Part shown: positions 1-64,000 of the stretch, in pieces | Layout: each line of letters begins with the position of its first letter | How positions within the stretch are numbered: position 1 is the stretch's first letter | Assembly (NCBI GenBank): GCA_963814545.1 | Contig: CAWFDC010000010.1 | Location: 3,786 to 67,785, forward strand | From: an uncultured Thermoleophilia bacterium | GTDB taxonomy: Bacteria; Actinomycetota; Thermoleophilia; UBA2241 | Length of the DNA stretch: 64,000 bases | Reading direction: 5' to 3' | The notes under the pieces: generated by a model | Seen by the model: only the letters and a program-made list of their open reading frames with translations | Database searches by the model: none | Told to the model about the DNA's origin: nothing | Program-made: the position numbers and the translations under genes

Positions 1-657
1 CCGTGAAGATCAAGAATATAAATTTCATCAAAGCTATTCATTAAACTTTGTCTCATTCCTCTGAAATGTCGGATTATCCAAATAACTATGATTAGTAATA
101 AAACCTAAAACACCTTCACCAAGCTTGATCAATTTTCCATTGAGCAAATCGGATAAACTTAACATAATCATCTTGCAGCCATTTAGGATTTTTTTCTCCA
201 AGTGGTTTTCCATCTACTTGATAATATTCCTTTATTTCATCTGAAATCCAATTTCCTGTATTTGATGAATGACCTGAATACGGTGGATTACCAAGCACAA
301 CAAGATCGGAACATCTTTTTTTACTTTTCCTGCTTCGTGGCTTTCGTGAGATAGTGATGACATTCCAGGAAACTTTGATTCATCAAGTTCCTTCATATCA
401 AGTGTATTAGTAAGATAATACTTTACTCTTTCATCATCTTTCATCTTATAGCCAAGTTCTTCAAGCAGAAAAGAAATTTTCATATGACCGATTGCATACG
501 GAGCCATCATCAATTCAAACGCATAAAAGTTTTGTAATACTGCTCTTTAAGAAAATCTTTTATTGCACCTTCACCATACTTTTCTTTAAACTCATCTAAC
601 AGCAACTTCAATTGCCTGGTACATAAAACCTAAAGTTCCACCAGCAGGATCGAGCAA
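1..657 (-). pseudogene. Internal fragment of an N6-adenine DNA methyltransferase module (type IIG / type ISP restriction-modification family), broken by several frameshifts; both gene ends missing
   Basis: Minus-strand translation gives, in order, LLDPAGGTLGF (SAM motif I-like), NFYAFELMMAPYAIGHMKI, VLGNPPYSG (NPPY catalytic motif), WLQDDYVKFIRFAQW, GFITNHSYLDNPTF and RGMRQSLMNSFDEIYILDLHG. These lie in different frames, with shifts near 600, 540, 300, 120 and 62. The DNA is AT-rich, unlike everything downstream. Confidence 0.7.
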
Positions 658-658
658 C

Positions 659-937
659 TGGCGGACCCGCATCGCCGCCTGGCAGCCGGGCCTGCGCTTC
701 GTGGACGTCCAGGAGCGTGGCCCCTACGCCCTCTGGCACCACACCCACACCTTCGCCGACGTGGACGGGGGCACGCGCGTCGCCGACCGGGTGGAGTACC
801 GGTTGCCCCTGGGCGCGCTCGGAGAGGTCGCGCACCCGCTCATGGTGCGCCGCACGCTGGCGCGCATCTTCGACCACCGGCAGGAGCGGGTCGCGAGCCT
901 TCTCGGCGCGGCGCCCGGCTCCCGGCGCGCCGCCTGA
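659..937 (+). CDS. SRPBCC-fold (cyclase/dehydrase-like) protein, C-terminal fragment; 5' end cut at the block A/B join
   Basis: The frame of ORF 701..937 stays open upstream to ~659. WQPGLRFVDVQERGPYALWHHTHTF...GGTRVADRVEYRLPLGALGE resembles the conserved C-terminal half of this family as I remember it. There is no credible start context. Confidence 0.55.
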   Translation, partial: WRTRIAAWQPGLRFVDVQERGPYALWHHTHTFADVDGGTRVADRVEYRLPLGALGEVAHPLMVRRTLARIFDHRQERVASLLGAAPGSRRAA

Positions 938-962
938 CGGCTGCCGGATCCGGGCCGCGAAT

Positions 963-2342
<1,380 letters not shown>

Positions 2343-3341
2343 TCATCGACGGGACCGGCCCGGGGTCCGGCGCTCCAGCGCCTGGGTGGCGTATTCCAGG
2401 TCGACCGCGAAGCCGATGGCGGGACCGGGACGGCCGAACCGGGCCAGCAGACCGTCGTAGCGGCCGCCCGAGGCGACCGCGCTGCCGGCGCCCGGCGCGT
2501 ACCCGGCGAAGGTGATGCCGGTGTAGTACCCGAGCCCCCGGACCTCGCCGAGATCCACCTCGACCTCGCGCACGCCCCGCCGGCGCGCCAGGCGCAGCCC
2601 GGCTTCCAGCTCGGCGAGCGGCCCGGCCGCCCCCGGCACGCCCCTGGCCATGGATCGGGCCCGCGAGAGGGCCCCCTCGCCGTAGAGGGTGGCGAGGGAG
2701 GGCAGCACCTTGCGGGCGATGAGCGAGCCCCTGGCCCGCCCGGCCAGGCGGGAGAGCGACCCCTGGTCCTTGCGGGAGAGGGCCTCCTCGGCCTCGGCGC
2801 GTGCGGCGCCCCGGAGCCCGGCCGCATCGAGCACCGCGCCGGCGAAGCGCGCGTGCCCCACCTCGAGCACCGCGGCGTCGAGCCCCACCCGGTCGAGCGC
2901 CTTGCGCAGGATCGCGAGCGCCTCGGCGTCGGCCGACGGTCCGCCCGCTCCCAGGAGCTCGACCCCGGCCTGGTAGACCTCGCGGGGCCTCCCGGCGCGG
3001 GCCTCGCGGGCCCGCAGCACCGGCCCGTCGTAGCAGAGCCGCGCCGGGTCGGGCAGGGCGTCGGGGCGCGCCGCGTAGAGCCTCACGATCTGCGGCGTGA
3101 TGTCGGGCCGGATGGCCACCACCTCGCCCGAGCCGGGCTCGACGAACTTCAGCACCTGCGCGAGCGCCGCGGGCGAGAGCCCCCGCTCCACCACCTCGAG
3201 CCGCTCCAGCGTGGGGAGGAGCAGGCGACGGTAGCGGAAGGACGCGAAGACCTCGTGCAGCCGCGCCGACAGGTCGGCCAGGTGCGCCGAGTGGTCGGGG
3301 GTGAGATCGCGGAGGCCGAGAGGGAGCGAGAGGTCGAGCAT
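2343..3341 (-). CDS. hisZ: ATP phosphoribosyltransferase regulatory subunit (HisRS-like)
   Basis: 332 aa with class II aaRS-like core motifs (RPDITPQI, YQAGVELLG, GGRYDGLL, GPAIGFAVDL) and no anticodon-binding domain. It lies directly upstream of purA. Confidence 0.85.
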   Translation of the reverse strand: MLDLSLPLGLRDLTPDHSAHLADLSARLHEVFASFRYRRLLLPTLERLEVVERGLSPAALAQVLKFVEPGSGEVVAIRPDITPQIVRLYAARPDALPDPARLCYDGPVLRAREARAGRPREVYQAGVELLGAGGPSADAEALAILRKALDRVGLDAAVLEVGHARFAGAVLDAAGLRGAARAEAEEALSRKDQGSLSRLAGRARGSLIARKVLPSLATLYGEGALSRARSMARGVPGAAGPLAELEAGLRLARRRGVREVEVDLGEVRGLGYYTGITFAGYAPGAGSAVASGGRYDGLLARFGRPGPAIGFAVDLEYATQALERRTPGRSRR

Positions 3342-3351
3342 GACCCCGACT

Positions 3352-4938
3352 CTACAGCCGGATGCGCCGGACGTCGCGGACGTGCGGCAGGGCCCGGAGC
3401 GCGTCGAGCACCTCCGGCTTCGGCTCGGAGTCCACGTTGAGGAGGGACGCGGCCTCGGCCCCGGCGACGTCGCGGGAGAGCGAGATGCCGGCGATGTTCA
3501 CGCCCGCCTTGCCCAGCGCGGTCCCCACGTTCCCGACCACGCCCGGGGAGTCGTCGTTCACGCAGAGGATGATGTGACCCTCCGGGACGGCCTCGAGGTG
3601 GAACTGGTTCACCCGGACGATGCGGGCGTCGCGGTGCCCGAAGACCGTCCCCGCCACCGCCGCCTCCCCGCCCGCCCCGCCCACGGACACCGTCACCAGG
3701 CTGGCGTAGTCCTGGGACCCTGCCGCGCGCTCCTCCAGCACCGCGATCCCCCGATCGCGGGCGATGCCCGGCGCGCTCACCTCGTTCACCGGCGCGGTCT
3801 CCACCGTGGAGAGCAGCCCCTTCAGCACGGCGGACGTGAGGAGCCGCTGCGGGGCGTCGGCCACCTCGCCGGCGAAGGTCACCCGCACCTCGCGCACCCC
3901 GGCGGGGGCGATCTGCCCGACCAGCGAACCGAGCTTCTCGCAGAGCCTCAGGTAGGGGCCGAAGCGCTCCCGGGCCTCCTTCGACATCGAGGGGACGTTG
4001 ACGGCGTTCCGCACCTCGCCCCGCGTCAGGTACGCGGCGAGCTGCTCGGCGATCCCCACCGCGACGGCGGCCTGGGCCTCCTCGGTGGAGGCGCCCAGGT
4101 GCGGGGTGCAGATGAAGCGGTCCTGGGCGAGGAGCGGGTTGTCCGGGGAGACCGGCTCCTTCTCGAACACGTCGAGGGCCGCGCCCCCGACGTGCCCCGA
4201 GGCGAGCGCGTCGGCGAGCGCCTTCTCGTCCACCAGGCCTCCGCGGGCGCAGTTGACGAGGAGGACCCCCTTCTTCATGCGGGCCAGGGTGGCGGCGTTC
4301 ACGACGTTGCGGGTCTGCTCGGTGAGCGGCACGTGGAGCGAGACCACGTCGGCGCGGGCCCAGAGCTCGTCGAGGGTCACGAGCTCCACGCCGAGTTGTT
4401 CTGCGGCCTCGGCGGAGATGAAGGGGTCGTAGGCCACCACGCTCATCTTCATCGACCGGGCCCGGTCCACCACCACCGACCCGATGTTCCCGATGCCGAC
4501 CACCCCCAGGGTCTTCCCCGAGAGCTCGTGCCCCTGGAAGCGCTTCTTCTCCCACTTGCCGGCCTTGATCGAGACGGTGGCCTGGGAGATGTGCCGCGAG
4601 AGCGCGAGCATCATGCCGACGGCGAGCTCGGCCACGGTGACCGAGGACCCTCCCGGCGAGTTCATCACCACCACGCCCCGGCGGGTGGCCGCGTCCAGGT
4701 CCACGTTGTCGATCCCGACCCCGGCCCGACCCACCACGCGCAGGCGGGAGGCCTTCTCGAGCACGCGGGCCGTCACCTTGGTGGCGCTGCGGACCGCGAT
4801 GGCGTCGTAGTCGCCGATGGCCGCCTCGAGCTCCTCCGGCTTCATCCCGACCCGGACGTCCACCTCCAGGCCGGCGCGGCGCAGGACCTCGACCCCCTCG
4901 GAGGAGAGGTCGTCGGCGACGAGGACGCGGTGGGCCAT
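3352..4938 (-). CDS. serA: D-3-phosphoglycerate dehydrogenase
   Basis: 528 aa with the D-2-hydroxyacid dehydrogenase NAD-binding motif GVVGIGNIG and a catalytic region (NCARGGLVDE, TPHLGAST). The long C-terminal extension is typical of the ACT-containing long form. Confidence 0.95.
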   Translation of the reverse strand: MAHRVLVADDLSSEGVEVLRRAGLEVDVRVGMKPEELEAAIGDYDAIAVRSATKVTARVLEKASRLRVVGRAGVGIDNVDLDAATRRGVVVMNSPGGSSVTVAELAVGMMLALSRHISQATVSIKAGKWEKKRFQGHELSGKTLGVVGIGNIGSVVVDRARSMKMSVVAYDPFISAEAAEQLGVELVTLDELWARADVVSLHVPLTEQTRNVVNAATLARMKKGVLLVNCARGGLVDEKALADALASGHVGGAALDVFEKEPVSPDNPLLAQDRFICTPHLGASTEEAQAAVAVGIAEQLAAYLTRGEVRNAVNVPSMSKEARERFGPYLRLCEKLGSLVGQIAPAGVREVRVTFAGEVADAPQRLLTSAVLKGLLSTVETAPVNEVSAPGIARDRGIAVLEERAAGSQDYASLVTVSVGGAGGEAAVAGTVFGHRDARIVRVNQFHLEAVPEGHIILCVNDDSPGVVGNVGTALGKAGVNIAGISLSRDVAGAEAASLLNVDSEPKPEVLDALRALPHVRDVRRIRL

Positions 4939-4998
4939 GTGTTCTCCGGGACGGCGGCAGCGGGTGGACTCCCCGCTTAACGGCGCTCCGGGGGTGCG

Positions 4999-5676
4999 TC
5001 AACGTGCCGGCGCTGGACTCCCGGGCGGGAGGATCGCGCCCAGCGCCGCCGCCACCACCTGGCGCTTCATCCGTTCCAGGTCTTCCTCGCTGGGCTGGGG
5101 CGCCGTGAGCAGCCCGGTCAGCATGCCGGCCAGGTTCATGTCGAGCACGCCGAGCACGCTCGCCGCGGCCACCAGCGGCTCGAGGTCGGTGCGTAGGTCG
5201 CCCTCCCGCTGCCCGCGCTGCACCATCTCGGCGATGAGCCGCATGGCCGTCTCGAAGGTCTGGCGGGTGCTGCCGGCGCGTACGACGTCGGGCGACCGGG
5301 GAACCTCGAGGATGAGGACCCGGACCGCGGCGGGCGCGGTGCGGAAGACGTCCATGGCGAAGCGGATCACCGAGGCGATCTGCTCGGGAGCGCTGCCCGG
5401 ACCGTCGGCGATGGAGCGGATGGCGCCGAGGAAGATCCGCCATTGCTCGTCGAAGACACTCTCGAGCAACTCGTCCTTGTTCCGGAAGTAGTGGTAGACG
5501 AGGCCGTAGGCGACGCCGGCCTCGCTGGCCACGTCGGCGATGCGGCAGCCGTGGTACCCCCGCTCGGCGAAGACCTTGAGCGCGGCGTGGAGGATGGCGC
5601 GCCTCTTCTCCGGCTCCCCCTCGACGGGAGTGGCTGGGTGCGGCGCTTCGGTGCTTTTTCGCTGGCGTGCCACCAT
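4999..5676 (-). CDS. TetR/AcrR family transcriptional regulator
   Basis: Start chosen at ATG 5674-5676 (MVARQRK...) inside the long shadow ORF 4999..7659. The HTH region is RRAILHAALKVFAERGYHGCRIADVASEAGVAYGLVYHYFRNKDEL. Product is 225 aa. Confidence 0.9.
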   Translation of the reverse strand: MVARQRKSTEAPHPATPVEGEPEKRRAILHAALKVFAERGYHGCRIADVASEAGVAYGLVYHYFRNKDELLESVFDEQWRIFLGAIRSIADGPGSAPEQIASVIRFAMDVFRTAPAAVRVLILEVPRSPDVVRAGSTRQTFETAMRLIAEMVQRGQREGDLRTDLEPLVAAASVLGVLDMNLAGMLTGLLTAPQPSEEDLERMKRQVVAAALGAILPPGSPAPAR

Positions 5677-5738
5677 TGACTCCCGAGTCAACCGCAGGCT
5701 ACGCGCCCTCCCGGGGACAGTCAAACGGCCCGTAGGGG

Positions 5739-8315
5739 CTACGGGACCAGCGTCATGCCGGTGATGGCGGAGAGGTCGAGCCCTGCCGTCACGCCGTAGT
5801 AACCGCACTGGGAGACCTGCACCCGCACCAGGCCCCGCCAGCAGTTGCAGGGCGAGTTCCAGGAGGCGGTGACGGTGTTCTGCTGCATGGAGGGGCCCAC
5901 CGGGACGGGCGCGCCGCCGCTGCAGGGCGTGGCGTAGACGGTCCGCACGGAGAAGAGCGTGTCCCACTGGACGTCGAGGCCGCCGGCCACGTGGATCTTC
6001 AAGCCGGCGGTCCCCTGCCCGAAGGTCTGGAAGGGCACCGGGCGAGGGTCGAAGAGGGGGTCGAGCCCGGCCCTGAGCGTCGCCGAGGACGCCGAGGAGA
6101 TCGCCAGGAAGCCCAGCGTGAGCCGGTCGCCGCGGGAATCCGCGGCGGCGAGGTCGAGGCGGATCTCGGTGAAGTGGTCCAGGAACCCCGCGTCGAGGGA
6201 GCCCCAGGTCCCGGCTGCCGGCGCCGCGCCGAAGGCGAGGAACCGGGCCAGCACGAGCCCCTGCACCGGCCCCCACTCGGCGGCTCCCCGGACGAAGGAC
6301 TCGCCCAGCCGCCCGGTGGACAGGTCGAGGTCCTGCCCGACGTCGAGGTCGATCCGGGTCACGCTGGGCATGCCCTTCCCGGGGGCGACGAGCCGGTTGC
6401 GCAGCGAGATGCGCATCTGCTGGAAGCCGCCGGGCAAGGTGGCGGAGAGGGTCCGCAGCGGCAGGCAGGCGCCGGTGAGGCCGGACGGCGGAGCGAGGCA
6501 GGGAGCGCCGGGGAGGACGGGGGCTGCGTCCCGCTCGTCGTAGGCATAGGCGGGGAGCGGCGTGCCGCCGATGCCGGTGGATCCCCGCCACTCGACGCGC
6601 GGCTCGATGACGTGACGGAGGGTGTCGGGGCCGGCGCCGAAGGTGCGGGAGATGGAGGTTCCCAGGATGGCCCCGCCGCTCACCCACCCGCTCGCCAGGG
6701 CGGGCTGTGCGTCGGCGCCGAAGAGGTAGGCCGCGCCGTTCCCGGCCACCCACGGCTCGAGCAGGGCGACGCCCCCGAGGGAAAGGGGGGCGCGGAGCTC
6801 GGCGCGGGTCCAGGCCCGTGAGGCCGAGAGGCGCTGCCCGGCGACCCATGTGTCGCCCGGCGGCGGCGCCGGCCCCAGCCAGCCGCGCTGGCCGGGGCCG
6901 ATCCCGTTCACGCTCTGGTCGGTGATCCCGGAGAGGGGCGCGAAGCGGGCGATCCCTGCCTGGGCCGAGACCGCGAGCGGCCCCGCCACCTGGACCGGCA
7001 GCAGCGTCGCCGAGACGGCGGGGAGCCGGTGGAAGGAGGGCACGCTCCCGCCCAGGAAGCCGAAGGGGACGAGCGGGATCACCGGCTGGCCGGGAGGGCT
7101 CGCCTGGCCCAGGGTCCCGATCTGCTCGACGTAGGTCAGGTCCCCCTCGAGCAGCAGGTGGGGGAATGCGTACCCGGCCGCCAGCGAAGACCGGTAGTAG
7201 GGGGCGTCGCGCTGGAGGATGTCGCCCACGAAGTCCTGGGACCAGGCCGGGTCGCCGACCAGGAAGGCCTCGGCGTTCACGAAGCTCCCCGGGGACGGAC
7301 GCGCCTGGCTGCGCAGCGCGATCCCGGAGCGGACCCCGCTCTCCGGCTTCCAGCGATACGCCAGGGTGTCGTGCTGGAGGAGGAGCTTCGCCTCGCCCTT
7401 CACTCCGGGCAAAGGGGCCCAGCGGTACTCGATCGCGCCGCCCGCACCGCGCACCCCCGGGTTCTGCCCCTCGGCGATCCGGGAGTCCACCGTGGACCGG
7501 GACGGGCCGAAGGCGTAACCGGCGGTGAAGGTGAGGTCGTGGCTCTCCCCCAGGGTCAGGAAGAAGGGCTGGGCCAGCCACCAGCCGGTGCGCGAGCCGA
7601 CGTCCACCGTGGGAAAGAGGAAGCCGGTCTGCCGCCCGGAGAGCGGCACCTGCAGCCACGGGAGCGGCAGGACCGGGATGGGCTCGTCGATGAAGAGGAA
7701 GCGCGGGGTGACGTAGACGATCGGCCAGGTCAGGGTGGCGGTCTTCCCGGGCTCGATCTCGGCGCGCGCGGCCCGGATCTCCCAGGAGGGCGCCCCGCCG
7801 CAGCAGTCGCAGAGCGTGAGCCGGACCCCCTCGACCGAGAGGCGGGAGGGCGCGTCGCCGCCGGGAACCGCTCCCTCGGCCCGGTCGGCCCGCACCGAGA
7901 GGCGATTCCGGCCGTCCGTCCCGGCCTCGGCGATGGTGTCGTGGCGGGAGAGGTCGAGCGGCGTGTCCTTGTAGAAGGCCAGGACGCCGCGGGCCTCCCA
8001 GGCGCCGTCCAGGACCGCGTGGATTCCCTCGGCCGCGACCACCCTCCCCGGCCCGGTGAGGAGCACGTCGCCGGTGGCGTCCACCTCGCCGGTGCGCGGG
8101 TCGTAGCTGGCGGTCCGGGCGCGCAGCAGGACCGCCCCGCGGCGGAGCCGGACGCCGCCCTCGAGGAGGAATCGCTCGCGGGCCGCGTCGTAGGTGACGA
8201 GGTCGGCCTCGACCTCCACCGGTCCGCCCGGACCGGGGAGCGAGGCCGTGGCGCTCCGGGCCGCGCCCGGGAGGAGGAGCAGCAGCCCGGCGAGAAGAGC
8301 GAGCGGCCGCGTCAC
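5739..8315 (-). CDS. lptD: LPS-assembly outer-membrane protein LptD (OstA family)
   Basis: 858 aa with a signal peptide. The N-terminal OstA-like region reads VEVEADLVTYDAARERFLLEGGVRLRRGAVLLRARTASYDPRTGEVDATGDVLL. The long Gly/Tyr/aromatic-rich remainder is compatible with a beta-barrel. Confidence 0.8.
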   Translation of the reverse strand: MTRPLALLAGLLLLLPGAARSATASLPGPGGPVEVEADLVTYDAARERFLLEGGVRLRRGAVLLRARTASYDPRTGEVDATGDVLLTGPGRVVAAEGIHAVLDGAWEARGVLAFYKDTPLDLSRHDTIAEAGTDGRNRLSVRADRAEGAVPGGDAPSRLSVEGVRLTLCDCCGGAPSWEIRAARAEIEPGKTATLTWPIVYVTPRFLFIDEPIPVLPLPWLQVPLSGRQTGFLFPTVDVGSRTGWWLAQPFFLTLGESHDLTFTAGYAFGPSRSTVDSRIAEGQNPGVRGAGGAIEYRWAPLPGVKGEAKLLLQHDTLAYRWKPESGVRSGIALRSQARPSPGSFVNAEAFLVGDPAWSQDFVGDILQRDAPYYRSSLAAGYAFPHLLLEGDLTYVEQIGTLGQASPPGQPVIPLVPFGFLGGSVPSFHRLPAVSATLLPVQVAGPLAVSAQAGIARFAPLSGITDQSVNGIGPGQRGWLGPAPPPGDTWVAGQRLSASRAWTRAELRAPLSLGGVALLEPWVAGNGAAYLFGADAQPALASGWVSGGAILGTSISRTFGAGPDTLRHVIEPRVEWRGSTGIGGTPLPAYAYDERDAAPVLPGAPCLAPPSGLTGACLPLRTLSATLPGGFQQMRISLRNRLVAPGKGMPSVTRIDLDVGQDLDLSTGRLGESFVRGAAEWGPVQGLVLARFLAFGAAPAAGTWGSLDAGFLDHFTEIRLDLAAADSRGDRLTLGFLAISSASSATLRAGLDPLFDPRPVPFQTFGQGTAGLKIHVAGGLDVQWDTLFSVRTVYATPCSGGAPVPVGPSMQQNTVTASWNSPCNCWRGLVRVQVSQCGYYGVTAGLDLSAITGMTLVP

Positions 8316-8318
8316 CCG

Positions 8319-9596
8319 CTACTTGCCCGGCTTGGCCGGGATGGCTGCCTTCGCCGGCGCCGGGGGCGTCGGGGGCGCTGCCGGCCGGTCGAAGTCGAGG
8401 GACAGCGTCGTCCCCTCGATCCGCTGCTGCCAGGCCACGCGCTCGCGGAGCCGGATCTCGAGGACGTAGCTCTTGCCCTGCCGGACCGGGGTGACCTTCG
8501 CCACCGCCGTCGGGAAGAAGGAGGTGTCGAGGGCCTTGAGGTCGTTCTGGAGCGGGACCCGCGTGTTCGGGAACTCGACCCGGACGAGCTTCTCCTGGGG
8601 CTCGGAGACGCTGAACTTCGGGGCCGAGCGGAGGCGGATGAAGACCCGGGACCCGGTCGCGGTCTGCTTGAAGCCGAGGAACTCGACCTCGTTGCGCTCG
8701 GCTGCGACGGGCGCCGGCTTGGCGGCGGGCGTCGGCGTCGTGGCGGCCGGAGCCTGTGCCGGAGCCGGCTTCGGTACGGATGCGACGGCAGCGGCCCTGG
8801 CGGCGGCCTCCTTCGCGTCGGCGGCGGCCCTGGCTTCCGCCGCGGCTCGTGCGTCGGCAGCGGCCCTGGCCTCGGCTGCGGCGCGGACCTCCGCAGCGGC
8901 CTTCGCGTCGGCGACGGCTCGCGCCTCCGCGGCCGCCCTGGCGTCGGCAGCGGCCCTGGCTTCCGCCGCGGCCTGCGCCTCCCTGGCCGCCTCGGCCTCC
9001 GCGGCAGCCTTGGCCTCCGCGGCAGCCTCGGCCTCCGCAGCGGCAGCGGTCGCCGCGACGGCAGCGGGAGCGGCCGCAGGCGCCGCAGCGGGAGGCGGCG
9101 CCGCAGGAGCGGGCGGTGGCGCCGCGGCGACCGCCGGTGCAGGCGCGGCGCAGGCGCGGGGGCGCGGAGCCGGAGGCGGGGGAGCCTGTGCGGCGGCGAC
9201 CATGGTCCCGGCCGAGGGCAGCACGCGGAGGACGATCCGGTTTCCGGAGACCACCACGTCGGGCGGTTCGACGACGCTGGCGAACGTGACGGTGATGCGC
9301 GCCGTGGCGTGCGTTCCTTCACCGAAGGAGATGGCGTTCACCTCCTTCACCTGGCCGACGCCCGGCACCTTCCTCCTCGCCCCGTCCAGCCCGGCCTCCG
9401 AGACGTCGACCACGAAGCGTGGGGGATTGACGAGCGAAAAAGTCGTGAACGACGGGGCCTTTGAGGCTCCGATGGTCACCTCGGCGACGCCGCCCTTCTC
9501 GGCGACCTCGATGGCGGTGATGCCGTTGATGCCGGTGGCGAACGCCGCGGCAGGAACGAGGATGAGTGCAGCGGAGAGTAGCGTGGACTTGCGCAT
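8319..9596 (-). CDS. Secreted protein with two AMIN-like domains separated by an Ala/Glu/Arg-rich repeat
   Basis: Start set at ATG 9594-9596 (MRKSTLLSAALILVPAAAFA signal peptide). The N-terminal (ITAIEVAEKGGVAEVTIGASK...RFVVDV) and C-terminal (VEFLGFKQTATGSRVFIRL...LVRVEFPNTRV...LSLDF) segments resemble AMIN domains of PilQ/AmiC. Confidence 0.7.
   Translation of the reverse strand: MRKSTLLSAALILVPAAAFATGINGITAIEVAEKGGVAEVTIGASKAPSFTTFSLVNPPRFVVDVSEAGLDGARRKVPGVGQVKEVNAISFGEGTHATARITVTFASVVEPPDVVVSGNRIVLRVLPSAGTMVAAAQAPPPPAPRPRACAAPAPAVAAAPPPAPAAPPPAAAPAAAPAAVAATAAAAEAEAAAEAKAAAEAEAAREAQAAAEARAAADARAAAEARAVADAKAAAEVRAAAEARAAADARAAAEARAAADAKEAAARAAAVASVPKPAPAQAPAATTPTPAAKPAPVAAERNEVEFLGFKQTATGSRVFIRLRSAPKFSVSEPQEKLVRVEFPNTRVPLQNDLKALDTSFFPTAVAKVTPVRQGKSYVLEIRLRERVAWQQRIEGTTLSLDFDRPAAPPTPPAPAKAAIPAKPGK
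8787..9044 (-). repeat. In-frame Ala-rich coding repeat (about 11-residue period, AAEARAAADAR-like) inside the AMIN-domain gene
   Basis: The translation reads AAEAEAAAEAKAAAEAEAAREAQAAAEARAAADARAAAEARAVADAKAAAEVRAAAEARAAADARAAAEARAAADAKEAAARAAA. The underlying DNA shows repeated gcggc.gcc.tggc units. Confidence 0.8.
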
Positions 9597-9669
9597 GGAG
9601 CGCTCCCGTCGGGCGTTTGCGGGAAGATAGCACGCACCCAGCAGGGACCCACAAAGGAGAAGCGGAGGC

Positions 9670-10119
9670 CTACATCTCCTCACCCGCGAGCCGCTGCCGC
9701 GCCTCGCCGACCAGGTAGAGGGAGCCGGCCACGCAGACCAGCGCCCCGTCCAGGGCCGCCGTGCGCGCGCAGGCGAGCGCCTCCGGGAGCGAGACGTGGA
9801 CGTCGGCATCGGCGCCGAGCGCCCGGGCCACCTGGACGTAGCTGCCGGGGTTCCGGGCCCGCGGCGAGTCGGGGGCGACAAGGTGGAGGCGGCGGGCTGC
9901 CGGGGCGAGCGCCGAGATTATTCCCTCGTGGTCCTTGTCGGACAGGACCCCGAACACCAGTTCCACGGGGCGCGACGGGTGGAGCACCGGAAGCGCCGCA
10001 GCCAGCGCCGACGCGCCGTCCGGGTTGTGCGCGCCGTCGAGCAGCACGCCGCCCACCTCCTCCATGCGCCCCGGCCAGCGCGCCGATGCGATGCCGGATC
10101 GGATCTCCTCCTCACCCAC
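9670..10119 (-). CDS. folC: Folylpolyglutamate synthase/dihydrofolate synthase, C-terminal domain only (5' part missing at the block B/C join)
   Basis: RWPGRMEEVGGVLLDGAHNPDGASALAAAL...VFGVLSDKD...VCVAGSLYLVGEA is the Mur-ligase C-terminal domain. The ATP-binding and central domains are absent, and the listed start is only a GTG at the edge. Confidence 0.8.
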   Translation of the reverse strand: MGEEEIRSGIASARWPGRMEEVGGVLLDGAHNPDGASALAAALPVLHPSRPVELVFGVLSDKDHEGIISALAPAARRLHLVAPDSPRARNPGSYVQVARALGADADVHVSLPEALACARTAALDGALVCVAGSLYLVGEARQRLAGEEM

Positions 10120-13100
10120 CCGGTCGCCTTCTGGGCCTCCTGGACACCTTGGGGGTGCCCGTGCTCTCCGCCCAGAGCCTGGTGATCGACCTGGCCGACC
10201 CGCTCCGCGGCGAGGCGTTGATGACCCACGCAGGCCTCGGACCCCTGCTCGACTACCTGGCCGGACAGCCGGAGCGGATCCTCACGCCCCTGCCCAGCTT
10301 GGCCATCTTCCCCGGCGAGGACGGCGTCCGAAGGCCCCTGCGTGAGACGCCGGGGGGCCCCTCGACCGTCTGGCGCCCTCCCAGCGGGCCGCTCGGCCGC
10401 TGGCTGCGGTCCATGACCGGAGGCAAACCGCCGCTCCTGGAGACCGCCCTCGATGCCTCCCACGGCGATCTACTCGATCGGCTCGGCGTGCGGAAGAAGG
10501 GCTTGGATGATCTCCTCGATGCTCTTCAAGTAGGCTCCCTCGACCCAAGCGATGGGGATCTGGAAGCCCTGCACCTCGCCTTGGAGCAAGGCCGCGCCGA
10601 GCTGACCCCTCGCCAAGGGGCCCGGCTCACCGAGGCACCGATCTTCCCCACCACCGCGGGAGACCGTCGTCCGCTCCGCGGTCCGGAGCGGGCTCTCCAC
10701 ACCGACGACCCAGAGCTGCGCGCGCTTTTTCCGCAGGCGCCCTGGTTGCTGCCCGCGGTGGCCTCCCTCTCCTTCCTCGCCCAGCTCGGGGTCCCCCAGC
10801 TCGGCGCACGCGACGTGGTCGATGCCCTTACAAGAGACGCAAAACCTCCAGGCGGGCTCCCCACGCCTCCGGACCTGCGGCGGCTCTACGCCTACCTCGC
10901 CCGTCGAGCGCCAACGCTGGATTCCGCCCGACTCGACCGCCTGGCCAGTGTTCCGATTTGGCTGGACGCCGACGGAGCTCCGCGCCCCCTCCAAACCCTG
11001 CGCCTCCCCCCCACAGAACCGTCCCTTGTGGCGCTGTGGGCCGCCTGGCCAACGGCGGGCCTCATCGAGATCCACGCCGAGGAAGGCCTGTCCGCCGTCG
11101 CGCTCGCCGAGGCGCTTCACCTCGGCGGGGCGCTCCGACGCTCCGACTTCCCGGGCTTGGTCGAAGAGCTCCAGTCCTCGTCGCCCCCCGCCCTGGTCGA
11201 AGTGACCCTGCCGCCCCTGTGGCCACTCTTGGGGGACGCCCTGAACGCGGCCGCCCTATCCCTGCCAAGATCCGCTCTGGCGACCCTGAGCGACCTCCCG
11301 CTGTACCCGGCGACAGACGGCCGGAAGCTGCCTCTCGGGGACTGGGAGGCTCCTCCCTTCGACCCCACGCGCTGCGCACCGGCCGCGGGGCCCATCGCCG
11401 AAGCCCTGGCCCACGGTTCTCGGCCGCTCCTCCTCGAGGGCGACGCGCACCGGCTCGAGCCCTTCCTGCGAGCCCTGGGCGCTCGTCCTGCGGATCTGCC
11501 GGCCTTGGTGGAGGCCGTGGAGACCGATGCCGCGCTGCGCACCGCCGCGGCCTGCGAAGCCGTGCGTAGAGCCCTTTGGACGGAGCGCGAGATGCTCGCG
11601 CACGCCTTTCCCTCCCGAAGCGCCGAGGCGTCTGAGCGCGGGCATCCACGCTTGCGAGCCCTCCCCTTGTGGCCGAGCCAGGGAGGGCGGTTGCGCCCGA
11701 GCTCCGCCCTGGTGCGCCCCTCGGCCCTCGAAGAGGCCCTCGGAGGGTCGGGCCTCGGACACGCCCCGGGCGCACCTGACGACCTGCTCGACGAGGTGGC
11801 GGCCCCCGAAGCGCGAGATATGGAGGGGGTCTTCGGCTTCCGCAGCCCTGCCCTCCTCGTGGTGGAGCGGCTGCGCGCCGAGGCCCTGCCCGGCGCACCC
11901 CTCGCCGAACAGCCCGCGTTCCTTAGGCGCCCCGAGGGCCTGGGACCCCTCGTGGGGCTGCTCTGCGCCTCGCTGGGCCGGGAGGCCCTCTACTCCCTCC
12001 CCATCTCCATCGATGCCCGGGGCTGCCTGGTGTCGAGGCGGCTCCACCGCGCCACTCCTATGGAAATCGCCCTCGCCAAGGGGTTGCCCGTGGAGCTGGA
12101 GCTGGCCGATCCCCTCTGGGCGGAGCAGGCCTCGGCCGTGGACCCAGACCTCGCACCGCGCCTCACCCCTCGGCGCCTTCTGCTGGCACTGGCCGAGACT
12201 GCGCGCGACATGGTGTCCGTGGAGACCCATCCTCGCTTTGGTGATCCGCAGGCGAGAGCCCGCCTCTACGCCTGGATCCTCGAATCTCGCAACGTCATCG
12301 CCGAGGACGATCAGGCCAGGGGCCCCCTCGGCCAGGCCTGCCTCTTCGCCAACCAAAAGGGGCAGCTCGTCTCTCCTCGCCAACTCCTATACGACCCCGC
12401 GCTGCCCGAGGTGTTCGCTCCCGAGCGCCCCGCCGAGGAGCTGCCCGAGACGCTCCTCGCGTGGCTGCAAGAGACCTTTCCCCTGGACGATCGCCAGGTG
12501 GATCGTCTCGTGGACCACCTGGTGGCCCTCCACGAGGAAGCCGTGGCGGCACAACAAGGCGCCCGTTCCGCGGAGCTGCTGGACCTCATGGCGCGACTCC
12601 TTGGGCTCGCGGAAGAGGGCCCTCTCCCCGAGCTGCCCCGCCGACTCAAGCTCCACCGGCGGATCCGCGTCGAGACGACGGCGGGCTCCTGGGTGCGGCC
12701 CAGGCGCCTCCTGGCCCCGGATCCTGATCACGGAGCACTCGTGGAAGCATTCCTCACCGCGCCCCCGGAGCGGGCATCGGCGAGCTACCGACCCCAACGG
12801 TTGCGACGATTGCTCTCGGCCCTCGGCGCCGCGGACGACCTCCGGCCAGAGACGCTCCTCTCCCTCCTGGAGGGGGGCGTGGGCCTGCGGCCAGGCTTGG
12901 GGGCTGGGCTCGCCCTGGCGCGCTACCTGGCCCGCCGCGTGGCCGAGGAGCCGGGCCTCGCCAAGGCGCTGGGCCTGGGGGAGCGGTGTTTCATCCCCGA
13001 TGGCCATGGCGCCCTCCGACGCCCCGCAGAGCTGACCTGGCCGTCGGCCGAGGCCTGGGCCGTGCTGGGCGATCGTCCCGAGTGCTACCCCCACCCGGAG

Positions 13101-15860
13101 TTCTTCCTCACCGTCCCGGCTGCGCTGGCCCAGAGCTTGCCTTTCCGACCCTTGGAGGCCGCACTGCTGGGCGAGGTGCAACAGAGCCTCCAGAGAGCGT
13201 CCGAGCGCAACGAAGTGCCTCTCGCCGCACTCGCCTGGATCGAGTCGGGCCTGTCCGGCAGGCGCCTCTCGGCCCAGGACGTGCGAGAGGCCCTCGGGCC
13301 CCTGCCGTTCCTCAGGGACACCCAGGGCCGCCTCCGCAGGGGAGCCGATGTCTTCCGGGTGGAGGTGGCGAGCCTGTTTGGCGCCCGTCGAGGACACTGG
13401 CCCGAGGCGCAGCGGTTCCGCCGCCTCGCCGATGCCCTGGGCATCGCTCGCGAGCCCGGGCGGCGGGAACTCCTGCGCTTTCTCGCCGAGGTCACCCAGG
13501 ACGCGCTCGGGCAGGGACCAGAAGCCCTCGCCGAGGCCGAGCCGGAGCTCTTACGCTGCCTGCCGCGCTGCTTGGCGAGGCTCGCAGAGCTGGGCGACCC
13601 CCTGCCGCACCCCCTGGTGCTCGCCGTCATGGACTTCGCGCGGCCCGGGGAGGAGATCCTGACCCTCTGTCTCGACGACGATGACCGCCTCTGCCTGCCC
13701 GAGCCCCGGGAGTTGGCGGAGGCGGCCAGGGAGCGGGGCATCTCCCTGCGCGTGCCCCTGCTGAGGGATCAGGCCGCGGCCCTTCACGAGGCGCTGGGGC
13801 GCGCTGGCTGCCCGACCCTCGGGGAGCGCTTCACCCCAGACCCGCTTCCCAGTAAGCTTCCCCGTGAGCTCACCTCCACCCATGCGCTAGCCGTAGCCCG
13901 CCTGGAGCGCGGCCTCGCGACCCTCGCCCGACGGCGTCGGGATCTGCCGCACGCGCACCCCCAGGTGCCGCCGTCCCGCTGGCGCCAGAAGGAGCTGCCC
14001 AGCGAGATCCACGTGGTCTCACCCCTGGTGCTCCGGGGGTCTCTCGCCGGAGTGCACCTGGAGGTGGAGGTCGCTGTCGCGCTCGAGGGCAAGCGGCTGC
14101 TCGCCACCCCCACGGGCCTCGAGGATTTGGATCGCGTGGCCGAAGTGCTGACGAGGGAGCGGCTACTCCGCGGCTTCGCCGACCCCGCGGTGGTGGCGGG
14201 CGTCGCGGACCTCCTGGAAGTGGGCTGGGGCTCGACAGCGCCGAGCGCACCCGAACCCGGGCCTCACCGCTCCGAGCCCGCGCCTGCGCCGCGTCCCGCT
14301 CCCGCCGTAGACGCAGCCCCTGACACTCGGAAGAGGACCAAGACGCCAACTCGCCCCTCGACGCCTCCACCACCACCCGAACCACGACGGGCCCCTCCTC
14401 CCCAAACGGCCAGCGCCCGATCGGAGCCGCCGGCAGAAGAAGAAGGAAAGAGCCTGCTCGGCCGGTTTCGGCGGTGGCTCAAGGGTGATGACTCCGCCAG
14501 GGAGCCCCGGGACCCGGATCGCGCCGCCGCGCCGCCGCCCGGTGCCGCCGGACACGGCGCCAGACACGACGGGCAGGCTCGAGGCCCAGGACAGGCGCGG
14601 CCGGCCCGTGGCACAGACGATCCAGGGGCCGCGCCCCCCTCCCACGGCCGCTTCTTCACGCCGCGGGACTCGGTCACCACCCAGCTCGAGGGAGGCCCCA
14701 GCTGGCTGCGGGACCGGGATCGGCCTCCCGCCTATGGCTTCGCCTTCGCCCCAGGACGGGTGCCTCTGCCCTACCTCTATGCTCCCCTGGTTCTGGCCGA
14801 TTGCTTCGAGCCCCGCAGCCAGCGCTGGCTGCCCACGGCCCTTCCTGCGGGTCTCGACACCCCTTCCGAGCGCCGGGAGGGACTGCTCGCCCTCGAAGGC
14901 CGCATCCCAGCCGGAGAGCTCCAGCTCCCGCTGCCCCTGTACGGCCGCCTGGAGTCCCTAGAAGGGCCCGTGCGAATTCTCGAATCCCGCCCCGGCAGGC
15001 TCCTGTGCTCGGTCGCCGCGCCGACCGAAATTTCCCTGCGCGTGAGCCTCGGTGGCGCACCCCGCTTCGAAAGCCCCGGGGACGCGGCTCTGGCTACCTG
15101 GGCCAGCGCCCAGCTCCCCCCTCATCTCCTCGAGGCTACGGTGCCCGATGACGAGCTCCCCGAGCCCGTGCTCGCCTTCGCGGCTGCCCTGGCCACTTCC
15201 TCGGCGCCTCCCCTCACGCGAGCCCTCGGAGTGAGGTCCTTTGTCCAGCAGCATTACCGCTATGATCCCTCCTACCTCGAGGACCCAGAGCTCGCCCGCT
15301 GGCTCTCGAGCCTCGCACGTGGCAGGGCCAACGCTCACCTGGCGTTGCTCCACGCTGGCCGGGACGCCCGCCACCTGGGCGCCGGCGTGTGCTACGAGCT
15401 CGGAGTGCTCTGCTGCGAGCTGCTCAGACGTGTCGACGTGCCCGCGGCCGTGGCCACGGGATGGACCTTTGATCGCGGACGGGTGGATGAGCCCGATCAC
15501 CTGTGGGCCATGGCCCTGTTGCCCTCGGACCTGGGCCCTCGCTGGCTCCCCCTGGACGCCTCCACCACCCGAGAAGGCAGGCCCCTGCACGCCTCGGATC
15601 GCCCCGCCGGCCCCTGGCGCGCCAAGGCTCCCCGGGGAGCGGGAAAAGTCCCAGGAAATCCACGCTGGTCCGAGCCAGCCGCCGGGCCTGAAGTGGATAC
15701 GAGCCTACCCCTGCCCGACCTCCTCCGGGTGGCACGCCACGTCGAGCGGCTCACCGGCGCCTCAGGCCTGGACGAAGCCGCGTTGCGCCAGCGCTGCCGG
15801 GCCCTCCTGGACGACCCGGACAAGGCCCGTGCGCTGCTGGAGTTGCTTCGATCGAGGTAG
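10086..15860 (+). CDS. Very large (>=1900 aa) repeat-module protein with a C-terminal transglutaminase-like cysteine-protease core; 5' end not in this block
   Basis: Uninterrupted 1924-codon ORF with protein-like composition. It has at least 10 modules carrying L-x2-LG[VA] and [ILV]P[ILF][FWY]P-x2-G-x2-RP motifs. The Cys-His-Asp core is GAGVCYELG ... EPDHLWAMAL ... WLPLDAS. Its first ~12 codons are antisense to folC, so the real N-terminus is missing. Confidence 0.8.
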   Translation: MRCRIGSPPHPPGRLLGLLDTLGVPVLSAQSLVIDLADPLRGEALMTHAGLGPLLDYLAGQPERILTPLPSLAIFPGEDGVRRPLRETPGGPSTVWRPPSGPLGRWLRSMTGGKPPLLETALDASHGDLLDRLGVRKKGLDDLLDALQVGSLDPSDGDLEALHLALEQGRAELTPRQGARLTEAPIFPTTAGDRRPLRGPERALHTDDPELRALFPQAPWLLPAVASLSFLAQLGVPQLGARDVVDALTRDAKPPGGLPTPPDLRRLYAYLARRAPTLDSARLDRLASVPIWLDADGAPRPLQTLRLPPTEPSLVALWAAWPTAGLIEIHAEEGLSAVALAEALHLGGALRRSDFPGLVEELQSSSPPALVEVTLPPLWPLLGDALNAAALSLPRSALATLSDLPLYPATDGRKLPLGDWEAPPFDPTRCAPAAGPIAEALAHGSRPLLLEGDAHRLEPFLRALGARPADLPALVEAVETDAALRTAAACEAVRRALWTEREMLAHAFPSRSAEASERGHPRLRALPLWPSQGGRLRPSSALVRPSALEEALGGSGLGHAPGAPDDLLDEVAAPEARDMEGVFGFRSPALLVVERLRAEALPGAPLAEQPAFLRRPEGLGPLVGLLCASLGREALYSLPISIDARGCLVSRRLHRATPMEIALAKGLPVELELADPLWAEQASAVDPDLAPRLTPRRLLLALAETARDMVSVETHPRFGDPQARARLYAWILESRNVIAEDDQARGPLGQACLFANQKGQLVSPRQLLYDPALPEVFAPERPAEELPETLLAWLQETFPLDDRQVDRLVDHLVALHEEAVAAQQGARSAELLDLMARLLGLAEEGPLPELPRRLKLHRRIRVETTAGSWVRPRRLLAPDPDHGALVEAFLTAPPERASASYRPQRLRRLLSALGAADDLRPETLLSLLEGGVGLRPGLGAGLALARYLARRVAEEPGLAKALGLGERCFIPDGHGALRRPAELTWPSAEAWAVLGDRPECYPHPEFFLTVPAALAQSLPFRPLEAALLGEVQQSLQRASERNEVPLAALAWIESGLSGRRLSAQDVREALGPLPFLRDTQGRLRRGADVFRVEVASLFGARRGHWPEAQRFRRLADALGIAREPGRRELLRFLAEVTQDALGQGPEALAEAEPELLRCLPRCLARLAELGDPLPHPLVLAVMDFARPGEEILTLCLDDDDRLCLPEPRELAEAARERGISLRVPLLRDQAAALHEALGRAGCPTLGERFTPDPLPSKLPRELTSTHALAVARLERGLATLARRRRDLPHAHPQVPPSRWRQKELPSEIHVVSPLVLRGSLAGVHLEVEVAVALEGKRLLATPTGLEDLDRVAEVLTRERLLRGFADPAVVAGVADLLEVGWGSTAPSAPEPGPHRSEPAPAPRPAPAVDAAPDTRKRTKTPTRPSTPPPPPEPRRAPPPQTASARSEPPAEEEGKSLLGRFRRWLKGDDSAREPRDPDRAAAPPPGAAGHGARHDGQARGPGQARPARGTDDPGAAPPSHGRFFTPRDSVTTQLEGGPSWLRDRDRPPAYGFAFAPGRVPLPYLYAPLVLADCFEPRSQRWLPTALPAGLDTPSERREGLLALEGRIPAGELQLPLPLYGRLESLEGPVRILESRPGRLLCSVAAPTEISLRVSLGGAPRFESPGDAALATWASAQLPPHLLEATVPDDELPEPVLAFAAALATSSAPPLTRALGVRSFVQQHYRYDPSYLEDPELARWLSSLARGRANAHLALLHAGRDARHLGAGVCYELGVLCCELLRRVDVPAAVATGWTFDRGRVDEPDHLWAMALLPSDLGPRWLPLDASTTREGRPLHASDRPAGPWRAKAPRGAGKVPGNPRWSEPAAGPEVDTSLPLPDLLRVARHVERLTGASGLDEAALRQRCRALLDDPDKARALLELLRSR

Positions 15861-16265
15861 TCACCTCGGATCCCTCGCAGCGTCCGTGCCTCCAGGTTCC
15901 CCTGCCCCCGTGAGCACCGATCTGCCACAATTAGAGCATCACTGTGTTTTTCTTAAGATATATTCAGTGTAAAACATGTGAGCGGCGGCGATCCGAATCC
16001 AGGTTCTCCTCCAGACCGCCGCGTGGAGCGCCATGCGAAACCACTCATTCAGGTCGACCGAGAGAGGAAGGCTCCCCAATCCCCCGGGCAGCAAGGAACC
16101 AAGAAGACGATTTCGTTCTACTGCAGCCTTCTTCCAATGGAAATCCACCACATGAGGGAGGCGCAATGCCTGCATCCGGCCCTCCCTGAAGTTGCAGCCC
16201 TGGCTCGCGTGCCCACGTTCTAGCCTTCCGCCGCCACTTGGGCGGCGAACCATAGGCATGCTCCC

Positions 16266-18170
16266 ATGAAGGAAACCCACACCTCCCTACCCAAGCCGGA
16301 CCCCACCATGACACACAGGGTCCAAAATCGTCTCGGGCTCGAGAAGAGCCCCTACCTCCTGCAGCACCAGCATAACCCAGTGGACTGGTTCCCCTGGGGA
16401 GAGGAGGCCTTTGCGCGAGCCCGGGCCCTGGACAGGCCGATCTTCCTCTCCGTGGGCTACTCCACCTGTCATTGGTGCCACGTCATGGAGCGCGAGAGCT
16501 TCGAGGATGAGCTCTTGGCCTCCCGCTTGAACCAGGTGTTCGTGCCCATCAAAGTGGACCGCGAGGAGCGTCCGGACGTGGACGACTTGTACATGACCGT
16601 CTGTCACCTCCTGACCGGCAGCGGAGGCTGGCCACTCACCGTGCTGCTCACGCCCAACCTCGAGCCCTTCTTCGCCGGGACGTACTTCCCCAAGGAGTCC
16701 CAACTCGGTCGGATCGGCCTGGGGGAGCTCGTGGATCGCGTGGAGGCCCTGTGGAGGGATCGGAGGGAGGACGCGATCCAATCGGCCGAGCGCCTGCGGA
16801 CCGCCCTGATCGAGGAAAGCTCGCCGGCCTCCGGCGAGGCGCTGGGAGAGGACGTGCTCGACGCCGCCCGGGCGCAGCTCGGGCTAAGGTTCGACCCCCG
16901 CTCCGCCGGGTTCGGCACCGCACCCAAGTTCCCCACGCCCCACAACCTGATCTTCCTTCTACGCCAAGGTCACCGGACCGGAGACGCTGAGGCCATCCGC
17001 ATGGCGCGAGCCACCCTGGACGCCATGCGCCGAGGGGGCATCTTCGACCAGGTGGGCCTCGGCTTCCACCGCTACAGCACAGACTCGAAATGGCTGGTGC
17101 CCCACTTCGAGAAGATGCTCTACGACCAGGCCCTGCTCGCGTTCGCCTACCTCGAAGCAGCGGCGCTCACCCACGAACCCTCCTACGGCCGCACGGCCGA
17201 AGAGATCTTCACGTACGTGCTGAGGGATCTCCGCGGCGCCCACGGGGCCTTCCTCTGCGCCGAGGACGCAGACAGCGAGGGGGAGGAGGGGCGATTCTAC
17301 GTCTTCACCGCCGCCGATCTGCGAGAGGCCCTGCCCGACAGTCTCTTCCCCCTGGCCCAAGACGCCTGGGGCGTCACCGAGGCCGGGAACTTCTCTGGGG
17401 AGGCGAGTGGGCGACCGAGCGCCGCAAACATCCTTCACCTGCCCCACCCGCAGGAGGCCCTCGCCTCGCGGCACGGGCTGTCATCCGAGACCCTGGCCTC
17501 TCGCCTGGAGGAGGCGCGGGCGATCCTCTTGGCGACTCGCGAGCGCCGGGTGCGACCGTCGCGGGACGACAAGGTGCTCACCGATCTGAACGGCCTGATG
17601 ATCGCGGCCCTCGCCCGTGGCGCGCAGGTGCTTTCCAGGCCGGACCTCGCCCGGGTGGCCCGGGAGGCTGCCGACTTCCTCTGGTCCACCCTCCGCAGGC
17701 CCCGGGTCGAAGGCACCCGCCTGTGGCACCGCTACCGCGACGGCGAGGCCGGCATTGCCGGATACTTGGACGACTACGCCTTCACCATCTGGGGCCTGTT
17801 GGAGCTCCATGGCGCCACCCTCGACCCGGTCTTGCTGGGGCGCGCCCAGGCGCTGCAGGCCACGCTGGACCACCACCACTGGGACGCGGAAGCGGGGGGC
17901 TACTTCTTGGCCGCCGATGACGCCGAGGCCCTGATCCTGCGCCGAAAAACCGTGTACGACGGAGCCATCCCGTCGGGCAACAGCGTCTCCGCCCAGAACC
18001 TCCTCCGCTTAGGGCGCCTCACCGGAGACGCCCGGTACGAAGCCCACGCCGCCGCCTTGCTCCGGGCCTTTGCGGGCCAGGTCCGCGCCGCGCCCATGGG
18101 GCACTGCTTCCTGCTCCTCGGGCTTGCTCAGGCCACTGACGCGAGCCAGGATCGAGTTAGCCCCGGTTGA
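16266..18170 (+). CDS. Thioredoxin-domain protein of the DUF255/YyaL family (thioredoxin fold plus alpha/alpha-barrel, N-acylglucosamine 2-epimerase-like)
   Basis: [56 protein letters not shown] is the family hallmark. 634 aa. ATG 16308 is an alternative start. Confidence 0.85.
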
Positions 18171-18198
18171 CTTGGGCCCGAAGGGATCCTACTACTGA

Positions 18199-19020
18199 AT
18201 GCTCGGCCCAAGGACCCTGCTCGTGAACCCGGAACGTGTCTGCCCTCACTGTAGAAACCCGGTGCCGCTGCTGGCCACGGAGTGCCTGTTCTGCCGCAAA
18301 CCCCTCGGGGTGAATCCGCCCGCGGAGGAGCCCCGGTACCAGGTGATCCGATCCGGGCAACCCCCGGTCGATGCCGTACCCGAGGAGGTCCGCCGCCTGG
18401 ATGAGCAGAGCCGCGTCTACTACTGCAAGCTGGGCGGGCAGACCGTGGGACCCGTGACGGCGGCCGACATCCGGGACGCCTTCGGCAAGGGACAGATCGA
18501 TGGGCAAGCGTCGGTGGGCATCCAGGGACGCAAGGAGTGGTATCCCATCCGGGCGCTGCCGCAATTCAGCCAGCTCATCACCGGCGTCGGGCCAGTGCCT
18601 CAAACGCGGCCCCCGGCGATGCAGACGGGCGCGGCGGCTCCGCCTGCGCCCGCCCCCTGGCCAGCGCCCGGGCCCGCAGGGCCGGGCCCGAGGACCGACG
18701 CGGGCCGGGCCTCTTTGCCTCGGCCGACCCCACCACCCCGACCCGGCATCGAGGGCCCTGACTGGGGGAACGCGGTTGCGCCCATGGGTCTTGTCCCCTC
18801 GGCCGCCGCGCGCAACGACGAAACCTTGGTGGTGGCCCCCCTGCCCTCACCGGCCTTGCTGCAGATCGGCGCCAGCACGGGTCAGGTGGTGGATCCGCAG
18901 CTCGCCCTCTGGCAGAAGGAGGTCCGCTCCTGGCGCCGCCTGGCCTACCTCTTCGGCATCCTCGCGGGAGGGCTGCTGCTCCTGTGTGCCGCGCTCATTG
19001 GGCTGCTCACTAGCACCTAG
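18199..19020 (+). CDS. Zinc-ribbon / GYF_2 (DUF4339) domain protein with a C-terminal transmembrane helix
   Basis: CPHCRNPVPLLATECLFCRK ribbon; VYYCKLGGQTVGPVTAADIRDAFGKGQIDGQASVGIQGRKEWYPIRALPQF GYF-like segment; Pro-rich linker; hydrophobic tail LAYLFGILAGGLLLLCAALIGLL. Confidence 0.65.
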   Translation: MLGPRTLLVNPERVCPHCRNPVPLLATECLFCRKPLGVNPPAEEPRYQVIRSGQPPVDAVPEEVRRLDEQSRVYYCKLGGQTVGPVTAADIRDAFGKGQIDGQASVGIQGRKEWYPIRALPQFSQLITGVGPVPQTRPPAMQTGAAAPPAPAPWPAPGPAGPGPRTDAGRASLPRPTPPPRPGIEGPDWGNAVAPMGLVPSAAARNDETLVVAPLPSPALLQIGASTGQVVDPQLALWQKEVRSWRRLAYLFGILAGGLLLLCAALIGLLTST

Positions 19021-19075
19021 CGCCTCATTCTACGCGCCGGGGACCAATGGCCTGGGACAGCGTGCGGGGCCCCGC

Positions 19076-19561
19076 TCAGTCAGTGAGCGCCACGACGCGG
19101 AAACGTTCGCGCTCCTGGGCCACGAAGACGACGAGCCCACCGCGGGTGAAGCGACCGAAGCCCACGATCACCTCTCTTTCGGCAGGGAGCGTGAGCCGTG
19201 CGGGCGGCGGGCCGAAGAGGCTCCGCGCCTCGGCGAGTCGCATCACCACGATCTTGCGAAGGACGCGCCCCTCCCGCAGGGCCTTGCGCAGCTTCCCGAG
19301 GCGCGCCCGTACGGCCTCGTCGCCCTTTGCGAGCACCCCGTCGAAGTCCACAGATTGGGCGCAGAGCGGCAACGCGGTGCGGAGATCTCCCTCGGACACG
19401 GCCCGCAGGAAGGTCTGGGCCACCAGCACGCCAAGGGCGGGGATCTCGCCTGGGCGATCTGGGACGGCCCCGACAGGTGTGACCTGGCTCCAGAGCCACA
19501 GGGCCGCCACCCAGGCCATCCGTGGCGGTGACAAGACAGGCAGACACTGTGGACCGATCAT
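19076..19561 (-). CDS. Hypothetical secreted protein
   Basis: 161-aa ORF with a hydrophobic N-terminus (MAWVAALWLW) and non-shadow amino-acid composition. No motif recognised. Confidence 0.45.
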   Translation of the reverse strand: MIGPQCLPVLSPPRMAWVAALWLWSQVTPVGAVPDRPGEIPALGVLVAQTFLRAVSEGDLRTALPLCAQSVDFDGVLAKGDEAVRARLGKLRKALREGRVLRKIVVMRLAEARSLFGPPPARLTLPAEREVIVGFGRFTRGGLVVFVAQERERFRVVALTD

Positions 19562-19723
19562 GGCGCTCTCCTCGGTGGCCTCCCATCATAGCGCGGCAGA
19601 GGAGCCCCCACCATCCTTTGGAATCTCACGGTGGCCCCTCGCTCGACCCGGGGAGGACGCTCTCTCCGAGTACCGAGGGAACCGCCGGGAAAATTCCATT
19701 TGCGACCGGGAGCGGTCGAAGCC

Positions 19724-21918
19724 ATGATGCCCGGTGCGCCGAGATCAACACCCGTGACCGAGCCCCGTGAACAGAGCGCCGTCCGATGGGCCGAGCGCAT
19801 CGCCGATCTTCTTTGCTCGGGTCCCGTCGTGGGCGCGGTCATGGGGGTGATCCTCTTCGTCCTCGGGGCCCTCTCCCTGGATAAGCTGAGCTACTTCGGC
19901 CACGCGTCCGACGAGCTGCGTCGTCTCGCCATCCGGGTGTACGGCCCGCAGGTGGCCGCCGAAGCGGTGCGCATCCTCGGCCTCTACGTCGCCGTCGGCC
20001 TGGTGGGCGGGCTCCTGTCGAGCGGCTTGAGCCGACTGAGAGACCTCCTCCGGGGCCGCAGACCGACCTCCCGGCTCTGGCGCGTGGGACGTCACCTGCT
20101 CGTCATCGGCGGCCTGCACGGCTACTTCCTCGCCCGCTCAATGGTGGTGTACCCGCAGCTCTACACCGAGACCTTCTACGCGCGCGGAGGCCTCAGGCGG
20201 GAAATACAGGTGTTCCTGACCGACTGGATGCCGCCTGGCCTGCTGGACGCTGGGCTCGCCCTGACCCTCGCGCTCTTCGTGCTGCTCCCCGCGCTGCGAC
20301 TCCTCGGCCGCCTCCGCCTGCCAGCCATCGGCCCACGGCCGCTGGTGGGAGGCGCCGCGATCCTCGGGCTTCTCGCCCTGGCTGTGGGTGCCGCCGGGAT
20401 CTCCACCGCGCCGCGCCGAGCCAAGGACAACCAGGGGCCCAACATCGTGATCCTGGCCGTGGACAGCCTGCGGGCAGATCGCCTGGAGAAGGACCGCTAC
20501 GCGCGCGTGGCCCCCCGGATGCGACGCCTGGCCCGCCAGGGCGTCCGGTTCCAGAACGCCTACGGCACCCTGGCGCGCACCTTCCCCTCCTGGGTGACGC
20601 TCCTCACGGGCCGAGAGCCCCACGACCACGGGATCCGCCACATGTTTCCCACCTGGGAGGCCAGGCGGCGCGCGGGCCTGGCCCTGCCCCGCCACCTGGC
20701 AGAGGCGGGCTACCGCACCGCCGTGGTGTCCGACTATGCTGGGGAGGTCTTCGGGCGTATCGACCTCGGCTTCCACCACGTGGACGTCTCGGCCTTCTCC
20801 TTCTACGAGATCGTCCGGCAACGGGTGATCTCGGCGCACACGCATCTGCTGCCCTACTTGGCCACGGGGCTGGGAAGACGCCTGGCGCCTCCCATGGGTG
20901 GCCTCCCGGAAAACGCCGATCCCCTCCTCTTGGCCGATCGGGTAATCCGGATGCTGGACCGCGTGGCGAAAGGGAAGCGGTTTCTCCTCGTGGCCTTCTT
21001 CTCCGCTTCCCACTTCCCCTACGCGGCGCCCTATCCGCACTACCAGCGCTTCACCGATCGCGACTATCGCGGCCCCTACCGGTATCACAAGCAGCGGATC
21101 CTCAATGAAGGGCCGCCCACCGGAACGGACATCCGCCACATGCGGGGCTTGTACGACGGCTCCGTGTCCGCCGCGGACGAGGCCATCGGCCGGGTGCTCG
21201 ATCACCTCCGGCGGATCGGCGTGGAGAAGAAAACCATCGTGGTGCTGACCGCGGACCACGGGGAGAACCTCTACGAGGCCGGGCTCGGCATGGGGCACGG
21301 CGACCACCTGCGGGGCGACCCGGCCACGCGTCTCCCGCTCACCCTGTACGATCCACGGCAGCCACGCCCGGGCCGCGTGGTGGACGACATCACGCGGGAC
21401 GTGGACCTCGCGCCCACCCTGGCGGCCCTAGTGGGTCGACCCCTGCCGAAGGTGTCGGGGCGGGATTCTCAGGCCCCAGATGGCGGGACAGCCTGGGCCG
21501 AAGGACCGCGCCGCGTTCATGGAGACCGGCCTCTGGTTCACCCACGACCTGCCCGAGGTGGGGGAAGATATGCGCCTGTCCTACCCCCCCGTGCTGGGCG
21601 GCCTGGTGACCATGGACGAAAAGAGGAACGGAGATTCTCGTGCTCTCCCCGCAGTACGAGGAGCTCGTGGTGGCGGCCAAGCACCGCGCCATCCGCACCA
21701 AGGACTGGACGCTCGTCTACGTCCCCCTGCGATCCGGGGTGCGGACCCTGCTCTTCGACGTCAAGCAGGATCCCTTCTGCCTGCAGGATGTCTCGGTCCA
21801 GCACCCCGACGTGACGCAGCGCCTGTCCCGACGGCTCCTCGCCTGGATGCGCGAGGAGCGGGGCTCACTGCAAGTGGGGAGCTACGTGCTGCCCGCTCCG
21901 AGGGCGGGCGAGCCATGA
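19724..21918 (+). CDS. Membrane-anchored alkaline-phosphatase-superfamily ('sulfatase') enzyme, interrupted by two frameshifts
   Basis: N-terminal TM segments, then GPNIVILAVDSLRADRL, ARTFPSWVTLLTGREPHDHG and VLTADHGENL. The frame changes near 21460 (G runs) and near 21620 (A run). The three pieces are ORFs 19631.., 21480.. and 21640..21918. Start taken at ATG 19724. Confidence 0.75.
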
Positions 21919-24575
21919 GGCTCGGACCCCTCCTGCCCCTCGGCCTCGTGCCCGCGGCCACCCTGGCCGTGGCCGGCGCCCTCCTGTGGGCGGGGCAGCT
22001 CCCCGTGCTGGCGCCCCCGCGCCCGCCCCGCATCAGCGACGCAGAGCTCGCCAAGGAGCGGGAGCGAAGCACCATCGCCGTGGAGGCCCAGGGCGAGGGC
22101 CGGTGGGAGGTCCCCGCCATCCGCCTCCTGGATCACCTGGAGACCGCCGACCGGCGCCACCCGGACCTCCTGTCAGCCTATCGCTCCCTGTCCTATGCCC
22201 AGGGAGCCCCGGGGGAGTGGCGCCACTACGTGGACCCCTGGTCCCGCCTCCCCCCGCCCCTCCGGCCCCTGCGGGTGCAGATGAACTTCGCTTCCTATGA
22301 TGTCCAGGGGTACGCCAAGGTCGACCCCGACCCGAAACGCCAGAAGCCGCGCCTGCAGCTCGGGACGGATTGGCGCATGAACCGCACCCCCGGGGTGAAC
22401 GAGATGCGCCTCGCCTTGTTCGCCCCGCCGCCGGCCTCCTTCACCTTCCGAATGCAGCTCCCCCAACGGGCCAGCTTGACCTTCGGCACCGGCGTGCCCT
22501 TGAACGGCCCGAGGGGAGAGGTCACGTTCCTCGTAGAGCTTGAGCTCAAGGACCAACCGCGCACCGAGATCGCCCGCTTCACGGTGAAGCAGGAAGAGCG
22601 CTACCTCTGGCAGGATCGCCGGGTGGACCTCTCGGCCTGGGCCGATCAGGAGGTCCGCCTCACCTTGCGCAGCAATGGCCCCAAAGGCGCCTACGCCTTC
22701 TTCTCGAACCCGGTGATCTGGCGCGCCAAGGCGAGCCACAAGGGCAAGAACATCCTCTTCGTGCTGGTGGACACGCTTCGGTCTGACGCCGTGAAGTCCG
22801 TCTCGGGCGAGCACCCCATCACGCCGAACCTCGACCGCCTGGCCGCCGGGGGCGCGGTGTTCACCCAGTGCCACGCCCTGGCGAGCTGGACCCGCTCGTC
22901 CCTCCTCGGCATGTTCACGGGCGAGCACGTCTCACGCTTCGATCCCCAGCTCAATACGGCTTTCTGGCTACCCGAGCCTCTCAAGCAGCGGATGTACCGG
23001 CGCTGGCCGCGACTGCTCACCTGGCACCTCAGGGAGCAGGGTTACTGGGTGGAGGCCATCGGGAACAACTTCTTCCTGCCGGGCTACACGCCCATCGGGT
23101 TCGACCGGGGCTACGACCGGGTAACTGACATCCGGGCCATCATCCACGACACCCCGGCCATCACCCGGGGCGCGCTGCGCTTTCTCGCCGAGCACCGGGA
23201 CAAGCCCTTCTTCCTCTACCTGCACTACGACGGTCCCCACGAGCCCTACGTAGTGCCTCCGGGCTACGCGGTGAAGGGCGCGAGGGCGCCAGGCGCCCCG
23301 AGCGATTCGACGTGGGAGGTCTACCTCGGCGAGACCCGCTTCACCGACGAGCACCTTGCGCCCGTGTTCGAGGCGCTCGATCGGCTCGGTCTCACCAAGG
23401 ACACGCTCGTGGTGGTGACCGCTGATCACGGCGAAGTGTTCCACGACGCCCACGACGTCATTTACGGGGAGAAGAACCGCACGCGGCACGCCCATGGTTG
23501 GTCGCTCTTCCAGGAGGTCCTCCAGGTTCCCCTCCTGATCTCCCTGCCCGGGGCCGTGCCTGCGGGCCGGCGCGTGGACGCTCCGGTGTCCCACATGGAC
23601 CTCGTACCCACCCTCCTCGAACTCGCCGGGCTCCCTCCCCTCGCAGGTCACGAGGGCCAGAGCCTGGTCCCCACCCTGCGCGAAGGCAAGCCGCCCCAGC
23701 GGCAGGACATCGTGGCCATCGCCAGGAACGTCTTCGCCCTCAGGCAGGGCAAGTGGAAGTACCTCTACCGGGAGCACTTCACCCGCGCCTTCCGGCGCCC
23801 AAATACGCCGACGCAGCAGCACTACTGGCCGGAGGACCTCTACGATCTCGACGCCGACCCGCACGAGACCCGGAACCTCGCCACGGCGCATCCCGAGCGC
23901 ACGCGCCAGATGCGCGAGCGCCTCCTGTCCCTGGTGCTTGGGCAACACGGCAGCGCCACCCCTGGAAAGTCGGATCCCTTCGCCGCCGAGGGGCTGCGGC
24001 TGAGCCTCCGGCTCTGGGGCGGGACCGGACCCCACCTCCTCCGCGGCACCCTCAAGTGCGACGGCCAGGTGGTCGTGCGCGGCTTGCGGGGCCCGAGCTC
24101 CCACGCCGCCTACCAGGGCCAGGGCACAGTGGCCGTGCAGCTCCAGAGCCACCCGGGCCAGCCCGCGGAGGCGGAGCTGGAGTTCATTGGCTGCCCCCCC
24201 GCCAGCGTGGCCCTGGCCCTCCTCCTGGACGGCCGCGCCCTGCGCCCGGACGAAATCTCTGCGGGCCCCATTGGCCTGGAGCTCATCTCCGATCCCACCA
24301 AGCTGCCCCTCACCCGCCTCCCCGCCCTCACGACCCGACGGCCCCCGCCGATCCTGCCCTCGGCCAAGCCGCGCCTGCACCTGTGGCTCGGTTCGAGCTG
24401 GACCGGTGACCTGGATCTCGGCGGCGGCAAGGACGAGGCGGCCCGCCTCGCGGACCAGATGCTCAAGGACGCCGGCTACTCCAAGGGGCCCAGTGGACCA
24501 AACGGCTCAGGGCAGCCTGGGCGGCCGGCACCCAGGCTCGCGCCTCCCCGACCCCGCGCCCAGGGAGGACCCTAG
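21915..24575 (+). CDS. Secreted alkaline-phosphatase-superfamily ('sulfatase') enzyme with long N- and C-terminal extensions
   Basis: ATG 21915 overlaps the upstream stop (ATGA). Signal/TM segment MRLGPLLPLGLVPAATLAVAGALLWA; core motifs NILFVLVDTLRSD, ASWTRSSLLGMFTG and VVVTADHGEVF. 886 aa. Confidence 0.8.
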   Translation: MRLGPLLPLGLVPAATLAVAGALLWAGQLPVLAPPRPPRISDAELAKERERSTIAVEAQGEGRWEVPAIRLLDHLETADRRHPDLLSAYRSLSYAQGAPGEWRHYVDPWSRLPPPLRPLRVQMNFASYDVQGYAKVDPDPKRQKPRLQLGTDWRMNRTPGVNEMRLALFAPPPASFTFRMQLPQRASLTFGTGVPLNGPRGEVTFLVELELKDQPRTEIARFTVKQEERYLWQDRRVDLSAWADQEVRLTLRSNGPKGAYAFFSNPVIWRAKASHKGKNILFVLVDTLRSDAVKSVSGEHPITPNLDRLAAGGAVFTQCHALASWTRSSLLGMFTGEHVSRFDPQLNTAFWLPEPLKQRMYRRWPRLLTWHLREQGYWVEAIGNNFFLPGYTPIGFDRGYDRVTDIRAIIHDTPAITRGALRFLAEHRDKPFFLYLHYDGPHEPYVVPPGYAVKGARAPGAPSDSTWEVYLGETRFTDEHLAPVFEALDRLGLTKDTLVVVTADHGEVFHDAHDVIYGEKNRTRHAHGWSLFQEVLQVPLLISLPGAVPAGRRVDAPVSHMDLVPTLLELAGLPPLAGHEGQSLVPTLREGKPPQRQDIVAIARNVFALRQGKWKYLYREHFTRAFRRPNTPTQQHYWPEDLYDLDADPHETRNLATAHPERTRQMRERLLSLVLGQHGSATPGKSDPFAAEGLRLSLRLWGGTGPHLLRGTLKCDGQVVVRGLRGPSSHAAYQGQGTVAVQLQSHPGQPAEAELEFIGCPPASVALALLLDGRALRPDEISAGPIGLELISDPTKLPLTRLPALTTRRPPPILPSAKPRLHLWLGSSWTGDLDLGGGKDEAARLADQMLKDAGYSKGPSGPNGSGQPGRPAPRLAPPRPRAQGGP

Positions 24576-24578
24576 AAG

Positions 24579-25812
24579 ATGCGTCGCGGGCTCGTCTGCG
24601 CGCTGGTGGGCGGGCTCGTCTGCGCGCTGGTGGGCGGGCTCGGCCTGCTCCTCCTCCAGGGAATCGCGCGCGCCCAAGGGAAGCCCGGCCCCCGCCACGT
24701 GGGCTATGGCGTCACCTTGGGCGGCGACACCTTTCGCATCTGGGGCAGCGTGGGCACCGGGCTCATGCCCAAGGCCGTGTCCATCTCTCCTGACGGCGGC
24801 ACCCTCTACGTCACCAACTTCGGCCACCGGGACAAGGACAACGTCGACGTCATCGACTCCGCCTCTCTCGTGCGGCGCCGGCAGGTGAGCTTCCCCGGCA
24901 ACGCCATCGAGTCAGTGGTCTGCCCCTCGGGACGCTTCCTGTACACCACCAACTACTACGGGAACCTCGTGCAGATCCACGACACCCGTTCTTGGAAGAT
25001 CGAGCACGCCTTCCGGCCGGGGAGCTTCCCCAAGATGATGGCCATCGCCACCGACGGGCCGACCCTCTACGTCACCAACTGGTCCTCGGCCTCCCTGGTG
25101 GCCGTGGACATCGCCACCCGAGAAAGTCACCTGGCAGGTCCGCACCGGGCGGCACCCCCGGGGCATTGCCGTCTCCCCTCGCGGCCGCTTCGTGTACGTG
25201 GCCAACGCCGGTGGAAAGACCGTGTCAGTGGTGGACACCCGCGCCCGAGCCCTGGTGGCGCAGATCCGCACCGACGATCTCCCCCGCCACCTCGCCCTCA
25301 CCAAGGACGGGCGCTGGCTCTACGTCTCCACCATGAAGCGAAGCTACCTGCAGATCATCGACACGAACGCCCGCAAGGTGGTGGCCTCCGTGCCCGTGGC
25401 CCCTGGGCCCCGCACCATCGACCTCTCCAAGGACGAGCGCTTCGTGTACGTGGCCTCCTTCCCAGGCCACTCCCTGTCCATCGTGGACGTCAAGGCCCGC
25501 AAGTCGGTGACCCTGCCCCTGGACATCGAGAAAGGCTCTGGCGTCGTCGTTCACCCCAACGACCGGAAGATCTACGTCACGGGCTGGTGCTCGAATGACC
25601 TCTGGGCCGTGGAGCGCCTCCGGGCGGGCGAGACCCCCGGCCCCCTGGGAAAGGCCGCGCCCCGCCGCTACCGCGTGCACCGGGACCCCCGCACCGCCCA
25701 CGACCTCGGCTGCGGCACGCCCGAGCAGATCAAACGCCGCGAGGAGGCCAAGGCCCGACGCGACGCCGCCCGACGCGATGCCGCCCGCACCCACAGGCCG
25801 CGCTCTCCCTAG
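24579..25812 (+). CDS. YVTN/YncE-like beta-propeller repeat protein, one frameshift
   Basis: Repeated units LYVTNFG, LYTTNYYG, LYVTNWSS, VYVANAGG, LYVSTMK, VYVASFPG and IYVTGWCS. The frame changes near 25120-25126 (gagaaagtc), and the two pieces are ORFs 24579..25598 and 25192..25812. Confidence 0.8.
24588..24635 (+). repeat. Perfect 24-bp tandem duplication (2 copies plus a 7-bp third start) in the signal-peptide coding region
   Basis: gggctcgtctgcgcgctggtgggc occurs at 24588-24611 and again at 24612-24635, encoding GLVCALVG twice. Confidence 0.95.
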
Positions 25813-25957
25813 GACCCGCTTCAGGAACGGTAGCGCCAAGGACGCCGGACCCGCTCCGAACCCGCGCTTGTAAAATACTACCAATGCAGTAGAGTATTAT
25901 CTGGTCTTCACATGCCACGAGTTGCGGCGTGTCGGAGGCCAGGAGAAGAGGCGGCTC

Positions 25958-26650
25958 ATGGATTTGGATCTCTCATCCCTTCCTCTAGCAGCCCGCCGGG
26001 GTGAGCTGCTCCTCGGGTTTTCCGCCCTGGCCCCTGGGGCCCACCTGACCCTGCTCTCACCGGATGCCGCCACCGAAGCCCTTGAGGCGCTACAAGGCGA
26101 GCACCCGGGGCAGTTCGACTGGTGGCCGCTCCTCGACGGCCCCGAGGCCTGGCGGATCCTGGTGGTCCGACGGGATCGCGACTCGCCCCAGAGGCGCCGT
26201 GTACTCGAGTTCATGGACCGGGATCACGAGCGGTTCATCGAGCTCCTCGCCGACGCGGCACTGGCCCTGGACGGCGGCGATTTCAGAGAGGCACGGCGCA
26301 TCCTCCGCTACTTCGGCACCGGCCTCAGAAAGCACGCCCGCATGGAAGAGGAGGTGCTCCTGCCCCTGGTGGCCGAGAAGCTGGGCAGCCCCCGGGGCCC
26401 GGCCATGCTCCTTAGGGATCATCACATGACCCTCGAGACCGAGCTCGATCTCCTGGAGGCGGACTTCTCCCTGTCGGAGGGGGCGCCAGACCCTTCTCTC
26501 GACATTCTGAAGGAGAGGCTCGGCACCTTGGAGGCCGTGCTCAGGGAGCACGTGGCCGCCGAGGAGCGGATCCTCTACCCCGTGGTGGACCACCTGCTCG
26601 ACGCTGCCGAGCGGGACGCCGTAGTGCGGCGCTGCCAGGCGATGATCTAG
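25958..26650 (+). CDS. DUF2249-like domain fused to a hemerythrin-like metal-binding domain
   Basis: ATG 25958 is preceded by aggagaag. The N-terminal ~75 aa are DUF2249-like (LTLLSPDAATEALEALQGEHPGQFDWWPLLDGPEAWRILVVRR). The hemerythrin-type helices follow (DRDHERFIELL, KHARMEEEVLLP, LLRDHH, LREHVAAEERILYP). Confidence 0.7.
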   Translation: MDLDLSSLPLAARRGELLLGFSALAPGAHLTLLSPDAATEALEALQGEHPGQFDWWPLLDGPEAWRILVVRRDRDSPQRRRVLEFMDRDHERFIELLADAALALDGGDFREARRILRYFGTGLRKHARMEEEVLLPLVAEKLGSPRGPAMLLRDHHMTLETELDLLEADFSLSEGAPDPSLDILKERLGTLEAVLREHVAAEERILYPVVDHLLDAAERDAVVRRCQAMI

Positions 26651-27720
26651 GCGCGGAACCTTAACTCAGGGCTCGAGGTAAAGCGGGTTCCCGAGGTCGT
26701 CGAACCGGCGGGCGAGGATCTCCGACTCCGACGACGGTGACGAGCGAGCCCCCCGACGGTCAGGAGCGCGAAGGCCAGGACAAAGACAAGGGAGAAACCA
26801 TCCGCGCCGGAGCTCGTGGTGTGACAGGCGCAGCCGCTGACCATGCGCGGGTCGAGCCGGCCCGAGGAGGCGTCGGGCTCGACGCCGGAATCCCCTTCGG
26901 GCGCCGCATCCTGCCCGACCCCGCCGTCGGTCGTGGCCCCGCCGTCGCCCGCCCCCGCGTCCTCGGAGCAGGGGTCGTCGCAGGCGCCCCACGCGCAGGC
27001 CTGATCGCAGATCCGGGTGCCGCAGAGTCCGCAGTCCTCCTCGGCGTCCGCGTGGCACACGCCCACGTCCTGGCACACCCAGGCGCCCCAGTCACAGCCA
27101 GACTCACAAGAGCGGGTCTCCGTGCCGCAGAAGCCGCAGGCCCGACTCTCCTGGTCTCCCGAGGAGCACTCGCAGACCGCCACGTTGCCGCTGTAGAAGC
27201 GCAGCCCCTGGATGGTGTAGCCGCCATCGGAGATGGTCGCGTAGTTCCAGGCAGGATCGTGGATCTGGTACTCTCCCCCGTTGTTGCCGATGATCACCAC
27301 GAAGTGCATGGAGGTCTGGCTGCTCGTCACATAGGCGATCACGGGGTATCCATTCGCGAGCGCCGTGTCGATGTCGCCACCCGTGCCGTCGTAGGAGACG
27401 CCGTTCGGCATGCAGTTGTTGCTCCAGTAGATCAAACACCCGCTCGCGTAGCCCCCGTTCGAGGTGAGGCAGGCGTTCAGCTCCCCTGGATCCTGCGTGC
27501 CGCCGAAGTACTCGAACACCATGGATGTCGAGGTGACCGCGCAGCCCGCCGAGCACATGGTCTCCGAGCAGGTGCCGAGCGGGTCGCTCCCCCAGGCGGA
27601 GTCGCACTGCTTGTAGGAAGGCACCGTGAGGAGCACGGCCCGGGCCGGCGCCGAGGCGCCGAGCATGCAGAGCGCGAGGGTCGCTCCGAGCGCGATGCGT
27701 CCTGACAGGGCTCTCATCAT
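26647..27720 (-). CDS. Secreted C39-like (papain-fold) peptidase domain, Cys-rich module and MYXO-CTERM-type C-terminal anchor
   Basis: Signal peptide; VPSYKQCDSAWGSDPLG...MCSAGCAVTSTSMV (C39_2-like catalytic Cys context) and MHFVVIIG..YQIHDP; a 20+ Cys module; tail GCACHTTSSGADGFSLVFVLAFALLTVGGLARHRRRS. Confidence 0.7.
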   Translation of the reverse strand: MMRALSGRIALGATLALCMLGASAPARAVLLTVPSYKQCDSAWGSDPLGTCSETMCSAGCAVTSTSMVFEYFGGTQDPGELNACLTSNGGYASGCLIYWSNNCMPNGVSYDGTGGDIDTALANGYPVIAYVTSSQTSMHFVVIIGNNGGEYQIHDPAWNYATISDGGYTIQGLRFYSGNVAVCECSSGDQESRACGFCGTETRSCESGCDWGAWVCQDVGVCHADAEEDCGLCGTRICDQACAWGACDDPCSEDAGAGDGGATTDGGVGQDAAPEGDSGVEPDASSGRLDPRMVSGCACHTTSSGADGFSLVFVLAFALLTVGGLARHRRRSRRSSPAGSTTSGTRFTSSPELRFRA

Positions 27721-27777
27721 GGTATCAGTCTATCCCAAGTGACATCCGAATAGGAAGCCGAGGCTGGATCGGTGGCC

Positions 27778-27835
27778 GGGGGCGGGGCCGGGGGCGGGGC
27801 CTGAGCCAGGGGCGGGGCCTGAGCCGGGGGCGGGG
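27778..27835 (+). repeat. Array of eight G4-G5 tracts (degenerate 12/18-bp tandem units) in a divergent intergenic region
   Basis: ccgggggcggggccgggggcggggcctgagccaggggcggggcctgagccgggggcggggcc. G runs start at 27778, 27784, 27790, 27796, 27809, 27814, 27826 and 27832. Confidence 0.9.
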
Positions 27836-27913
27836 CCAACGTTTTCCCGTTGGTGGAGGCTCCCCGCCGCGATAGGATCGCCGGGCCGGGCCAAGCCCGG
27901 GGGAGCGCGATAC

Positions 27914-29294
27914 ATGCGAGCCACCAGGGTCATGCTGCTCACGGGCCTTTGCGTCCTCGTCACCGCCTGCGGCGACGACGATTCCGGCAGGGATGCTCGC
28001 GCACCCGACGGCGTCGCGCCCGACAGCGCCGTGCCCCAGGACGGGGCGGCGCCCCAGGACGGGGCGGCGCCCCAGGACGCCGGCACCGACCCTGACAGCG
28101 GCACGGTGGTGCCGCCCGAGGAGTGCGTCGCGCTGCCCGCGCCCTCGGGCCCGGTGATCGAGGTGTACCCCACGGACGCCGACACGCTGCGCCAGACGGT
28201 GCTCGACGCGGCCAGCGGCACGACGATCCTCCTCTACGACGGCACGTATGTCATGGACGGCGGCGACGTGAGCCACCGATTGTCGTTCTACACCGACGGC
28301 GTGACGCTGCGCAGTGCCAGCGGCAACCGAGAGGCCGTGATCCTGGATGGCGGATACGTCACCGGCGAGCTGGTCACCATTGCGGCCAGCAACGTGACCA
28401 TCGCCAGCCTCACGCTCTGGCGGGCCTACTACCATCCCATCCACGTCACGGGGGGGCGCCACGGGCGACACCGTGGGGACGCGCATCTACGACGTCCATC
28501 TGATCGACCCGGGCGAGCAGGCCATCAAGATCAACCCGAGCGGAGACCTGACCTACGCTGACCAGGGGCGCGTGGAGTGCTCGCACCTCGAGCTCACCAG
28601 CGCCGGCCGCCCGTCCATCCGCAACAGCTGCTACACGGGGGGCGTGGACGGCCACCAGGCCTGGGGCTGGGAGGTGCGACTGAACCGCATCGAGGGTTTC
28701 TGGTGCGACGACGGCCTGTCGGAGCACGCGGTGCACTTCTGGACCGGCAGCCGCGACACCGTCACGGAGCGGAACGTCATCGTGAACTGCGCTCGCGGGG
28801 TGGGGTATGGGCTGGGGGAGACGGGCGCGAGCCGGGCCTATGAAGACGACCCCTACCCGGGGGTGGGCTACATGGGTCACCTGGACGGCATCATCCGCAA
28901 CAACATGATCTTCGCCGACATCGGCGCCCGGTTCGACACGGGCATCATGCTGGATCAGGCGCGGGGCACCCGCGTGCTGCACAACACCGTGGTGTCCACC
29001 ACGGCGCCGTTCAACTGCATCGAGTGGCGCTTCGACAACACGGAAGTGACCCTGACGAACAACCTGGTGAGCCACAACCTGATGGATCGCGGCGGGGTGG
29101 CCACCCTGTCGGGCAACCTGGAGGCCGCGCCGCTCTCCTGGTTCGCCGACGGTGCCGGGGGCGACTTGCACCTTGCCGCTGGTGCCGGAGCCATTGGCGC
29201 CGGGGCCGCGGTACCCGTCACCTGGTGCGACACCGACCTGGACGGAGACGACCGCTCGGCGCCCTTCGACGTGGGCGCTGACGAGGTGCCCTAG
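27914..29294 (+). CDS. Lipoprotein with right-handed parallel beta-helix (pectate-lyase-like) repeats, one frameshift
   Basis: Lipobox LVTAC. Also GTTILLYDGTY, NVTIASLTL, repeated N-x-V/I turns (ERNVIVNC, IIRNNMIF, VLHNTVVS, TLTNNLVSHN) and a DGAAPQ x3 repeat. The frame changes at the G7 run 28450-28456, and the two pieces are ORFs 27914..28561 and 28473..29294. Confidence 0.7.
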
Positions 29295-29312
29295 ACGGCA
29301 CGGACAGACTTC

Positions 29313-29576
29313 ATGCCGGTAGAATCGATGGACGACCATGCGACCCTTTCGGGGCGCGAGCAGCGCATCCTCGCGGCCATCGCCGAGGCCGCGCTGCCCC
29401 CCGGGGCCATTCTTCCCGGCGCAGGACCCTCCGCGGCCCAGCGCGTCGCTGTGAACCTCGGGTCGCAGCCCAAGGCGTTCGTGCAGGTCTTTCGCGCCTG
29501 GCTCTGGGCCGTGGAGGTCGCTCCCCTCGGCCGGACCGGACGGCGCTTCACGCGCTTGCCCATTGCCACCCGTTAG
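29313..29576 (+). CDS. Small protein preceding the GMC oxidoreductase (possibly longer; ends at an in-frame TAG followed by ~140 nt that still reads protein-like)
   Basis: LSGREQRILAAIAEAALPPGAILPGAGPS... resembles the small partner subunits found with GMC/gluconate-dehydrogenase-type flavoproteins. After TAG 29574 the same frame reads RLVERWLLAPVPWAIAIRV. Confidence 0.45.
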   Translation: MPVESMDDHATLSGREQRILAAIAEAALPPGAILPGAGPSAAQRVAVNLGSQPKAFVQVFRAWLWAVEVAPLGRTGRRFTRLPIATR

Positions 29577-29719
29577 CGCCTGGTCGAACGGTGGCTCCTG
29601 GCTCCCGTTCCCTGGGCCATTGCCATCCGCGTGATTTCTGCACCGTGCTCCAGATGGCGCACTTCCAAACGGTGGAGGTGCACCGGGCGCTCGGCATTGG
29701 GCATTGCCCGGAGCCCGTG

Positions 29720-31293
29720 ATGGAGTCGCCGCCGCGCTACCTGCGACAGGTGCACGATCTGCCCTCCCTGCCCGGCGATCAGACCATCGAGGCCGAGGTC
29801 GTGGTGGTGGGAAGCGGCGCCGGCGGCGCGGTGGTGGCCAAGGAGCTTGCCGAAAAGGGCCATGCGGTGGTGCTGCTCGAGGAGGGGGCCTACTACCGAC
29901 GCGCCGACTTCGCGGCCACGCCCACGGAGAAGTTCCTCCGGTTCTACCGGGCTGGCGGCACCACCACGACGCTGGGGGGCCGACCCATTCCGATCCACAT
30001 GGGCGTGACCGTGGGGGGCTCCACCACGATCAACTCGGGCACCTGCGAGCGGGCGTCTGCGGCCGTGCTCTCCAGGTGGGGGACCGAGCTCGGGCTCACC
30101 GAGCTCACCGCGGCCTCCCTGGCTCCCTACTACGAGCGCGTGGAGGCCGTCCTCCAGGTCGCCCCGGTGCGGCCCGAGCGGCTGAGCGGCGTGTCCCACG
30201 CGGTGGCCCGCGGGGCCGAGGTGCTCGGGTGGCGGCACGGTCCGCTGAAACGCAACGCCCCGGACTGCGATCGCCTGGGGCACTGCGCCTTCGGCTGCCC
30301 CACCGACGCCAAGCGAAGCACCGATGTCTCCTACGTACCCAAGGCCCTCGGGGCCGGCGCCGGCCAGTTCTACACCGGCGCCAAGGTCACTCGTGTGCTG
30401 CTCCAGGGCGACCGGGCCGTGGGGGGGGAGGCTCTCGCCGCCCGAACGGGCGGCGGCGGTCCCCGTCGCGTCTCACCGTGCGCGCGCCCGTGGTGGTGGT
30501 GGCCTGCGGCGCGCTGCTCACTCCCGCGCTGCTCTGGCGGAGCGGCCTGGGCGGCTGGCCGAACCCGGTCCGCGGCTGGCCGAGCCCCCTGGGACAGCAC
30601 CTCACCGTGCATCCCGCCGTGCCCGTGTTCGCCGAGCTCCCCGAGGAGGTGCGCGGCTGGGACGGCGTGCCCCAGGGTTACGCCGTCACCGAGTTCCGCG
30701 AAGAGGGCATGATGCTCGAGGAGGGCTTCCCGCGCCTGCCCATGGCCGCCTCGGCCTTCCCCGACATCGGCCCGTCGTTCATGGCGCTCATGGAACGCTG
30801 GAGCCACGTGGCCATGTTCGGCGCCATGATCGCCGAGACCACGCGCGGCCGCGTGCTCCCGACGCCCTTCGGCGGGTTGCCCCTGTTCGTCTACCACCTG
30901 AACCGCGCCGACGTCTCGAGCCTGCTCCTCGGCATCGAGAGGATCTCCCGCCTGTTTCTCGCTGCTGGCGCCACGCGGATCTACCCCGGGCTCCCCGGCT
31001 TCGCCGAGCTCCGGACCGAGGACGACCTGGGTCGCTTGACCCGGGCCCGGGCCCGGGCCCGATTCGGCATGAGCGACCTGGAGCTCATCGCCTTCCACGC
31101 CCTGGGCACCGCGCGCCTCGGCGCGGATCCGCGCACCTCTTTCGTCCGACCAGACCACCGGTGCCATGACGTCCAGGGCCTGTACGTCACCGATGGCAGC
31201 GCCGTGCCCGGCCCCCTGGGTATCAACCCCCAGCTCACGATCATGGCCCTGGCCACCCGCGCCGCCGACGCCATCGACGCGCTGCTGGGCTAG
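29720..31293 (+). CDS. GMC-family FAD-dependent oxidoreductase, one frameshift
   Basis: VVVVGSGAGGAVVAKELAEKGHAVVLLEEG (FAD ADP-binding fold), GGSTTINSG, and the C-terminal GTARLGADP...GLYVTDGSAVPGPLGINPQLTIMALA. The frame changes between 30420 and 30470 (G8 run at 30421-30428). Start taken at ATG 29720. Confidence 0.8.
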
Positions 31294-31369
31294 AGGCCCC
31301 GGGCGATCTTGGACCCCTTGCACCTGATCTCCGATGATTGCGGCATGATCACCAGTTGAAGGGGACAGG

Positions 31370-31399
31370 TTGACACCACCCGATGTCACCCTCGACAAT
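31370..31399 (+). promoter_or_regulatory. Candidate sigma-70-type promoter (TTGACA - 18 nt - GACAAT)
   Basis: ttgaca at 31370-31375 and gacaat at 31394-31399, about 100 nt upstream of ATG 31503 in an unusually AT-richer stretch. Confidence 0.3.
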
Positions 31400-31502
31400 C
31401 GCGATCAAGAGGAGGCAGTGCGACAAAGGGCATCGGGTTCGGGGCTCTGGCACTCGCTTTCCAGGGTGATCCGCTTTGAGCAGAGAGAGAAGCGCTGGCA
31501 GA

Positions 31503-32012
31503 ATGGAATCTCATCACTTTTTGCCCCGTTTCCTTGTTCCGTTCTTAGCCTCCTTCCTTTGTCTATCCTGCCAGCCCGTTCTAAAGAGTGCTCCACGATC
31601 TGGAGAGCACTTCGATGCCAAACACTGTGGGCTGCTGGGGCACCTTGTCGCGCACTCCGATGGACTGGCAGCTGTCCAGCAGAGCCATAGCCGCGAGGGG
31701 TTTGAGCCATCGATTACGTATTGGCTCCCCTGCGGCGAAGATCGTCGACTCCACTGCAACGAGGCTCCGGCCTTCTTGCGTTTGCTTGCACGCCTGTACG
31801 ACAGGTTGCCTGACGAGGTGATGACGCTCTATCAGGCAGTCCGGGTGACCGTGCCGTATCGTCGACTGCACAGCCGTCGCTGGATTCCAAAGGACGCGAA
31901 GGTAAAAGTCCACCCAGACAACCTCTACGACCAGTTCCCGATCCCGTACCACCCATGTCTGAACGTGTTCTTCTTCCGCCAACCGAAGGAGAGGACGAAT
32001 TTCACGCCGTAG
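31503..32012 (+). CDS. Hypothetical protein with a hydrophobic N-terminus, in a locally lower-GC island
   Basis: Only a plus-strand ORF (track 31476..32012) has protein-like composition (HFDAKHCGLLGHLVAHSDGL...LYDRLPDEVMTLYQAVRVTVPYRRL...). ATG 31503 gives MESHHFLPRFLVPFLASFLCLSC. No family recognised. Confidence 0.4.
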   Translation: MESHHFLPRFLVPFLASFLCLSCQPVLKSAPRSGEHFDAKHCGLLGHLVAHSDGLAAVQQSHSREGFEPSITYWLPCGEDRRLHCNEAPAFLRLLARLYDRLPDEVMTLYQAVRVTVPYRRLHSRRWIPKDAKVKVHPDNLYDQFPIPYHPCLNVFFFRQPKERTNFTP

Positions 32013-32080
32013 TGACCGTTGCGCTGCAGGTCCGTTCCCTAGATCGGGCACCAGGCCGGCTTGATCTGGCTGCAGGCCGT

Positions 32081-32980
32081 TCAGGTCTTCGCGGGATCCT
32101 TCGGACCCTTCGGACCCTTCGGACCCTTCGGATCCTTGGGCGCGGTGGAGGCGCTGCCCTCCTCCATGGCGTCCGAAGGAATCTCGTGCCCCTTGTCCCG
32201 CTTCACGCGCATGTAGCCGAGGTTGTGCCGCGTGAAGCCCACCACGAGGGGGACGCGCTCCACCACGTCGATACCGCCCCGCCGGAGATCCTCCACCTTC
32301 AGCGGGTTATTGGTGAGGAGCCGGATCCGCGGCGAGGCGGGGCGTAGGAAGCGGAGCACCACGGCCGCGTCGGTGAAGTCCCTCGAGTCCTCGGGCAGGC
32401 CGAGGGTGGTGTTGGCCTGGTAGGTGTCCTGTCCCATATCTTGTAGAAGATAGGTCACGGCCTTGGCCCAAAGCCCGATGCCGCGGCCCTCGTGGCTCGA
32501 CATGTACACCACGGCGCCCGTGCCCTCGTCCACGATCTGGCGGAAGGCCCGATGGAGCTGCGGGCCGCACTCGCAGCGGCGGGAGCCGAAGACGTCCGAG
32601 GTCATGCAGCACGAGTGGACCCTGACGAGGGGAGCACGTGCGGTGGAGAACGCCTCACCGCCGTGCACGAGCACCGAGCTCACCTGCATGAACGTGGACA
32701 GCAGCGGCACGATGTCGCGCTTCTCGTCCCGGCGCACCCGAGAAGAGACCTCCTCGATGAGGTCGAGCTCGGCATGGCGCACGAAGGCGTACCACTGGAA
32801 GAGCGCCTCTTCGCCACCGGGGCCCTCGAGGCTCACGGGCAGGGGCACGGGTCCGAGGAGCGAGAGGTAGCGCTGGTCTTCGTGTTCGGGAGGGAGGGAA
32901 CGACCCTCCCGATCGAGGTGCACGAGCTTCTTCTTATAGAGAAGCAGATCCACGATGGAGGGGTCGATGTAGCTGAACAT
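32081..32980 (-). CDS. GTP cyclohydrolase II (RibA)-like protein with an N-terminal insertion and a PKG-repeat tail
   Basis: VRVHSCCMTSDVFGSRRCECGPQL (Zn Cys triad spacing C-x10-C-x-C), HEGRGIGLWAKAVTYLLQDMGQDTYQANTTLG, and LLTNNPLKVEDLRRGGIDVVERV. The tail is KDPKGPKGPKGPKDP. Confidence 0.75.
   Translation of the reverse strand: MFSYIDPSIVDLLLYKKKLVHLDREGRSLPPEHEDQRYLSLLGPVPLPVSLEGPGGEEALFQWYAFVRHAELDLIEEVSSRVRRDEKRDIVPLLSTFMQVSSVLVHGGEAFSTARAPLVRVHSCCMTSDVFGSRRCECGPQLHRAFRQIVDEGTGAVVYMSSHEGRGIGLWAKAVTYLLQDMGQDTYQANTTLGLPEDSRDFTDAAVVLRFLRPASPRIRLLTNNPLKVEDLRRGGIDVVERVPLVVGFTRHNLGYMRVKRDKGHEIPSDAMEEGSASTAPKDPKGPKGPKGPKDPAKT
32094..32138 (-). repeat. 9-bp tandem repeat x5 (ggaYccttS) encoding the (PKG)n tail
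   Basis: ggatccttc ggacccttc ggacccttc ggacccttc ggatccttg on the plus strand. Confidence 0.95.
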
Positions 32981-33056
32981 GGGGCGGCTCCCCAGGGCCG
33001 GCGCCGAGGGCGCGGCCGCGGTCCAAACGCCTCACCCCGCATGGGCGACGCGAGGT

Positions 33057-35495
33057 TTATTTCACAACCAGGTTGACGAGCGGAGTCTTCCCCGCCCGCG
33101 CGGGCACGAAGACCTCCTTGACGAGGGTCTTGCCCGAAAGAAACTCCTGCACGTGGATGTCGGCTTTTGCCAGGACGAGGGCGTCCTCCTTGTGTGACGT
33201 CCGCGGGCACCATCAGCCGGGCCCTGACCTTGCTCGACACTTGAACAACAAGCTCGATCTCCGGGTCCGACGCCAAAGCCTCGTCGTAGGTGGGCCATGG
33301 CTCGTAGGCCAGGGACTGGGTGTGGCCGAGCTTCTCCCAGAGCTCCTCAGCGAGGTGCGGGGCAAAGGGAGCGAGCAGAAGGACGTAGGTCTTGAGCACC
33401 GAACGCGGCCGAATCGATTCGGCGGTGAGGCCCGTGACGCACTCCATGAGCCGGGCGATGCCGGTATTGAACCGCATCTGGTCGAGGTCGTGGGTGACGG
33501 CCCGAATGGTCTTGTGAAGGAGCCGCGTCACAGCCTCGGAGGGCGGCACGTCTTGCACCGCGCCAAGAAGGTGGCCCTCGGCGTCGAGGAGGAGTCGCCA
33601 GCTCCGCTCGAGCCAGCGTCGCACGCCCACCACGTCCCGCGTGGACCAGGGCTTCACCACCTCCAGGGGGCCCATGAACATCTCGTAGCAACGGAAGGCA
33701 TCTGCGCCGTGCTCCCGGATGATCTCGTCCGGGTTGACCACGTTGCCTCGGCTCTTGGACATCTTCTCCCGGTCCTCGCCGAGGATGAGACCCTGGTTGA
33801 CGAGCCTCGCGAAGGGCTCGTTCGTGGACACGAAGCCGAGATCGAAGAGCACCTTGTGCCAGAACCGCGCGTAGAGGAGGTGGAGCACGGCGTGCTCCGC
33901 GCCGCCCACGTAGAGGTCGACGGGCATCCAGTAGCGCTCCTTCGCCGCATCCCAGAGCGGCTTCGGCGTTCTGTCGGATCCAGGAAGCGCAGGTAGTACC
34001 AGCAGGAGCCGGCCCACTGGGGCATGGTGTTGGTCTCGCGTCGCGCGGGCGCTCCCGTGCGCGGGTCGGTCGTGTTCACCCATCAGGGCGCGTGCCAGGG
34101 GGGCTCTCGCCCGTGTCTGCGGGCAGTAATGCGTCCACTCGGGCAGCGTGAGCGGGCAGGGCCTCCTCGGGCAGAGCCGCGACCGTGCCGTCCTCGAGGT
34201 GGAGAAGCGGGAAGGGCTCGCCCCAGTAACGCTGCCGGGAGAAGACCCAGTCCCTGAGCTTGTAGTTCACCGCCGCCTGGCCAAGGCCCCGCTCGTCGAG
34301 CCAGGCCGTGACCTTGGCGTTGCGCCGCAGGCACGTCGAGGCCGTCGATGAGGGGCGAGTTCACGTGGAGCCCGTCGCCCTCGTAGGCCTCCCGGGTGCA
34401 CGTCGCCGCCGGAGACCACCTCGACGATGGGCAGGTCGAACTTTCGGGCGAAGTCCCAGTCGCGCTGATCGTGGCCGGGCACGGCCATGATGGCGCCGGT
34501 GCCGTAGGAGATCAGCACGTAGTCGGCCATCCAGACCGGGACGGCGCTTGCCGTTCACGGGGTTGATGGCGAAGGCGCCAGTGAACACGCCGGTCTTGTC
34601 CTTGGCGAGGTCGGTGCGCTCCAGGTCGCTCTTGTGCCGGGCGGCCTGCACGTAGGCCTGGACCGCGGCGCGCTGGGCGTCGGTGGTGAGGCGCTCCACG
34701 AGGGCGTGCTCGGGCGCGAGCACCATGTAGGTGGCGCCGAACAGGGTGTCGGGCCGCGTGGTGAAGACCCGGATCGCCTCGCCCCAGCTCGGGCAGGGCG
34801 AAGTCCACGTCCGCTCCCTCGCTTCGCCCGATCCAGTCCCGCTGCATCTGCTTGATGCCCTCGGGCCAGTCGAGATCGTCGAGGTCTGCGAGGAGCCGCT
34901 CGGCATAGTCTGTGATGCGGAGCACCCACTGGCGCAGGGGGCGCTTCTCCACGGCGCTGCCACACCGCTCGCAGGCGCCCTCCTTCACCTCCTCGTTGGC
35001 GAGGCCGGTCCGGCAGGAGACGCACCAATTGATGGGCTTCGCGTCCTGGTACGCCAGGCCCTTTTCGAAGAGCTTGAGGAAGATCCACTGGGTCCAGCGG
35101 TAGTAGGACGGCTCGCTGGTGTTAACCTCCCGGTCCCAGTCGTAGGAGAAGCCCAAGGACTGGATCTGGCGCCTGAAGTTGTCCACGTTCTGGCGCGTGG
35201 CCTCCGCCGGGTGGATGCCCGTCTTGATGGCGTAGTTCTCGGTGGGCAGGCCGAAGGCGTCCCATCCCATGGGGTGAAGGACGTTGAAGCCCCGCATGCG
35301 CTTGTAGCGGCACACGATGTCAGTGGCCGTGTAGCCCTCGGGGTGCCCGACGTGCAGCCCGGCCCCGGAGGGGTAGGGGAACATGTCGAGCACGTAGTAC
35401 TTGGGCTTGGGGGAGCAATCCTCGGCCCGGAAGGTCTTTTCCGCGAGCCAGCGGCCCTGCCACTTGACGTCGATAGTGCGGTGGTCGTAGCTCAT
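33057..35495 (-). pseudogene. leuS: Leucyl-tRNA synthetase, reading frame broken at least eight times
   Basis: Conserved LeuS segments appear in order but in different frames:
- [18 protein letters not shown] (HIGH region);
- [21 protein letters not shown];
- [28 protein letters not shown];
- [20 protein letters not shown];
- [23 protein letters not shown];
- [21 protein letters not shown];
- KMSKSRGN;
- tail LVNLVVK with stop at 33057-33059.
These pieces fall in ORFs 34512.., 34361.., 34267.., 34083.., 34076.., 33654.. and 32833... Confidence 0.85.
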
Positions 35496-35645
35496 CTGCT
35501 TGATCCGGGGGAGGACTCTAGGTCGTGGTCCTCGATCACGTCATGGGGTGGCGCCATGGGAACTCAACAGCGGCGGCTACAGGATCGCGGCCTCGGGGCC
35601 GAACCAGTGCGCGGACGGATCCCCGGCTGACGAAGCTCCGTCGGT

Positions 35646-36279
35646 TCAATGTGAGGACGGAAACTCGTGGTCCATGATCATGTCCTCCATCTTGCGCCAG
35701 AGCTCCGCCATGTAGTTGGACATGATGAACACGTCGTGCTTCTTGCCCGTCAGGTCGGTGGCGTGGTCTCGGAGGACGGCCTCCTCGGTGAAACCCAGAT
35801 TCTTGAGCAGGGCCCGAAGACGGAGCTGGTCGTCTAGCACCTGGTAGGTCAGTTTGTCGAGGCCTTGGGCCGCCGCGATTTCAACGATCTCATGGATGAG
35901 CTGGCCGCCGAGATCCACGGGGGCCGTTTCCGGGTTCAGGCAGTACCGGATTTCACCCACGTGGCGCGCCCAGCCGTGGTGCAGGATGCGCAGGGTGATC
36001 TCCCCCACCAGCTCCGGCGGATCGGTGCCCGGGGCGACGGCCCCCAGTAGAATCATGCCCCCGAGCTGGATCTCCTCGAGGAACCGCTTGAGGATGATCC
36101 GGTTGGTGTTGTCCTGTCTCAGTCGGAGACGGATCTCCGGGAGGCAGGGAGCGATAGAAACTGAGCAGGACGTCCTCGTCCTCCTCGGCCAGGGGAGCGA
36201 CGATCACCTGACGATGATCCTTGAGCTCCAAGAGCTTCGGGTACTTGCTGCCGTTGATGTTCTCGACGTTCAGCTTCAT
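35646..36279 (-). CDS. GNAT-family acetyltransferase (Pat-type protein acetyltransferase-like), one frameshift
   Basis: VIVAPLAEEDEDVLLSFYRSLPPEIRLRLR... then VGEITLRIL...GEIRYCLNPE...GGQLIHEIVEIAAAQGLDKLTYQVLDDQLRLRALLKNLGF. The frame changes near 36131-36137, and the two pieces are ORFs 35953..36279 and 35646..36056. Confidence 0.7.
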
Positions 36280-36282
36280 GGT

Positions 36283-36858
36283 CTACGCCCTCCCTTTGTG
36301 CTCAAGGCCGTACTCGAACCCCAAGTCGAAGGCGCGACCGTTGAGCTGCTCCGTGCCCTTGGGCACCGACTGGAGCACTGCCGCGCGGGCCGAGTCGCCG
36401 CCGATTTCCTCCACCACCGAAGCGATGAAGCCCACCATCACGATGTTGGTGACGATGCGCCGCCGGAGCGACTCGGCCAGGGCCGTTGCGGGCACGCCGA
36501 AACGCGGGATGGCGGCGGGCACCGATGAGATGTCCACCAGGTCCGACTCGTAGATGAGCCTTCCCGAGGGCTTGAGGTGGTCGATGTAGGTGCTGAGCCC
36601 CTCCTGGCTCATGGCCACCAGCAGATCCGGCCGGCGGACGTAGGGGTAGAGCACCTTCTCCTCGGAGAGCACGAGCTGGGCGCTGCAGGCCCCGCCCCGT
36701 GCCTCAGGGCCAAAGCTCTGGACGAGCGTGGCGTGCTTGTTCTGCACGATGGACACCGCCCGCCCGAGGATCATGGCCGCGAGGATCACGCCCTGACCGC
36801 CGAAACCGGCGATACGCACCTCATAGGCTTTCCCGAGATCCATGCGATTCTCCCGCAT
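36283..36858 (-). CDS. 2-oxoacid:ferredoxin oxidoreductase, gamma subunit
   Basis: VRIAGFGGQGVILAAMILGRA...FGPEARGGACSAQLVLS. Start at ATG 36856-36858; ATG 36841-36843 is an alternative. Confidence 0.85.
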   Translation of the reverse strand: MRENRMDLGKAYEVRIAGFGGQGVILAAMILGRAVSIVQNKHATLVQSFGPEARGGACSAQLVLSEEKVLYPYVRRPDLLVAMSQEGLSTYIDHLKPSGRLIYESDLVDISSVPAAIPRFGVPATALAESLRRRIVTNIVMVGFIASVVEEIGGDSARAAVLQSVPKGTEQLNGRAFDLGFEYGLEHKGRA

Positions 36859-36896
36859 CCCCCGGGGCACCTCGGCCCCGGCGGGTCCGTTGTTTC

Positions 36897-37802
36897 TTAC
36901 GCCTCCGGCTCCACCATGGTGACGGGGCCGTAGGGCCTGAAGCGCTCCGGCCCCAGGGCCTTGCACATGGCGTCGTTGTACACGCTCAGGAAGGCCGGTC
37001 GGGGTCGATCCTTGAATTTGCCGATGACGATTGGCCCTTTCTCGAGGTCCACGTAGGCCGAGGAGGTGGACTCACCGTCGCGCCGGACCGCCTTCTCCTT
37101 GAAGAGCCGCTGCATGTCCAGACCGTCCCCCAGGCGGTTCCTGCGGGCGAACAGCGTGGGACAGGGCGAGAGCACCTCCACGAAGGAGAAGCCGTCCTTC
37201 AGGAGGGCTTCCTTCATGCAGTTCACCAGGGGCCTCACGTGGAACGTGGTGAAGCGCGACACGAAGGAAGCCCCAGCCGAATCGGCCAGGTGGGCCAAGT
37301 TGAAGGGTGGCTCCAGGTTCCCGTAGGGCGTGGTGGTGGCCGTGGTGAGCTCCGGGGAAGTGGGCGCCACCTGGCCTCCCGTCATGCCGTAAGTGAAGTT
37401 GTTGACGCAGATCACCGTGAGGTTCACGTTCCGTCGGGCGGCGTGGATGAAGTGGTTGCCGCCGATGGCGATGAGATCCCCGTCGCCGGAGAAGACCACC
37501 ACGTGGAGCTCCGGATCGGCCAGCTTCAGACCCGTGGCGAACGGGATCGCCCGACCGTGGGTCGTATGGAAGGAGTCGAGCCGGATGTATCCCGCCACTC
37601 GCCCGGTGCAGCCGATGCCGGACACGATGACCAGCTTTTCTCGTGGGATGCCGCTGGCCTCCACCGCCCGCACGAAGCAGTTCACTGCGGTACCGATGCC
37701 GCAGCCCGGGCACCAGATGTGCGGCATGCGGTCCATCCGGAGCCAGTCCTCCATGGAGCTGTTCACGGGCTGCCCGTGGGAGTCGAGCGCGTCGGTCGTC
37801 AT
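36897..37802 (-). CDS. 2-oxoacid:ferredoxin oxidoreductase, beta (TPP-binding) subunit
   Basis: WCPGCGIG, SGIGCTGR, HTTHGRAIPFATGLKLA and VVVFSGDGDLIAIGGNHFIHAARRN motifs. 301 aa. Confidence 0.9.
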   Translation of the reverse strand: MTTDALDSHGQPVNSSMEDWLRMDRMPHIWCPGCGIGTAVNCFVRAVEASGIPREKLVIVSGIGCTGRVAGYIRLDSFHTTHGRAIPFATGLKLADPELHVVVFSGDGDLIAIGGNHFIHAARRNVNLTVICVNNFTYGMTGGQVAPTSPELTTATTTPYGNLEPPFNLAHLADSAGASFVSRFTTFHVRPLVNCMKEALLKDGFSFVEVLSPCPTLFARRNRLGDGLDMQRLFKEKAVRRDGESTSSAYVDLEKGPIVIGKFKDRPRPAFLSVYNDAMCKALGPERFRPYGPVTMVEPEA

Positions 37803-38968
37803 CGCCGCACCTCCAGGATGGCGTCGAGGATCACCTTAGGATCATGCACCGTGCCGCCTGCGTGGGTCACGCGGCGCACGCGGGCGCGCCCAGCCACCAC
37901 CCGCTCCACCTCGAGGACCACCTGGCCAAGATTGAGCTCGGGGAACACCACGTGCCGGATCGTTCCTTGATCGAGGAGGTCCCGAATGAGCTGCTCGGGG
38001 AAGGGCCACACCGTGAGGAGCCGGAGGTGGCCCACCTTGAGACCCTTCGACCGCGCCTCCAGAATGGCCCGCTCCGCGACCCGGGAGGTGATGCCATAGC
38101 TCATCACGAGCACTTCGGCACTCTCGAGCTCCGAGGCTTCCACTCTTTTCAAGGGACCATCAGCGTCGCGATCTACCTTCTCCTTGAGCCGCCGGATGAG
38201 TCGATCCTGGGCCTCGGCGTTCATGGCGGGGTAGCCCCGCTCGTCGTGCGTGAGGCCCGTGACGTGGAAGTAGTAGCCCTTGCCCGTGGGCGCCATCTCG
38301 GGCACGAGGCTGCCCTCGGCGCAGGCATAGGCCTGATACTCGGCAGGCGACTTGCGCGTGAAGCGCCTGGGCCGCACCTCGATGGTCTCGGCCTCTGGGA
38401 TCACGACCTTCTCCAGCATGTGCCCCACAGCCTCGTCCAGCATGAGGAGCACGGGGGTGCGGTACTCTTCGGCAAGGTTGAAGGCGACCACGGTGAGGTC
38501 GAATGCCTCCTGGGGCGAGTTCGGACACAGGGCGATCATGGGGTAGTCCCCGTGGGAGCCCCAGCGCGCCTGCATCATGTCCGCCTGGCCGGGCAGGGTG
38601 GGCAGGCCGGTGGAGGGCCCCCCGCGCTGCACGTTGACCCAGACCGTGGGGGTCTCGGTGATGGCCGCCAGACCGATGTGCTCCTGCATGAGCGAGATAC
38701 CCGGGCCCGAGGAGACCGTCATGGTCTTCACTCCCCCCCAGGCGGCGCCGATGATGGCGATGGAAGAGGCCAGCTCGTCCTCCATCTGTACGAACATCCC
38801 GCCCACCAGGGGGAAGCGGGCAGCGAGCCTTTCCACGACCTCGGTGGAGGGGGTGATGGGGTATCCCGCGCTGAACCGACAACCCGCAGCGATGGCCCCC
38901 TCGGCGCAGGCCACGTCTCCGTCGATGAAATGGGTGCCTGTCAGCACGCTTCCTTCGGCTGAATGCAT
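37799..38968 (-). CDS. 2-oxoacid:ferredoxin oxidoreductase, alpha subunit
   Basis: Start at ATG 38966-38968, preceded by gaggagagga. ACAEGAIAAGCRFSAGYPITPSTEV, MEDELASSIAIIGAAWGG, SGPGISLM and QRGGPSTGLPT motifs. Confidence 0.9.
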   Translation of the reverse strand: MHSAEGSVLTGTHFIDGDVACAEGAIAAGCRFSAGYPITPSTEVVERLAARFPLVGGMFVQMEDELASSIAIIGAAWGGVKTMTVSSGPGISLMQEHIGLAAITETPTVWVNVQRGGPSTGLPTLPGQADMMQARWGSHGDYPMIALCPNSPQEAFDLTVVAFNLAEEYRTPVLLMLDEAVGHMLEKVVIPEAETIEVRPRRFTRKSPAEYQAYACAEGSLVPEMAPTGKGYYFHVTGLTHDERGYPAMNAEAQDRLIRRLKEKVDRDADGPLKRVEASELESAEVLVMSYGITSRVAERAILEARSKGLKVGHLRLLTVWPFPEQLIRDLLDQGTIRHVVFPELNLGQVVLEVERVVAGRARVRRVTHAGGTVHDPKVILDAILEVRR

Positions 38969-39009
38969 CGCGCTCCTCTCCTCGGTGCGTCGGTCACGGA
39001 GTTGGCGGG

Positions 39010-39270
39010 CTAGGGCTCGCGGGTTCCGTGGATGGCGAAATCCGGGCACAGCATCCCGCAGAGATCACATCCCTTGCACACGGCAGGGTCCGCAACCAAG
39101 GGGAAATGGTAGCCCTTGCGGTTGAACTGGCTGGAGAGTTTCAGGTTGCGAGCGGGGCAGAAGGCGACGCAAAAACCGCAGCCCTTGCAACGCTCGATGT
39201 TGATGATGGTGCGACCGTGTTTCTTGGCCTTGGCGTCTCTTTCCTTCGCACTACGCTCATCGTCTGCCAT
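39010..39270 (-). CDS. 2-oxoacid:ferredoxin oxidoreductase, delta subunit (2x[4Fe-4S] ferredoxin)
   Basis: CKGCGFCVAFCP and CKGCDLCGMLCP cluster motifs. ATG 39268-39270 is preceded by ggagga. It is the first gene of a delta-alpha-beta-gamma operon. Confidence 0.85.
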   Translation of the reverse strand: MADDERSAKERDAKAKKHGRTIINIERCKGCGFCVAFCPARNLKLSSQFNRKGYHFPLVADPAVCKGCDLCGMLCPDFAIHGTREP

Positions 39271-39380
39271 CGCAACGTCCTCCGGCACCGCCAAGGCGCC
39301 TGCATACAAGAGAAATGCTCGGCCAGTGCCCGACTGTCAACCCCGACTCGAAGCGGCAATAAGCCCGTGGAGTGCCGAGA

Positions 39381-39680
39381 TCACCGCCGTCGTTTCCGAT
39401 CCTTGCCCTTCGGAGGCCCGGCTGGCGGGTGGGCCTTCTCCCTGTTGGGAGGCCCGGCCGGCGAGTGCGCCTTCTCCCTGGGAGAGGGCGCGAGAGCCTC
39501 TGCCTTGGGGGCCCCTTGGCCGAGGCGCTGATAGAGAACTCCCAGCCCCGCCGCGACTCCCAGCAGCAACGCCCCCTGCCAGTAGAGCCGCAGAACGATC
39601 CACAGGCCGCCGAGCACCGCGCAGGCGCTGGCTGCCAGCAGTGCATCGCGGCGGTGACGGGGTGAAGCGTCGGTCTCCAT
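39381..39680 (-). CDS. Small membrane protein with a duplicated basic/Pro-rich tail
   Basis: METDASPRHRRDALLAASACAVLGGLWIVLRLYWQGALLLGVAAGLGVLY (two TM helices), then REKAHSPAGPPN / REKAHPPAGPPK. The DNA carries a ~34-bp tandem duplication at 39413-39480. Confidence 0.5.
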   Translation of the reverse strand: METDASPRHRRDALLAASACAVLGGLWIVLRLYWQGALLLGVAAGLGVLYQRLGQGAPKAEALAPSPREKAHSPAGPPNREKAHPPAGPPKGKDRKRRR

Positions 39681-39863
39681 GGCAGACCCCTTGGCCCGCA
39701 AGGACCGCGTAGGCAGGGATTCAGTATTCATCGGTACATACACCTTCCCCCAGCGAGTTCAAGGGAAATCGGCTCCGCGCAAGAGGAGCTCGATGAGCTG
39801 ACGCCTGGGGCCTTCTCAAGGGTCCACGCCGGGAGGCGGCCTGCTGGGGACGGGGCATTTTCT

Positions 39864-40376
39864 TTGACACAGGACCCCGCCATACTGGACCCTGGCTCCA
39901 TGGAACTCGACACCTTCCTCTCCGAGCTCGGCCGCCTGCGATCAGAGTGCGGGCGACAGGACGCCAACCTCGCCTCCTTCCAGTGCGAGGCCTGCCTCCG
40001 GTGCGCGAGCTGCATGTTCTGCGAGCGGTGCGAGGACTGCTTCCACTGCACCCACTGCGAGGGGTGCGTGGACTGCAGCTCCTGCACCCATTGCCACTCC
40101 TGCCGCCGCTGTCACGAGTGCGCGTATTGCCGGGATTCGACGCGCTGCCAGGGTGGCGCGTACCTTGCGCTCTGTCAGGACTGCGTGGATTGCACCTACT
40201 GCTATGGATGTGTGGGACTCATCAAGAAGGAGTTCCACATCCTGAATGTCCGCTACCCCCGCAAGGACTATTTCGAAATCACGGCGAGCCTGGACGCCGC
40301 TCGGGCGGCTGCCGGAGAGACCCGCCCCCTGGACAGGCGCCCGCCTGGCCGTGAGAAGCCCGGGGAGGCTCGGTGA
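39864..40376 (+). CDS. Cysteine-ladder protein: 17 consecutive Cys at strict C-x2-C spacing (24 Cys in 170 aa)
   Basis: FQCEACLRCASCMFCERCEDCFHCTHCEGCVDCSSCTHCHSCRRCHECAYC then C-x9-C, CQDCVDCTYCYGC. It is flanked by ordinary helical N- and C-terminal segments. ATG 39900 (MELDTFLSEL) is an alternative start. Confidence 0.65.
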   Translation: MTQDPAILDPGSMELDTFLSELGRLRSECGRQDANLASFQCEACLRCASCMFCERCEDCFHCTHCEGCVDCSSCTHCHSCRRCHECAYCRDSTRCQGGAYLALCQDCVDCTYCYGCVGLIKKEFHILNVRYPRKDYFEITASLDAARAAAGETRPLDRRPPGREKPGEAR

Positions 40377-40410
40377 GCACGGAGCCGAAAGCGAGCGTCC
40401 TACTTCGGCG

Positions 40411-40986
40411 CTAAGACCCGAGGGCCTTCCGACCCGCCTCGGTGATGCGGTACTCGAGAGCGCCTCGCCGACTTCCGTCCCTCGGCCGGGTCTCGATGAG
40501 ATCTCCCCCGCGGGCCCGGACGACCTTGCGCACGTTGCCGGGCAAGATGGGCGCCCCCGCCCGAGCGCCGGCGTCCGAGAGCTCCTTGGCGCTCTGCCAG
40601 GCCTTGCCGGACTCGGTGAGGAGCTCGAGCACCCGGATCATCTGATCGGGCCGCTCCTTCTCCACCCGCCCCTTGACGCCCGCCTTCTTCTTGGGCTTGG
40701 CCTTGGGTTTGGGGGCGCCTCGGCTCGGCGTCTTGGCCTTGGGCGGCCGAGCCTCCGCCGGGGAGGCGGCGGGGCCTGCGACCCGCGGAGCTTCTGGCGC
40801 CGCCGGCCGAGGCACGTACGGCGGCTCCTTGGGCACGTGCGGTGGCTCCATGGGCAAGGGCCGGGGCGGCCCGGACACCTCGCGCACCCGCTCCGAGGCC
40901 ACGGAAATGAGGTCTAGGAAGAGACGAATGGCCCGCTCCCCCGTGGTGAGGGCGCTCTGACTCAGGTCCTTGATCAAATCCTTCAT
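40411..40986 (-). CDS. Hypothetical protein: helical N-terminus, Pro/Lys-rich linker (histone-H1-like) and a winged-helix-like C-terminus
   Basis: 191 aa. MKDLIKDLSQSALTTGERAIRLFLDLI...; PKAKTPSRGAPKPKAKPKKKAGVKG; MIRVLELLTESGKAWQSAKELSDA...ALEYRITEAGRKAL. Confidence 0.5.
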   Translation of the reverse strand: MKDLIKDLSQSALTTGERAIRLFLDLISVASERVREVSGPPRPLPMEPPHVPKEPPYVPRPAAPEAPRVAGPAASPAEARPPKAKTPSRGAPKPKAKPKKKAGVKGRVEKERPDQMIRVLELLTESGKAWQSAKELSDAGARAGAPILPGNVRKVVRARGGDLIETRPRDGSRRGALEYRITEAGRKALGS

Positions 40987-41204
40987 CGCTCCACCCCAAT
41001 TGCCGGGATCCAGTTAGCCCGCTACGGAGCGGATAAGATCACATCCCTGGGGCGTCGTCAACACCGAGATTCGAATCCGCACCGTTCGGAGCCCCGACAC
41101 CCGGCCGTTTGAATGCCTTGCCAGGTCTGATCCCTTCCCCCTATACTCCCTGCGGGTCGGGGAGCCAAGAGCCCACCGCCCGACCGGGCCATGGAGGTCG
41201 TACC

Positions 41205-42179
41205 TTGTCACGTGACCTAGTCGACGCCGCAGTGGGGGCCATGCTCGGCACCCTCGTAGGTGACTCCCTGGGGATGCCCGCCGAGGGCATGACCCGTGAA
41301 GAGATCCGGACCAAGCTGGGGAGGCTGGACTCCCTGCAGGAGGGACCACTGCCGGCCGGTGAGTACACCGACGACACGGAGATGGCCATCAACCTCTGTG
41401 AGTCCCTGCTGGAAGTGGGGGCCTTCGACCAAAAGCATGTGGCCGAACGGCTGGCCGCCCACTTCACTCCGTGGCGGGGCTACAGCCCCCACGTCTACGG
41501 CATCATGGCGCGCATCCGTCAGGGCCTCGGGTGGGAGCTGCCGGGGAACAGCTCCTTTGGCGCCGATGCGGCCTCACGGGTGGCAGCCCTCGGAGTCTTG
41601 TATGCCGACGATCGGGCCGTAGCCGACCACGCCGCCAAGCAGGCCATCATCACCCACACCCACCCGAACGGCATCGCAGGCGCGGTAGCCCAGGCCGTGG
41701 CGGTCTCCGAGGCGACCTCCCTTGGGCTATTCGAATCCACCGTGCCCAAGGATGAGCTCCTCAAGAAGATCCTTGGGCCCGTGAGCGACGTGAGCGTCGC
41801 CCTGTCGGACGCCGTGGAGCGCATTGCCGACATCCCACCCGCGGTGAGCATCGACGCGCTCTCCACCGCGCTTGCCCGGATCTACGCCTGCGACGGCGGC
41901 GCTGTGGGGACCGTTCCTGCGGCGCTGGCCGCCTTCCTGCTCACCGACAGTTTCGAAGGGGCACTGGTCACCGCCGTGAACTGCGGTGGCAAGACCGACA
42001 TGCTGGGTGCCTTGGCCGGCGCCGTGGCCGGCGCCTTTTATGGTGCGGCTGCCATACCGGAGCGGCTCCTTGCAGGGCTCGTCAACGATCGACGGGGCCG
42101 CGATGACGTCATCGCGCTGGGGGAGCGACTGGGGGCCCTGACTCGGGAGCGGTCGGGCGCCCGCCTGGAGCCGGAGTAG
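41205..42179 (+). CDS. ADP-ribosylglycohydrolase family protein
   Basis: LVDAAVGAMLGTLVGDSLGMPAEG, YTDDTEMAINL, THTHPNGIAGA and CGGKTDMLGALAGAVAGAFYG motifs. TTG 41205 is preceded by ggagg at 41193-41197. The track ORF begins at TTG 41109. Confidence 0.8.
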   Translation: MSRDLVDAAVGAMLGTLVGDSLGMPAEGMTREEIRTKLGRLDSLQEGPLPAGEYTDDTEMAINLCESLLEVGAFDQKHVAERLAAHFTPWRGYSPHVYGIMARIRQGLGWELPGNSSFGADAASRVAALGVLYADDRAVADHAAKQAIITHTHPNGIAGAVAQAVAVSEATSLGLFESTVPKDELLKKILGPVSDVSVALSDAVERIADIPPAVSIDALSTALARIYACDGGAVGTVPAALAAFLLTDSFEGALVTAVNCGGKTDMLGALAGAVAGAFYGAAAIPERLLAGLVNDRRGRDDVIALGERLGALTRERSGARLEPE

Positions 42180-43152
42180 GCCGGGTTCCCGACGCGCCCT
42201 GGCCCAGCGGGACACGGATCTCCTCCAGCTCTTGGCGCAGCCGAAAGGTCTCCTTCACCTGGCCTAGAGGCCCGAGAACTCGGATCTCGACCTCAGAGGA
42301 GCTGCTCGAGGAAACCAGCACGCCCCGCCCGAGATCGAAAATCAGCTGACCTCGCCCCGCGCCCTCGCCCACCAGGCGACGGGCGCCCAGCCGGTGCGCC
42401 AGACTCACCCTGCTGTGGATCGAGATCTCGGCGCAGCGGGTGCTGCCGCAGGGCGTAAACCGCTCCAGGGTATAGTCGGCCACCAGCCGAGTTTCCACGG
42501 CAGGGAGCTCTGGCTTGGGGCGCAGCTCCTGCTTCCGGGTTTCCCGCCACCTCGCCCCGGCGCCCAGCGCCTCTGCTGGAAAACGGGCGAAGGCGGACCG
42601 GAGAGCCGCCCCGAGCCAGGCGTCGAGCTCCCCCTGCCCCCGCCCTGGCGCCTGGGCCTCCACTGCCCCGCGGTCGGTCAGCTGGAGCCAAAGGGCCCGG
42701 CCCGAGGCGTCGGTGCCAACCCCGAGGCCAGGCTCCACCCGCCAACGCACCTGTGCCCGGGCGCCGCGTACCCGGTCCACGGCCAGGGTCAGGTGTCGGA
42801 TCTGCCGCTCCTCGGGGTCGGGGGCCCCCACGAGGCTCCGCACGGACCGGAGGCGGTAGTGCAGTACCAATCCCCGCCGAAAGGCGTAGCGAAGCGCCAC
42901 CCGGGGACCCCGTCCCACCGAGAACACCAGGTCGGCTTGGTCGGATGGACGCTTCGTGCCCTTGTCACCACAGGCAGAGTTGAGGCCTAGAGCGAGCACC
43001 AGCAATCCGATGACTCCCCAGAGGCGGCAGCCCCAAAGGGTGGGGAGAGCCCAAAGGGCGGGAATTGACTGGTGGGACACTCGAGCCCTCGCCCGAAACA
43101 CCGCCGGGAGTCGGCCCAATCCTGGGCAGAGCGCCTTCTCGCGGAGCCTCAA
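42109..43152 (-). CDS. Hypothetical lipoprotein downstream of the NtrC-type regulator
   Basis: Signal/lipobox LLVLALGLNSACG. The start is uncertain: TTG 43152 overlaps the regulator stop, and GTG 43080 is an alternative. The last ~23 codons overlap the convergent ADP-ribosylglycohydrolase gene. Confidence 0.5.
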   Translation of the reverse strand: MRLREKALCPGLGRLPAVFRARARVSHQSIPALWALPTLWGCRLWGVIGLLVLALGLNSACGDKGTKRPSDQADLVFSVGRGPRVALRYAFRRGLVLHYRLRSVRSLVGAPDPEERQIRHLTLAVDRVRGARAQVRWRVEPGLGVGTDASGRALWLQLTDRGAVEAQAPGRGQGELDAWLGAALRSAFARFPAEALGAGARWRETRKQELRPKPELPAVETRLVADYTLERFTPCGSTRCAEISIHSRVSLAHRLGARRLVGEGAGRGQLIFDLGRGVLVSSSSSSEVEIRVLGPLGQVKETFRLRQELEEIRVPLGQGASGTRPTPAPGGRPTAPESGPPVAPPAR

Positions 43153-44528
43153 CGCTCCTGCCGCTGGATGTCGTAGGCCTTGAGCTTCTTGTGCAGATTC
43201 GTGCGCTCGATGCCCAGGGCCGAGGCGGTGCGGGAGATGTTCCAGTGGTTCTCCTTGAGCCGCTGGAGGATGAAGACTCGCTCCATCTCCTCCTTGAACT
43301 CCTTGAGACCTAGGTGCCCATAGGCCTCCGGGGACCGGGAGGGCTCGGTCGCGCGACTCACTTCGGGCGGCAGATCCTCCATGGTGATGGTCGCGCCGCT
43401 CATGATCACCAGCCGCTCACAGATGTTCTTCAGCTCCCTGACATTTCCCGGCCACCGATATCCGGAGAGCATTTGGAGCACCTCCGGCGCCACCCGCTTG
43501 CTCCGGAACCCGTTCTCCCGGCAAAAGTGACCCACGAAATGCTCCACCAGCATCGGGATGTCCGCGGCGCGCTCTCGCAGGGGCGGCGAGCGGAGAGGCA
43601 CTACGTTCAGCCGGAAGTAGAGGTCCTCGCGAAAGCGGTTCTCGGCCACCAGCTCGTCGAGGGCCTGGTTGGTGGCGGCGATGACCCGCACGTCCACCAG
43701 GATGGGGCGCTCCCCGCCCACTCGCGTGATCTCACTGGACTGCAGCGTGCGAAGGACCTTGGCCTGGGCCGAGAGGCTCATGTCGCCGATCTCGTCCAGG
43801 AAGATGGTCCCCCCTGAGGCCACCTCGAAGAGCCCGCGCTTCCGGTTCACGGCCCCGGTGAAGGCGCCCTTCTCATGGCCAAACAGCTCTGACTCGATGA
43901 GCTCCGGCGGAATGGCCGCGCAGTTCACCTTCACGAAGGGCCCCTCGGCCAATTGGCTGCTTCGGTGCAGCGCCCTGGCGATGAGCTCCTTGCCGGTGCC
44001 GCTCTCACCCAGGATGAGCACCCGACCCCGGGTGGGGGCGACCTTGCTGATCTGGGCGTGCAGCGACTTCATGACCTCTGACGTGCCAATCAGCTCGAAG
44101 CCCTCTTCCAGGGAGGCCTGGAGCTGCGAAAGATTCCGGCGCAGAGCGGCGCGCTCCAGCGCGTTTCTCACAGAGACCAGTACCCGCTGCCGATCGATGG
44201 GCTTTTCGAAGAAGTCGTCCGCGCCTAGCCGAGTGGCCTGCACGGCGTCGGCGAAGGTGGCGTGCCCCGAGATCATGATCACCGGAACGGGGGGCTGGCC
44301 ATAGGCCCCTGACATGATGCGCTCCAAGGCCCAGAGCCCGCTCTCGGCCGGAAGCTTCACGTCCATGAGCACGAGGTCGGGATCCACTTCGGAGAGCACC
44401 TCGAGGGCGCGCTCGGCCGAGGGCGCATCCTCCACTCGGTAGTCCTCACCCTCCAGCACCATCCGCAATGTGCGACGGATGTTCTTCTCGTCGTCCACCA
44501 CCAGGATGGTATGGTCCTCGTTGGGCAT
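43149..44528 (-). CDS. Sigma-54-dependent response regulator (NtrC/Fis family)
   Basis: Receiver domain (ILVVDDEKNIR...DLVLMDVKLP), AAA+ domain (GESGTGKELIARALH, GAFTGA, ESELFGHEKGAFTGA, RFREDLYFRLNVV) and a C-terminal Fis-type HTH (NISRTASALGIERTNLHKKLK). Confidence 0.95.
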   Translation of the reverse strand: MPNEDHTILVVDDEKNIRRTLRMVLEGEDYRVEDAPSAERALEVLSEVDPDLVLMDVKLPAESGLWALERIMSGAYGQPPVPVIMISGHATFADAVQATRLGADDFFEKPIDRQRVLVSVRNALERAALRRNLSQLQASLEEGFELIGTSEVMKSLHAQISKVAPTRGRVLILGESGTGKELIARALHRSSQLAEGPFVKVNCAAIPPELIESELFGHEKGAFTGAVNRKRGLFEVASGGTIFLDEIGDMSLSAQAKVLRTLQSSEITRVGGERPILVDVRVIAATNQALDELVAENRFREDLYFRLNVVPLRSPPLRERAADIPMLVEHFVGHFCRENGFRSKRVAPEVLQMLSGYRWPGNVRELKNICERLVIMSGATITMEDLPPEVSRATEPSRSPEAYGHLGLKEFKEEMERVFILQRLKENHWNISRTASALGIERTNLHKKLKAYDIQRQER

Positions 44529-44597
44529 GGCGAAAGACCCGCTCGGTCAAGGGGATCCAGGATAGCAAAGAGAAGGGATTCAATCCACGGCCGTCTC

Positions 44598-45758
44598 TCA
44601 GAGGGACGGGGCTTCCCGCACCGTGAGCCCGAGCATCCCCAGCCAGGCGGGGCCCACTTCTTCCAGGGCAGAGGAGATCAGTCGGACGAACCCGGTCAAG
44701 TCCGGCGATTCCACGAGGAGGGCGGCGGCGGCCTCCGAAGGGTCCACGCCACGAGGGAGCCCCAGAGCCTCCAGCACCTCCCGATGCTCGGGGGGCAAGG
44801 GGCGCCCTGCCACGCGGTCCCAGGCTCTAGACAGGGGTTGCTGCTGGAACGAGCGCTCGAGGGCCCAGTCCGGGAGCGCGGACAGAGGCACTTCCAGAAG
44901 CGAGGTGCTCCGAGCTCTGACGAGGGAGCGCTGCTGAGAATGAAAAACAGAGAAATGGAAGTGATTCCAGTGTACTTCGTCGTAGTCTGGCGTCAGGATG
45001 GCCTCGAACACATCTGCTTCGTCGAGGTCGCACACGAGCTTGCGCAATAGAAGCCCCTTCGAAGTGAGGGGACGTCCGACACAGGACGAGGAATCCATGA
45101 AGCCGAGGCCGGCCTCGTAGTCCCTCGCCACGTCCAAGTGCATCCCATTGACCAGTTGGAACCCCTTGATGTCGATGGCGAGTCCTTGGGCGTGGTAATG
45201 GTAGTGGCCCAGCCTGAGGTTGCCGAGGGAGGGGCGATAGTGGCTGGCGAAGATCACCTCCGCCACCCCATTGGCCCGAAGCACTGGCGCGGCGCGCACC
45301 AGGGCGAGGGCGAGGCGGCAGTCGAACACCCAGGGTAGCGGCCCGCGGTAGTACCAGACATAGCGGACACCACCGATGTTCTGGGAGGAGGTCCGGATCG
45401 GCGTGGCGATGCCCTCCACGGCTTCGACGAAATCGAAGGTCAGGCCTTCCGAGGCGAGCTGCGCGGCGCATCCCGGATCGGAGTTGCCTGGTGTGCCCGT
45501 GAGATCGCTCGGCGTGACGAGCGGGATGACATCCTCCCGCTCCTCCGAGCCCCCACGAGCCGCGTCGGTGTCCAGCGCCGTCTGCCCCCAGGACAGCAAC
45601 CAGGCGAAGCCAAAGGAGCGGCCCTGCCCCGGGGCCTGCGGGGAGCGCCAATCCTCACGAAGAGATGCCGCCCCCGCTCCACCCTGGCTCCCCGGGGCGA
45701 GCAAGAGGACGAGCAGGCCGAGGACAACCCAACGGAGCGGCTGGACACGCGGCGTCAT
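44598..45758 (-). CDS. Extensin-like C-terminal domain protein (secreted)
   Basis: Start taken at ATG 45756-45758 (MTPRVQPLRWVVLGLLVLLLAPG). FDCRLALALVRAAPVL...VIFASHYRP...HYHAQGLAIDIKGFQL...HWNHFHFSV resembles the extensin-like domain. Confidence 0.6.
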   Translation of the reverse strand: MTPRVQPLRWVVLGLLVLLLAPGSQGGAGAASLREDWRSPQAPGQGRSFGFAWLLSWGQTALDTDAARGGSEEREDVIPLVTPSDLTGTPGNSDPGCAAQLASEGLTFDFVEAVEGIATPIRTSSQNIGGVRYVWYYRGPLPWVFDCRLALALVRAAPVLRANGVAEVIFASHYRPSLGNLRLGHYHYHAQGLAIDIKGFQLVNGMHLDVARDYEAGLGFMDSSSCVGRPLTSKGLLLRKLVCDLDEADVFEAILTPDYDEVHWNHFHFSVFHSQQRSLVRARSTSLLEVPLSALPDWALERSFQQQPLSRAWDRVAGRPLPPEHREVLEALGLPRGVDPSEAAAALLVESPDLTGFVRLISSALEEVGPAWLGMLGLTVREAPSL

Positions 45759-45830
45759 GACGCTAGCAACGCGCGAGGGCGCCAGGGGATTCCCCGTGAA
45801 TGCTGATCCTTGCGTCAATGCCGTCCACCC

Positions 45831-46610
45831 CTACCGACCGCCGGGGGCCGCCTGTCCGCCCTGCCCCAGCTGCTCGAGCTCCGAGCGGGCGTAACTCCCA
45901 AGGATCTTGTCTTGGGCAAGGGCCCGCAGCGCCGCCTGAACCGCGGCTCGCTCCCCGGGGACATCTCGTGCCAGACGCCCCAGGGCACGAGTGGCATAGT
46001 GTCTGGCCCCAAGGGCCATACGCTCGTTGCGAGCCACGGCCGTAAACAAGGGCCTCACAGCCGCCGCAGAGAAGAAGGGACGATGGGCGAAATCGGACAG
46101 GTTGAGCAGGTGCAGGGGATGCACCGATCGATCTGCAGCCCCCTTTCTGACGAGGTCGAGGATCGCCGCGTAGCCTCCCGCGGCGCCCAGACGCGCAAGC
46201 CCCATGCCGCAGTGCGGGCCCAGGGAAGGGTTCCCGAGGCACGCGAGGAGCTCTTTCTCGGTTTCGGCGTCCCCGACGGTTTGTCCCAGGCTTTCGGCGG
46301 ACCGCTTTCTCACCTCCTCCGACGGGTCCTTCCGGAGGGCATGGAGCAGAGCCTCCCGAACGTCCTTGTCCCGCCCGAAGTGTGCGAGGTTGAGCCGCTG
46401 CGCCGCCTTCGCCCGCACCAAGTCGGATGCATCCCCCTTCAGGGCCCCGAGCACCAGTACCTTCGCCTCGGGTGAGCCGCCATGCAGGGAGAAGACGATC
46501 CAGGCGCGAACCTCGGGGCTCTGCTCTTTGTTTAGCACCTCGCCCAGGCGGCGAACCACGCTGTGCTGTCTTGCGTAGCTGGAAAGGCTCTTGGCCACGG
46601 CCAGCCTCAC
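45831..46610 (-). CDS. HEAT-repeat (PBS-lyase-type) protein, C-terminal fragment; 5' end cut at the block C/D join
   Basis: Repeated ..VR..A..AL units (SPEVRAWIVFSL, SDLVRAKAAQRL, DKDVREALLHAL, SEEVRKRSAESL). The listed start is only a GTG at the edge. Confidence 0.6.
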   Translation of the reverse strand: MRLAVAKSLSSYARQHSVVRRLGEVLNKEQSPEVRAWIVFSLHGGSPEAKVLVLGALKGDASDLVRAKAAQRLNLAHFGRDKDVREALLHALRKDPSEEVRKRSAESLGQTVGDAETEKELLACLGNPSLGPHCGMGLARLGAAGGYAAILDLVRKGAADRSVHPLHLLNLSDFAHRPFFSAAAVRPLFTAVARNERMALGARHYATRALGRLARDVPGERAAVQAALRALAQDKILGSYARSELEQLGQGGQAAPGGR

Positions 46611-46620
46611 GCACCTCCGA

Positions 46621-47289
46621 GAGATGAAAGGGCACGATGGAGATCTTGAACCCGATGCCCGTAAAGATGAGGGCCAGGGACAGGAGGATCACCGGCAGGC
46701 GGCCGGGATAGGTGTTGGCTGCGGCCAGGGACCCCGTGATCTCGAAGGTGCCGGTCATGGCATAGAGGAGGCCGATGCCGAAGGTCAAAAACGCCGAGGA
46801 CACCGCGCCCATGATAAAATATTTCAACCCCGCCTCATTGCCGTGAGGTTCGCCTTTCCTGATGGCGATGAGGATGTAGAGGGCCAGGGACATCAGCTCC
46901 AACCCCAGGAAAAAGATCACCCAATTGGCCCCGGCCACCACCAGCACCATCCCCAGGGCGGCAAAGATCAGGAAGGCGTACAATTCATCCCCGGCAAAAC
47001 CGTGGGTTACACTGTACTGCCGCACGAAGAGCAGGGTGATGAGGGTAATGAACATCAAGACAGACGTGAAGAACCGGAAGTAGCCGCCCAGGTCCAGCAG
47101 GTCCTCTAAGCCCGGACCCAGGGACGGCAGCAGCAGGGTTGCGGCCGCCGCCGTTCCCGCGGTGACCAGCGCCAGGGCGAAGAGCACCCCCGCCGCCCGC
47201 CGGCGCCAAAAGGCGCCGACCAGGAAGGTTGCGGTACCCCCGCCGGCCAGGATCAGGAGGGGGAGCAGGCCGGTCCAGTCGGTGGACAT
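46621..47289 (-). CDS. nuoN: NADH-quinone oxidoreductase subunit N, N-terminal ~220 aa only (3' part cut at the block C/D join)
   Basis: MSTDWTGLLPLLILAGG...FLGLELMSLALYILIA...GLKYFIMGAVSSAFLTFGIGLLYAMTG...GFKISIVPFHL. The conserved W-x-PDVY that should follow is replaced by unrelated GC-rich sequence. Confidence 0.85.
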
Positions 47290-47304
47290 AGACTAAGGGT
47301 CCTC

Positions 47305-47918
47305 TTAACCCCGGAGTTTTTGGGCCACGTCGGCCACCCGCCGCCCCAGGGCCCTGGCGATGGAAAGGTCCTCCGGGGCCGGTTCGAGGTCGTTCTTGCC
47401 TCCGGCCACCGTAGTGGCGCCGTAGGGGGTGCCGCCCCGGCCTTCGGTGTGGAGCATGCCCGGGGTGGAATAGGGCACCCCGACGATGATAAAGCCCAGG
47501 TGCAGCAGCGGCACCATCATGGTGAGGCAGGTGGTCTCCTGGCCGCCGTGGGTGGTGGCCGTCGAGACCATGACCCCGGCCGGCTTGCCTTCCAGGGCCC
47601 CCTGGGCCGAGAGATCCACGGCGCCGTCGAAGTACTGCTTCATCTGGGCGCACATGTTGCCGAAACGGGTGGGGGTGCCGAAGATGACGCCGTCGGCGGC
47701 CCGCAGATCATCCATGGTCGCCATGGGGACGTCCGCCGCCGGGCCAGCACTTCCTGGGCGTGCTTGCTGGCCTGGACCTTGGGGAGGTTCGTCTCCAGTT
47801 CCTGGACCCGGCGCAGGACAACTTCCGCCCCTGCCACCGTCTGGACCCCGTCGGCCGCAGCCCGGGCCAGCTTCAAGACGTGGCCGTACATGGAGTAATA
47901 CACTACCAGGATTTTCAT
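47305..47918 (-). CDS. wrbA: WrbA-type flavodoxin-like NAD(P)H:quinone oxidoreductase, one frameshift
   Basis: [18 protein letters not shown]..., then [42 protein letters not shown] and [13 protein letters not shown]. The frame changes near 47735-47745, and the two pieces are ORFs 47640..48080 and 47305..47724. Its stop lies 15 nt before the nuoN start. Confidence 0.85.
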
Positions 47919-48043
47919 GTGGTTCCGTCCTTCTATGAGATTTATGTTAAGGTGCTTCCACCACGCTTTACTACTTGGGCGCTGGATCAGGAGCGACTTC
48001 CCCCCTTTGAGGACCTTATCCTTACCCACAAGTTTTTCTGACT

Positions 48044-48104
48044 GGTGGCACCGCCTTTCCAGGTGGTGCGAAACCCTCACACAGGCTGGAAAGCCGGTGC
48101 CACC
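48044..48104. repeat. 19-bp inverted repeat (1 mismatch) with a 23-nt spacer in the nuoM-wrbA intergenic region
   Basis: ggtggcaccgcctttccag (48044-48062) against ctggaaagccggtgccacc (48086-48104). Confidence 0.85.
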
Positions 48105-48127
48105 AAAAACTGGTTGAATATGAGCCT

Positions 48128-49574
48128 TTACCTGACCAAAGCCAGGACGCTGAATTGTGCCAGCAGGTGCTGCACCGGTTGCTCCAACAGACGCAAAGCC
48201 GGGCCGGGGTGCAAACCGAGAAACAGGATGGGTAGAGCCATGATCGTGAGAATGGCCACTTCCCGGGCGTTGACATCTACCCAGGTGTGCGTTGTTTTCG
48301 GTTCACCGAACAGGGTGTCTTTAACCATCCGCAGGATATAAATCACCGTAAAAATCAGTCCGCCGAAACTTAATATGCCGATAAGCGGCCGGGCCTCAAA
48401 GATGCCCACCAGGAGCAGGATTTCCCCCACGAAATTATTGAGCCCCGGCAAGCCCATGGAGGCCAGGGCAAAGAAGAGAAAGAAGACGCTGAAAATCGGC
48501 ATCCTGGCCCAGAGGCCGCCCAAATCTGCAAAATCCCGGGAATCGATCCGTTCGCCGATTATGCCCACCATGATGAAGAGCGCCGAAGTGGAGAGACCGT
48601 GGTTGACCATTTGCAGCAGCGACCCGTTCAAGGACAGGAGATTCCAGGTGGCGACGCCCACAACCATCAGGCTCATGTGGCCGATGCTGGAATAAGCCAC
48701 CAGGCGTTTGATATCGGTTTGGGCCAGGGCGATCCAGGAGGTAAAGAACATGCCCCCCAATCCCAAGGCAATGAGCAGCGGGATGGAGGCGTTGGCGGCC
48801 AGGGGAAAGAGCGGGAAAGCGAAGCGGAAAAATCCATAAAATCCGGTTTTCAAGAGTAAGCCGGCCAGATCCAGGCTGCCGGCCGTGGGGGCCTGGGTGT
48901 GAGCGTCGGGTAACCAGGTATGCAAAGGCACGATGGGAATTTTGATGGCAAACCCCAGCATAAAAGCCGCATAGAGCAAAATTTCCGTGGTGTAGCTAAA
49001 GTTCGTGTGCATTAACTGCACCACAGAAAAGGTATAGACTCCCGTCTGTTGCCCATGGAGCACATAGAGGGCCACCAGGGCGATGAGCATCGGCAGACTG
49101 CCGCATAAGGTGAACAAAACAAACTGACCGCGGCATAAACCCGCCGCTCATGGCCCCAGAGGCCCACCAGAAAAAACATGGGAATGATCTGGATTTCCCA
49201 AAAGAGGTAAAAGAGCAGGAGGTCGGTGGCCATGAACAGGCCCATGACGCTGGATTCCAAAAACAGCAGAAAGAAATGGAAGGAGCCTATCTTGGTCGTA
49301 ATGGCGCGCCAGGAGACGAGGGTGCAGAGGATGTTGATAAAGGCCGTGAGCAGCAGGAGCAGCTGGCTTATCCCATCCAGCCGCCAGACTGTAGCTGACC
49401 CCCAGGCTGGGAATCCAGGAGTAATCCTCCGCCAGCAGCCAAACCCCGGTAGGCCCCGGCCTGCGGTTGTAAGCCCAGAAATAATAAAGAGCTCACCAGG
49501 CTGAACTCCAGCAAGGTGGTCGTCAGACTGATCCAGCGACAGAGGAGAGGCCAGCGACTGCCGGTCGCCAGGGC
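48128..49574 (-). CDS. nuoM: NADH-quinone oxidoreductase subunit M, missing the first ~20 codons (block D/E join) and carrying about three frameshifts
   Basis: [111 protein letters not shown] and [12 protein letters not shown]. Frames change near 49475, 49375 and 49125. Confidence 0.85.
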
Positions 49575-49575
49575 C

Positions 49576-50181
49576 ATCCACGAAGGAGCCGTCGCGCTCG
49601 GCGACCGCCGGCCAGCCGGCGAGGGCCAGGACGGCGGCGGCGAGGTTCTCCTTGAGCGGGGCCTCGACCTGGACGCGCTCGGCGCGGTAGCCGCGGCGGT
49701 GCAGGCTCTCCCCCGACAGGTCGAGGGCGAGGTCGGCGCGCCCGCCCTCGAGGTGCACGTTGACGCGCACGTCCGGCCGGCGTGTGTCGACCGACGGCCG
49801 CGAGCCGGTCGCGGCGCGAAGCTGGTCGACGATGGCGTCCTTGGTCTTGAGGGCGCCGAAGCGCGTGTCGCGGATCGTGTCGCTCGTGCCGGTGAAGCTC
49901 ACTGCGAGTGTGGCGTCGGGCCCGAGGTGGTCGCGCCAGTCCACGGTCTGCACGCCGGCGTAGAGCTGGTCGGCCGAGGCGGCGGGGAAGCGCGCGAGCC
50001 CGAGGAGCACGCGGGTGGCCAGGCGTGACCAGAGACAGGCACGATAGCCGGTCTCCAGCGGACCCTCGAAGGAGGCTCCGCCGCGGGCTTCGCGGACGTG
50101 CGCCGCGCCGAGGGCGCGCAACTCGCTCGCAAGCGCTCGTTCGACGCCCCGGGGCGCCGTCGCGAAGAAGGCCAGGTCCAC
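49576..50181 (-). CDS. rlmL: THUMP-domain 23S rRNA methyltransferase (RlmL/RlmKL-like), N-terminal ~200 aa only
   Basis: FFATAPRGVERALASELRALGA..., THUMP-like middle, and GYRAERVQVEAPLKENLAAAVLALAGWP...DGSFVD. The sequence stops where the DP-x-CGSGT SAM motif is expected. Confidence 0.7.
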
Positions 50182-50430
50182 GCGGCAACGCTACCACGGG
50201 AGGGACGCGGAGCTGGCGCCGTCACGGCTGGGTGCCGGTGCGGCGCTTCGAGAGGGGGGCTCCGCCGCCGGCGGTCCGCAAGCCGTGCTCCGGCAGCGGT
50301 GACCCATGAGCCGTGCTCGGGCAGCGGCGGCCCGCGAACGGGTGGCGCCAGAGCGGGGTCACGGGGCGGGGGCTGGCGGCTGGCGTAGCTGGGGTAGTCT
50401 TGTCGTGGCGCGCGCACGCGCGCGACGGCG

Positions 50431-50910
50431 ATGAAGGGCAGCGATCGTGAGGAGGTCACCGTGAAGTACGCCAGCGCGACCCTCGGTCGTGCCCTGGTCG
50501 TCCGCCTCGAGGACGGGGACGTGGTCCACGAGTCGATCGAAGCGGCGGCGCGGGCCGAGGGCATCAGCCGCGCCGCCGTGCTCCTCCTCGGCGGCGCCGA
50601 CGACGGCAGTCGCGTGGTCGTCGGGCCGGAGGAGAGCAGAGCCGAACGCGTGGTGCCGATGGAACGCGTGCTTCAGGGCGCCCACGAGGTCGCCGGCGTG
50701 GGCACCATCTTCCCCGACGAGTCCGGGCAGCCGGTCCTCCACCTGCACGCGGCCTTCGGCCGCGACGACCAGGTGGTCGCCGGCTGCATCCGCAAGGGCG
50801 TGCTCACCTGGGTCGTCGGCGAGGCGATCGTGATCGAGCTGCTCGGCAGCGCCGCCGCCCGCCGCCTCGACCCCGCGACGGGCTTCGAGCTGCTCGACCC
50901 CGGCAGATAG
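50431..50910 (+). CDS. PPC (DUF296) domain protein
   Basis: RALVVRLEDGDVVHESIEAAARAEGISRAAVLLLGG...GVGTIFPDESGQPVLHLHAAFG...VVAGCIRKGVLTWVVGEAIVIEL is typical of the plants-and-prokaryotes-conserved domain. Confidence 0.7.
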   Translation: MKGSDREEVTVKYASATLGRALVVRLEDGDVVHESIEAAARAEGISRAAVLLLGGADDGSRVVVGPEESRAERVVPMERVLQGAHEVAGVGTIFPDESGQPVLHLHAAFGRDDQVVAGCIRKGVLTWVVGEAIVIELLGSAAARRLDPATGFELLDPGR

Positions 50911-50976
50911 AGCCGGCGCACCGGCGCGGGCGGGCCGCGGCAGGAAGCTGCCGGACGGCCGCATCGAGCCCGCCCG

Positions 50977-53046
50977 CTACCCCTCGTGCGCCGCGATCGC
51001 CTCGATGAACGCGTCGCCGTAGCGCTCGAGCTTGGCCTGGCCGACTCCGTTGACGCCCAGCAGGTCGACGTACGTGCCCGGCTTGCGGGCCGCCATCTCG
51101 GCCAGGGTCGCGTCGCTGAAGACCACGTAGGCGGGCACGCGCTGTTCGTCGGCGAGTCGCTTGCGCAGGGCGCGGAGGCGCGCGAAGAGGGCCTCGTCGA
51201 CCTCGAGGTCGGCGAGGCCGGCCACGCGCGCCGCGCGCTCGGTCGCGAGGCGCTGCTTCTTGGTGGGCACCCTGGTGCGCGGCTTGGCGAGGACGAGCCG
51301 CTCGTCGCCGTTGAGCAGGTCGCGGGCCTTGGGCGTGAGGCGCAGAGCCGAGTACTGGGCGATGTCCTGCACGAGGTAGCCGCGATGCACGAGCTGGCGG
51401 ATGAGGCTCACCCAGTGGTCGCGCTCGACCTCGGCGCCGATGCCGTAGGTGCTGACCTGGTCGTGGCCGTAGCGCAGGACCTTCTCGCTCTCGCTGCCGC
51501 GGAGGACGTCGACGACGTGGCCGATGCCGAAGCGCTGCCCCGTGCGGTAGACGCAGCTCAGCGCCATCTGCGCGTGCTCGGTGGCGTCGTAGGTCTCGGG
51601 AGGGTCGAGGCAGACGTCGCAGTTGCCGCAGTCGTGGCCGAGCTCTTCGCCGAAGTAGCCGAGGAGGGCGCGCCGGCGGCACGCGAGCGCTTCGGCCAGC
51701 CCGACCATGGCGTTGAGCTTGTGCAGCTCGACGCGTACCTGCTCGGGGTCGCGTTCGTACTCCGGGTCGCCCCAGCGCCCGCTGCTGCCGGAACTGCTGT
51801 CGCGGGACCCGCGGTCACCGTGCCCGCTGCCGCCGAGCCCGGCGCCGCCGAGCCCGTTGCCGCCGCGCCCGCCGTTGCCGCGCCGACCCCCGCCCTCGAC
51901 GAGGGAGCGCACGACGGCGGCGTCGCCGAGGCCGAAGAGGAGCAGCGCCTCGGCCGGCAAGCCGTCGCGCCCCGCGCGCCCCGTCTCCTGGTAGTAGCTC
52001 TCGATCGTCTTGGGCAGGTCGTAGTGGACGACGAAGCGCACGTCGCTCTTGTCGATGCCCATGCCGAAGGCGACCGTGGCGACCACGACGAGGACGTCGT
52101 CGCGGGCGAACGCGTCTTGCACGCGGCGGCGCTCGTCGTCGGGGAGGCCGGCGTGGTAGGCCGCGGCCGGGATGCCGGCCGCGGCGAGCTTGCCGGCCAC
52201 CTCCTCGGTGCGCTTGCGCGAGAGGCAGTAGACGATGCCGGACTCGCCCTCGTGCACGGCGAGGAACGCCTTGAGCTGGTGCAGCGGCTCGCGCTTCTCG
52301 ACGACGGTGTAGCGGATGTTGGGGCGGTCGAAGCCGGTGACGAACACGGGCGCGTCGGCGAGCCCGAGCCGCAGGCGCACGTCGTCGCGGGTCTGCGGGT
52401 CGGCCGTCGCCGTGCAGGCGAGCACGGGGACGCCGGGGAACAGCCCGCGCAGCTCGCCGAGCTGCACGTACTCGGGGCGGAAGTCGTGGCCCCACTGGCT
52501 GACGCAGTGCGCCTCGTCGATGGCGAAGAGGGCGATGCCCGGGGCGCCGCCGAGCCCGCGCAGCCGCTCGAGGAACGACGCGGTCATGAGCGTCTCGGGG
52601 GCGACGTACAGCAGGTCGAGCTCGCCGCCGTGGAGCTGCGCCAGCACGCGCCGTGCCTCCGGGCCCTCGAGGGACGAGTTGTAGGCCGCGGCGCTGACGC
52701 CGGCGGCCCGCAGCGCGTCGACCTGGTCCTTCATCAGCGAGATGAGCGGCGAGACGACGATGCCGGTGCCGGGGCGCAGCAGCGCCGGCAGCTGGTAACA
52801 GAGCGACTTGCCGCCGCCGGTCGGCATGAGCACGAAGGCGTCGCCGCCGGCCGCGACGCGCTCGACGATCTCGCCCTGGTGCGGGCGGAACTCGCGGAAG
52901 CCGAAGACGTCGCGCAGCGCGTCGAGGGCCGTGCGCGGCGCGGGAGCGCACGGTGCGGGAGCGCGCGGCGCGGCGGCAGGTGAGGCGTCGCCGCGCGCGG
53001 CGGGGCCGGGGGGGTCGGCGAGCGGGTGCGTCGGGTCGGGCGTCAC
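50977..53046 (-). CDS. recQ: ATP-dependent DNA helicase RecQ
   Basis: FGFREFRPHQGEIV, LMPTGGGKSLCYQLPAL, DEAHCVSQWGHDFRPEY, ALTATA-equivalent CTATA, YHAGL, TVAFGMGIDK, the Zn-finger CRRRALLGYFGE...CGNCDVC and a C-terminal HRDC-like VFSDATLAEMA. Confidence 0.95.
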   Translation of the reverse strand: MTPDPTHPLADPPGPAARGDASPAAAPRAPAPCAPAPRTALDALRDVFGFREFRPHQGEIVERVAAGGDAFVLMPTGGGKSLCYQLPALLRPGTGIVVSPLISLMKDQVDALRAAGVSAAAYNSSLEGPEARRVLAQLHGGELDLLYVAPETLMTASFLERLRGLGGAPGIALFAIDEAHCVSQWGHDFRPEYVQLGELRGLFPGVPVLACTATADPQTRDDVRLRLGLADAPVFVTGFDRPNIRYTVVEKREPLHQLKAFLAVHEGESGIVYCLSRKRTEEVAGKLAAAGIPAAAYHAGLPDDERRRVQDAFARDDVLVVVATVAFGMGIDKSDVRFVVHYDLPKTIESYYQETGRAGRDGLPAEALLLFGLGDAAVVRSLVEGGGRRGNGGRGGNGLGGAGLGGSGHGDRGSRDSSSGSSGRWGDPEYERDPEQVRVELHKLNAMVGLAEALACRRRALLGYFGEELGHDCGNCDVCLDPPETYDATEHAQMALSCVYRTGQRFGIGHVVDVLRGSESEKVLRYGHDQVSTYGIGAEVERDHWVSLIRQLVHRGYLVQDIAQYSALRLTPKARDLLNGDERLVLAKPRTRVPTKKQRLATERAARVAGLADLEVDEALFARLRALRKRLADEQRVPAYVVFSDATLAEMAARKPGTYVDLLGVNGVGQAKLERYGDAFIEAIAAHEG

Positions 53047-53224
53047 CGTCCGAGTCTAGCAAGGTTGACGGACGGCGCCGCCCTCACCGTCGCCGCCCGT
53101 GCGTCGCCGGCGCCCCAGTCACTGTTGACGCACCACCGTTGCGATGCTTGTATCCCGCCATCGGGGCCTGCCTTGTGCCTGCGCGCCCGGGGCGACAGTG
53201 CAGTCGACAGCAAAGGAGTCCGCC

Positions 53225-55063
53225 GTGTCTCGTCTTCGCCACCGCACCGTTCTTCTGCTCCTCCTCGCTGCCGTGCTCGTCGTGAGCCTCGCCGTCGGCC
53301 TGGCCGGCGCGCTGGCCGCCGACGAGAGCGCGGCGCCCGCGGACGGGAAGGTCGTCCTCGACGTCGGCTGGATGACCGACCCGGACAACCTGAACCCCTT
53401 CGTCGGCATCGAGCAGTCGTCCTACGAGCTCTACCACATCAGCTACGACTTCCTCACCGACTTCGGGCTCGAGTTCCTCGAGACGGTGCCCGGGTTGGCG
53501 GAGAGCTGGGAGTCGAGCGAGGACGGCCTGACCTGGACGTTCACGATCCGCGAGGGGGTGAAGTGGCACGACGGCGAGCCGCTGACCGCGAGCGACATCG
53601 CCTTCAGCTACGACTTCCAGATCGAGTACGAGCTGGGCAACTTCCTCTCGGCGCTCGACGGCATCGAGACCGTGACGGCGCCCGACGACACGACCGTCGT
53701 GATCCAGTGCTCGCGGCCGAAGGCCGACATCACGGCGATGTGGGTCCCGGTGGTCCCCGAGCACATCTGGGGCCAGTTCGAGAGCTACGAGGAGATCACC
53801 GAGTTCGCCAACACCCCGCCGATCGTCGGCTCGGGCCCCTTCCAGATCGTCGAGTGGGAGAAGGGCAACTACGTGCGCTGCGTGGCCAACGAGGGCTACT
53901 GGGGCGGCGCGCCCAAGGTCGACGAGGTCATCTTCCGCCGCTACTCGAACCAGGACACCTTGGCCCAGGACCTCAAGCTGGGGACGATCGACCTCGCCAT
54001 CAACGTCCCGCCGGCGCAGGTCGAGCCGCTGAACGCGGACCCGAACCTCGAGGCTGCGGCGTGCTCGCAGAAGGCCTTCGACTACCTCTCCTTCAACTGC
54101 TACGAGGGCGAGTCGCTCGGCAACCCCGCACTGCGCGACCCCGCCTTCCGCGCGGCGCTCAACTGGGCGGTCGACAAGGACGAGCTGGTGGCCATCGCCT
54201 ACCAGGGCCTCGCCGACCCGGCGGACACCTTCTTCGAGCGCGACTTCTACGACCCCGAGCTCGACTGGCACTGGACACCGCCGGCCGAGGCCGCCTTCGC
54301 CTTCGACCTCGAGAAGGCGAAGGCGGCGCTCGCCGACGCGGGCTACGCCGACACCGATGGCGACGGCGTCGTGAACGACCCGAACAACGGCGACGAGAAC
54401 ATCACCCTCCGCCTTTGGTCGCGGCGCGAGTCGCCCCAGAGCCAGGCGATGGGCAAGCTGATCACCGGCTGGTGGGAGGACATCGGCGTCGACATCAAGT
54501 ACTCGGTGCAGGACAACGGCGTCCTCATCGACGGCGGCTACAACTACGAGGGCGACACCTACAAGCCGGACTACGACATCTACATCTGGCAGTGGCAGCC
54601 GAGCGGCTCCGACCCCGGCCGCCGCTTGGGCTACTTCCGCAGCGTGCAGATCGAGAACCAGAACGACGCCTGCTGGTCGAACCCGGAGTACGACGCCCTC
54701 TGGGAGGCGCAGTCGCAGGAGCTCGACCCGCAGGCGCGCAAGGAGATCGTCTGGCGCATGCAGCAGGTCTTCTACGAGGAGTCGCCGTACATCATCCTCA
54801 CCTACCCTAAGACGCTGCAGGGCTGGAACACCTCGGCGTGGGAGGGCTGGACGCGGATCCCCGAGAACGGGGGCGCGGTCGCCTATCTGAGCGACAACGT
54901 GCAGAACTACGCGCTGGTCGCGCCGGCGAGCGCGGCGGAGGAGGAGAGCGGAGGCCTCGGCGGCGGCACCATCGTCCTGATCGTCGTGGTCGCGGCGGTC
55001 GTTGCCGGCCTCGTCGCCTGGCTCGTGCTGCGCTCGCGCGGCGGGCGGGCCGAGGAGGTCTGA
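53225..55063 (+). CDS. ABC-transporter solute-binding protein, family 5 (peptide/nickel type), with a C-terminal transmembrane anchor
   Basis: GTG 53225 lies 6 nt after aaggag. Signal peptide VSRLRHRTVLLLLLAAVLVV. LNPFVGIEQSSYELYHISYD, ESWESSEDGLTWTFTIREGVKWHDGEPLTA and VGSGPFQIVEWEKGNYV motifs. Tail GGGTIVLIVVVAAVVAGLVAWLVLRSRGG. The track ORF starts at 53144. Confidence 0.85.
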   Translation: MSRLRHRTVLLLLLAAVLVVSLAVGLAGALAADESAAPADGKVVLDVGWMTDPDNLNPFVGIEQSSYELYHISYDFLTDFGLEFLETVPGLAESWESSEDGLTWTFTIREGVKWHDGEPLTASDIAFSYDFQIEYELGNFLSALDGIETVTAPDDTTVVIQCSRPKADITAMWVPVVPEHIWGQFESYEEITEFANTPPIVGSGPFQIVEWEKGNYVRCVANEGYWGGAPKVDEVIFRRYSNQDTLAQDLKLGTIDLAINVPPAQVEPLNADPNLEAAACSQKAFDYLSFNCYEGESLGNPALRDPAFRAALNWAVDKDELVAIAYQGLADPADTFFERDFYDPELDWHWTPPAEAAFAFDLEKAKAALADAGYADTDGDGVVNDPNNGDENITLRLWSRRESPQSQAMGKLITGWWEDIGVDIKYSVQDNGVLIDGGYNYEGDTYKPDYDIYIWQWQPSGSDPGRRLGYFRSVQIENQNDACWSNPEYDALWEAQSQELDPQARKEIVWRMQQVFYEESPYIILTYPKTLQGWNTSAWEGWTRIPENGGAVAYLSDNVQNYALVAPASAAEEESGGLGGGTIVLIVVVAAVVAGLVAWLVLRSRGGRAEEV

Positions 55064-55130
55064 GCGGCGTGAACCGTGCCGCGATCGTGGGCCGGGTGAC
55101 GAAGGGTCGGCCCGCGTGAAATGAACGCGG

Positions 55131-55164
55131 GCGGGGGCGCGGCGCGGTGGCGCCGCGCCCCCGC
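55131..55164. terminator. Perfect 15-bp GC stem with a 4-nt loop between convergent genes
   Basis: gcgggggcgcggcgc ggtg gcgccgcgcccccgc. No U tract follows. Confidence 0.5.
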
Positions 55165-55350
55165 GCGGAGTGGGAGCGCGACGGGGGCGGGCCGAGAGGC
55201 CGCGCCCCCGCCCCAGTCGCTGCCCGCGACTCATCGAGCGGGCGATATCCGGCAATTTGAACGGCGAACGTGCAAGTTGCACCGTGTCGGCGCTGCCGAC
55301 GGACGGAGGAGTCCGTCCGGCCGAGCCGTCGAGGGCGTGCGGCTTCGGAC

Positions 55351-55710
55351 CTACTCGACTCGCTTGAGGAGGAGGGCGTTGCCCTCCTTGTAGAAGCGCA
55401 TGATGAGGTCCTCGCCCTTCATCTCGAGCACGATGGTCGGGTCGTCGAAGGGGGCGAACACCGCTTCGTCCTCCAGCTGCCCCTTGTAGGTCTTGTTGGG
55501 CAGCTCGATGGTGAACTCGTCACCGTCCCGGGTGACGGTGACGACGGCATCGCCCATCACGTCGCTGGTCCACTCGCCGACGAACTCGTCGCCCGGGTCG
55601 TCGCCGCATCCGGCGGCGAGGGCCAGGATCGCGACGACGATGACAGTGACGGCGACGGCGACCGCGATCGTCGGGAGATGTCTCGGGCGATGGCGAGTTG
55701 TGCGTGGCAT
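55351..55710 (-). CDS. Small lipoprotein, function unknown
   Basis: MPRTTRHRPRHLPTIAVAVAVTVIVVAILALAAGCGDD (lipobox), then a beta-rich ~85-aa domain. Confidence 0.55.
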   Translation of the reverse strand: MPRTTRHRPRHLPTIAVAVAVTVIVVAILALAAGCGDDPGDEFVGEWTSDVMGDAVVTVTRDGDEFTIELPNKTYKGQLEDEAVFAPFDDPTIVLEMKGEDLIMRFYKEGNALLLKRVE

Positions 55711-56023
55711 CGTGCCCCCAGGGGTCAGCATCGACGGTCCGGCCGCGTCACGCCTGCCGGACCGCTCCGAGGGAACATAGCGCAGGGTGCGCCCGGTGTC
55801 ACGGCCGGCGCGGCGCCTGCTGTGGCGACGCAGCGGGAGCCGCCGGGCCCGACAGGTGAAGGCTGTGAAGCACGAGGGGCGGGCCGCGAGGCCCAGCGCG
55901 AGAACGGCCTGGAACGCGAGGGGCGGGCCATGAGGCCCGCCCCTCGCCGCTTCCGCGCCCGTGCTCCGGCGCGGGGTGACGCTCTGCGTCCGCTCAGATC
56001 CCTAGCGCGGCCCGCTTCTCATT

Positions 56024-56061
56024 GATGCAGGGGGCGCACCTCGCGGCGCGCCCCCTGCATC
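56024..56061 (-). terminator. 14-bp perfect stem immediately downstream of the cooS stop
   Basis: gatgcagggggcgc (56024-56037) pairs with gcgccccctgcatc (56048-56061). It begins 23 nt after the TAG at 56084-56086. Confidence 0.5.
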
Positions 56062-56083
56062 GTCCGCTCGCGTGAGTGCTGGG

Positions 56084-57946
56084 CTAGATGCCCAGCGCTT
56101 CGCGCTTCGCCGCGATGTGTGCGAGCATCCCGGCGACCGCCTCCTTGGCGTCGGTCTCGACGGCGAGCTTGCCGCCGGTCACGCCGGGGAGGTCCTGGGT
56201 CACGAGCTGCACCAGCCGCGGCGCGCCGGTCACGAAGGGCACCGGGCTGACGTGCGTGTAGAGGCCGAAGGCCAGGGCCGCCATGGCGTCGATCGTCGCC
56301 TTCTGCTCCATGTACTCGGGAGCCGTTGCCACGACGGGCAACGCCGGCACGTCGACGCCGAGGGCGTCGGCGATGGCGCCGACCAGCACCAGGATGCGGC
56401 CGGTGTCGGTGCAGGTGCCGAAGCTCAGCACCGGCGGGATCCCGAGGAGCTCGCAGACGGCCTTGAGGCCGGGGCCGGCGAGCTCCTTCGCCTCGGGCGC
56501 TTCGAGGCCGGCGACCTGGACGGCGGCGTTGCCGCAGCCCATGGCCAGCACGAGCACGTCGTTCTTGATGAGCTCCTTCGCGACCTCGACGGTCATGCAG
56601 TCCTGGCCGGAGTCGCGCAGCGTGGTGCAGCTGACGAGGCCGGCGACGCCCTTGAGGGTGCCGTTCTTGATCACGTCGAGCAGCGGGTCGAGCGAGCCGC
56701 CGAGGGCGCCGAGGATGCTCTCGGTCGAGAAGCCGGCGACGGCGTCGCCGGTGCGCAGCTCGGGCGCACCGTTGCCCATCGCCTTGCGCTTGGGGTAGTT
56801 GGCGACCGCCATGGCGATCAGCTGCTGCGCCTGGTCGGCGGCCTTGGCGGGGTCGAAGATGACGCCCTCGTCCATGCCCGGCACACCGACGAGATCGCTC
56901 ACGGGCACGAGCAGGGTGCCGTGCCGGTGACAGGTGTCGGCCAGCGTCGGTACGGTGCAGTTCATGTCGGCGGCGAACACGTCGAGGCCGCCGGTCGCCA
57001 CGGCGAGCTCCTCGTTCAGCCAGTTGCCGGTGAGGCCGACGAAGACGTCGTCCACCTCGAAGCGCTGGACGAGCTCCTGGCCGGTCTCGATCGAACCGAC
57101 GATGCGCAGGCCCTTGGCGCCGGCCGCCTTGGCCTTCGCCTGGGCGGCCTCGGTGTGGGCCGCGTCGATCAGCGCCGCGCCCATCATGGGCTCGTGGCCG
57201 TTGACGGCGATGTTCACGTAGTCGCCGTCGATGATGCCGAGGTCGGTCTTGATGGCGTGCGGCGTCGGGGTGCCGAAGAGGGCGTCCTGGACGAACTCGA
57301 GCGGCACCTGCACGCCGTACGCGGTGGCGATGCCGAGGCGCAGGCTCTTGAGGGCGAGCGAGACGTAGTCGCCGTTGACGTTGGTGAGACAGTTGGCGGT
57401 CGCGACCGTGTTCTCCTGGAGGGCGCCGCCGGGGAAGATGCCGAGCTCCTCCCACACCTTCTGGCGCGGCGCCGGGGCGAAGGCCTTGACCAAGGGGGAG
57501 GGGTCCTTGTGGTCGCGGGCCAGCTCGGCGATGAGGGCCGTCGAGAGGCGCTTCGGCAGCGTGTCCTTCGGCTCGACCTCGAGGCCGATCGCGCCGGCGA
57601 GCGTCTCCAGCTTGCCCCAGTCCTTGACCTCGAAGGTGCCGCCGGGCGTGGCCTCGGCGAGGGTCTTGAACACCTCGTTGGCGTGGTACATGTAGGTCGC
57701 GGTGCCCATCGTGTTCTGCAGGAGGAAATTGCGCATCGCCATGCCGTCGGCGTCGATGCCGCAGACGCCCCGCGGCGCCTTGGGCGTGATGCGGCAGGGG
57801 CCCTGCGAGCAGAGCGAGCAGCGGATGCCGCCCTCGCAGAAGCTGCAGCGCTTGCCCTGCGCCTCCATCCTGTCCCACACCGTCTCTTCGCCGGCGGCAC
57901 GGGCCCTCTCCACCATCGTGTTGACTGAGCCGTGATAGCTGTCCAT
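56084..57946 (-). CDS. cooS: Anaerobic (Ni,Fe) carbon-monoxide dehydrogenase catalytic subunit
   Basis: ATG 57944-57946 is preceded by ggagga. CSFCEGGIRCSLCSQGPCRITPKAPRGVCGIDADGMAMRNFL (B/D-cluster Cys pattern), LAMGCGNAA and SFGTCTDTGR (C-cluster region). 620 aa. Confidence 0.88.
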   Translation of the reverse strand: MDSYHGSVNTMVERARAAGEETVWDRMEAQGKRCSFCEGGIRCSLCSQGPCRITPKAPRGVCGIDADGMAMRNFLLQNTMGTATYMYHANEVFKTLAEATPGGTFEVKDWGKLETLAGAIGLEVEPKDTLPKRLSTALIAELARDHKDPSPLVKAFAPAPRQKVWEELGIFPGGALQENTVATANCLTNVNGDYVSLALKSLRLGIATAYGVQVPLEFVQDALFGTPTPHAIKTDLGIIDGDYVNIAVNGHEPMMGAALIDAAHTEAAQAKAKAAGAKGLRIVGSIETGQELVQRFEVDDVFVGLTGNWLNEELAVATGGLDVFAADMNCTVPTLADTCHRHGTLLVPVSDLVGVPGMDEGVIFDPAKAADQAQQLIAMAVANYPKRKAMGNGAPELRTGDAVAGFSTESILGALGGSLDPLLDVIKNGTLKGVAGLVSCTTLRDSGQDCMTVEVAKELIKNDVLVLAMGCGNAAVQVAGLEAPEAKELAGPGLKAVCELLGIPPVLSFGTCTDTGRILVLVGAIADALGVDVPALPVVATAPEYMEQKATIDAMAALAFGLYTHVSPVPFVTGAPRLVQLVTQDLPGVTGGKLAVETDAKEAVAGMLAHIAAKREALGI

Positions 57947-58084
57947 TGGTCCTCCGATTCTGGGGCGACCCGTCGTGGGCGCGGGATGGGTGCGGTGCGT
58001 CTGCTGGGCCGGCCCGGAAGTGGGCCGGCTGCGGTCGTGTGTGGTCACGGGTGCGGAGTCTGCGACCGGGTCAACGGCCGGCGG

Positions 58085-58468
58085 TCACCCGTGGATGAGC
58101 TGCGGCAGGCACCTGGCGCAGGCCCAGAGGCTCTCGCCCTTGAGGCGGCAGGGGAAGAGGACGCCGTCCATCTCGCTGCGCCCGCAGTTGAAGCAGGTCT
58201 GCTGGATCGTCGCCGCGGCGGCCAGCTTCTGGGCCATCTTCTCGGCCGCCGCCTCCTCGTCGAAGTCGGGGGCTTCGCGCTTCTCGACGGTGAGGGCGCC
58301 CTCGGGGCAGACGGCGAGGCAGAAGCCGGCCCCGTCGCAGAGCTCCTCCTTCATCACCTTGGCCTTGCCGTCGACGATCTCGATCGCGCCCTCGGCGCAC
58401 GGCGTGACGCACAGGCCGCAGCCCGTGCAGAGCTCCTCGTCGATCCTCACGATGCTGCGTAAGGCCAT
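58085..58468 (-). CDS. 2x[4Fe-4S] ferredoxin-domain protein with a C-terminal four-Cys tail
   Basis: CTGCGLCVTPCAEG and CDGAGFCLAVCPEG, then an acidic linker and CFNCG...C...CARC. Start at ATG 58466-58468. Confidence 0.8.
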   Translation of the reverse strand: MALRSIVRIDEELCTGCGLCVTPCAEGAIEIVDGKAKVMKEELCDGAGFCLAVCPEGALTVEKREAPDFDEEAAAEKMAQKLAAAATIQQTCFNCGRSEMDGVLFPCRLKGESLWACARCLPQLIHG

Positions 58469-58643
58469 CTCACGTCCTTTCGTCTCGCCGGTCTGCCGCG
58501 CTCGGGGGCGCGACGGCACGGCGGATAAACACTCCGTCTACAGTGGTTACTCTAGGGGGAGGACGGGGCTGCCGCCATTGACGTGCGTCAACCGGGACGG
58601 CGGCGCGGTCGGGGCGACGGGGCGCTCGCGATAGACTGGCGCC

Positions 58644-59861
58644 GTGGAGCCGCGCGACATACGCATCGAGTTTCTGAGCGCCATGGCCGGCGCTCTCAGT
58701 CGCTTCGGCCTCAACGCCGACGCGACCGAGCGCGGTCTGAGGGCCGCCGCCGCGGCCCTGGACCTGCGGGCCGAGTTCCACGTCACGCCGACCTCGATCA
58801 TGGCCTCGTTCGGCGTGCCCGGCCGGCAGCGCGTGGTGCTGCTGCGCACGCACGAGGCGACCATCGACCTGCAGAGCCTGTCCCTGGTGACGGGCGTGCT
58901 CGACGGCGTCATCGCGCGCGACCTGACCGCCGAGCAGGCGCACGCCGAGCTCAACCTCATCACCAGGTCGCCGCTGCGCTTCCCCTGGTTCATGGCGGTC
59001 TTCGCCTCGGGCGTCGGGGCGGCGTCCTTCGACCTCCTGCTGAGCGGGCACTGGATCGAGGCCGCCGTGGCGGCGGGGGTCGGCCTCGCCATCGGGGTGC
59101 TGATCGTGCTCGGCCGGCGGTACGCCCGGCTCGCCCGGCTCACCGAGTTGCTCGCCGGCATGCTCGCCACCGTCCTCGCTCTTGCCGCCGCCCACATCCT
59201 GCCCGAGGTCCGCCCGGCGAGCGTGTCGCTGGCCAGCGTGATCCTGCTCCTTCCCGGTCTCGGCATCACCCTCGGCGTGGCCGAGATCGCGGCGCGTCAC
59301 CTCACCGCCGGCACGGCGCGCCTCGCCGGGGCGATGATGACCCTGCTCAACCTCAGCATCGGCTCGTTCCTCGGCTACAGGATCATGTCGGAGCTGGGCC
59401 TGGTGCCCGATACCGGCCCGCCCGGCGACCCGGCCACACTGTGGATGCTGGTGGCCGCTGCCGGGCTCTCCAGCGTGGCTCTCCTCATCGCCACCAACTC
59501 GCGGCCCGCCGACATGTGGCTGGTCGCCGTCTCCGTGGCAGTGGCCCTGGTCGGCGCGCGCTTCGGCGCGTGGCTGCTCGGGGCGACGCTCGGCGTCGCC
59601 CTCGCGAGCCTCGGGCTCGGCCTCTGGAGCAACGCCTACGCCCGCCTCTCGCGGCGGCCGGCGGCGCTGGCCCTGCTGCCCGGCCTGGCCGTCCTGGTGC
59701 CGGGGTCGCTCGGGCAGCGCGGCGTCACGGCCGCGCTCATGGGGGCGAGCGCCGGCATCGATCTGCTGGGGGCGGCGCTCGTGATCGCCGCAGGTCTCGT
59801 GGTCGGGCTCCTCGTCGCCGACGCGACCCTGGCCCCCGCGGGCGGCTACGACGACAGCTGA
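58644..59861 (+). CDS. Threonine/serine exporter (ThrE) family membrane protein (DUF1212 + DUF3815 architecture)
   Basis: 405 aa with a soluble N-terminal ~110 aa followed by about 9-10 hydrophobic helices. The segments LLLPGLGITLGVAEIA and LLPGLAVLVPGSLG are typical of the family. Confidence 0.7.
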   Translation: MEPRDIRIEFLSAMAGALSRFGLNADATERGLRAAAAALDLRAEFHVTPTSIMASFGVPGRQRVVLLRTHEATIDLQSLSLVTGVLDGVIARDLTAEQAHAELNLITRSPLRFPWFMAVFASGVGAASFDLLLSGHWIEAAVAAGVGLAIGVLIVLGRRYARLARLTELLAGMLATVLALAAAHILPEVRPASVSLASVILLLPGLGITLGVAEIAARHLTAGTARLAGAMMTLLNLSIGSFLGYRIMSELGLVPDTGPPGDPATLWMLVAAAGLSSVALLIATNSRPADMWLVAVSVAVALVGARFGAWLLGATLGVALASLGLGLWSNAYARLSRRPAALALLPGLAVLVPGSLGQRGVTAALMGASAGIDLLGAALVIAAGLVVGLLVADATLAPAGGYDDS

Positions 59862-59873
59862 CCGCGTTCTCGC

Positions 59874-59910
59874 GGGCCCGGACGCGTGCTTCCCGGGCCC
59901 GGACGCGTGC
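59874..59910. repeat. 16-bp direct repeat at 21-bp period upstream of the OFOR alpha gene
   Basis: gggcccggacgcgtgc occurs at 59874-59889 and 59895-59910. Each copy contains the palindrome acgcgt. Confidence 0.8.
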
Positions 59911-59944
59911 GCGCCCGGGCCCCCTCGGGGTAGAGTCAGCTGCG

Positions 59945-61645
59945 ATGGACTCCTTCTCCGTACTCATCGGTGGCAAAGCGGGCGACGGCATCACACAAGC
60001 CGGCGGCATGATCGCGCACCTGCTGAACGCGATCGGCTACCGGCTGTTCAGCCACGTCGAAGCGCCGTCGCTGATCCGCGGCGGCCACAACTTCGTCATC
60101 GTGCGCGCCCACCGGCAGCGCATCAGCGCCCATCGCGATCACGTCAACGTCCTCATCGCGCTCAACGCGGAGACGATCGAGCGTCACGAGTGGCGGCTCA
60201 AGCAGCGGCCGATCACCGTGTTCGACTCCGAGGCGATCAAACCGGCGGGGCTGCCGGCCAGCCTGCACCCGTTCCGCACCGGCATCCCGGTGAAGACGAT
60301 CCTCGAGCAGGAGGAGGCGCCGCCGGTGATGCGCAACTCGGCGATCCTCGGCGCCTTCTGCAAGGCGATCTCGATCCCGTGGGAGGTCCTCGAGGACGTC
60401 ATCACGCGCTACCAGCCGAAGAGGACCGAGCTCAACCTCAAGGTCGCGCGTCGCGGCTACGACCTCGCGACCGAGAAGCTCATGGTCGACCTCCCGGGCG
60501 GCGCGCCGCAACCCATCTTCGGCGGTCTCGAAGCGATCGGCCTGGGGCTGGTGCGCGGCGGTCTCAAGGCCTACGCGAGTTACCCGATGACGCCGGCGAC
60601 CGGTCTCCTGCACTTCCTGGCGAAGCAGGCGCAGCGTTTCGAGCTCAAGGTAGTGCAGCCCGAGGGCGAGATCGCCGCCATGCTCATGGCGCTCGGTCAC
60701 GCGTACGCGGGCGAGCGCGCCGCCGTCGGTACCTCGGGCGGCGGGTTCGCTCTCATGGTCGAGGGGTTGAGCATGTCCGGTCAGGCCGAGCTGCCGATCG
60801 TCGTCGTGCTCGGCCAGCGCCCCGGGCCGAGCACGGGGCTGCCGACCTACACCTCGCAGACCGAGCTCGAGTTCGCCCTCACCGCCGGCCAGGGTGAGTT
60901 CCCGCGGGCGATCATCGCCCCCGGCGAGGTCGAGCAGGCCTACGGCTGGAGCACCCTGGCCATGGACCTGGCGTGGAAGTACCAACTGCCGGTCATCGTC
61001 CTCGGCGACCGCACCCTGCACGACAGCTCGCAGAGCTTCGACATGGGCGCCGTGCCCGCGCTGCCGCGCCTGCGGCAGCTCGACTGGGACGGCGCCCCCA
61101 TGAGCGACGATCCCGACCTTGCCTACCAGCGCTACCTCATCACCGACGACGGCGTCTCGCCGCTGGCCTTCCCGGGCCGCGAGGGAGCCATCGTCAAGGC
61201 CAACAGCTACACCCACGACGAGTACGGCGTCACCACCGAAGACCCGGAGATGACGGTGCGGATGCAGGACAAGTGGCTGCGCAAGGGGCGGGCGATGGCC
61301 GAGGAGCTCGAGGGCCTGCCGCTCGTGAACGTCTACGGCGACCCTCAGGCGACGCGGACGGTCGTGACCTGGGGCTCGCCGGTCGGCGCGCTGCGCGAGA
61401 TCGGCGAGCTTATCGGCGTGCGCGTCGTACAGCCGGTCGTGCTCTGGCCCTTCCCGACGCGTCAGCTCGAGGCCGCCCTGGCCGGCAGCGAGCGCACGGT
61501 CGTGGTCGAGATGAACGCGACCGGGCAGTTCGCCGGCCTCATGCGGCGCTACGGCCTGCCCGTCGACGCCGCCGCGAACCGCTATGACGGGCGGCCCTTC
61601 GGCGTCGGCGAGCTGAGGGCCAAGGTCGAGGGAGCGCTGAAATGA
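59945..61645 (+). CDS. 2-oxoacid:acceptor oxidoreductase, alpha subunit (gamma-alpha fusion type)
   Basis: ATG 59945. The N-terminal gamma-like part is IGGKAGDGITQAGGMIAHLL. The alpha part follows (YASYPMTPATGLLHFLA, EGEIAAMLMALGHAYAGERAAVGTSGGGFALM, QRPGPSTGLPT). 566 aa. Confidence 0.88.
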   Translation: MDSFSVLIGGKAGDGITQAGGMIAHLLNAIGYRLFSHVEAPSLIRGGHNFVIVRAHRQRISAHRDHVNVLIALNAETIERHEWRLKQRPITVFDSEAIKPAGLPASLHPFRTGIPVKTILEQEEAPPVMRNSAILGAFCKAISIPWEVLEDVITRYQPKRTELNLKVARRGYDLATEKLMVDLPGGAPQPIFGGLEAIGLGLVRGGLKAYASYPMTPATGLLHFLAKQAQRFELKVVQPEGEIAAMLMALGHAYAGERAAVGTSGGGFALMVEGLSMSGQAELPIVVVLGQRPGPSTGLPTYTSQTELEFALTAGQGEFPRAIIAPGEVEQAYGWSTLAMDLAWKYQLPVIVLGDRTLHDSSQSFDMGAVPALPRLRQLDWDGAPMSDDPDLAYQRYLITDDGVSPLAFPGREGAIVKANSYTHDEYGVTTEDPEMTVRMQDKWLRKGRAMAEELEGLPLVNVYGDPQATRTVVTWGSPVGALREIGELIGVRVVQPVVLWPFPTRQLEAALAGSERTVVVEMNATGQFAGLMRRYGLPVDAAANRYDGRPFGVGELRAKVEGALK

Positions 61646-62541
61646 GCGTGGAGAGCAACGGCGCGAAGAACGACACCGTGGCGAAGAGTGCCGCCCCGGC
61701 CGTGAAGCTCGGCACCTACGCCAAGAACACCTGGTGCCCGGGCTGCGGCAACTTCGCGATCCTGAACGCGATCAAGGTGGTCTTCCAGGGTCTCATCGCC
61801 AACGGCACCCGGCGCGAGGACATCGTCGTGGTCGCGGACATCGGCTGCAGCAGCAAGATCATGGACTACATCGGCGTGAACAGCTTCGACTCGCTGCACG
61901 GCCGGGCGATCCCGACCGCGGTCGGCGTCAAGCTGGCGAACCCCGAGCTCACGGTGGTGGTGCACGTCGGCGACGGCGGCGCCTACGCCGAGGGCCTCGA
62001 GCACCTCGTCTTCGCCGCTCAGCGCAACGCCGACATCACCGTGATCGTGCACGACAACGGCGTCTACGGCCTGACTATCGGGCAGGCCGGACCGATGACC
62101 CCGCCCGGCTACAAGGGCCGCTCCACCCCGTACGGCAGCGAGAGCACGCCGTTCAACCCGCTCGAGCTGCTCCACGTGGCCGGGGCGACCTGGCTCGGGC
62201 GCGGCTACACGCACGGCATCCCCCTGCTCAAGAAGCTCTACCGCGAGGCCATCGCGCACCGCGGCTTCAGCCTCGTCGACACGCTGCAGGTCTGCGTGAC
62301 CTTCAGGAACATGTACGAGTCGTACAACGAGCGCGTCTACGAGCTGGAGGGTCACGACCCACGCGACGAGCCGGCGGCGCTGGCGAAGATCCGCGAGTGG
62401 GACTACGCGTCGGACGGGCCGGTCGCGCTCGGTCACCTTCTCACGCGGGAGCGGCCGGTCTTTGCCGAGGGTTTCGCGCGCTACGACGGCGTGGTCGACG
62501 TCGAGACCGCCGTCGCCGAGGTCTTCGCCGAGCTCACGTAG
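61642..62541 (+). CDS. 2-oxoacid:ferredoxin oxidoreductase, beta (TPP-binding) subunit
   Basis: WCPGCGNFAILNA, ADIGCSSK, SLHGRAIPTAVGVKLANPEL and VHVGDGGAYAEG motifs. ATGA overlap with the alpha subunit. Confidence 0.9.
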   Translation: MSVESNGAKNDTVAKSAAPAVKLGTYAKNTWCPGCGNFAILNAIKVVFQGLIANGTRREDIVVVADIGCSSKIMDYIGVNSFDSLHGRAIPTAVGVKLANPELTVVVHVGDGGAYAEGLEHLVFAAQRNADITVIVHDNGVYGLTIGQAGPMTPPGYKGRSTPYGSESTPFNPLELLHVAGATWLGRGYTHGIPLLKKLYREAIAHRGFSLVDTLQVCVTFRNMYESYNERVYELEGHDPRDEPAALAKIREWDYASDGPVALGHLLTRERPVFAEGFARYDGVVDVETAVAEVFAELT

Positions 62542-62552
62542 CGCGCCGGCCC

Positions 62553-62599
62553 GGCGAGGGGGCGGGCGGCGAGTCCGACTCGCCGCCCGCCCCCTCGCC
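62553..62599 (+). terminator. Near-perfect 21-23-bp GC-rich hairpin 12 nt after the OFOR beta stop
   Basis: ggcgagggggcgggcggcgagtc c gactcgccgcccgccccctcgcc. Confidence 0.6.
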
Positions 62600-62654
62600 G
62601 TCCGCACGGGCTCCCCGGCGCCCGCGCCGCGCGCCGTGATACCGTGTCGCCGCC

Positions 62655-63275
62655 ATGACGGACGCGACACCACCCCGTCTCCAGGACCTCGCACCGACCG
62701 CGCGGAGGATCCTCACCGCGGCGCGGACCATCCTCGCCGAGCGCGGCTACGCCGAGCTGACGATGGCCGCGATCGAGCAGGAGTCGGGCGTCAACCGGGC
62801 CCTCGTCTCCTACTACTTCGGCGGCAAGGCCGGGCTCGTGGCGGCCCTCGTCGACACGCTCTTCCAGGACCCGGACACGGGTCTCGTCGAGGAGATCCGC
62901 GCCACGACCGAGGGTGGCGAGCGCACGACGGCCTTCCTCGACTGGCAGCAGGCGGTGTCGGCCAACGACCGCGTGAACCGCATGCTCTACGAGCTGCTCC
63001 CCCACGCCCTCCGCGACCCCGAGGTCCGCGAGCGCTTCGCCGAGGAGTACCGCGTCTACCGCCGGGTCGACGCGGACTGCCTCGGCGCGGCGCCGGCCGC
63101 GCCCACAGTGGAGCAGCTCGAGGCGCTCGCCGCGGTCAGCATCGCCGTGGTCGAGGGCCTCGGCATCCAGCGGGCCCTCGACCCCGAGGGCTTCGACCAC
63201 GCCGGCGCGTGGCGGATGTGGCGCACCGTCGTCGGTCGGTACCTCGGCCTCCCCGACGAGCCCGGCGCCGACTGA
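62655..63275 (+). CDS. TetR/AcrR family transcriptional regulator
   Basis: ARRILTAARTILAERGYAELTMAAIEQESGVNRALVSYYFGGKAGL HTH region. 206 aa. Confidence 0.9.
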   Translation: MTDATPPRLQDLAPTARRILTAARTILAERGYAELTMAAIEQESGVNRALVSYYFGGKAGLVAALVDTLFQDPDTGLVEEIRATTEGGERTTAFLDWQQAVSANDRVNRMLYELLPHALRDPEVRERFAEEYRVYRRVDADCLGAAPAAPTVEQLEALAAVSIAVVEGLGIQRALDPEGFDHAGAWRMWRTVVGRYLGLPDEPGAD

Positions 63276-63444
63276 TCTCGTCCTCCGGCGCCGGCCGACC
63301 TGCTCCTCGGGCGCCGGCTGACCTTCACCGCCGCCGGCCGTGCGGGTGGCTTCAGCCACGGCCGGCGCCGACCGACCTCCCTCCCGCGACGGCCGCGAGG
63401 GGCGCCGCTCGACGCTGCTGCCATCGGCACTCGGACTTGACAGG

Positions 63445-63488
63445 CGCGAGTTAAACGGTCATTGAGTTATATGAGCGTTTAACTCGCG
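63445..63488. promoter_or_regulatory. Perfect 13-bp inverted repeat with an 18-bp AT-rich spacer, 49 nt upstream of the carbamoyltransferase start; candidate operator
   Basis: cgcgagttaaacg (63445-63457) ... cgtttaactcgcg (63476-63488). A ttgaca hexamer sits at 63438-63443 just upstream. Confidence 0.45.
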
Positions 63489-63536
63489 GCCCCGGACCCG
63501 CCGGTGGCCGTGTGCCGCAAGGAGGATCACCCGCAG

Positions 63537-64000
63537 ATGAGCCCCACCGCACACCCCACCGGCCGCCGCACCGACCTCGCCGCCCTGCGCGGCCGCCACT
63601 TCCTCACCGACCAGGAGTACACGCGCGACGAGCTGCTCGACCTGCTCGACCTCGCGGTCGCGCTCAAAGCCCTCTACCGCCGCCGGCCGCACACGCCGTT
63701 CCTCGAGGGCCGCACCCTGGCGATGATCTTCGAGCACCCCTCGACCCGCACGCGCATCAGCTTCGAGGCCGGCATGAGTGAGTTGGGCGGGCATGCGCAG
63801 TACCTGCGCCCCGGCGAGATCCACCTCGGCGGCCACGAGACCGTGGCCGACACGGCGCGCGTGGTCAGCCGTCTCGTCGACGCGATCATGGCGCGCACCG
63901 CCTACCACGCGACGCTGGCGGAGCTCGTCGCGCACGCCACGGTGCCGGTGATCAACGGACTCACCGACGACTACGACCACCCGGTGCAGTCGATGACCGA
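63537..64000 (+). CDS. Ornithine carbamoyltransferase-family enzyme, N-terminal 154 codons (runs off the window)
   Basis: Not in the ORF track because no stop lies in the window. ATG 63537 is preceded by aaggagga. My translation is MSPTAHPTGRRTDLAALRGRHFLTDQEYTRDELLDLLDLAVALK...LAMIFEHPSTRTRISFEAGMSELGG...VSRLVDAIMART...VPVINGLTDDYDHPVQ (STRTR and HP-x-Q motifs). Confidence 0.8.
   Translation, partial: MSPTAHPTGRRTDLAALRGRHFLTDQEYTRDELLDLLDLAVALKALYRRRPHTPFLEGRTLAMIFEHPSTRTRISFEAGMSELGGHAQYLRPGEIHLGGHETVADTARVVSRLVDAIMARTAYHATLAELVAHATVPVINGLTDDYDHPVQSMT

Follow-up and report, generated by a model that had tools for sequence, protein, structure and literature searches.

An open reading frame in a Thermoleophilia contig is probably the rear part of a giant gene joining a sacsin-type ATPase, a tandem repeat and a transglutaminase-like domain

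Introduction

Sacsin-type ATPases are found in large proteins of both bacteria and eukaryotes. In bacteria, generic proteins of about 1050 aa carry a sacsin N-terminal ATP-binding-like region (PF25794 with or without PF13020; NF047352). Some of these proteins end in PF13020, which we take to be the NO VEIN C-terminal domain. A second bacterial example is the Tiamat defence protein TmtA (Millman et al. 2022, as cited in PMC12926258), and Tiamat has been listed among the PD-(D/E)XK-containing systems (preprint 10.1101/2024.10.26.620412). Eukaryotic sacsin has a SIRPT/SRR architecture (PMC3629688). Domains of the transglutaminase fold are found in TgpA of Pseudomonas aeruginosa (6g49/6g4h) and in the putative cysteine protease 3isr, both of which combine a beta-sandwich with a transglutaminase core bearing a Cys-His-Asp triad.

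Here we analyze an open reading frame (ORF) in a 64,000-nucleotide stretch of contig CAWFDC010000010.1 from an uncultured Thermoleophilia bacterium (the window). A first-pass annotation made from the sequence alone had described the ORF as a giant repeat-module protein ending in a transglutaminase-like core. We find that the ORF is probably the rear 72% of a giant SACS-repeat-transglutaminase family gene, cut most likely by an assembly chimera (Table 1). By way of a newly delimited tandem domain, the family couples a transglutaminase-fold domain to an ATPase of the sacsin type, which in bacteria is related to Tiamat among others. It is an uncharacterised variant of the bacterial sacsin-like/Tiamat-like ATPases with a putative peptidase or cross-linking tail.

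Table 1. Features of the ORF and of the block that contains it (aa, residues of the 1924-codon ORF).
Feature	Position (nt)	Strand	Residues and remarks
folC/Mur-ligase fragment	9670-10119	-	C-terminal domain only (Mur_ligase_C, full profile); middle domain and N-terminus missing
ORF, 1924 codons	10086-15860	+	ATG start
Codons 1-13 of the ORF	10086-10124		non-homologous read-through, strand opposite the folC fragment
Left breakpoint	10113-10124	.	folC-like signal to ~10104-10113; family homology from ~10122-10125
Homologous part	from 10125	+	3' 72% of a SACS-repeat-transglutaminase gene
Repeat copies 1-5	10119-11831	+	aa 12-129, 123-229, 222-338, 333-458, 452-582
Repeat copies 6-9	12114-13415	+	aa 677-800, 797-904 (weak), 901-1010, 1006-1110
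Conserved post-repeat region	13416-14105	+	aa 1111-1340; overlaps weak PADLOC TmtA match, aa 966-1167
Pro/Ala/Arg-rich low-complexity linker	14106-14720	+	aa 1341-1545; predicted disordered
Beta-sandwich domain	14736-15053	+	aa 1551-1656; ahead of the transglutaminase core, as in TgpA
Transglutaminase-fold core	15081-15572	+	aa 1666-1829; Pfam match 1703-1825
Catalytic triad	15390-15392; 15498-15500; 15555-15557		Cys1769; His1805; Asp1824
C-terminal three-helix tail	15711-15854	+	aa 1876-1923; kept in close relatives
Right edge of block	49576-49577	.	rlmL/THUMP gene (-, 50181 down to 49577) fused to NuoM-like antiporter gene

Results

Over 99% of its length the ORF is colinear with two longer homologs, P0002 (2654 aa; ~76-77% identity) and P0003 (2663 aa; ~65-66% identity). 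Every 40-residue window of the ORF is at least 50% identical to P0002, so the frame hides no frameshifts. The first-pass annotation was therefore right in reading an unbroken frame of more than 1900 codons, and the start that it gave, 10125, is where homology to the family begins. It had also described the neighboring genes as frameshifted, and this is the case: the sulfatase has two frame changes (21441-21635), the class I aaRS is split across ORFs (32.8-35.5 kb) and the antiporter subunits are split as well (45.7-49.5 kb). With roughly 5-7 such events in the other 34 kb of the compositional block described below, only about one is expected per 5.8 kb, and the intact ORF is thus unremarkable (P ~0.35-0.4). 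Its possible in-frame starts are the ATG at 10086 and a GTG at 10155, the latter giving a 1901-aa product. Compared with its relative L001, the ORF has a dN/dS of 0.26 overall and of 0.12 in the transglutaminase region. The absence of decay in the retained 5.8 kb fits a very recent event as well as it does an artefact. No signal peptide or TM-like segment was found in the window protein (maximum KD19 1.5-1.7), which is predicted to be cytoplasmic.

The two recurring motifs that had been taken to form a module both lie inside one repeated domain of ~110 residues, with a period of ~100-125 aa. Each unit consists of an LxxLG[VA] helix, three to four more helices and a hydrophobic-Pro...D/G-G...R-P beta-hairpin. 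The first-pass annotation had called for a test of repeat significance. When 120-residue slices were compared profile to profile, 26 of 231 pairs had a probability of at least 90% (best 98.3%, E 1e-14), whereas with reversed slices none of 231 pairs reached 50% (best 33%). An HMM trained on copies 1-5 alone finds untrained copies at residues 690-781 (iE 2e-5) and 905-996 (iE 0.009), against 0.074 for its best reversed decoy. After two iterations the repeat HMM detects eight copies at iE <=1e-7, within which fall all eight of the hydrophobic-Pro...G...RP strings picked out earlier, and one weak copy at residues 797-904, whose iE of 0.024 does not beat that of the top reversed decoy (0.022). The repetition claimed by the first-pass annotation is thus borne out by profiles, HMMs and decoys, but its count of at least ten copies is not: with eight strong copies and a weak one at decoy level, we count eight to nine. 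These numbers come from HMMs, as searching for the two motifs with simple regular expressions under-counts the copies. Residues 583-676, which separate the two repeat blocks and form a helix and a hairpin in the structural model, may be a degenerate copy.

Across the family, the repeat HMM gives 206 real matches at iE<0.01 and no decoy match. It also matches the ~1050-aa bacterial SACS(+NOV_C) proteins at ~420-530, 530-655 and 720-830 (iE 1e-6 to 0.05; best decoys 0.5 or worse). Once defined, the 110-aa module is a handle on the post-ATPase regions of bacterial sacsin-like proteins. Searches of structure and sequence collections yielded little: Foldseek with the whole-model 1100-residue array returned only generic solenoid matches from the PDB and BFVD (best E 3e-3, TM ~0.1), the repeat profile found nothing below E 0.09 among PDB sequences, and a profile of 39 repeat units gave one fragment match in a 5.8-billion-protein index, where the word prefilter defeats such a low-identity profile.

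Behind the repeats, the reported Pro/Arg/Ala linker of about 200 residues is evident both from composition (P 18%, A 14%, R 13%) and from an AF2 pLDDT below 50 over most of residues 1430-1538. The transglutaminase-like Cys-His-Asp core reported for the C-terminus is likewise well founded. Pfam PF01841 matches residues 1703-1825 with 26.3 bits (gathering cut-off 23) and scores 20.7-38.5 bits in relatives, one of which (L010, 20.7) is under the cut-off. The triad C1769/H1805/D1824 is invariant among 14 aligned family sequences. A Foldseek search of the last 350 aa had been suggested; with the C-terminal AF2 model (pLDDT ~70-95 over most of model residues 110-400), the top match is TgpA 6g49 (E 4e-8, probability 1.0, TM (target) 0.55), and 3isr is also found (E 9e-5, probability 1.0). 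These are the closest folds, although their sequence identity to the C-terminal model is only 13-18%. In addition, the solved TgpA domain is periplasmic according to the PDB entry title, whereas the window protein has no export or membrane signal and in the family the domain is joined to a cytoplasmic scaffold of ATPase and repeats. From profile and modeled fold, we assign the tail to the transglutaminase-like superfamily (PF01841) as a predicted enzyme.

The homologs of the ORF extend far beyond its start. All 22 proteins from the first homolog search are 2034-2938 aa long, with 648-783 residues before the point that matches ORF residue 14. With the repeat region as query (1200 residues from nt 10125), an exhaustive phmmer search matched about 140 clusters, and most of the full-length members align their residues ~650-790 with query residues ~4-20. 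The N-termini of the homologs carry Pfam SACS PF25794 and NCBIfam NF047352, with the near-invariant motifs ELLQNAEDAGA, HDGxPF and IGFFGVGFKSVY, and the family profile matches the sacsin sr1 crystal structures 5v44-5v47 (E ~1e-7). The loose resemblance to sacsin that had been noticed in the repeats was therefore a sound hunch. Full-length members (2000-2950 aa) begin with a helical region of ~225 aa, followed by a sacsin-type GHKL (Bergerat-fold) ATPase and middle domain, 8-11 detectable 110-aa tandem copies (helical plus beta-hairpin), a conserved helical region, a disordered Pro-rich linker of ~200 aa, the beta-sandwich with the TgpA-like Cys-His-Asp domain, and a helical tail.

Named or placed family members belong to Myxococcota, together with a few Eremiobacterota MAGs. 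We took eight loci from species-representative genomes, including a Polyangiaceae MAG, Paraliomyxa miuraensis SMH-27-4, a Sandaracinus MAG, two Deltaproteobacteria MAGs and an Eremiobacterota MAG. The Paraliomyxa locus (L007, 7670-16327) holds an intact ortholog. All eight loci have 6-11 repeat matches, the lowest count being on a gene cut by a contig end, and of the seven that were run against Pfam, six have Transglut_core. A survey of gene neighborhoods had also been proposed, and its outcome depends on distance: close relatives keep a stable chromosomal position beside MlaD/MopE/OmpA and sulfatase genes, but distant members have no conserved neighbors or operon partner. Envelope, sulfatase and housekeeping genes are the neighbors found, and neither pattern resembles a defence island.

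The head of the family is absent from the window. No SACS sequence or motif was found in any of the six frames across the whole window, which extends the earlier remark that no GHKL motif is visible in the part present, and neither Pfam nor NCBIfam finds a Bergerat-fold ATP-binding domain (ExxQNAxDA, GxGF) in the ORF. By alignment to its homologs, the window copy starts ~735 codons late and without the ATPase, the gene having been cut at the breakpoint at nt 10113-10124. Since the ATPase is absent and the retained part is orthologous to the SACS-positive P0002 and P0003, the window copy is a truncated derivative of a sacsin-like GHKL ATPase family member and not a complete one. The first-pass reading of a scaffold that presents a protease or cross-linking domain holds as far as it goes, but it is incomplete, as the scaffold of intact members is attached to a GHKL ATPase.

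How close is the family to the described systems? With the PADLOC models for TmtA (PDLC03964-03972), residues 228-706 of P0002 match TmtA positions 14-510 (E down to 9e-49) and residues 966-1167 of the window protein weakly match positions 835-1033 (E 7e-5 to 2e-7). The best match of P0002 covers positions 69-457 of 1486 and that of the window protein 835-1033; the similarity takes in only a quarter to a third or so of the TmtA profile. Like TmtA, the family has one large polypeptide with an N-terminal sacsin-type GHKL ATPase and no obligatory partner gene. Unlike TmtA, it is ~1000 aa longer, has 8-11 detectable tandem repeats, lies in a chromosomal context that does not look like a defence island, and ends in a Pro-rich linker and transglutaminase-fold domain where Tiamat is counted as PD-(D/E)XK; no nuclease family was found in the family proteins, whose C-terminus is the transglutaminase core. 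The window copy differs further in lacking the ATPase. The ~1050-aa proteins share the ATPase head, but they have only two to three weak, above-decoy repeat matches after it, far fewer copies than the family; some end in PF13020 and not in a transglutaminase core, and they occur broadly in Proteobacteria while the family is centered on Myxococcota. Eukaryotic sacsin resembles the family in being a giant protein built on an Hsp90-like HATPase, the sr1 structures of which are those matched by the family profile, and in its long repeat-containing regions after the ATPase (srX and sr3). However, sacsin carries an ATPase in each of three super-repeats and also has UBL, DnaJ and HEPN domains, whereas the family has one ATPase, the 110-aa array and the transglutaminase-fold tail; no UBL, DnaJ or HEPN domain was found in the orthologs by Pfam.

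The ORF begins at an abrupt change in the contig. The 3' fragment of folC lies antisense and head-to-head with it, within ~10 nt of the start of homology, and GC3 drops there from ~0.95 to ~0.82. The block from 10.12 to 49.58 kb (39.5 kb) has a median GC3 of 0.825 against 0.95 in the flanks (Mann-Whitney p 5e-6), and both of its borders cut genes mid-domain. The common composition of the flanks is also expected if foreign DNA was inserted into one genome. At the right border, an rlmL-like gene is cut just before its SAM-binding motif, at 49576/49577. Four independent metagenome contigs with ~87-94% DNA identity to the right flank align exactly to this position and then run on into the SAM-binding motif of rlmL, a motif missing from the window. 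In the relative L013, the 3.9 kb beyond rlmL show no similarity to the left flank of the window and so lend no support to adjacency of the two flanks. A further junction lies at ~nt 610, where a 32%-GC methyltransferase fragment (nt 1-610) abuts 75%-GC DNA. Given at least three abrupt composition breaks in the contig, gene-neighborhood inference to the left of the ORF is unsafe. The block holds housekeeping genes (aaRS, PFOR, NuoM/N-like subunits), some of them frameshifted. A mobile island was considered and rejected, as the block shows no integrase among the ORFs scanned, no tRNA and no border direct repeats. By exact protein look-up, the GYF protein of the block has an identical copy on two short independent Logan contigs only, and the P0001, DsbH-like, AMIN and PCC proteins have no record.

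Discussion

The compositional block, its gene-cutting edges, the four rlmL contigs and the 32%-GC piece lead us to regard an assembly chimera as the most likely cause of the truncation, with good probability, and a real rearrangement as unlikely. If the truncation were biological, caused by a deletion, by a rearrangement or by a foreign chromosomal fragment of ~39.5 kb that was inserted illegitimately, the ORF would be a young pseudogene beside a folC remnant. The two cut genes are divergent, so a single deletion could take both 5' ends; the flanks on either side share a GC3 of ~0.95, as for insertion into one genome; the concentration of frameshifts in the block could be decay of acquired DNA; and the identical GYF protein on independent contigs implies that the population behind the block is real. 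Nevertheless, frameshifts in housekeeping genes such as the class I aaRS and NuoM/N-like genes fit indel-type sequencing errors better than decay, the 5.8-kb remnant itself shows zero decay, there is no integrase (among the ORFs scanned), tRNA or border direct repeat, and a third junction, to 32%-GC DNA, falls within the same 64 kb. The junction 32-mer also has no match in JGI metagenomes, which is weak evidence. On balance we think such an event rather improbable.

That the ORF encodes a native headless protein of 1924 or 1901 aa, a repeat scaffold with a transglutaminase domain expressed without the ATPase, is very hard to credit. The frame is open with an ATG and a GTG available, the triad is intact and the dN/dS of 0.26 would suit such a protein. 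However, codons 1-13 are folC sequence read antisense, the composition shift coincides with the breakpoint, the first search gave only proteins of at least 2034 aa, and in the 140-cluster search the others that start at or after the breakpoint are short fragments (98-1518 aa), with no headless protein of similar length among them. The lack of a sigma-70-like promoter in 9400-10400 points the same way, as weak evidence for this phylum. Whether the cut is a chimera or a rearrangement, the ORF in its present form is no native, self-contained gene; it should be annotated as a headless piece of a larger gene and not as a native repeat scaffold with a protease.

For intact members, analogy with other GHKL ATPases suggests a tentative ATPase-driven working, to which we give somewhat less than even credence. 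The head would bind and hydrolyse ATP and so drive dimerisation or a conformational switch, the repeat array would act as a scaffold for ligand binding or oligomerisation, and the Cys-His-Asp domain, free to move on its flexible linker, would cleave, deamidate or cross-link a target protein. The intact protein would then be a single-polypeptide Tiamat-like sensor-effector with a transglutaminase-fold domain in place of the TmtA tail. A non-immune role is a somewhat less probable reading, in which the protein is a housekeeping Hsp90/sacsin-like chaperone or protein-modifying enzyme whose repeats bind clients. It would suit the stable position of close relatives among envelope and sulfatase genes, the apparently mostly vertical history of the family in Myxococcota, the partial PADLOC coverage of TmtA and the description of eukaryotic sacsin as a chaperone (PMC3710099, PMC3629688). 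Against it, the domain searches gave no J-domain, UBL or other domain of the chaperone network, a long tether that carries a catalytic Cys-His-Asp effector is more characteristic of effector deployment, and distant members lack common neighbors, as for an autonomous single-gene system. More speculatively still, and in our view improbably, the intact family could be undescribed single-polypeptide conflict or programmed-death effectors of bacteria of multicellular habit, in which the ATPase reads the ~10-unit array of the new helix-hairpin domain and releases the tethered protease or cross-linker; the 110-aa module would then be what bacterial sacsin-like proteins are built of behind their ATPase, and perhaps also what makes up srX/sr3 of sacsin. 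One carrier of the family, Paraliomyxa miuraensis SMH-27-4, is in culture, which makes experiments possible.

Architecture of a truncated giant protein

One 1924-codon ORF in the window, starting with ATG (see table), has Transglut_core (PF01841; residues 1703-1825, 26.3 bits, gathering score 23) as its sole Pfam match and no match in an NCBIfam scan. From a collection of 5.8 billion proteins we identified 22 relatives, each 2034-2938 aa long, nearly all of which carry the Pfam SACS domain (PF25794) and most of which carry Transglut_core as well, bearing out the sacsin-like relationship that the first-pass annotation had offered tentatively. The closest homologues are P0002 (2654 aa, 76% identity) and P0003 (2663 aa, 65% identity), the latter from a Polyangia MAG. 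In each, SACS lies at approximately residues 233-328 and Transglut_core close to the C-terminus, and P0002 is additionally matched by NCBIfam NF047352 ("sacsin N-terminal ATP-binding-like domain"). Databases name the homologues "hypothetical protein" or "transglutaminase domain-containing protein", and our literature search turned up no paper on a fusion between a sacsin-type ATPase and a transglutaminase-like domain.

Judged against these homologues, the ORF is a truncated gene from which the first part of the giant gene is missing. By tblastn, window positions 10125-14267 correspond to P0002 residues 736-2116; P0002 residues 1-735 have no match in the window, and the GHKL motifs ELLQNAxDA and GxGFKS are absent from all six of its frames, in agreement with the earlier reading that no such motif was visible. 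Along P0002 and P0003 the retained part aligns colinearly, shows no identity dips and is as uninterrupted as first described. Relative to the orthologue at L001, a related locus, dN/dS is 0.26 for the whole and 0.12 for the transglutaminase region.

To assess the repeats, 120-residue slices of the family alignment were compared profile to profile, with reversed target slices as the control. Among 231 pairs, 26 reached at least 90% probability (best 98.3%, E 1e-14); the best reversed pair reached 33% and none 50%, which upholds the significance of the recurrence. An HMM built from copies 1-5 only recovered untrained copies at residues 690-781 (iE 2e-5) and 905-996 (iE 0.009), with the best reversed decoy at 0.074. 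Family-wide, the repeat HMM gave 206 real matches and 0 decoy matches at iE<0.01. Both motifs of the two-part module proposed earlier do fall in one repeated unit, but we list nine copies, one of them weak, and not at least ten. Full-length relatives have one additional upstream copy (P0002 residues 624-737), and therefore the cut lies near a repeat boundary.

In an AlphaFold2 model of residues 14-1113 (23-sequence alignment; mean pLDDT 88, pTM 0.45), each repeat unit has 4-5 helices and then a beta-hairpin, with the LxxLG[VA] motif predicted to form the first helix and the hydrophobic-Pro...G...RP motif the hairpin. The order of these elements gives an impression, and only that, of a winged helix. 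Foldseek found nothing significant for the whole array in PDB or BFVD, and the repeat profile has no match among PDB sequences. The repeat HMM also matches common bacterial SACS proteins of ~1050 aa, with or without PF13020, at approximately residues 420-530, 530-655, and 720-830 (iE 1e-6 to 0.05; decoys 0.5 or worse), and PADLOC TmtA models weakly match residues 966-1167 of the window protein. Because of these matches, the 110-aa module seems to be an amplified post-ATPase element general to bacterial sacsin-like proteins.

The array is followed by the Pro/Arg/Ala-rich linker of about 200 residues noted previously (residues 1341-1545; P 18%, A 14%, R 13%), with most of residues 1430-1538 predicted to be disordered. 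The model of the C-terminal region (mean pLDDT 72; ~70-95 across most of model residues 110-400) is matched best in PDB by the periplasmic domain of TgpA (6g49, E 4e-8; 6g4h) and by 3isr, a putative cysteine protease. The triad recognized in the first-pass annotation corresponds to C1769, H1805, and D1824, which are invariant in 14 sequences, and the domain is apparently catalytically competent. The retained part is, in every testable respect, a member of the transglutaminase-like superfamily. No signal peptide or TM-like segment was found in the family, so the protein is predicted to be cytoplasmic.

Features of the ORF (aa) and of the window (nt)
Feature	Position	Strand	Remark
Giant ORF	nt 10086..15860	+	
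Repeat copies	aa 12-129, 123-229, 222-338, 333-458, 452-582		repeat HMM, two iterations
Repeat copies	aa 677-800, 797-904, 901-1010, 1006-1110		repeat HMM, two iterations; 797-904 weak (iE 0.024)
Beta-sandwich	aa 1551-1656		C-terminal model
Transglutaminase core	aa 1666-1829		C-terminal model
Three terminal helices			C-terminal model
Methyltransferase fragment ORFs	nt 34-213, 116-298, 232-513	-	in low-GC nt 1-610
SRPBCC-like ORF	nt 701-937		in 73-76% GC DNA
purA-like gene	nt 963-2258		in 73-76% GC DNA
AMIN-domain protein	nt 8319-9596	-	
Mur_ligase_C of folC-like gene	nt 9670-10119	-	complete; middle and N-terminal domains absent
DUF255/thioredoxin (DsbH-like) gene	nt 16266-18170		
Sulfatase frame changes	nt 21441-21635		
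Peptidase_C39-like protein	nt 26650-27729	-	
Class I aminoacyl-tRNA synthetase	nt 32836-35540		
ADP-ribosylglycohydrolase	nt 41037-42176	+	
Proton_antipo_M subunits	nt 45763-49117		
Chimeric ORF	nt 49015-50181	-	
639-aa ORF	nt 53144-55063		

Breakpoints and the cause of the missing head

The breakpoint at the start of the ORF is the left edge of a foreign-looking middle block (10.12-49.58 kb) that differs in composition from its flanks. FolC-like sequence (IRSGIASARWPGRMEEV...LLDGAHNP) extends to ~nt 10104-10113 and DNA similarity to the orthologues at L001 and L002 begins at ~10122-10125; therefore, two divergent genes, folC-like and giant, have both lost their 5' parts within ~10 nt. The first 13 codons of the ORF are folC sequence read antisense. 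In relatives, MlaD-MlaD-MopE-OmpA genes lie upstream of the intact gene, and the window has none of them; on the downstream side, gene order (GYF_2 protein, small ORF, two sulfatases) is preserved. The DsbH-like gene between the ORF and the GYF_2 gene is shared with the closest relative, L001, and absent in the related loci L002-L004. In the nearby AMIN-domain protein, which has a signal-peptide-like start (MRKSTLLSAALILVPAAAFA), a long Ala-rich repetitive spacer (AAAEARAAADA...) separates the AMIN domain from the C-terminal part.

At the right edge, a chimeric ORF joins RlmL_1st and THUMP (residues 5-154), cut just short of the SAM-binding motif at 49576/49577, to the start of a NuoM-like Proton_antipo_M subunit, and GC steps from ~0.55-0.63 to 0.785 near 49600. 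Four independent metagenome contigs (L013-L016; ~87-94% DNA identity to the right flank) stop aligning exactly at 49576/49577 and continue into the rlmL SAM-binding motif (DPLCGSGT), which is not in the window; by this alignment the right breakpoint is confirmed to the base. The 3.9 kb after rlmL in L013 have no similarity to the left flank, leaving adjacency of the flanks in this relative unsupported. A stretch of ~2.3 kb (53082-55365), including the 639-aa ORF, is missing from L013-L015, which are colinear otherwise.

Several middle-block genes have frame breaks that look like indel sequencing errors: a sulfatase changes frame twice when compared with its L002 and L003 orthologues, the aminoacyl-tRNA synthetase is divided over at least two ORFs, and the Proton_antipo_M subunits over several. 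GC within the NuoM-like gene is 0.54-0.59 (47800-49576) versus 0.66-0.70 elsewhere in the block, and this stretch may be another sub-block of different origin. The block also encodes a Peptidase_C39-like protein and an ADP-ribosylglycohydrolase with no evident link to the giant ORF. At the window's start, nt 1-610 (29-38% GC) hold pieces of an NPPY-motif N6-adenine DNA methyltransferase, broken by frameshifts, and adjoin 73-76% GC DNA (junction ~600-700); the stretch resembles a further chimeric join or foreign DNA inserted very recently.

Given three abrupt composition breaks in 64 kb, genes interrupted at both edges of the middle block, and indel-type frameshifts clustered within it, the simplest explanation of the cut, and in our judgment a likely one, is a chimeric, error-prone assembly. 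That a real rearrangement or insertion made the cut we consider unlikely. Median GC3 of coding ORFs is 0.95 in 963-10100 and 50400-64000 versus 0.825 in 10120-49580 (Mann-Whitney p 5e-6), the latter fitting the L001/L002 lineage (0.81-0.89); the block holds housekeeping genes (class I aminoacyl-tRNA synthetase, PFOR, sigma-54 activator, NuoM/N-like subunits), and we found no integrase among its ORFs scanned, no border repeats, and no tRNA in the window. A natively headless gene is very improbable. In the family alignment, 648-783 residues precede the position matching ORF residue 14 in every homologue. The repeat region (1200 residues, beginning at nt 10125) was searched exhaustively with phmmer against 1.84 billion cluster representatives and matched 140 clusters; query residues ~4-20 align with residues ~650-790 in most full-length members, and the other proteins starting at or after the ORF's start point are short fragments only (98-1518 aa). 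This copy is a truncated instance of the family, probably an artefact; lacking the head, it would have no regulation or no activity even were it expressed. The first-pass observation stands and its interpretation finds support, subject to correction on three points: the number of copies; the missing N-terminus, which is indeed absent but through a cut at a breakpoint that leaves no head anywhere in the window; and the lack of frameshifts, which is real beside broken neighbors but unremarkable.

Distribution and proposed function

Species-representative genomes with the giant gene include a Polyangiaceae MAG, the cultured Paraliomyxa miuraensis SMH-27-4, a Sandaracinus MAG, two Deltaproteobacteria MAGs, and one Eremiobacterota MAG. 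Each locus has 6-11 repeat matches, the lowest in a gene cut by a contig end, and Transglut_core is present in 6 of 7 loci scanned. Neighboring genes are common to close relatives only; because no conserved gene was found next to distant members, the data are consistent with an autonomous single-gene unit.

Intact members combine one sacsin/Hsp90-type ATPase head, a tandem array, a flexible tether, and a Cys-His-Asp domain. If intact members act like other GHKL ATPases, nucleotide would drive the head to switch or dimerise and so control a ligand-binding repeat array, and the array would in turn bring the tethered enzyme to bear on a protein target. Among named proteins, the head most strongly matches Tiamat TmtA (E 9e-49), and Tiamat is counted among systems with a PD-(D/E)XK nuclease fold (preprint 10.1101/2024.10.26.620412). 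The giant family is not Tiamat, whose profile is only partly covered and whose tail differs; it is also unlike sacsin in overall architecture, and the ORF, although orthologous to SACS-domain proteins, itself lacks their defining ATPase. That the family represents an effector swap relative to Tiamat is a reasonable idea that we hold tentatively; a housekeeping role, chaperone-like or protein-modifying, is a comparable reading, if a somewhat doubtful one.

Four family members, P0169 (1060 aa), P0172 (652 aa), P0174 (596 aa), and P0158 (1009 aa), are N-terminal only, with the SACS head and 2-4 repeats. They are called on long contigs (65 kb to 1.66 Mb), and P0172 and P0174 expressly carry no "partial" label. 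Frameshifts may frequently break up the giant gene in MAGs, or there may be naturally split forms.
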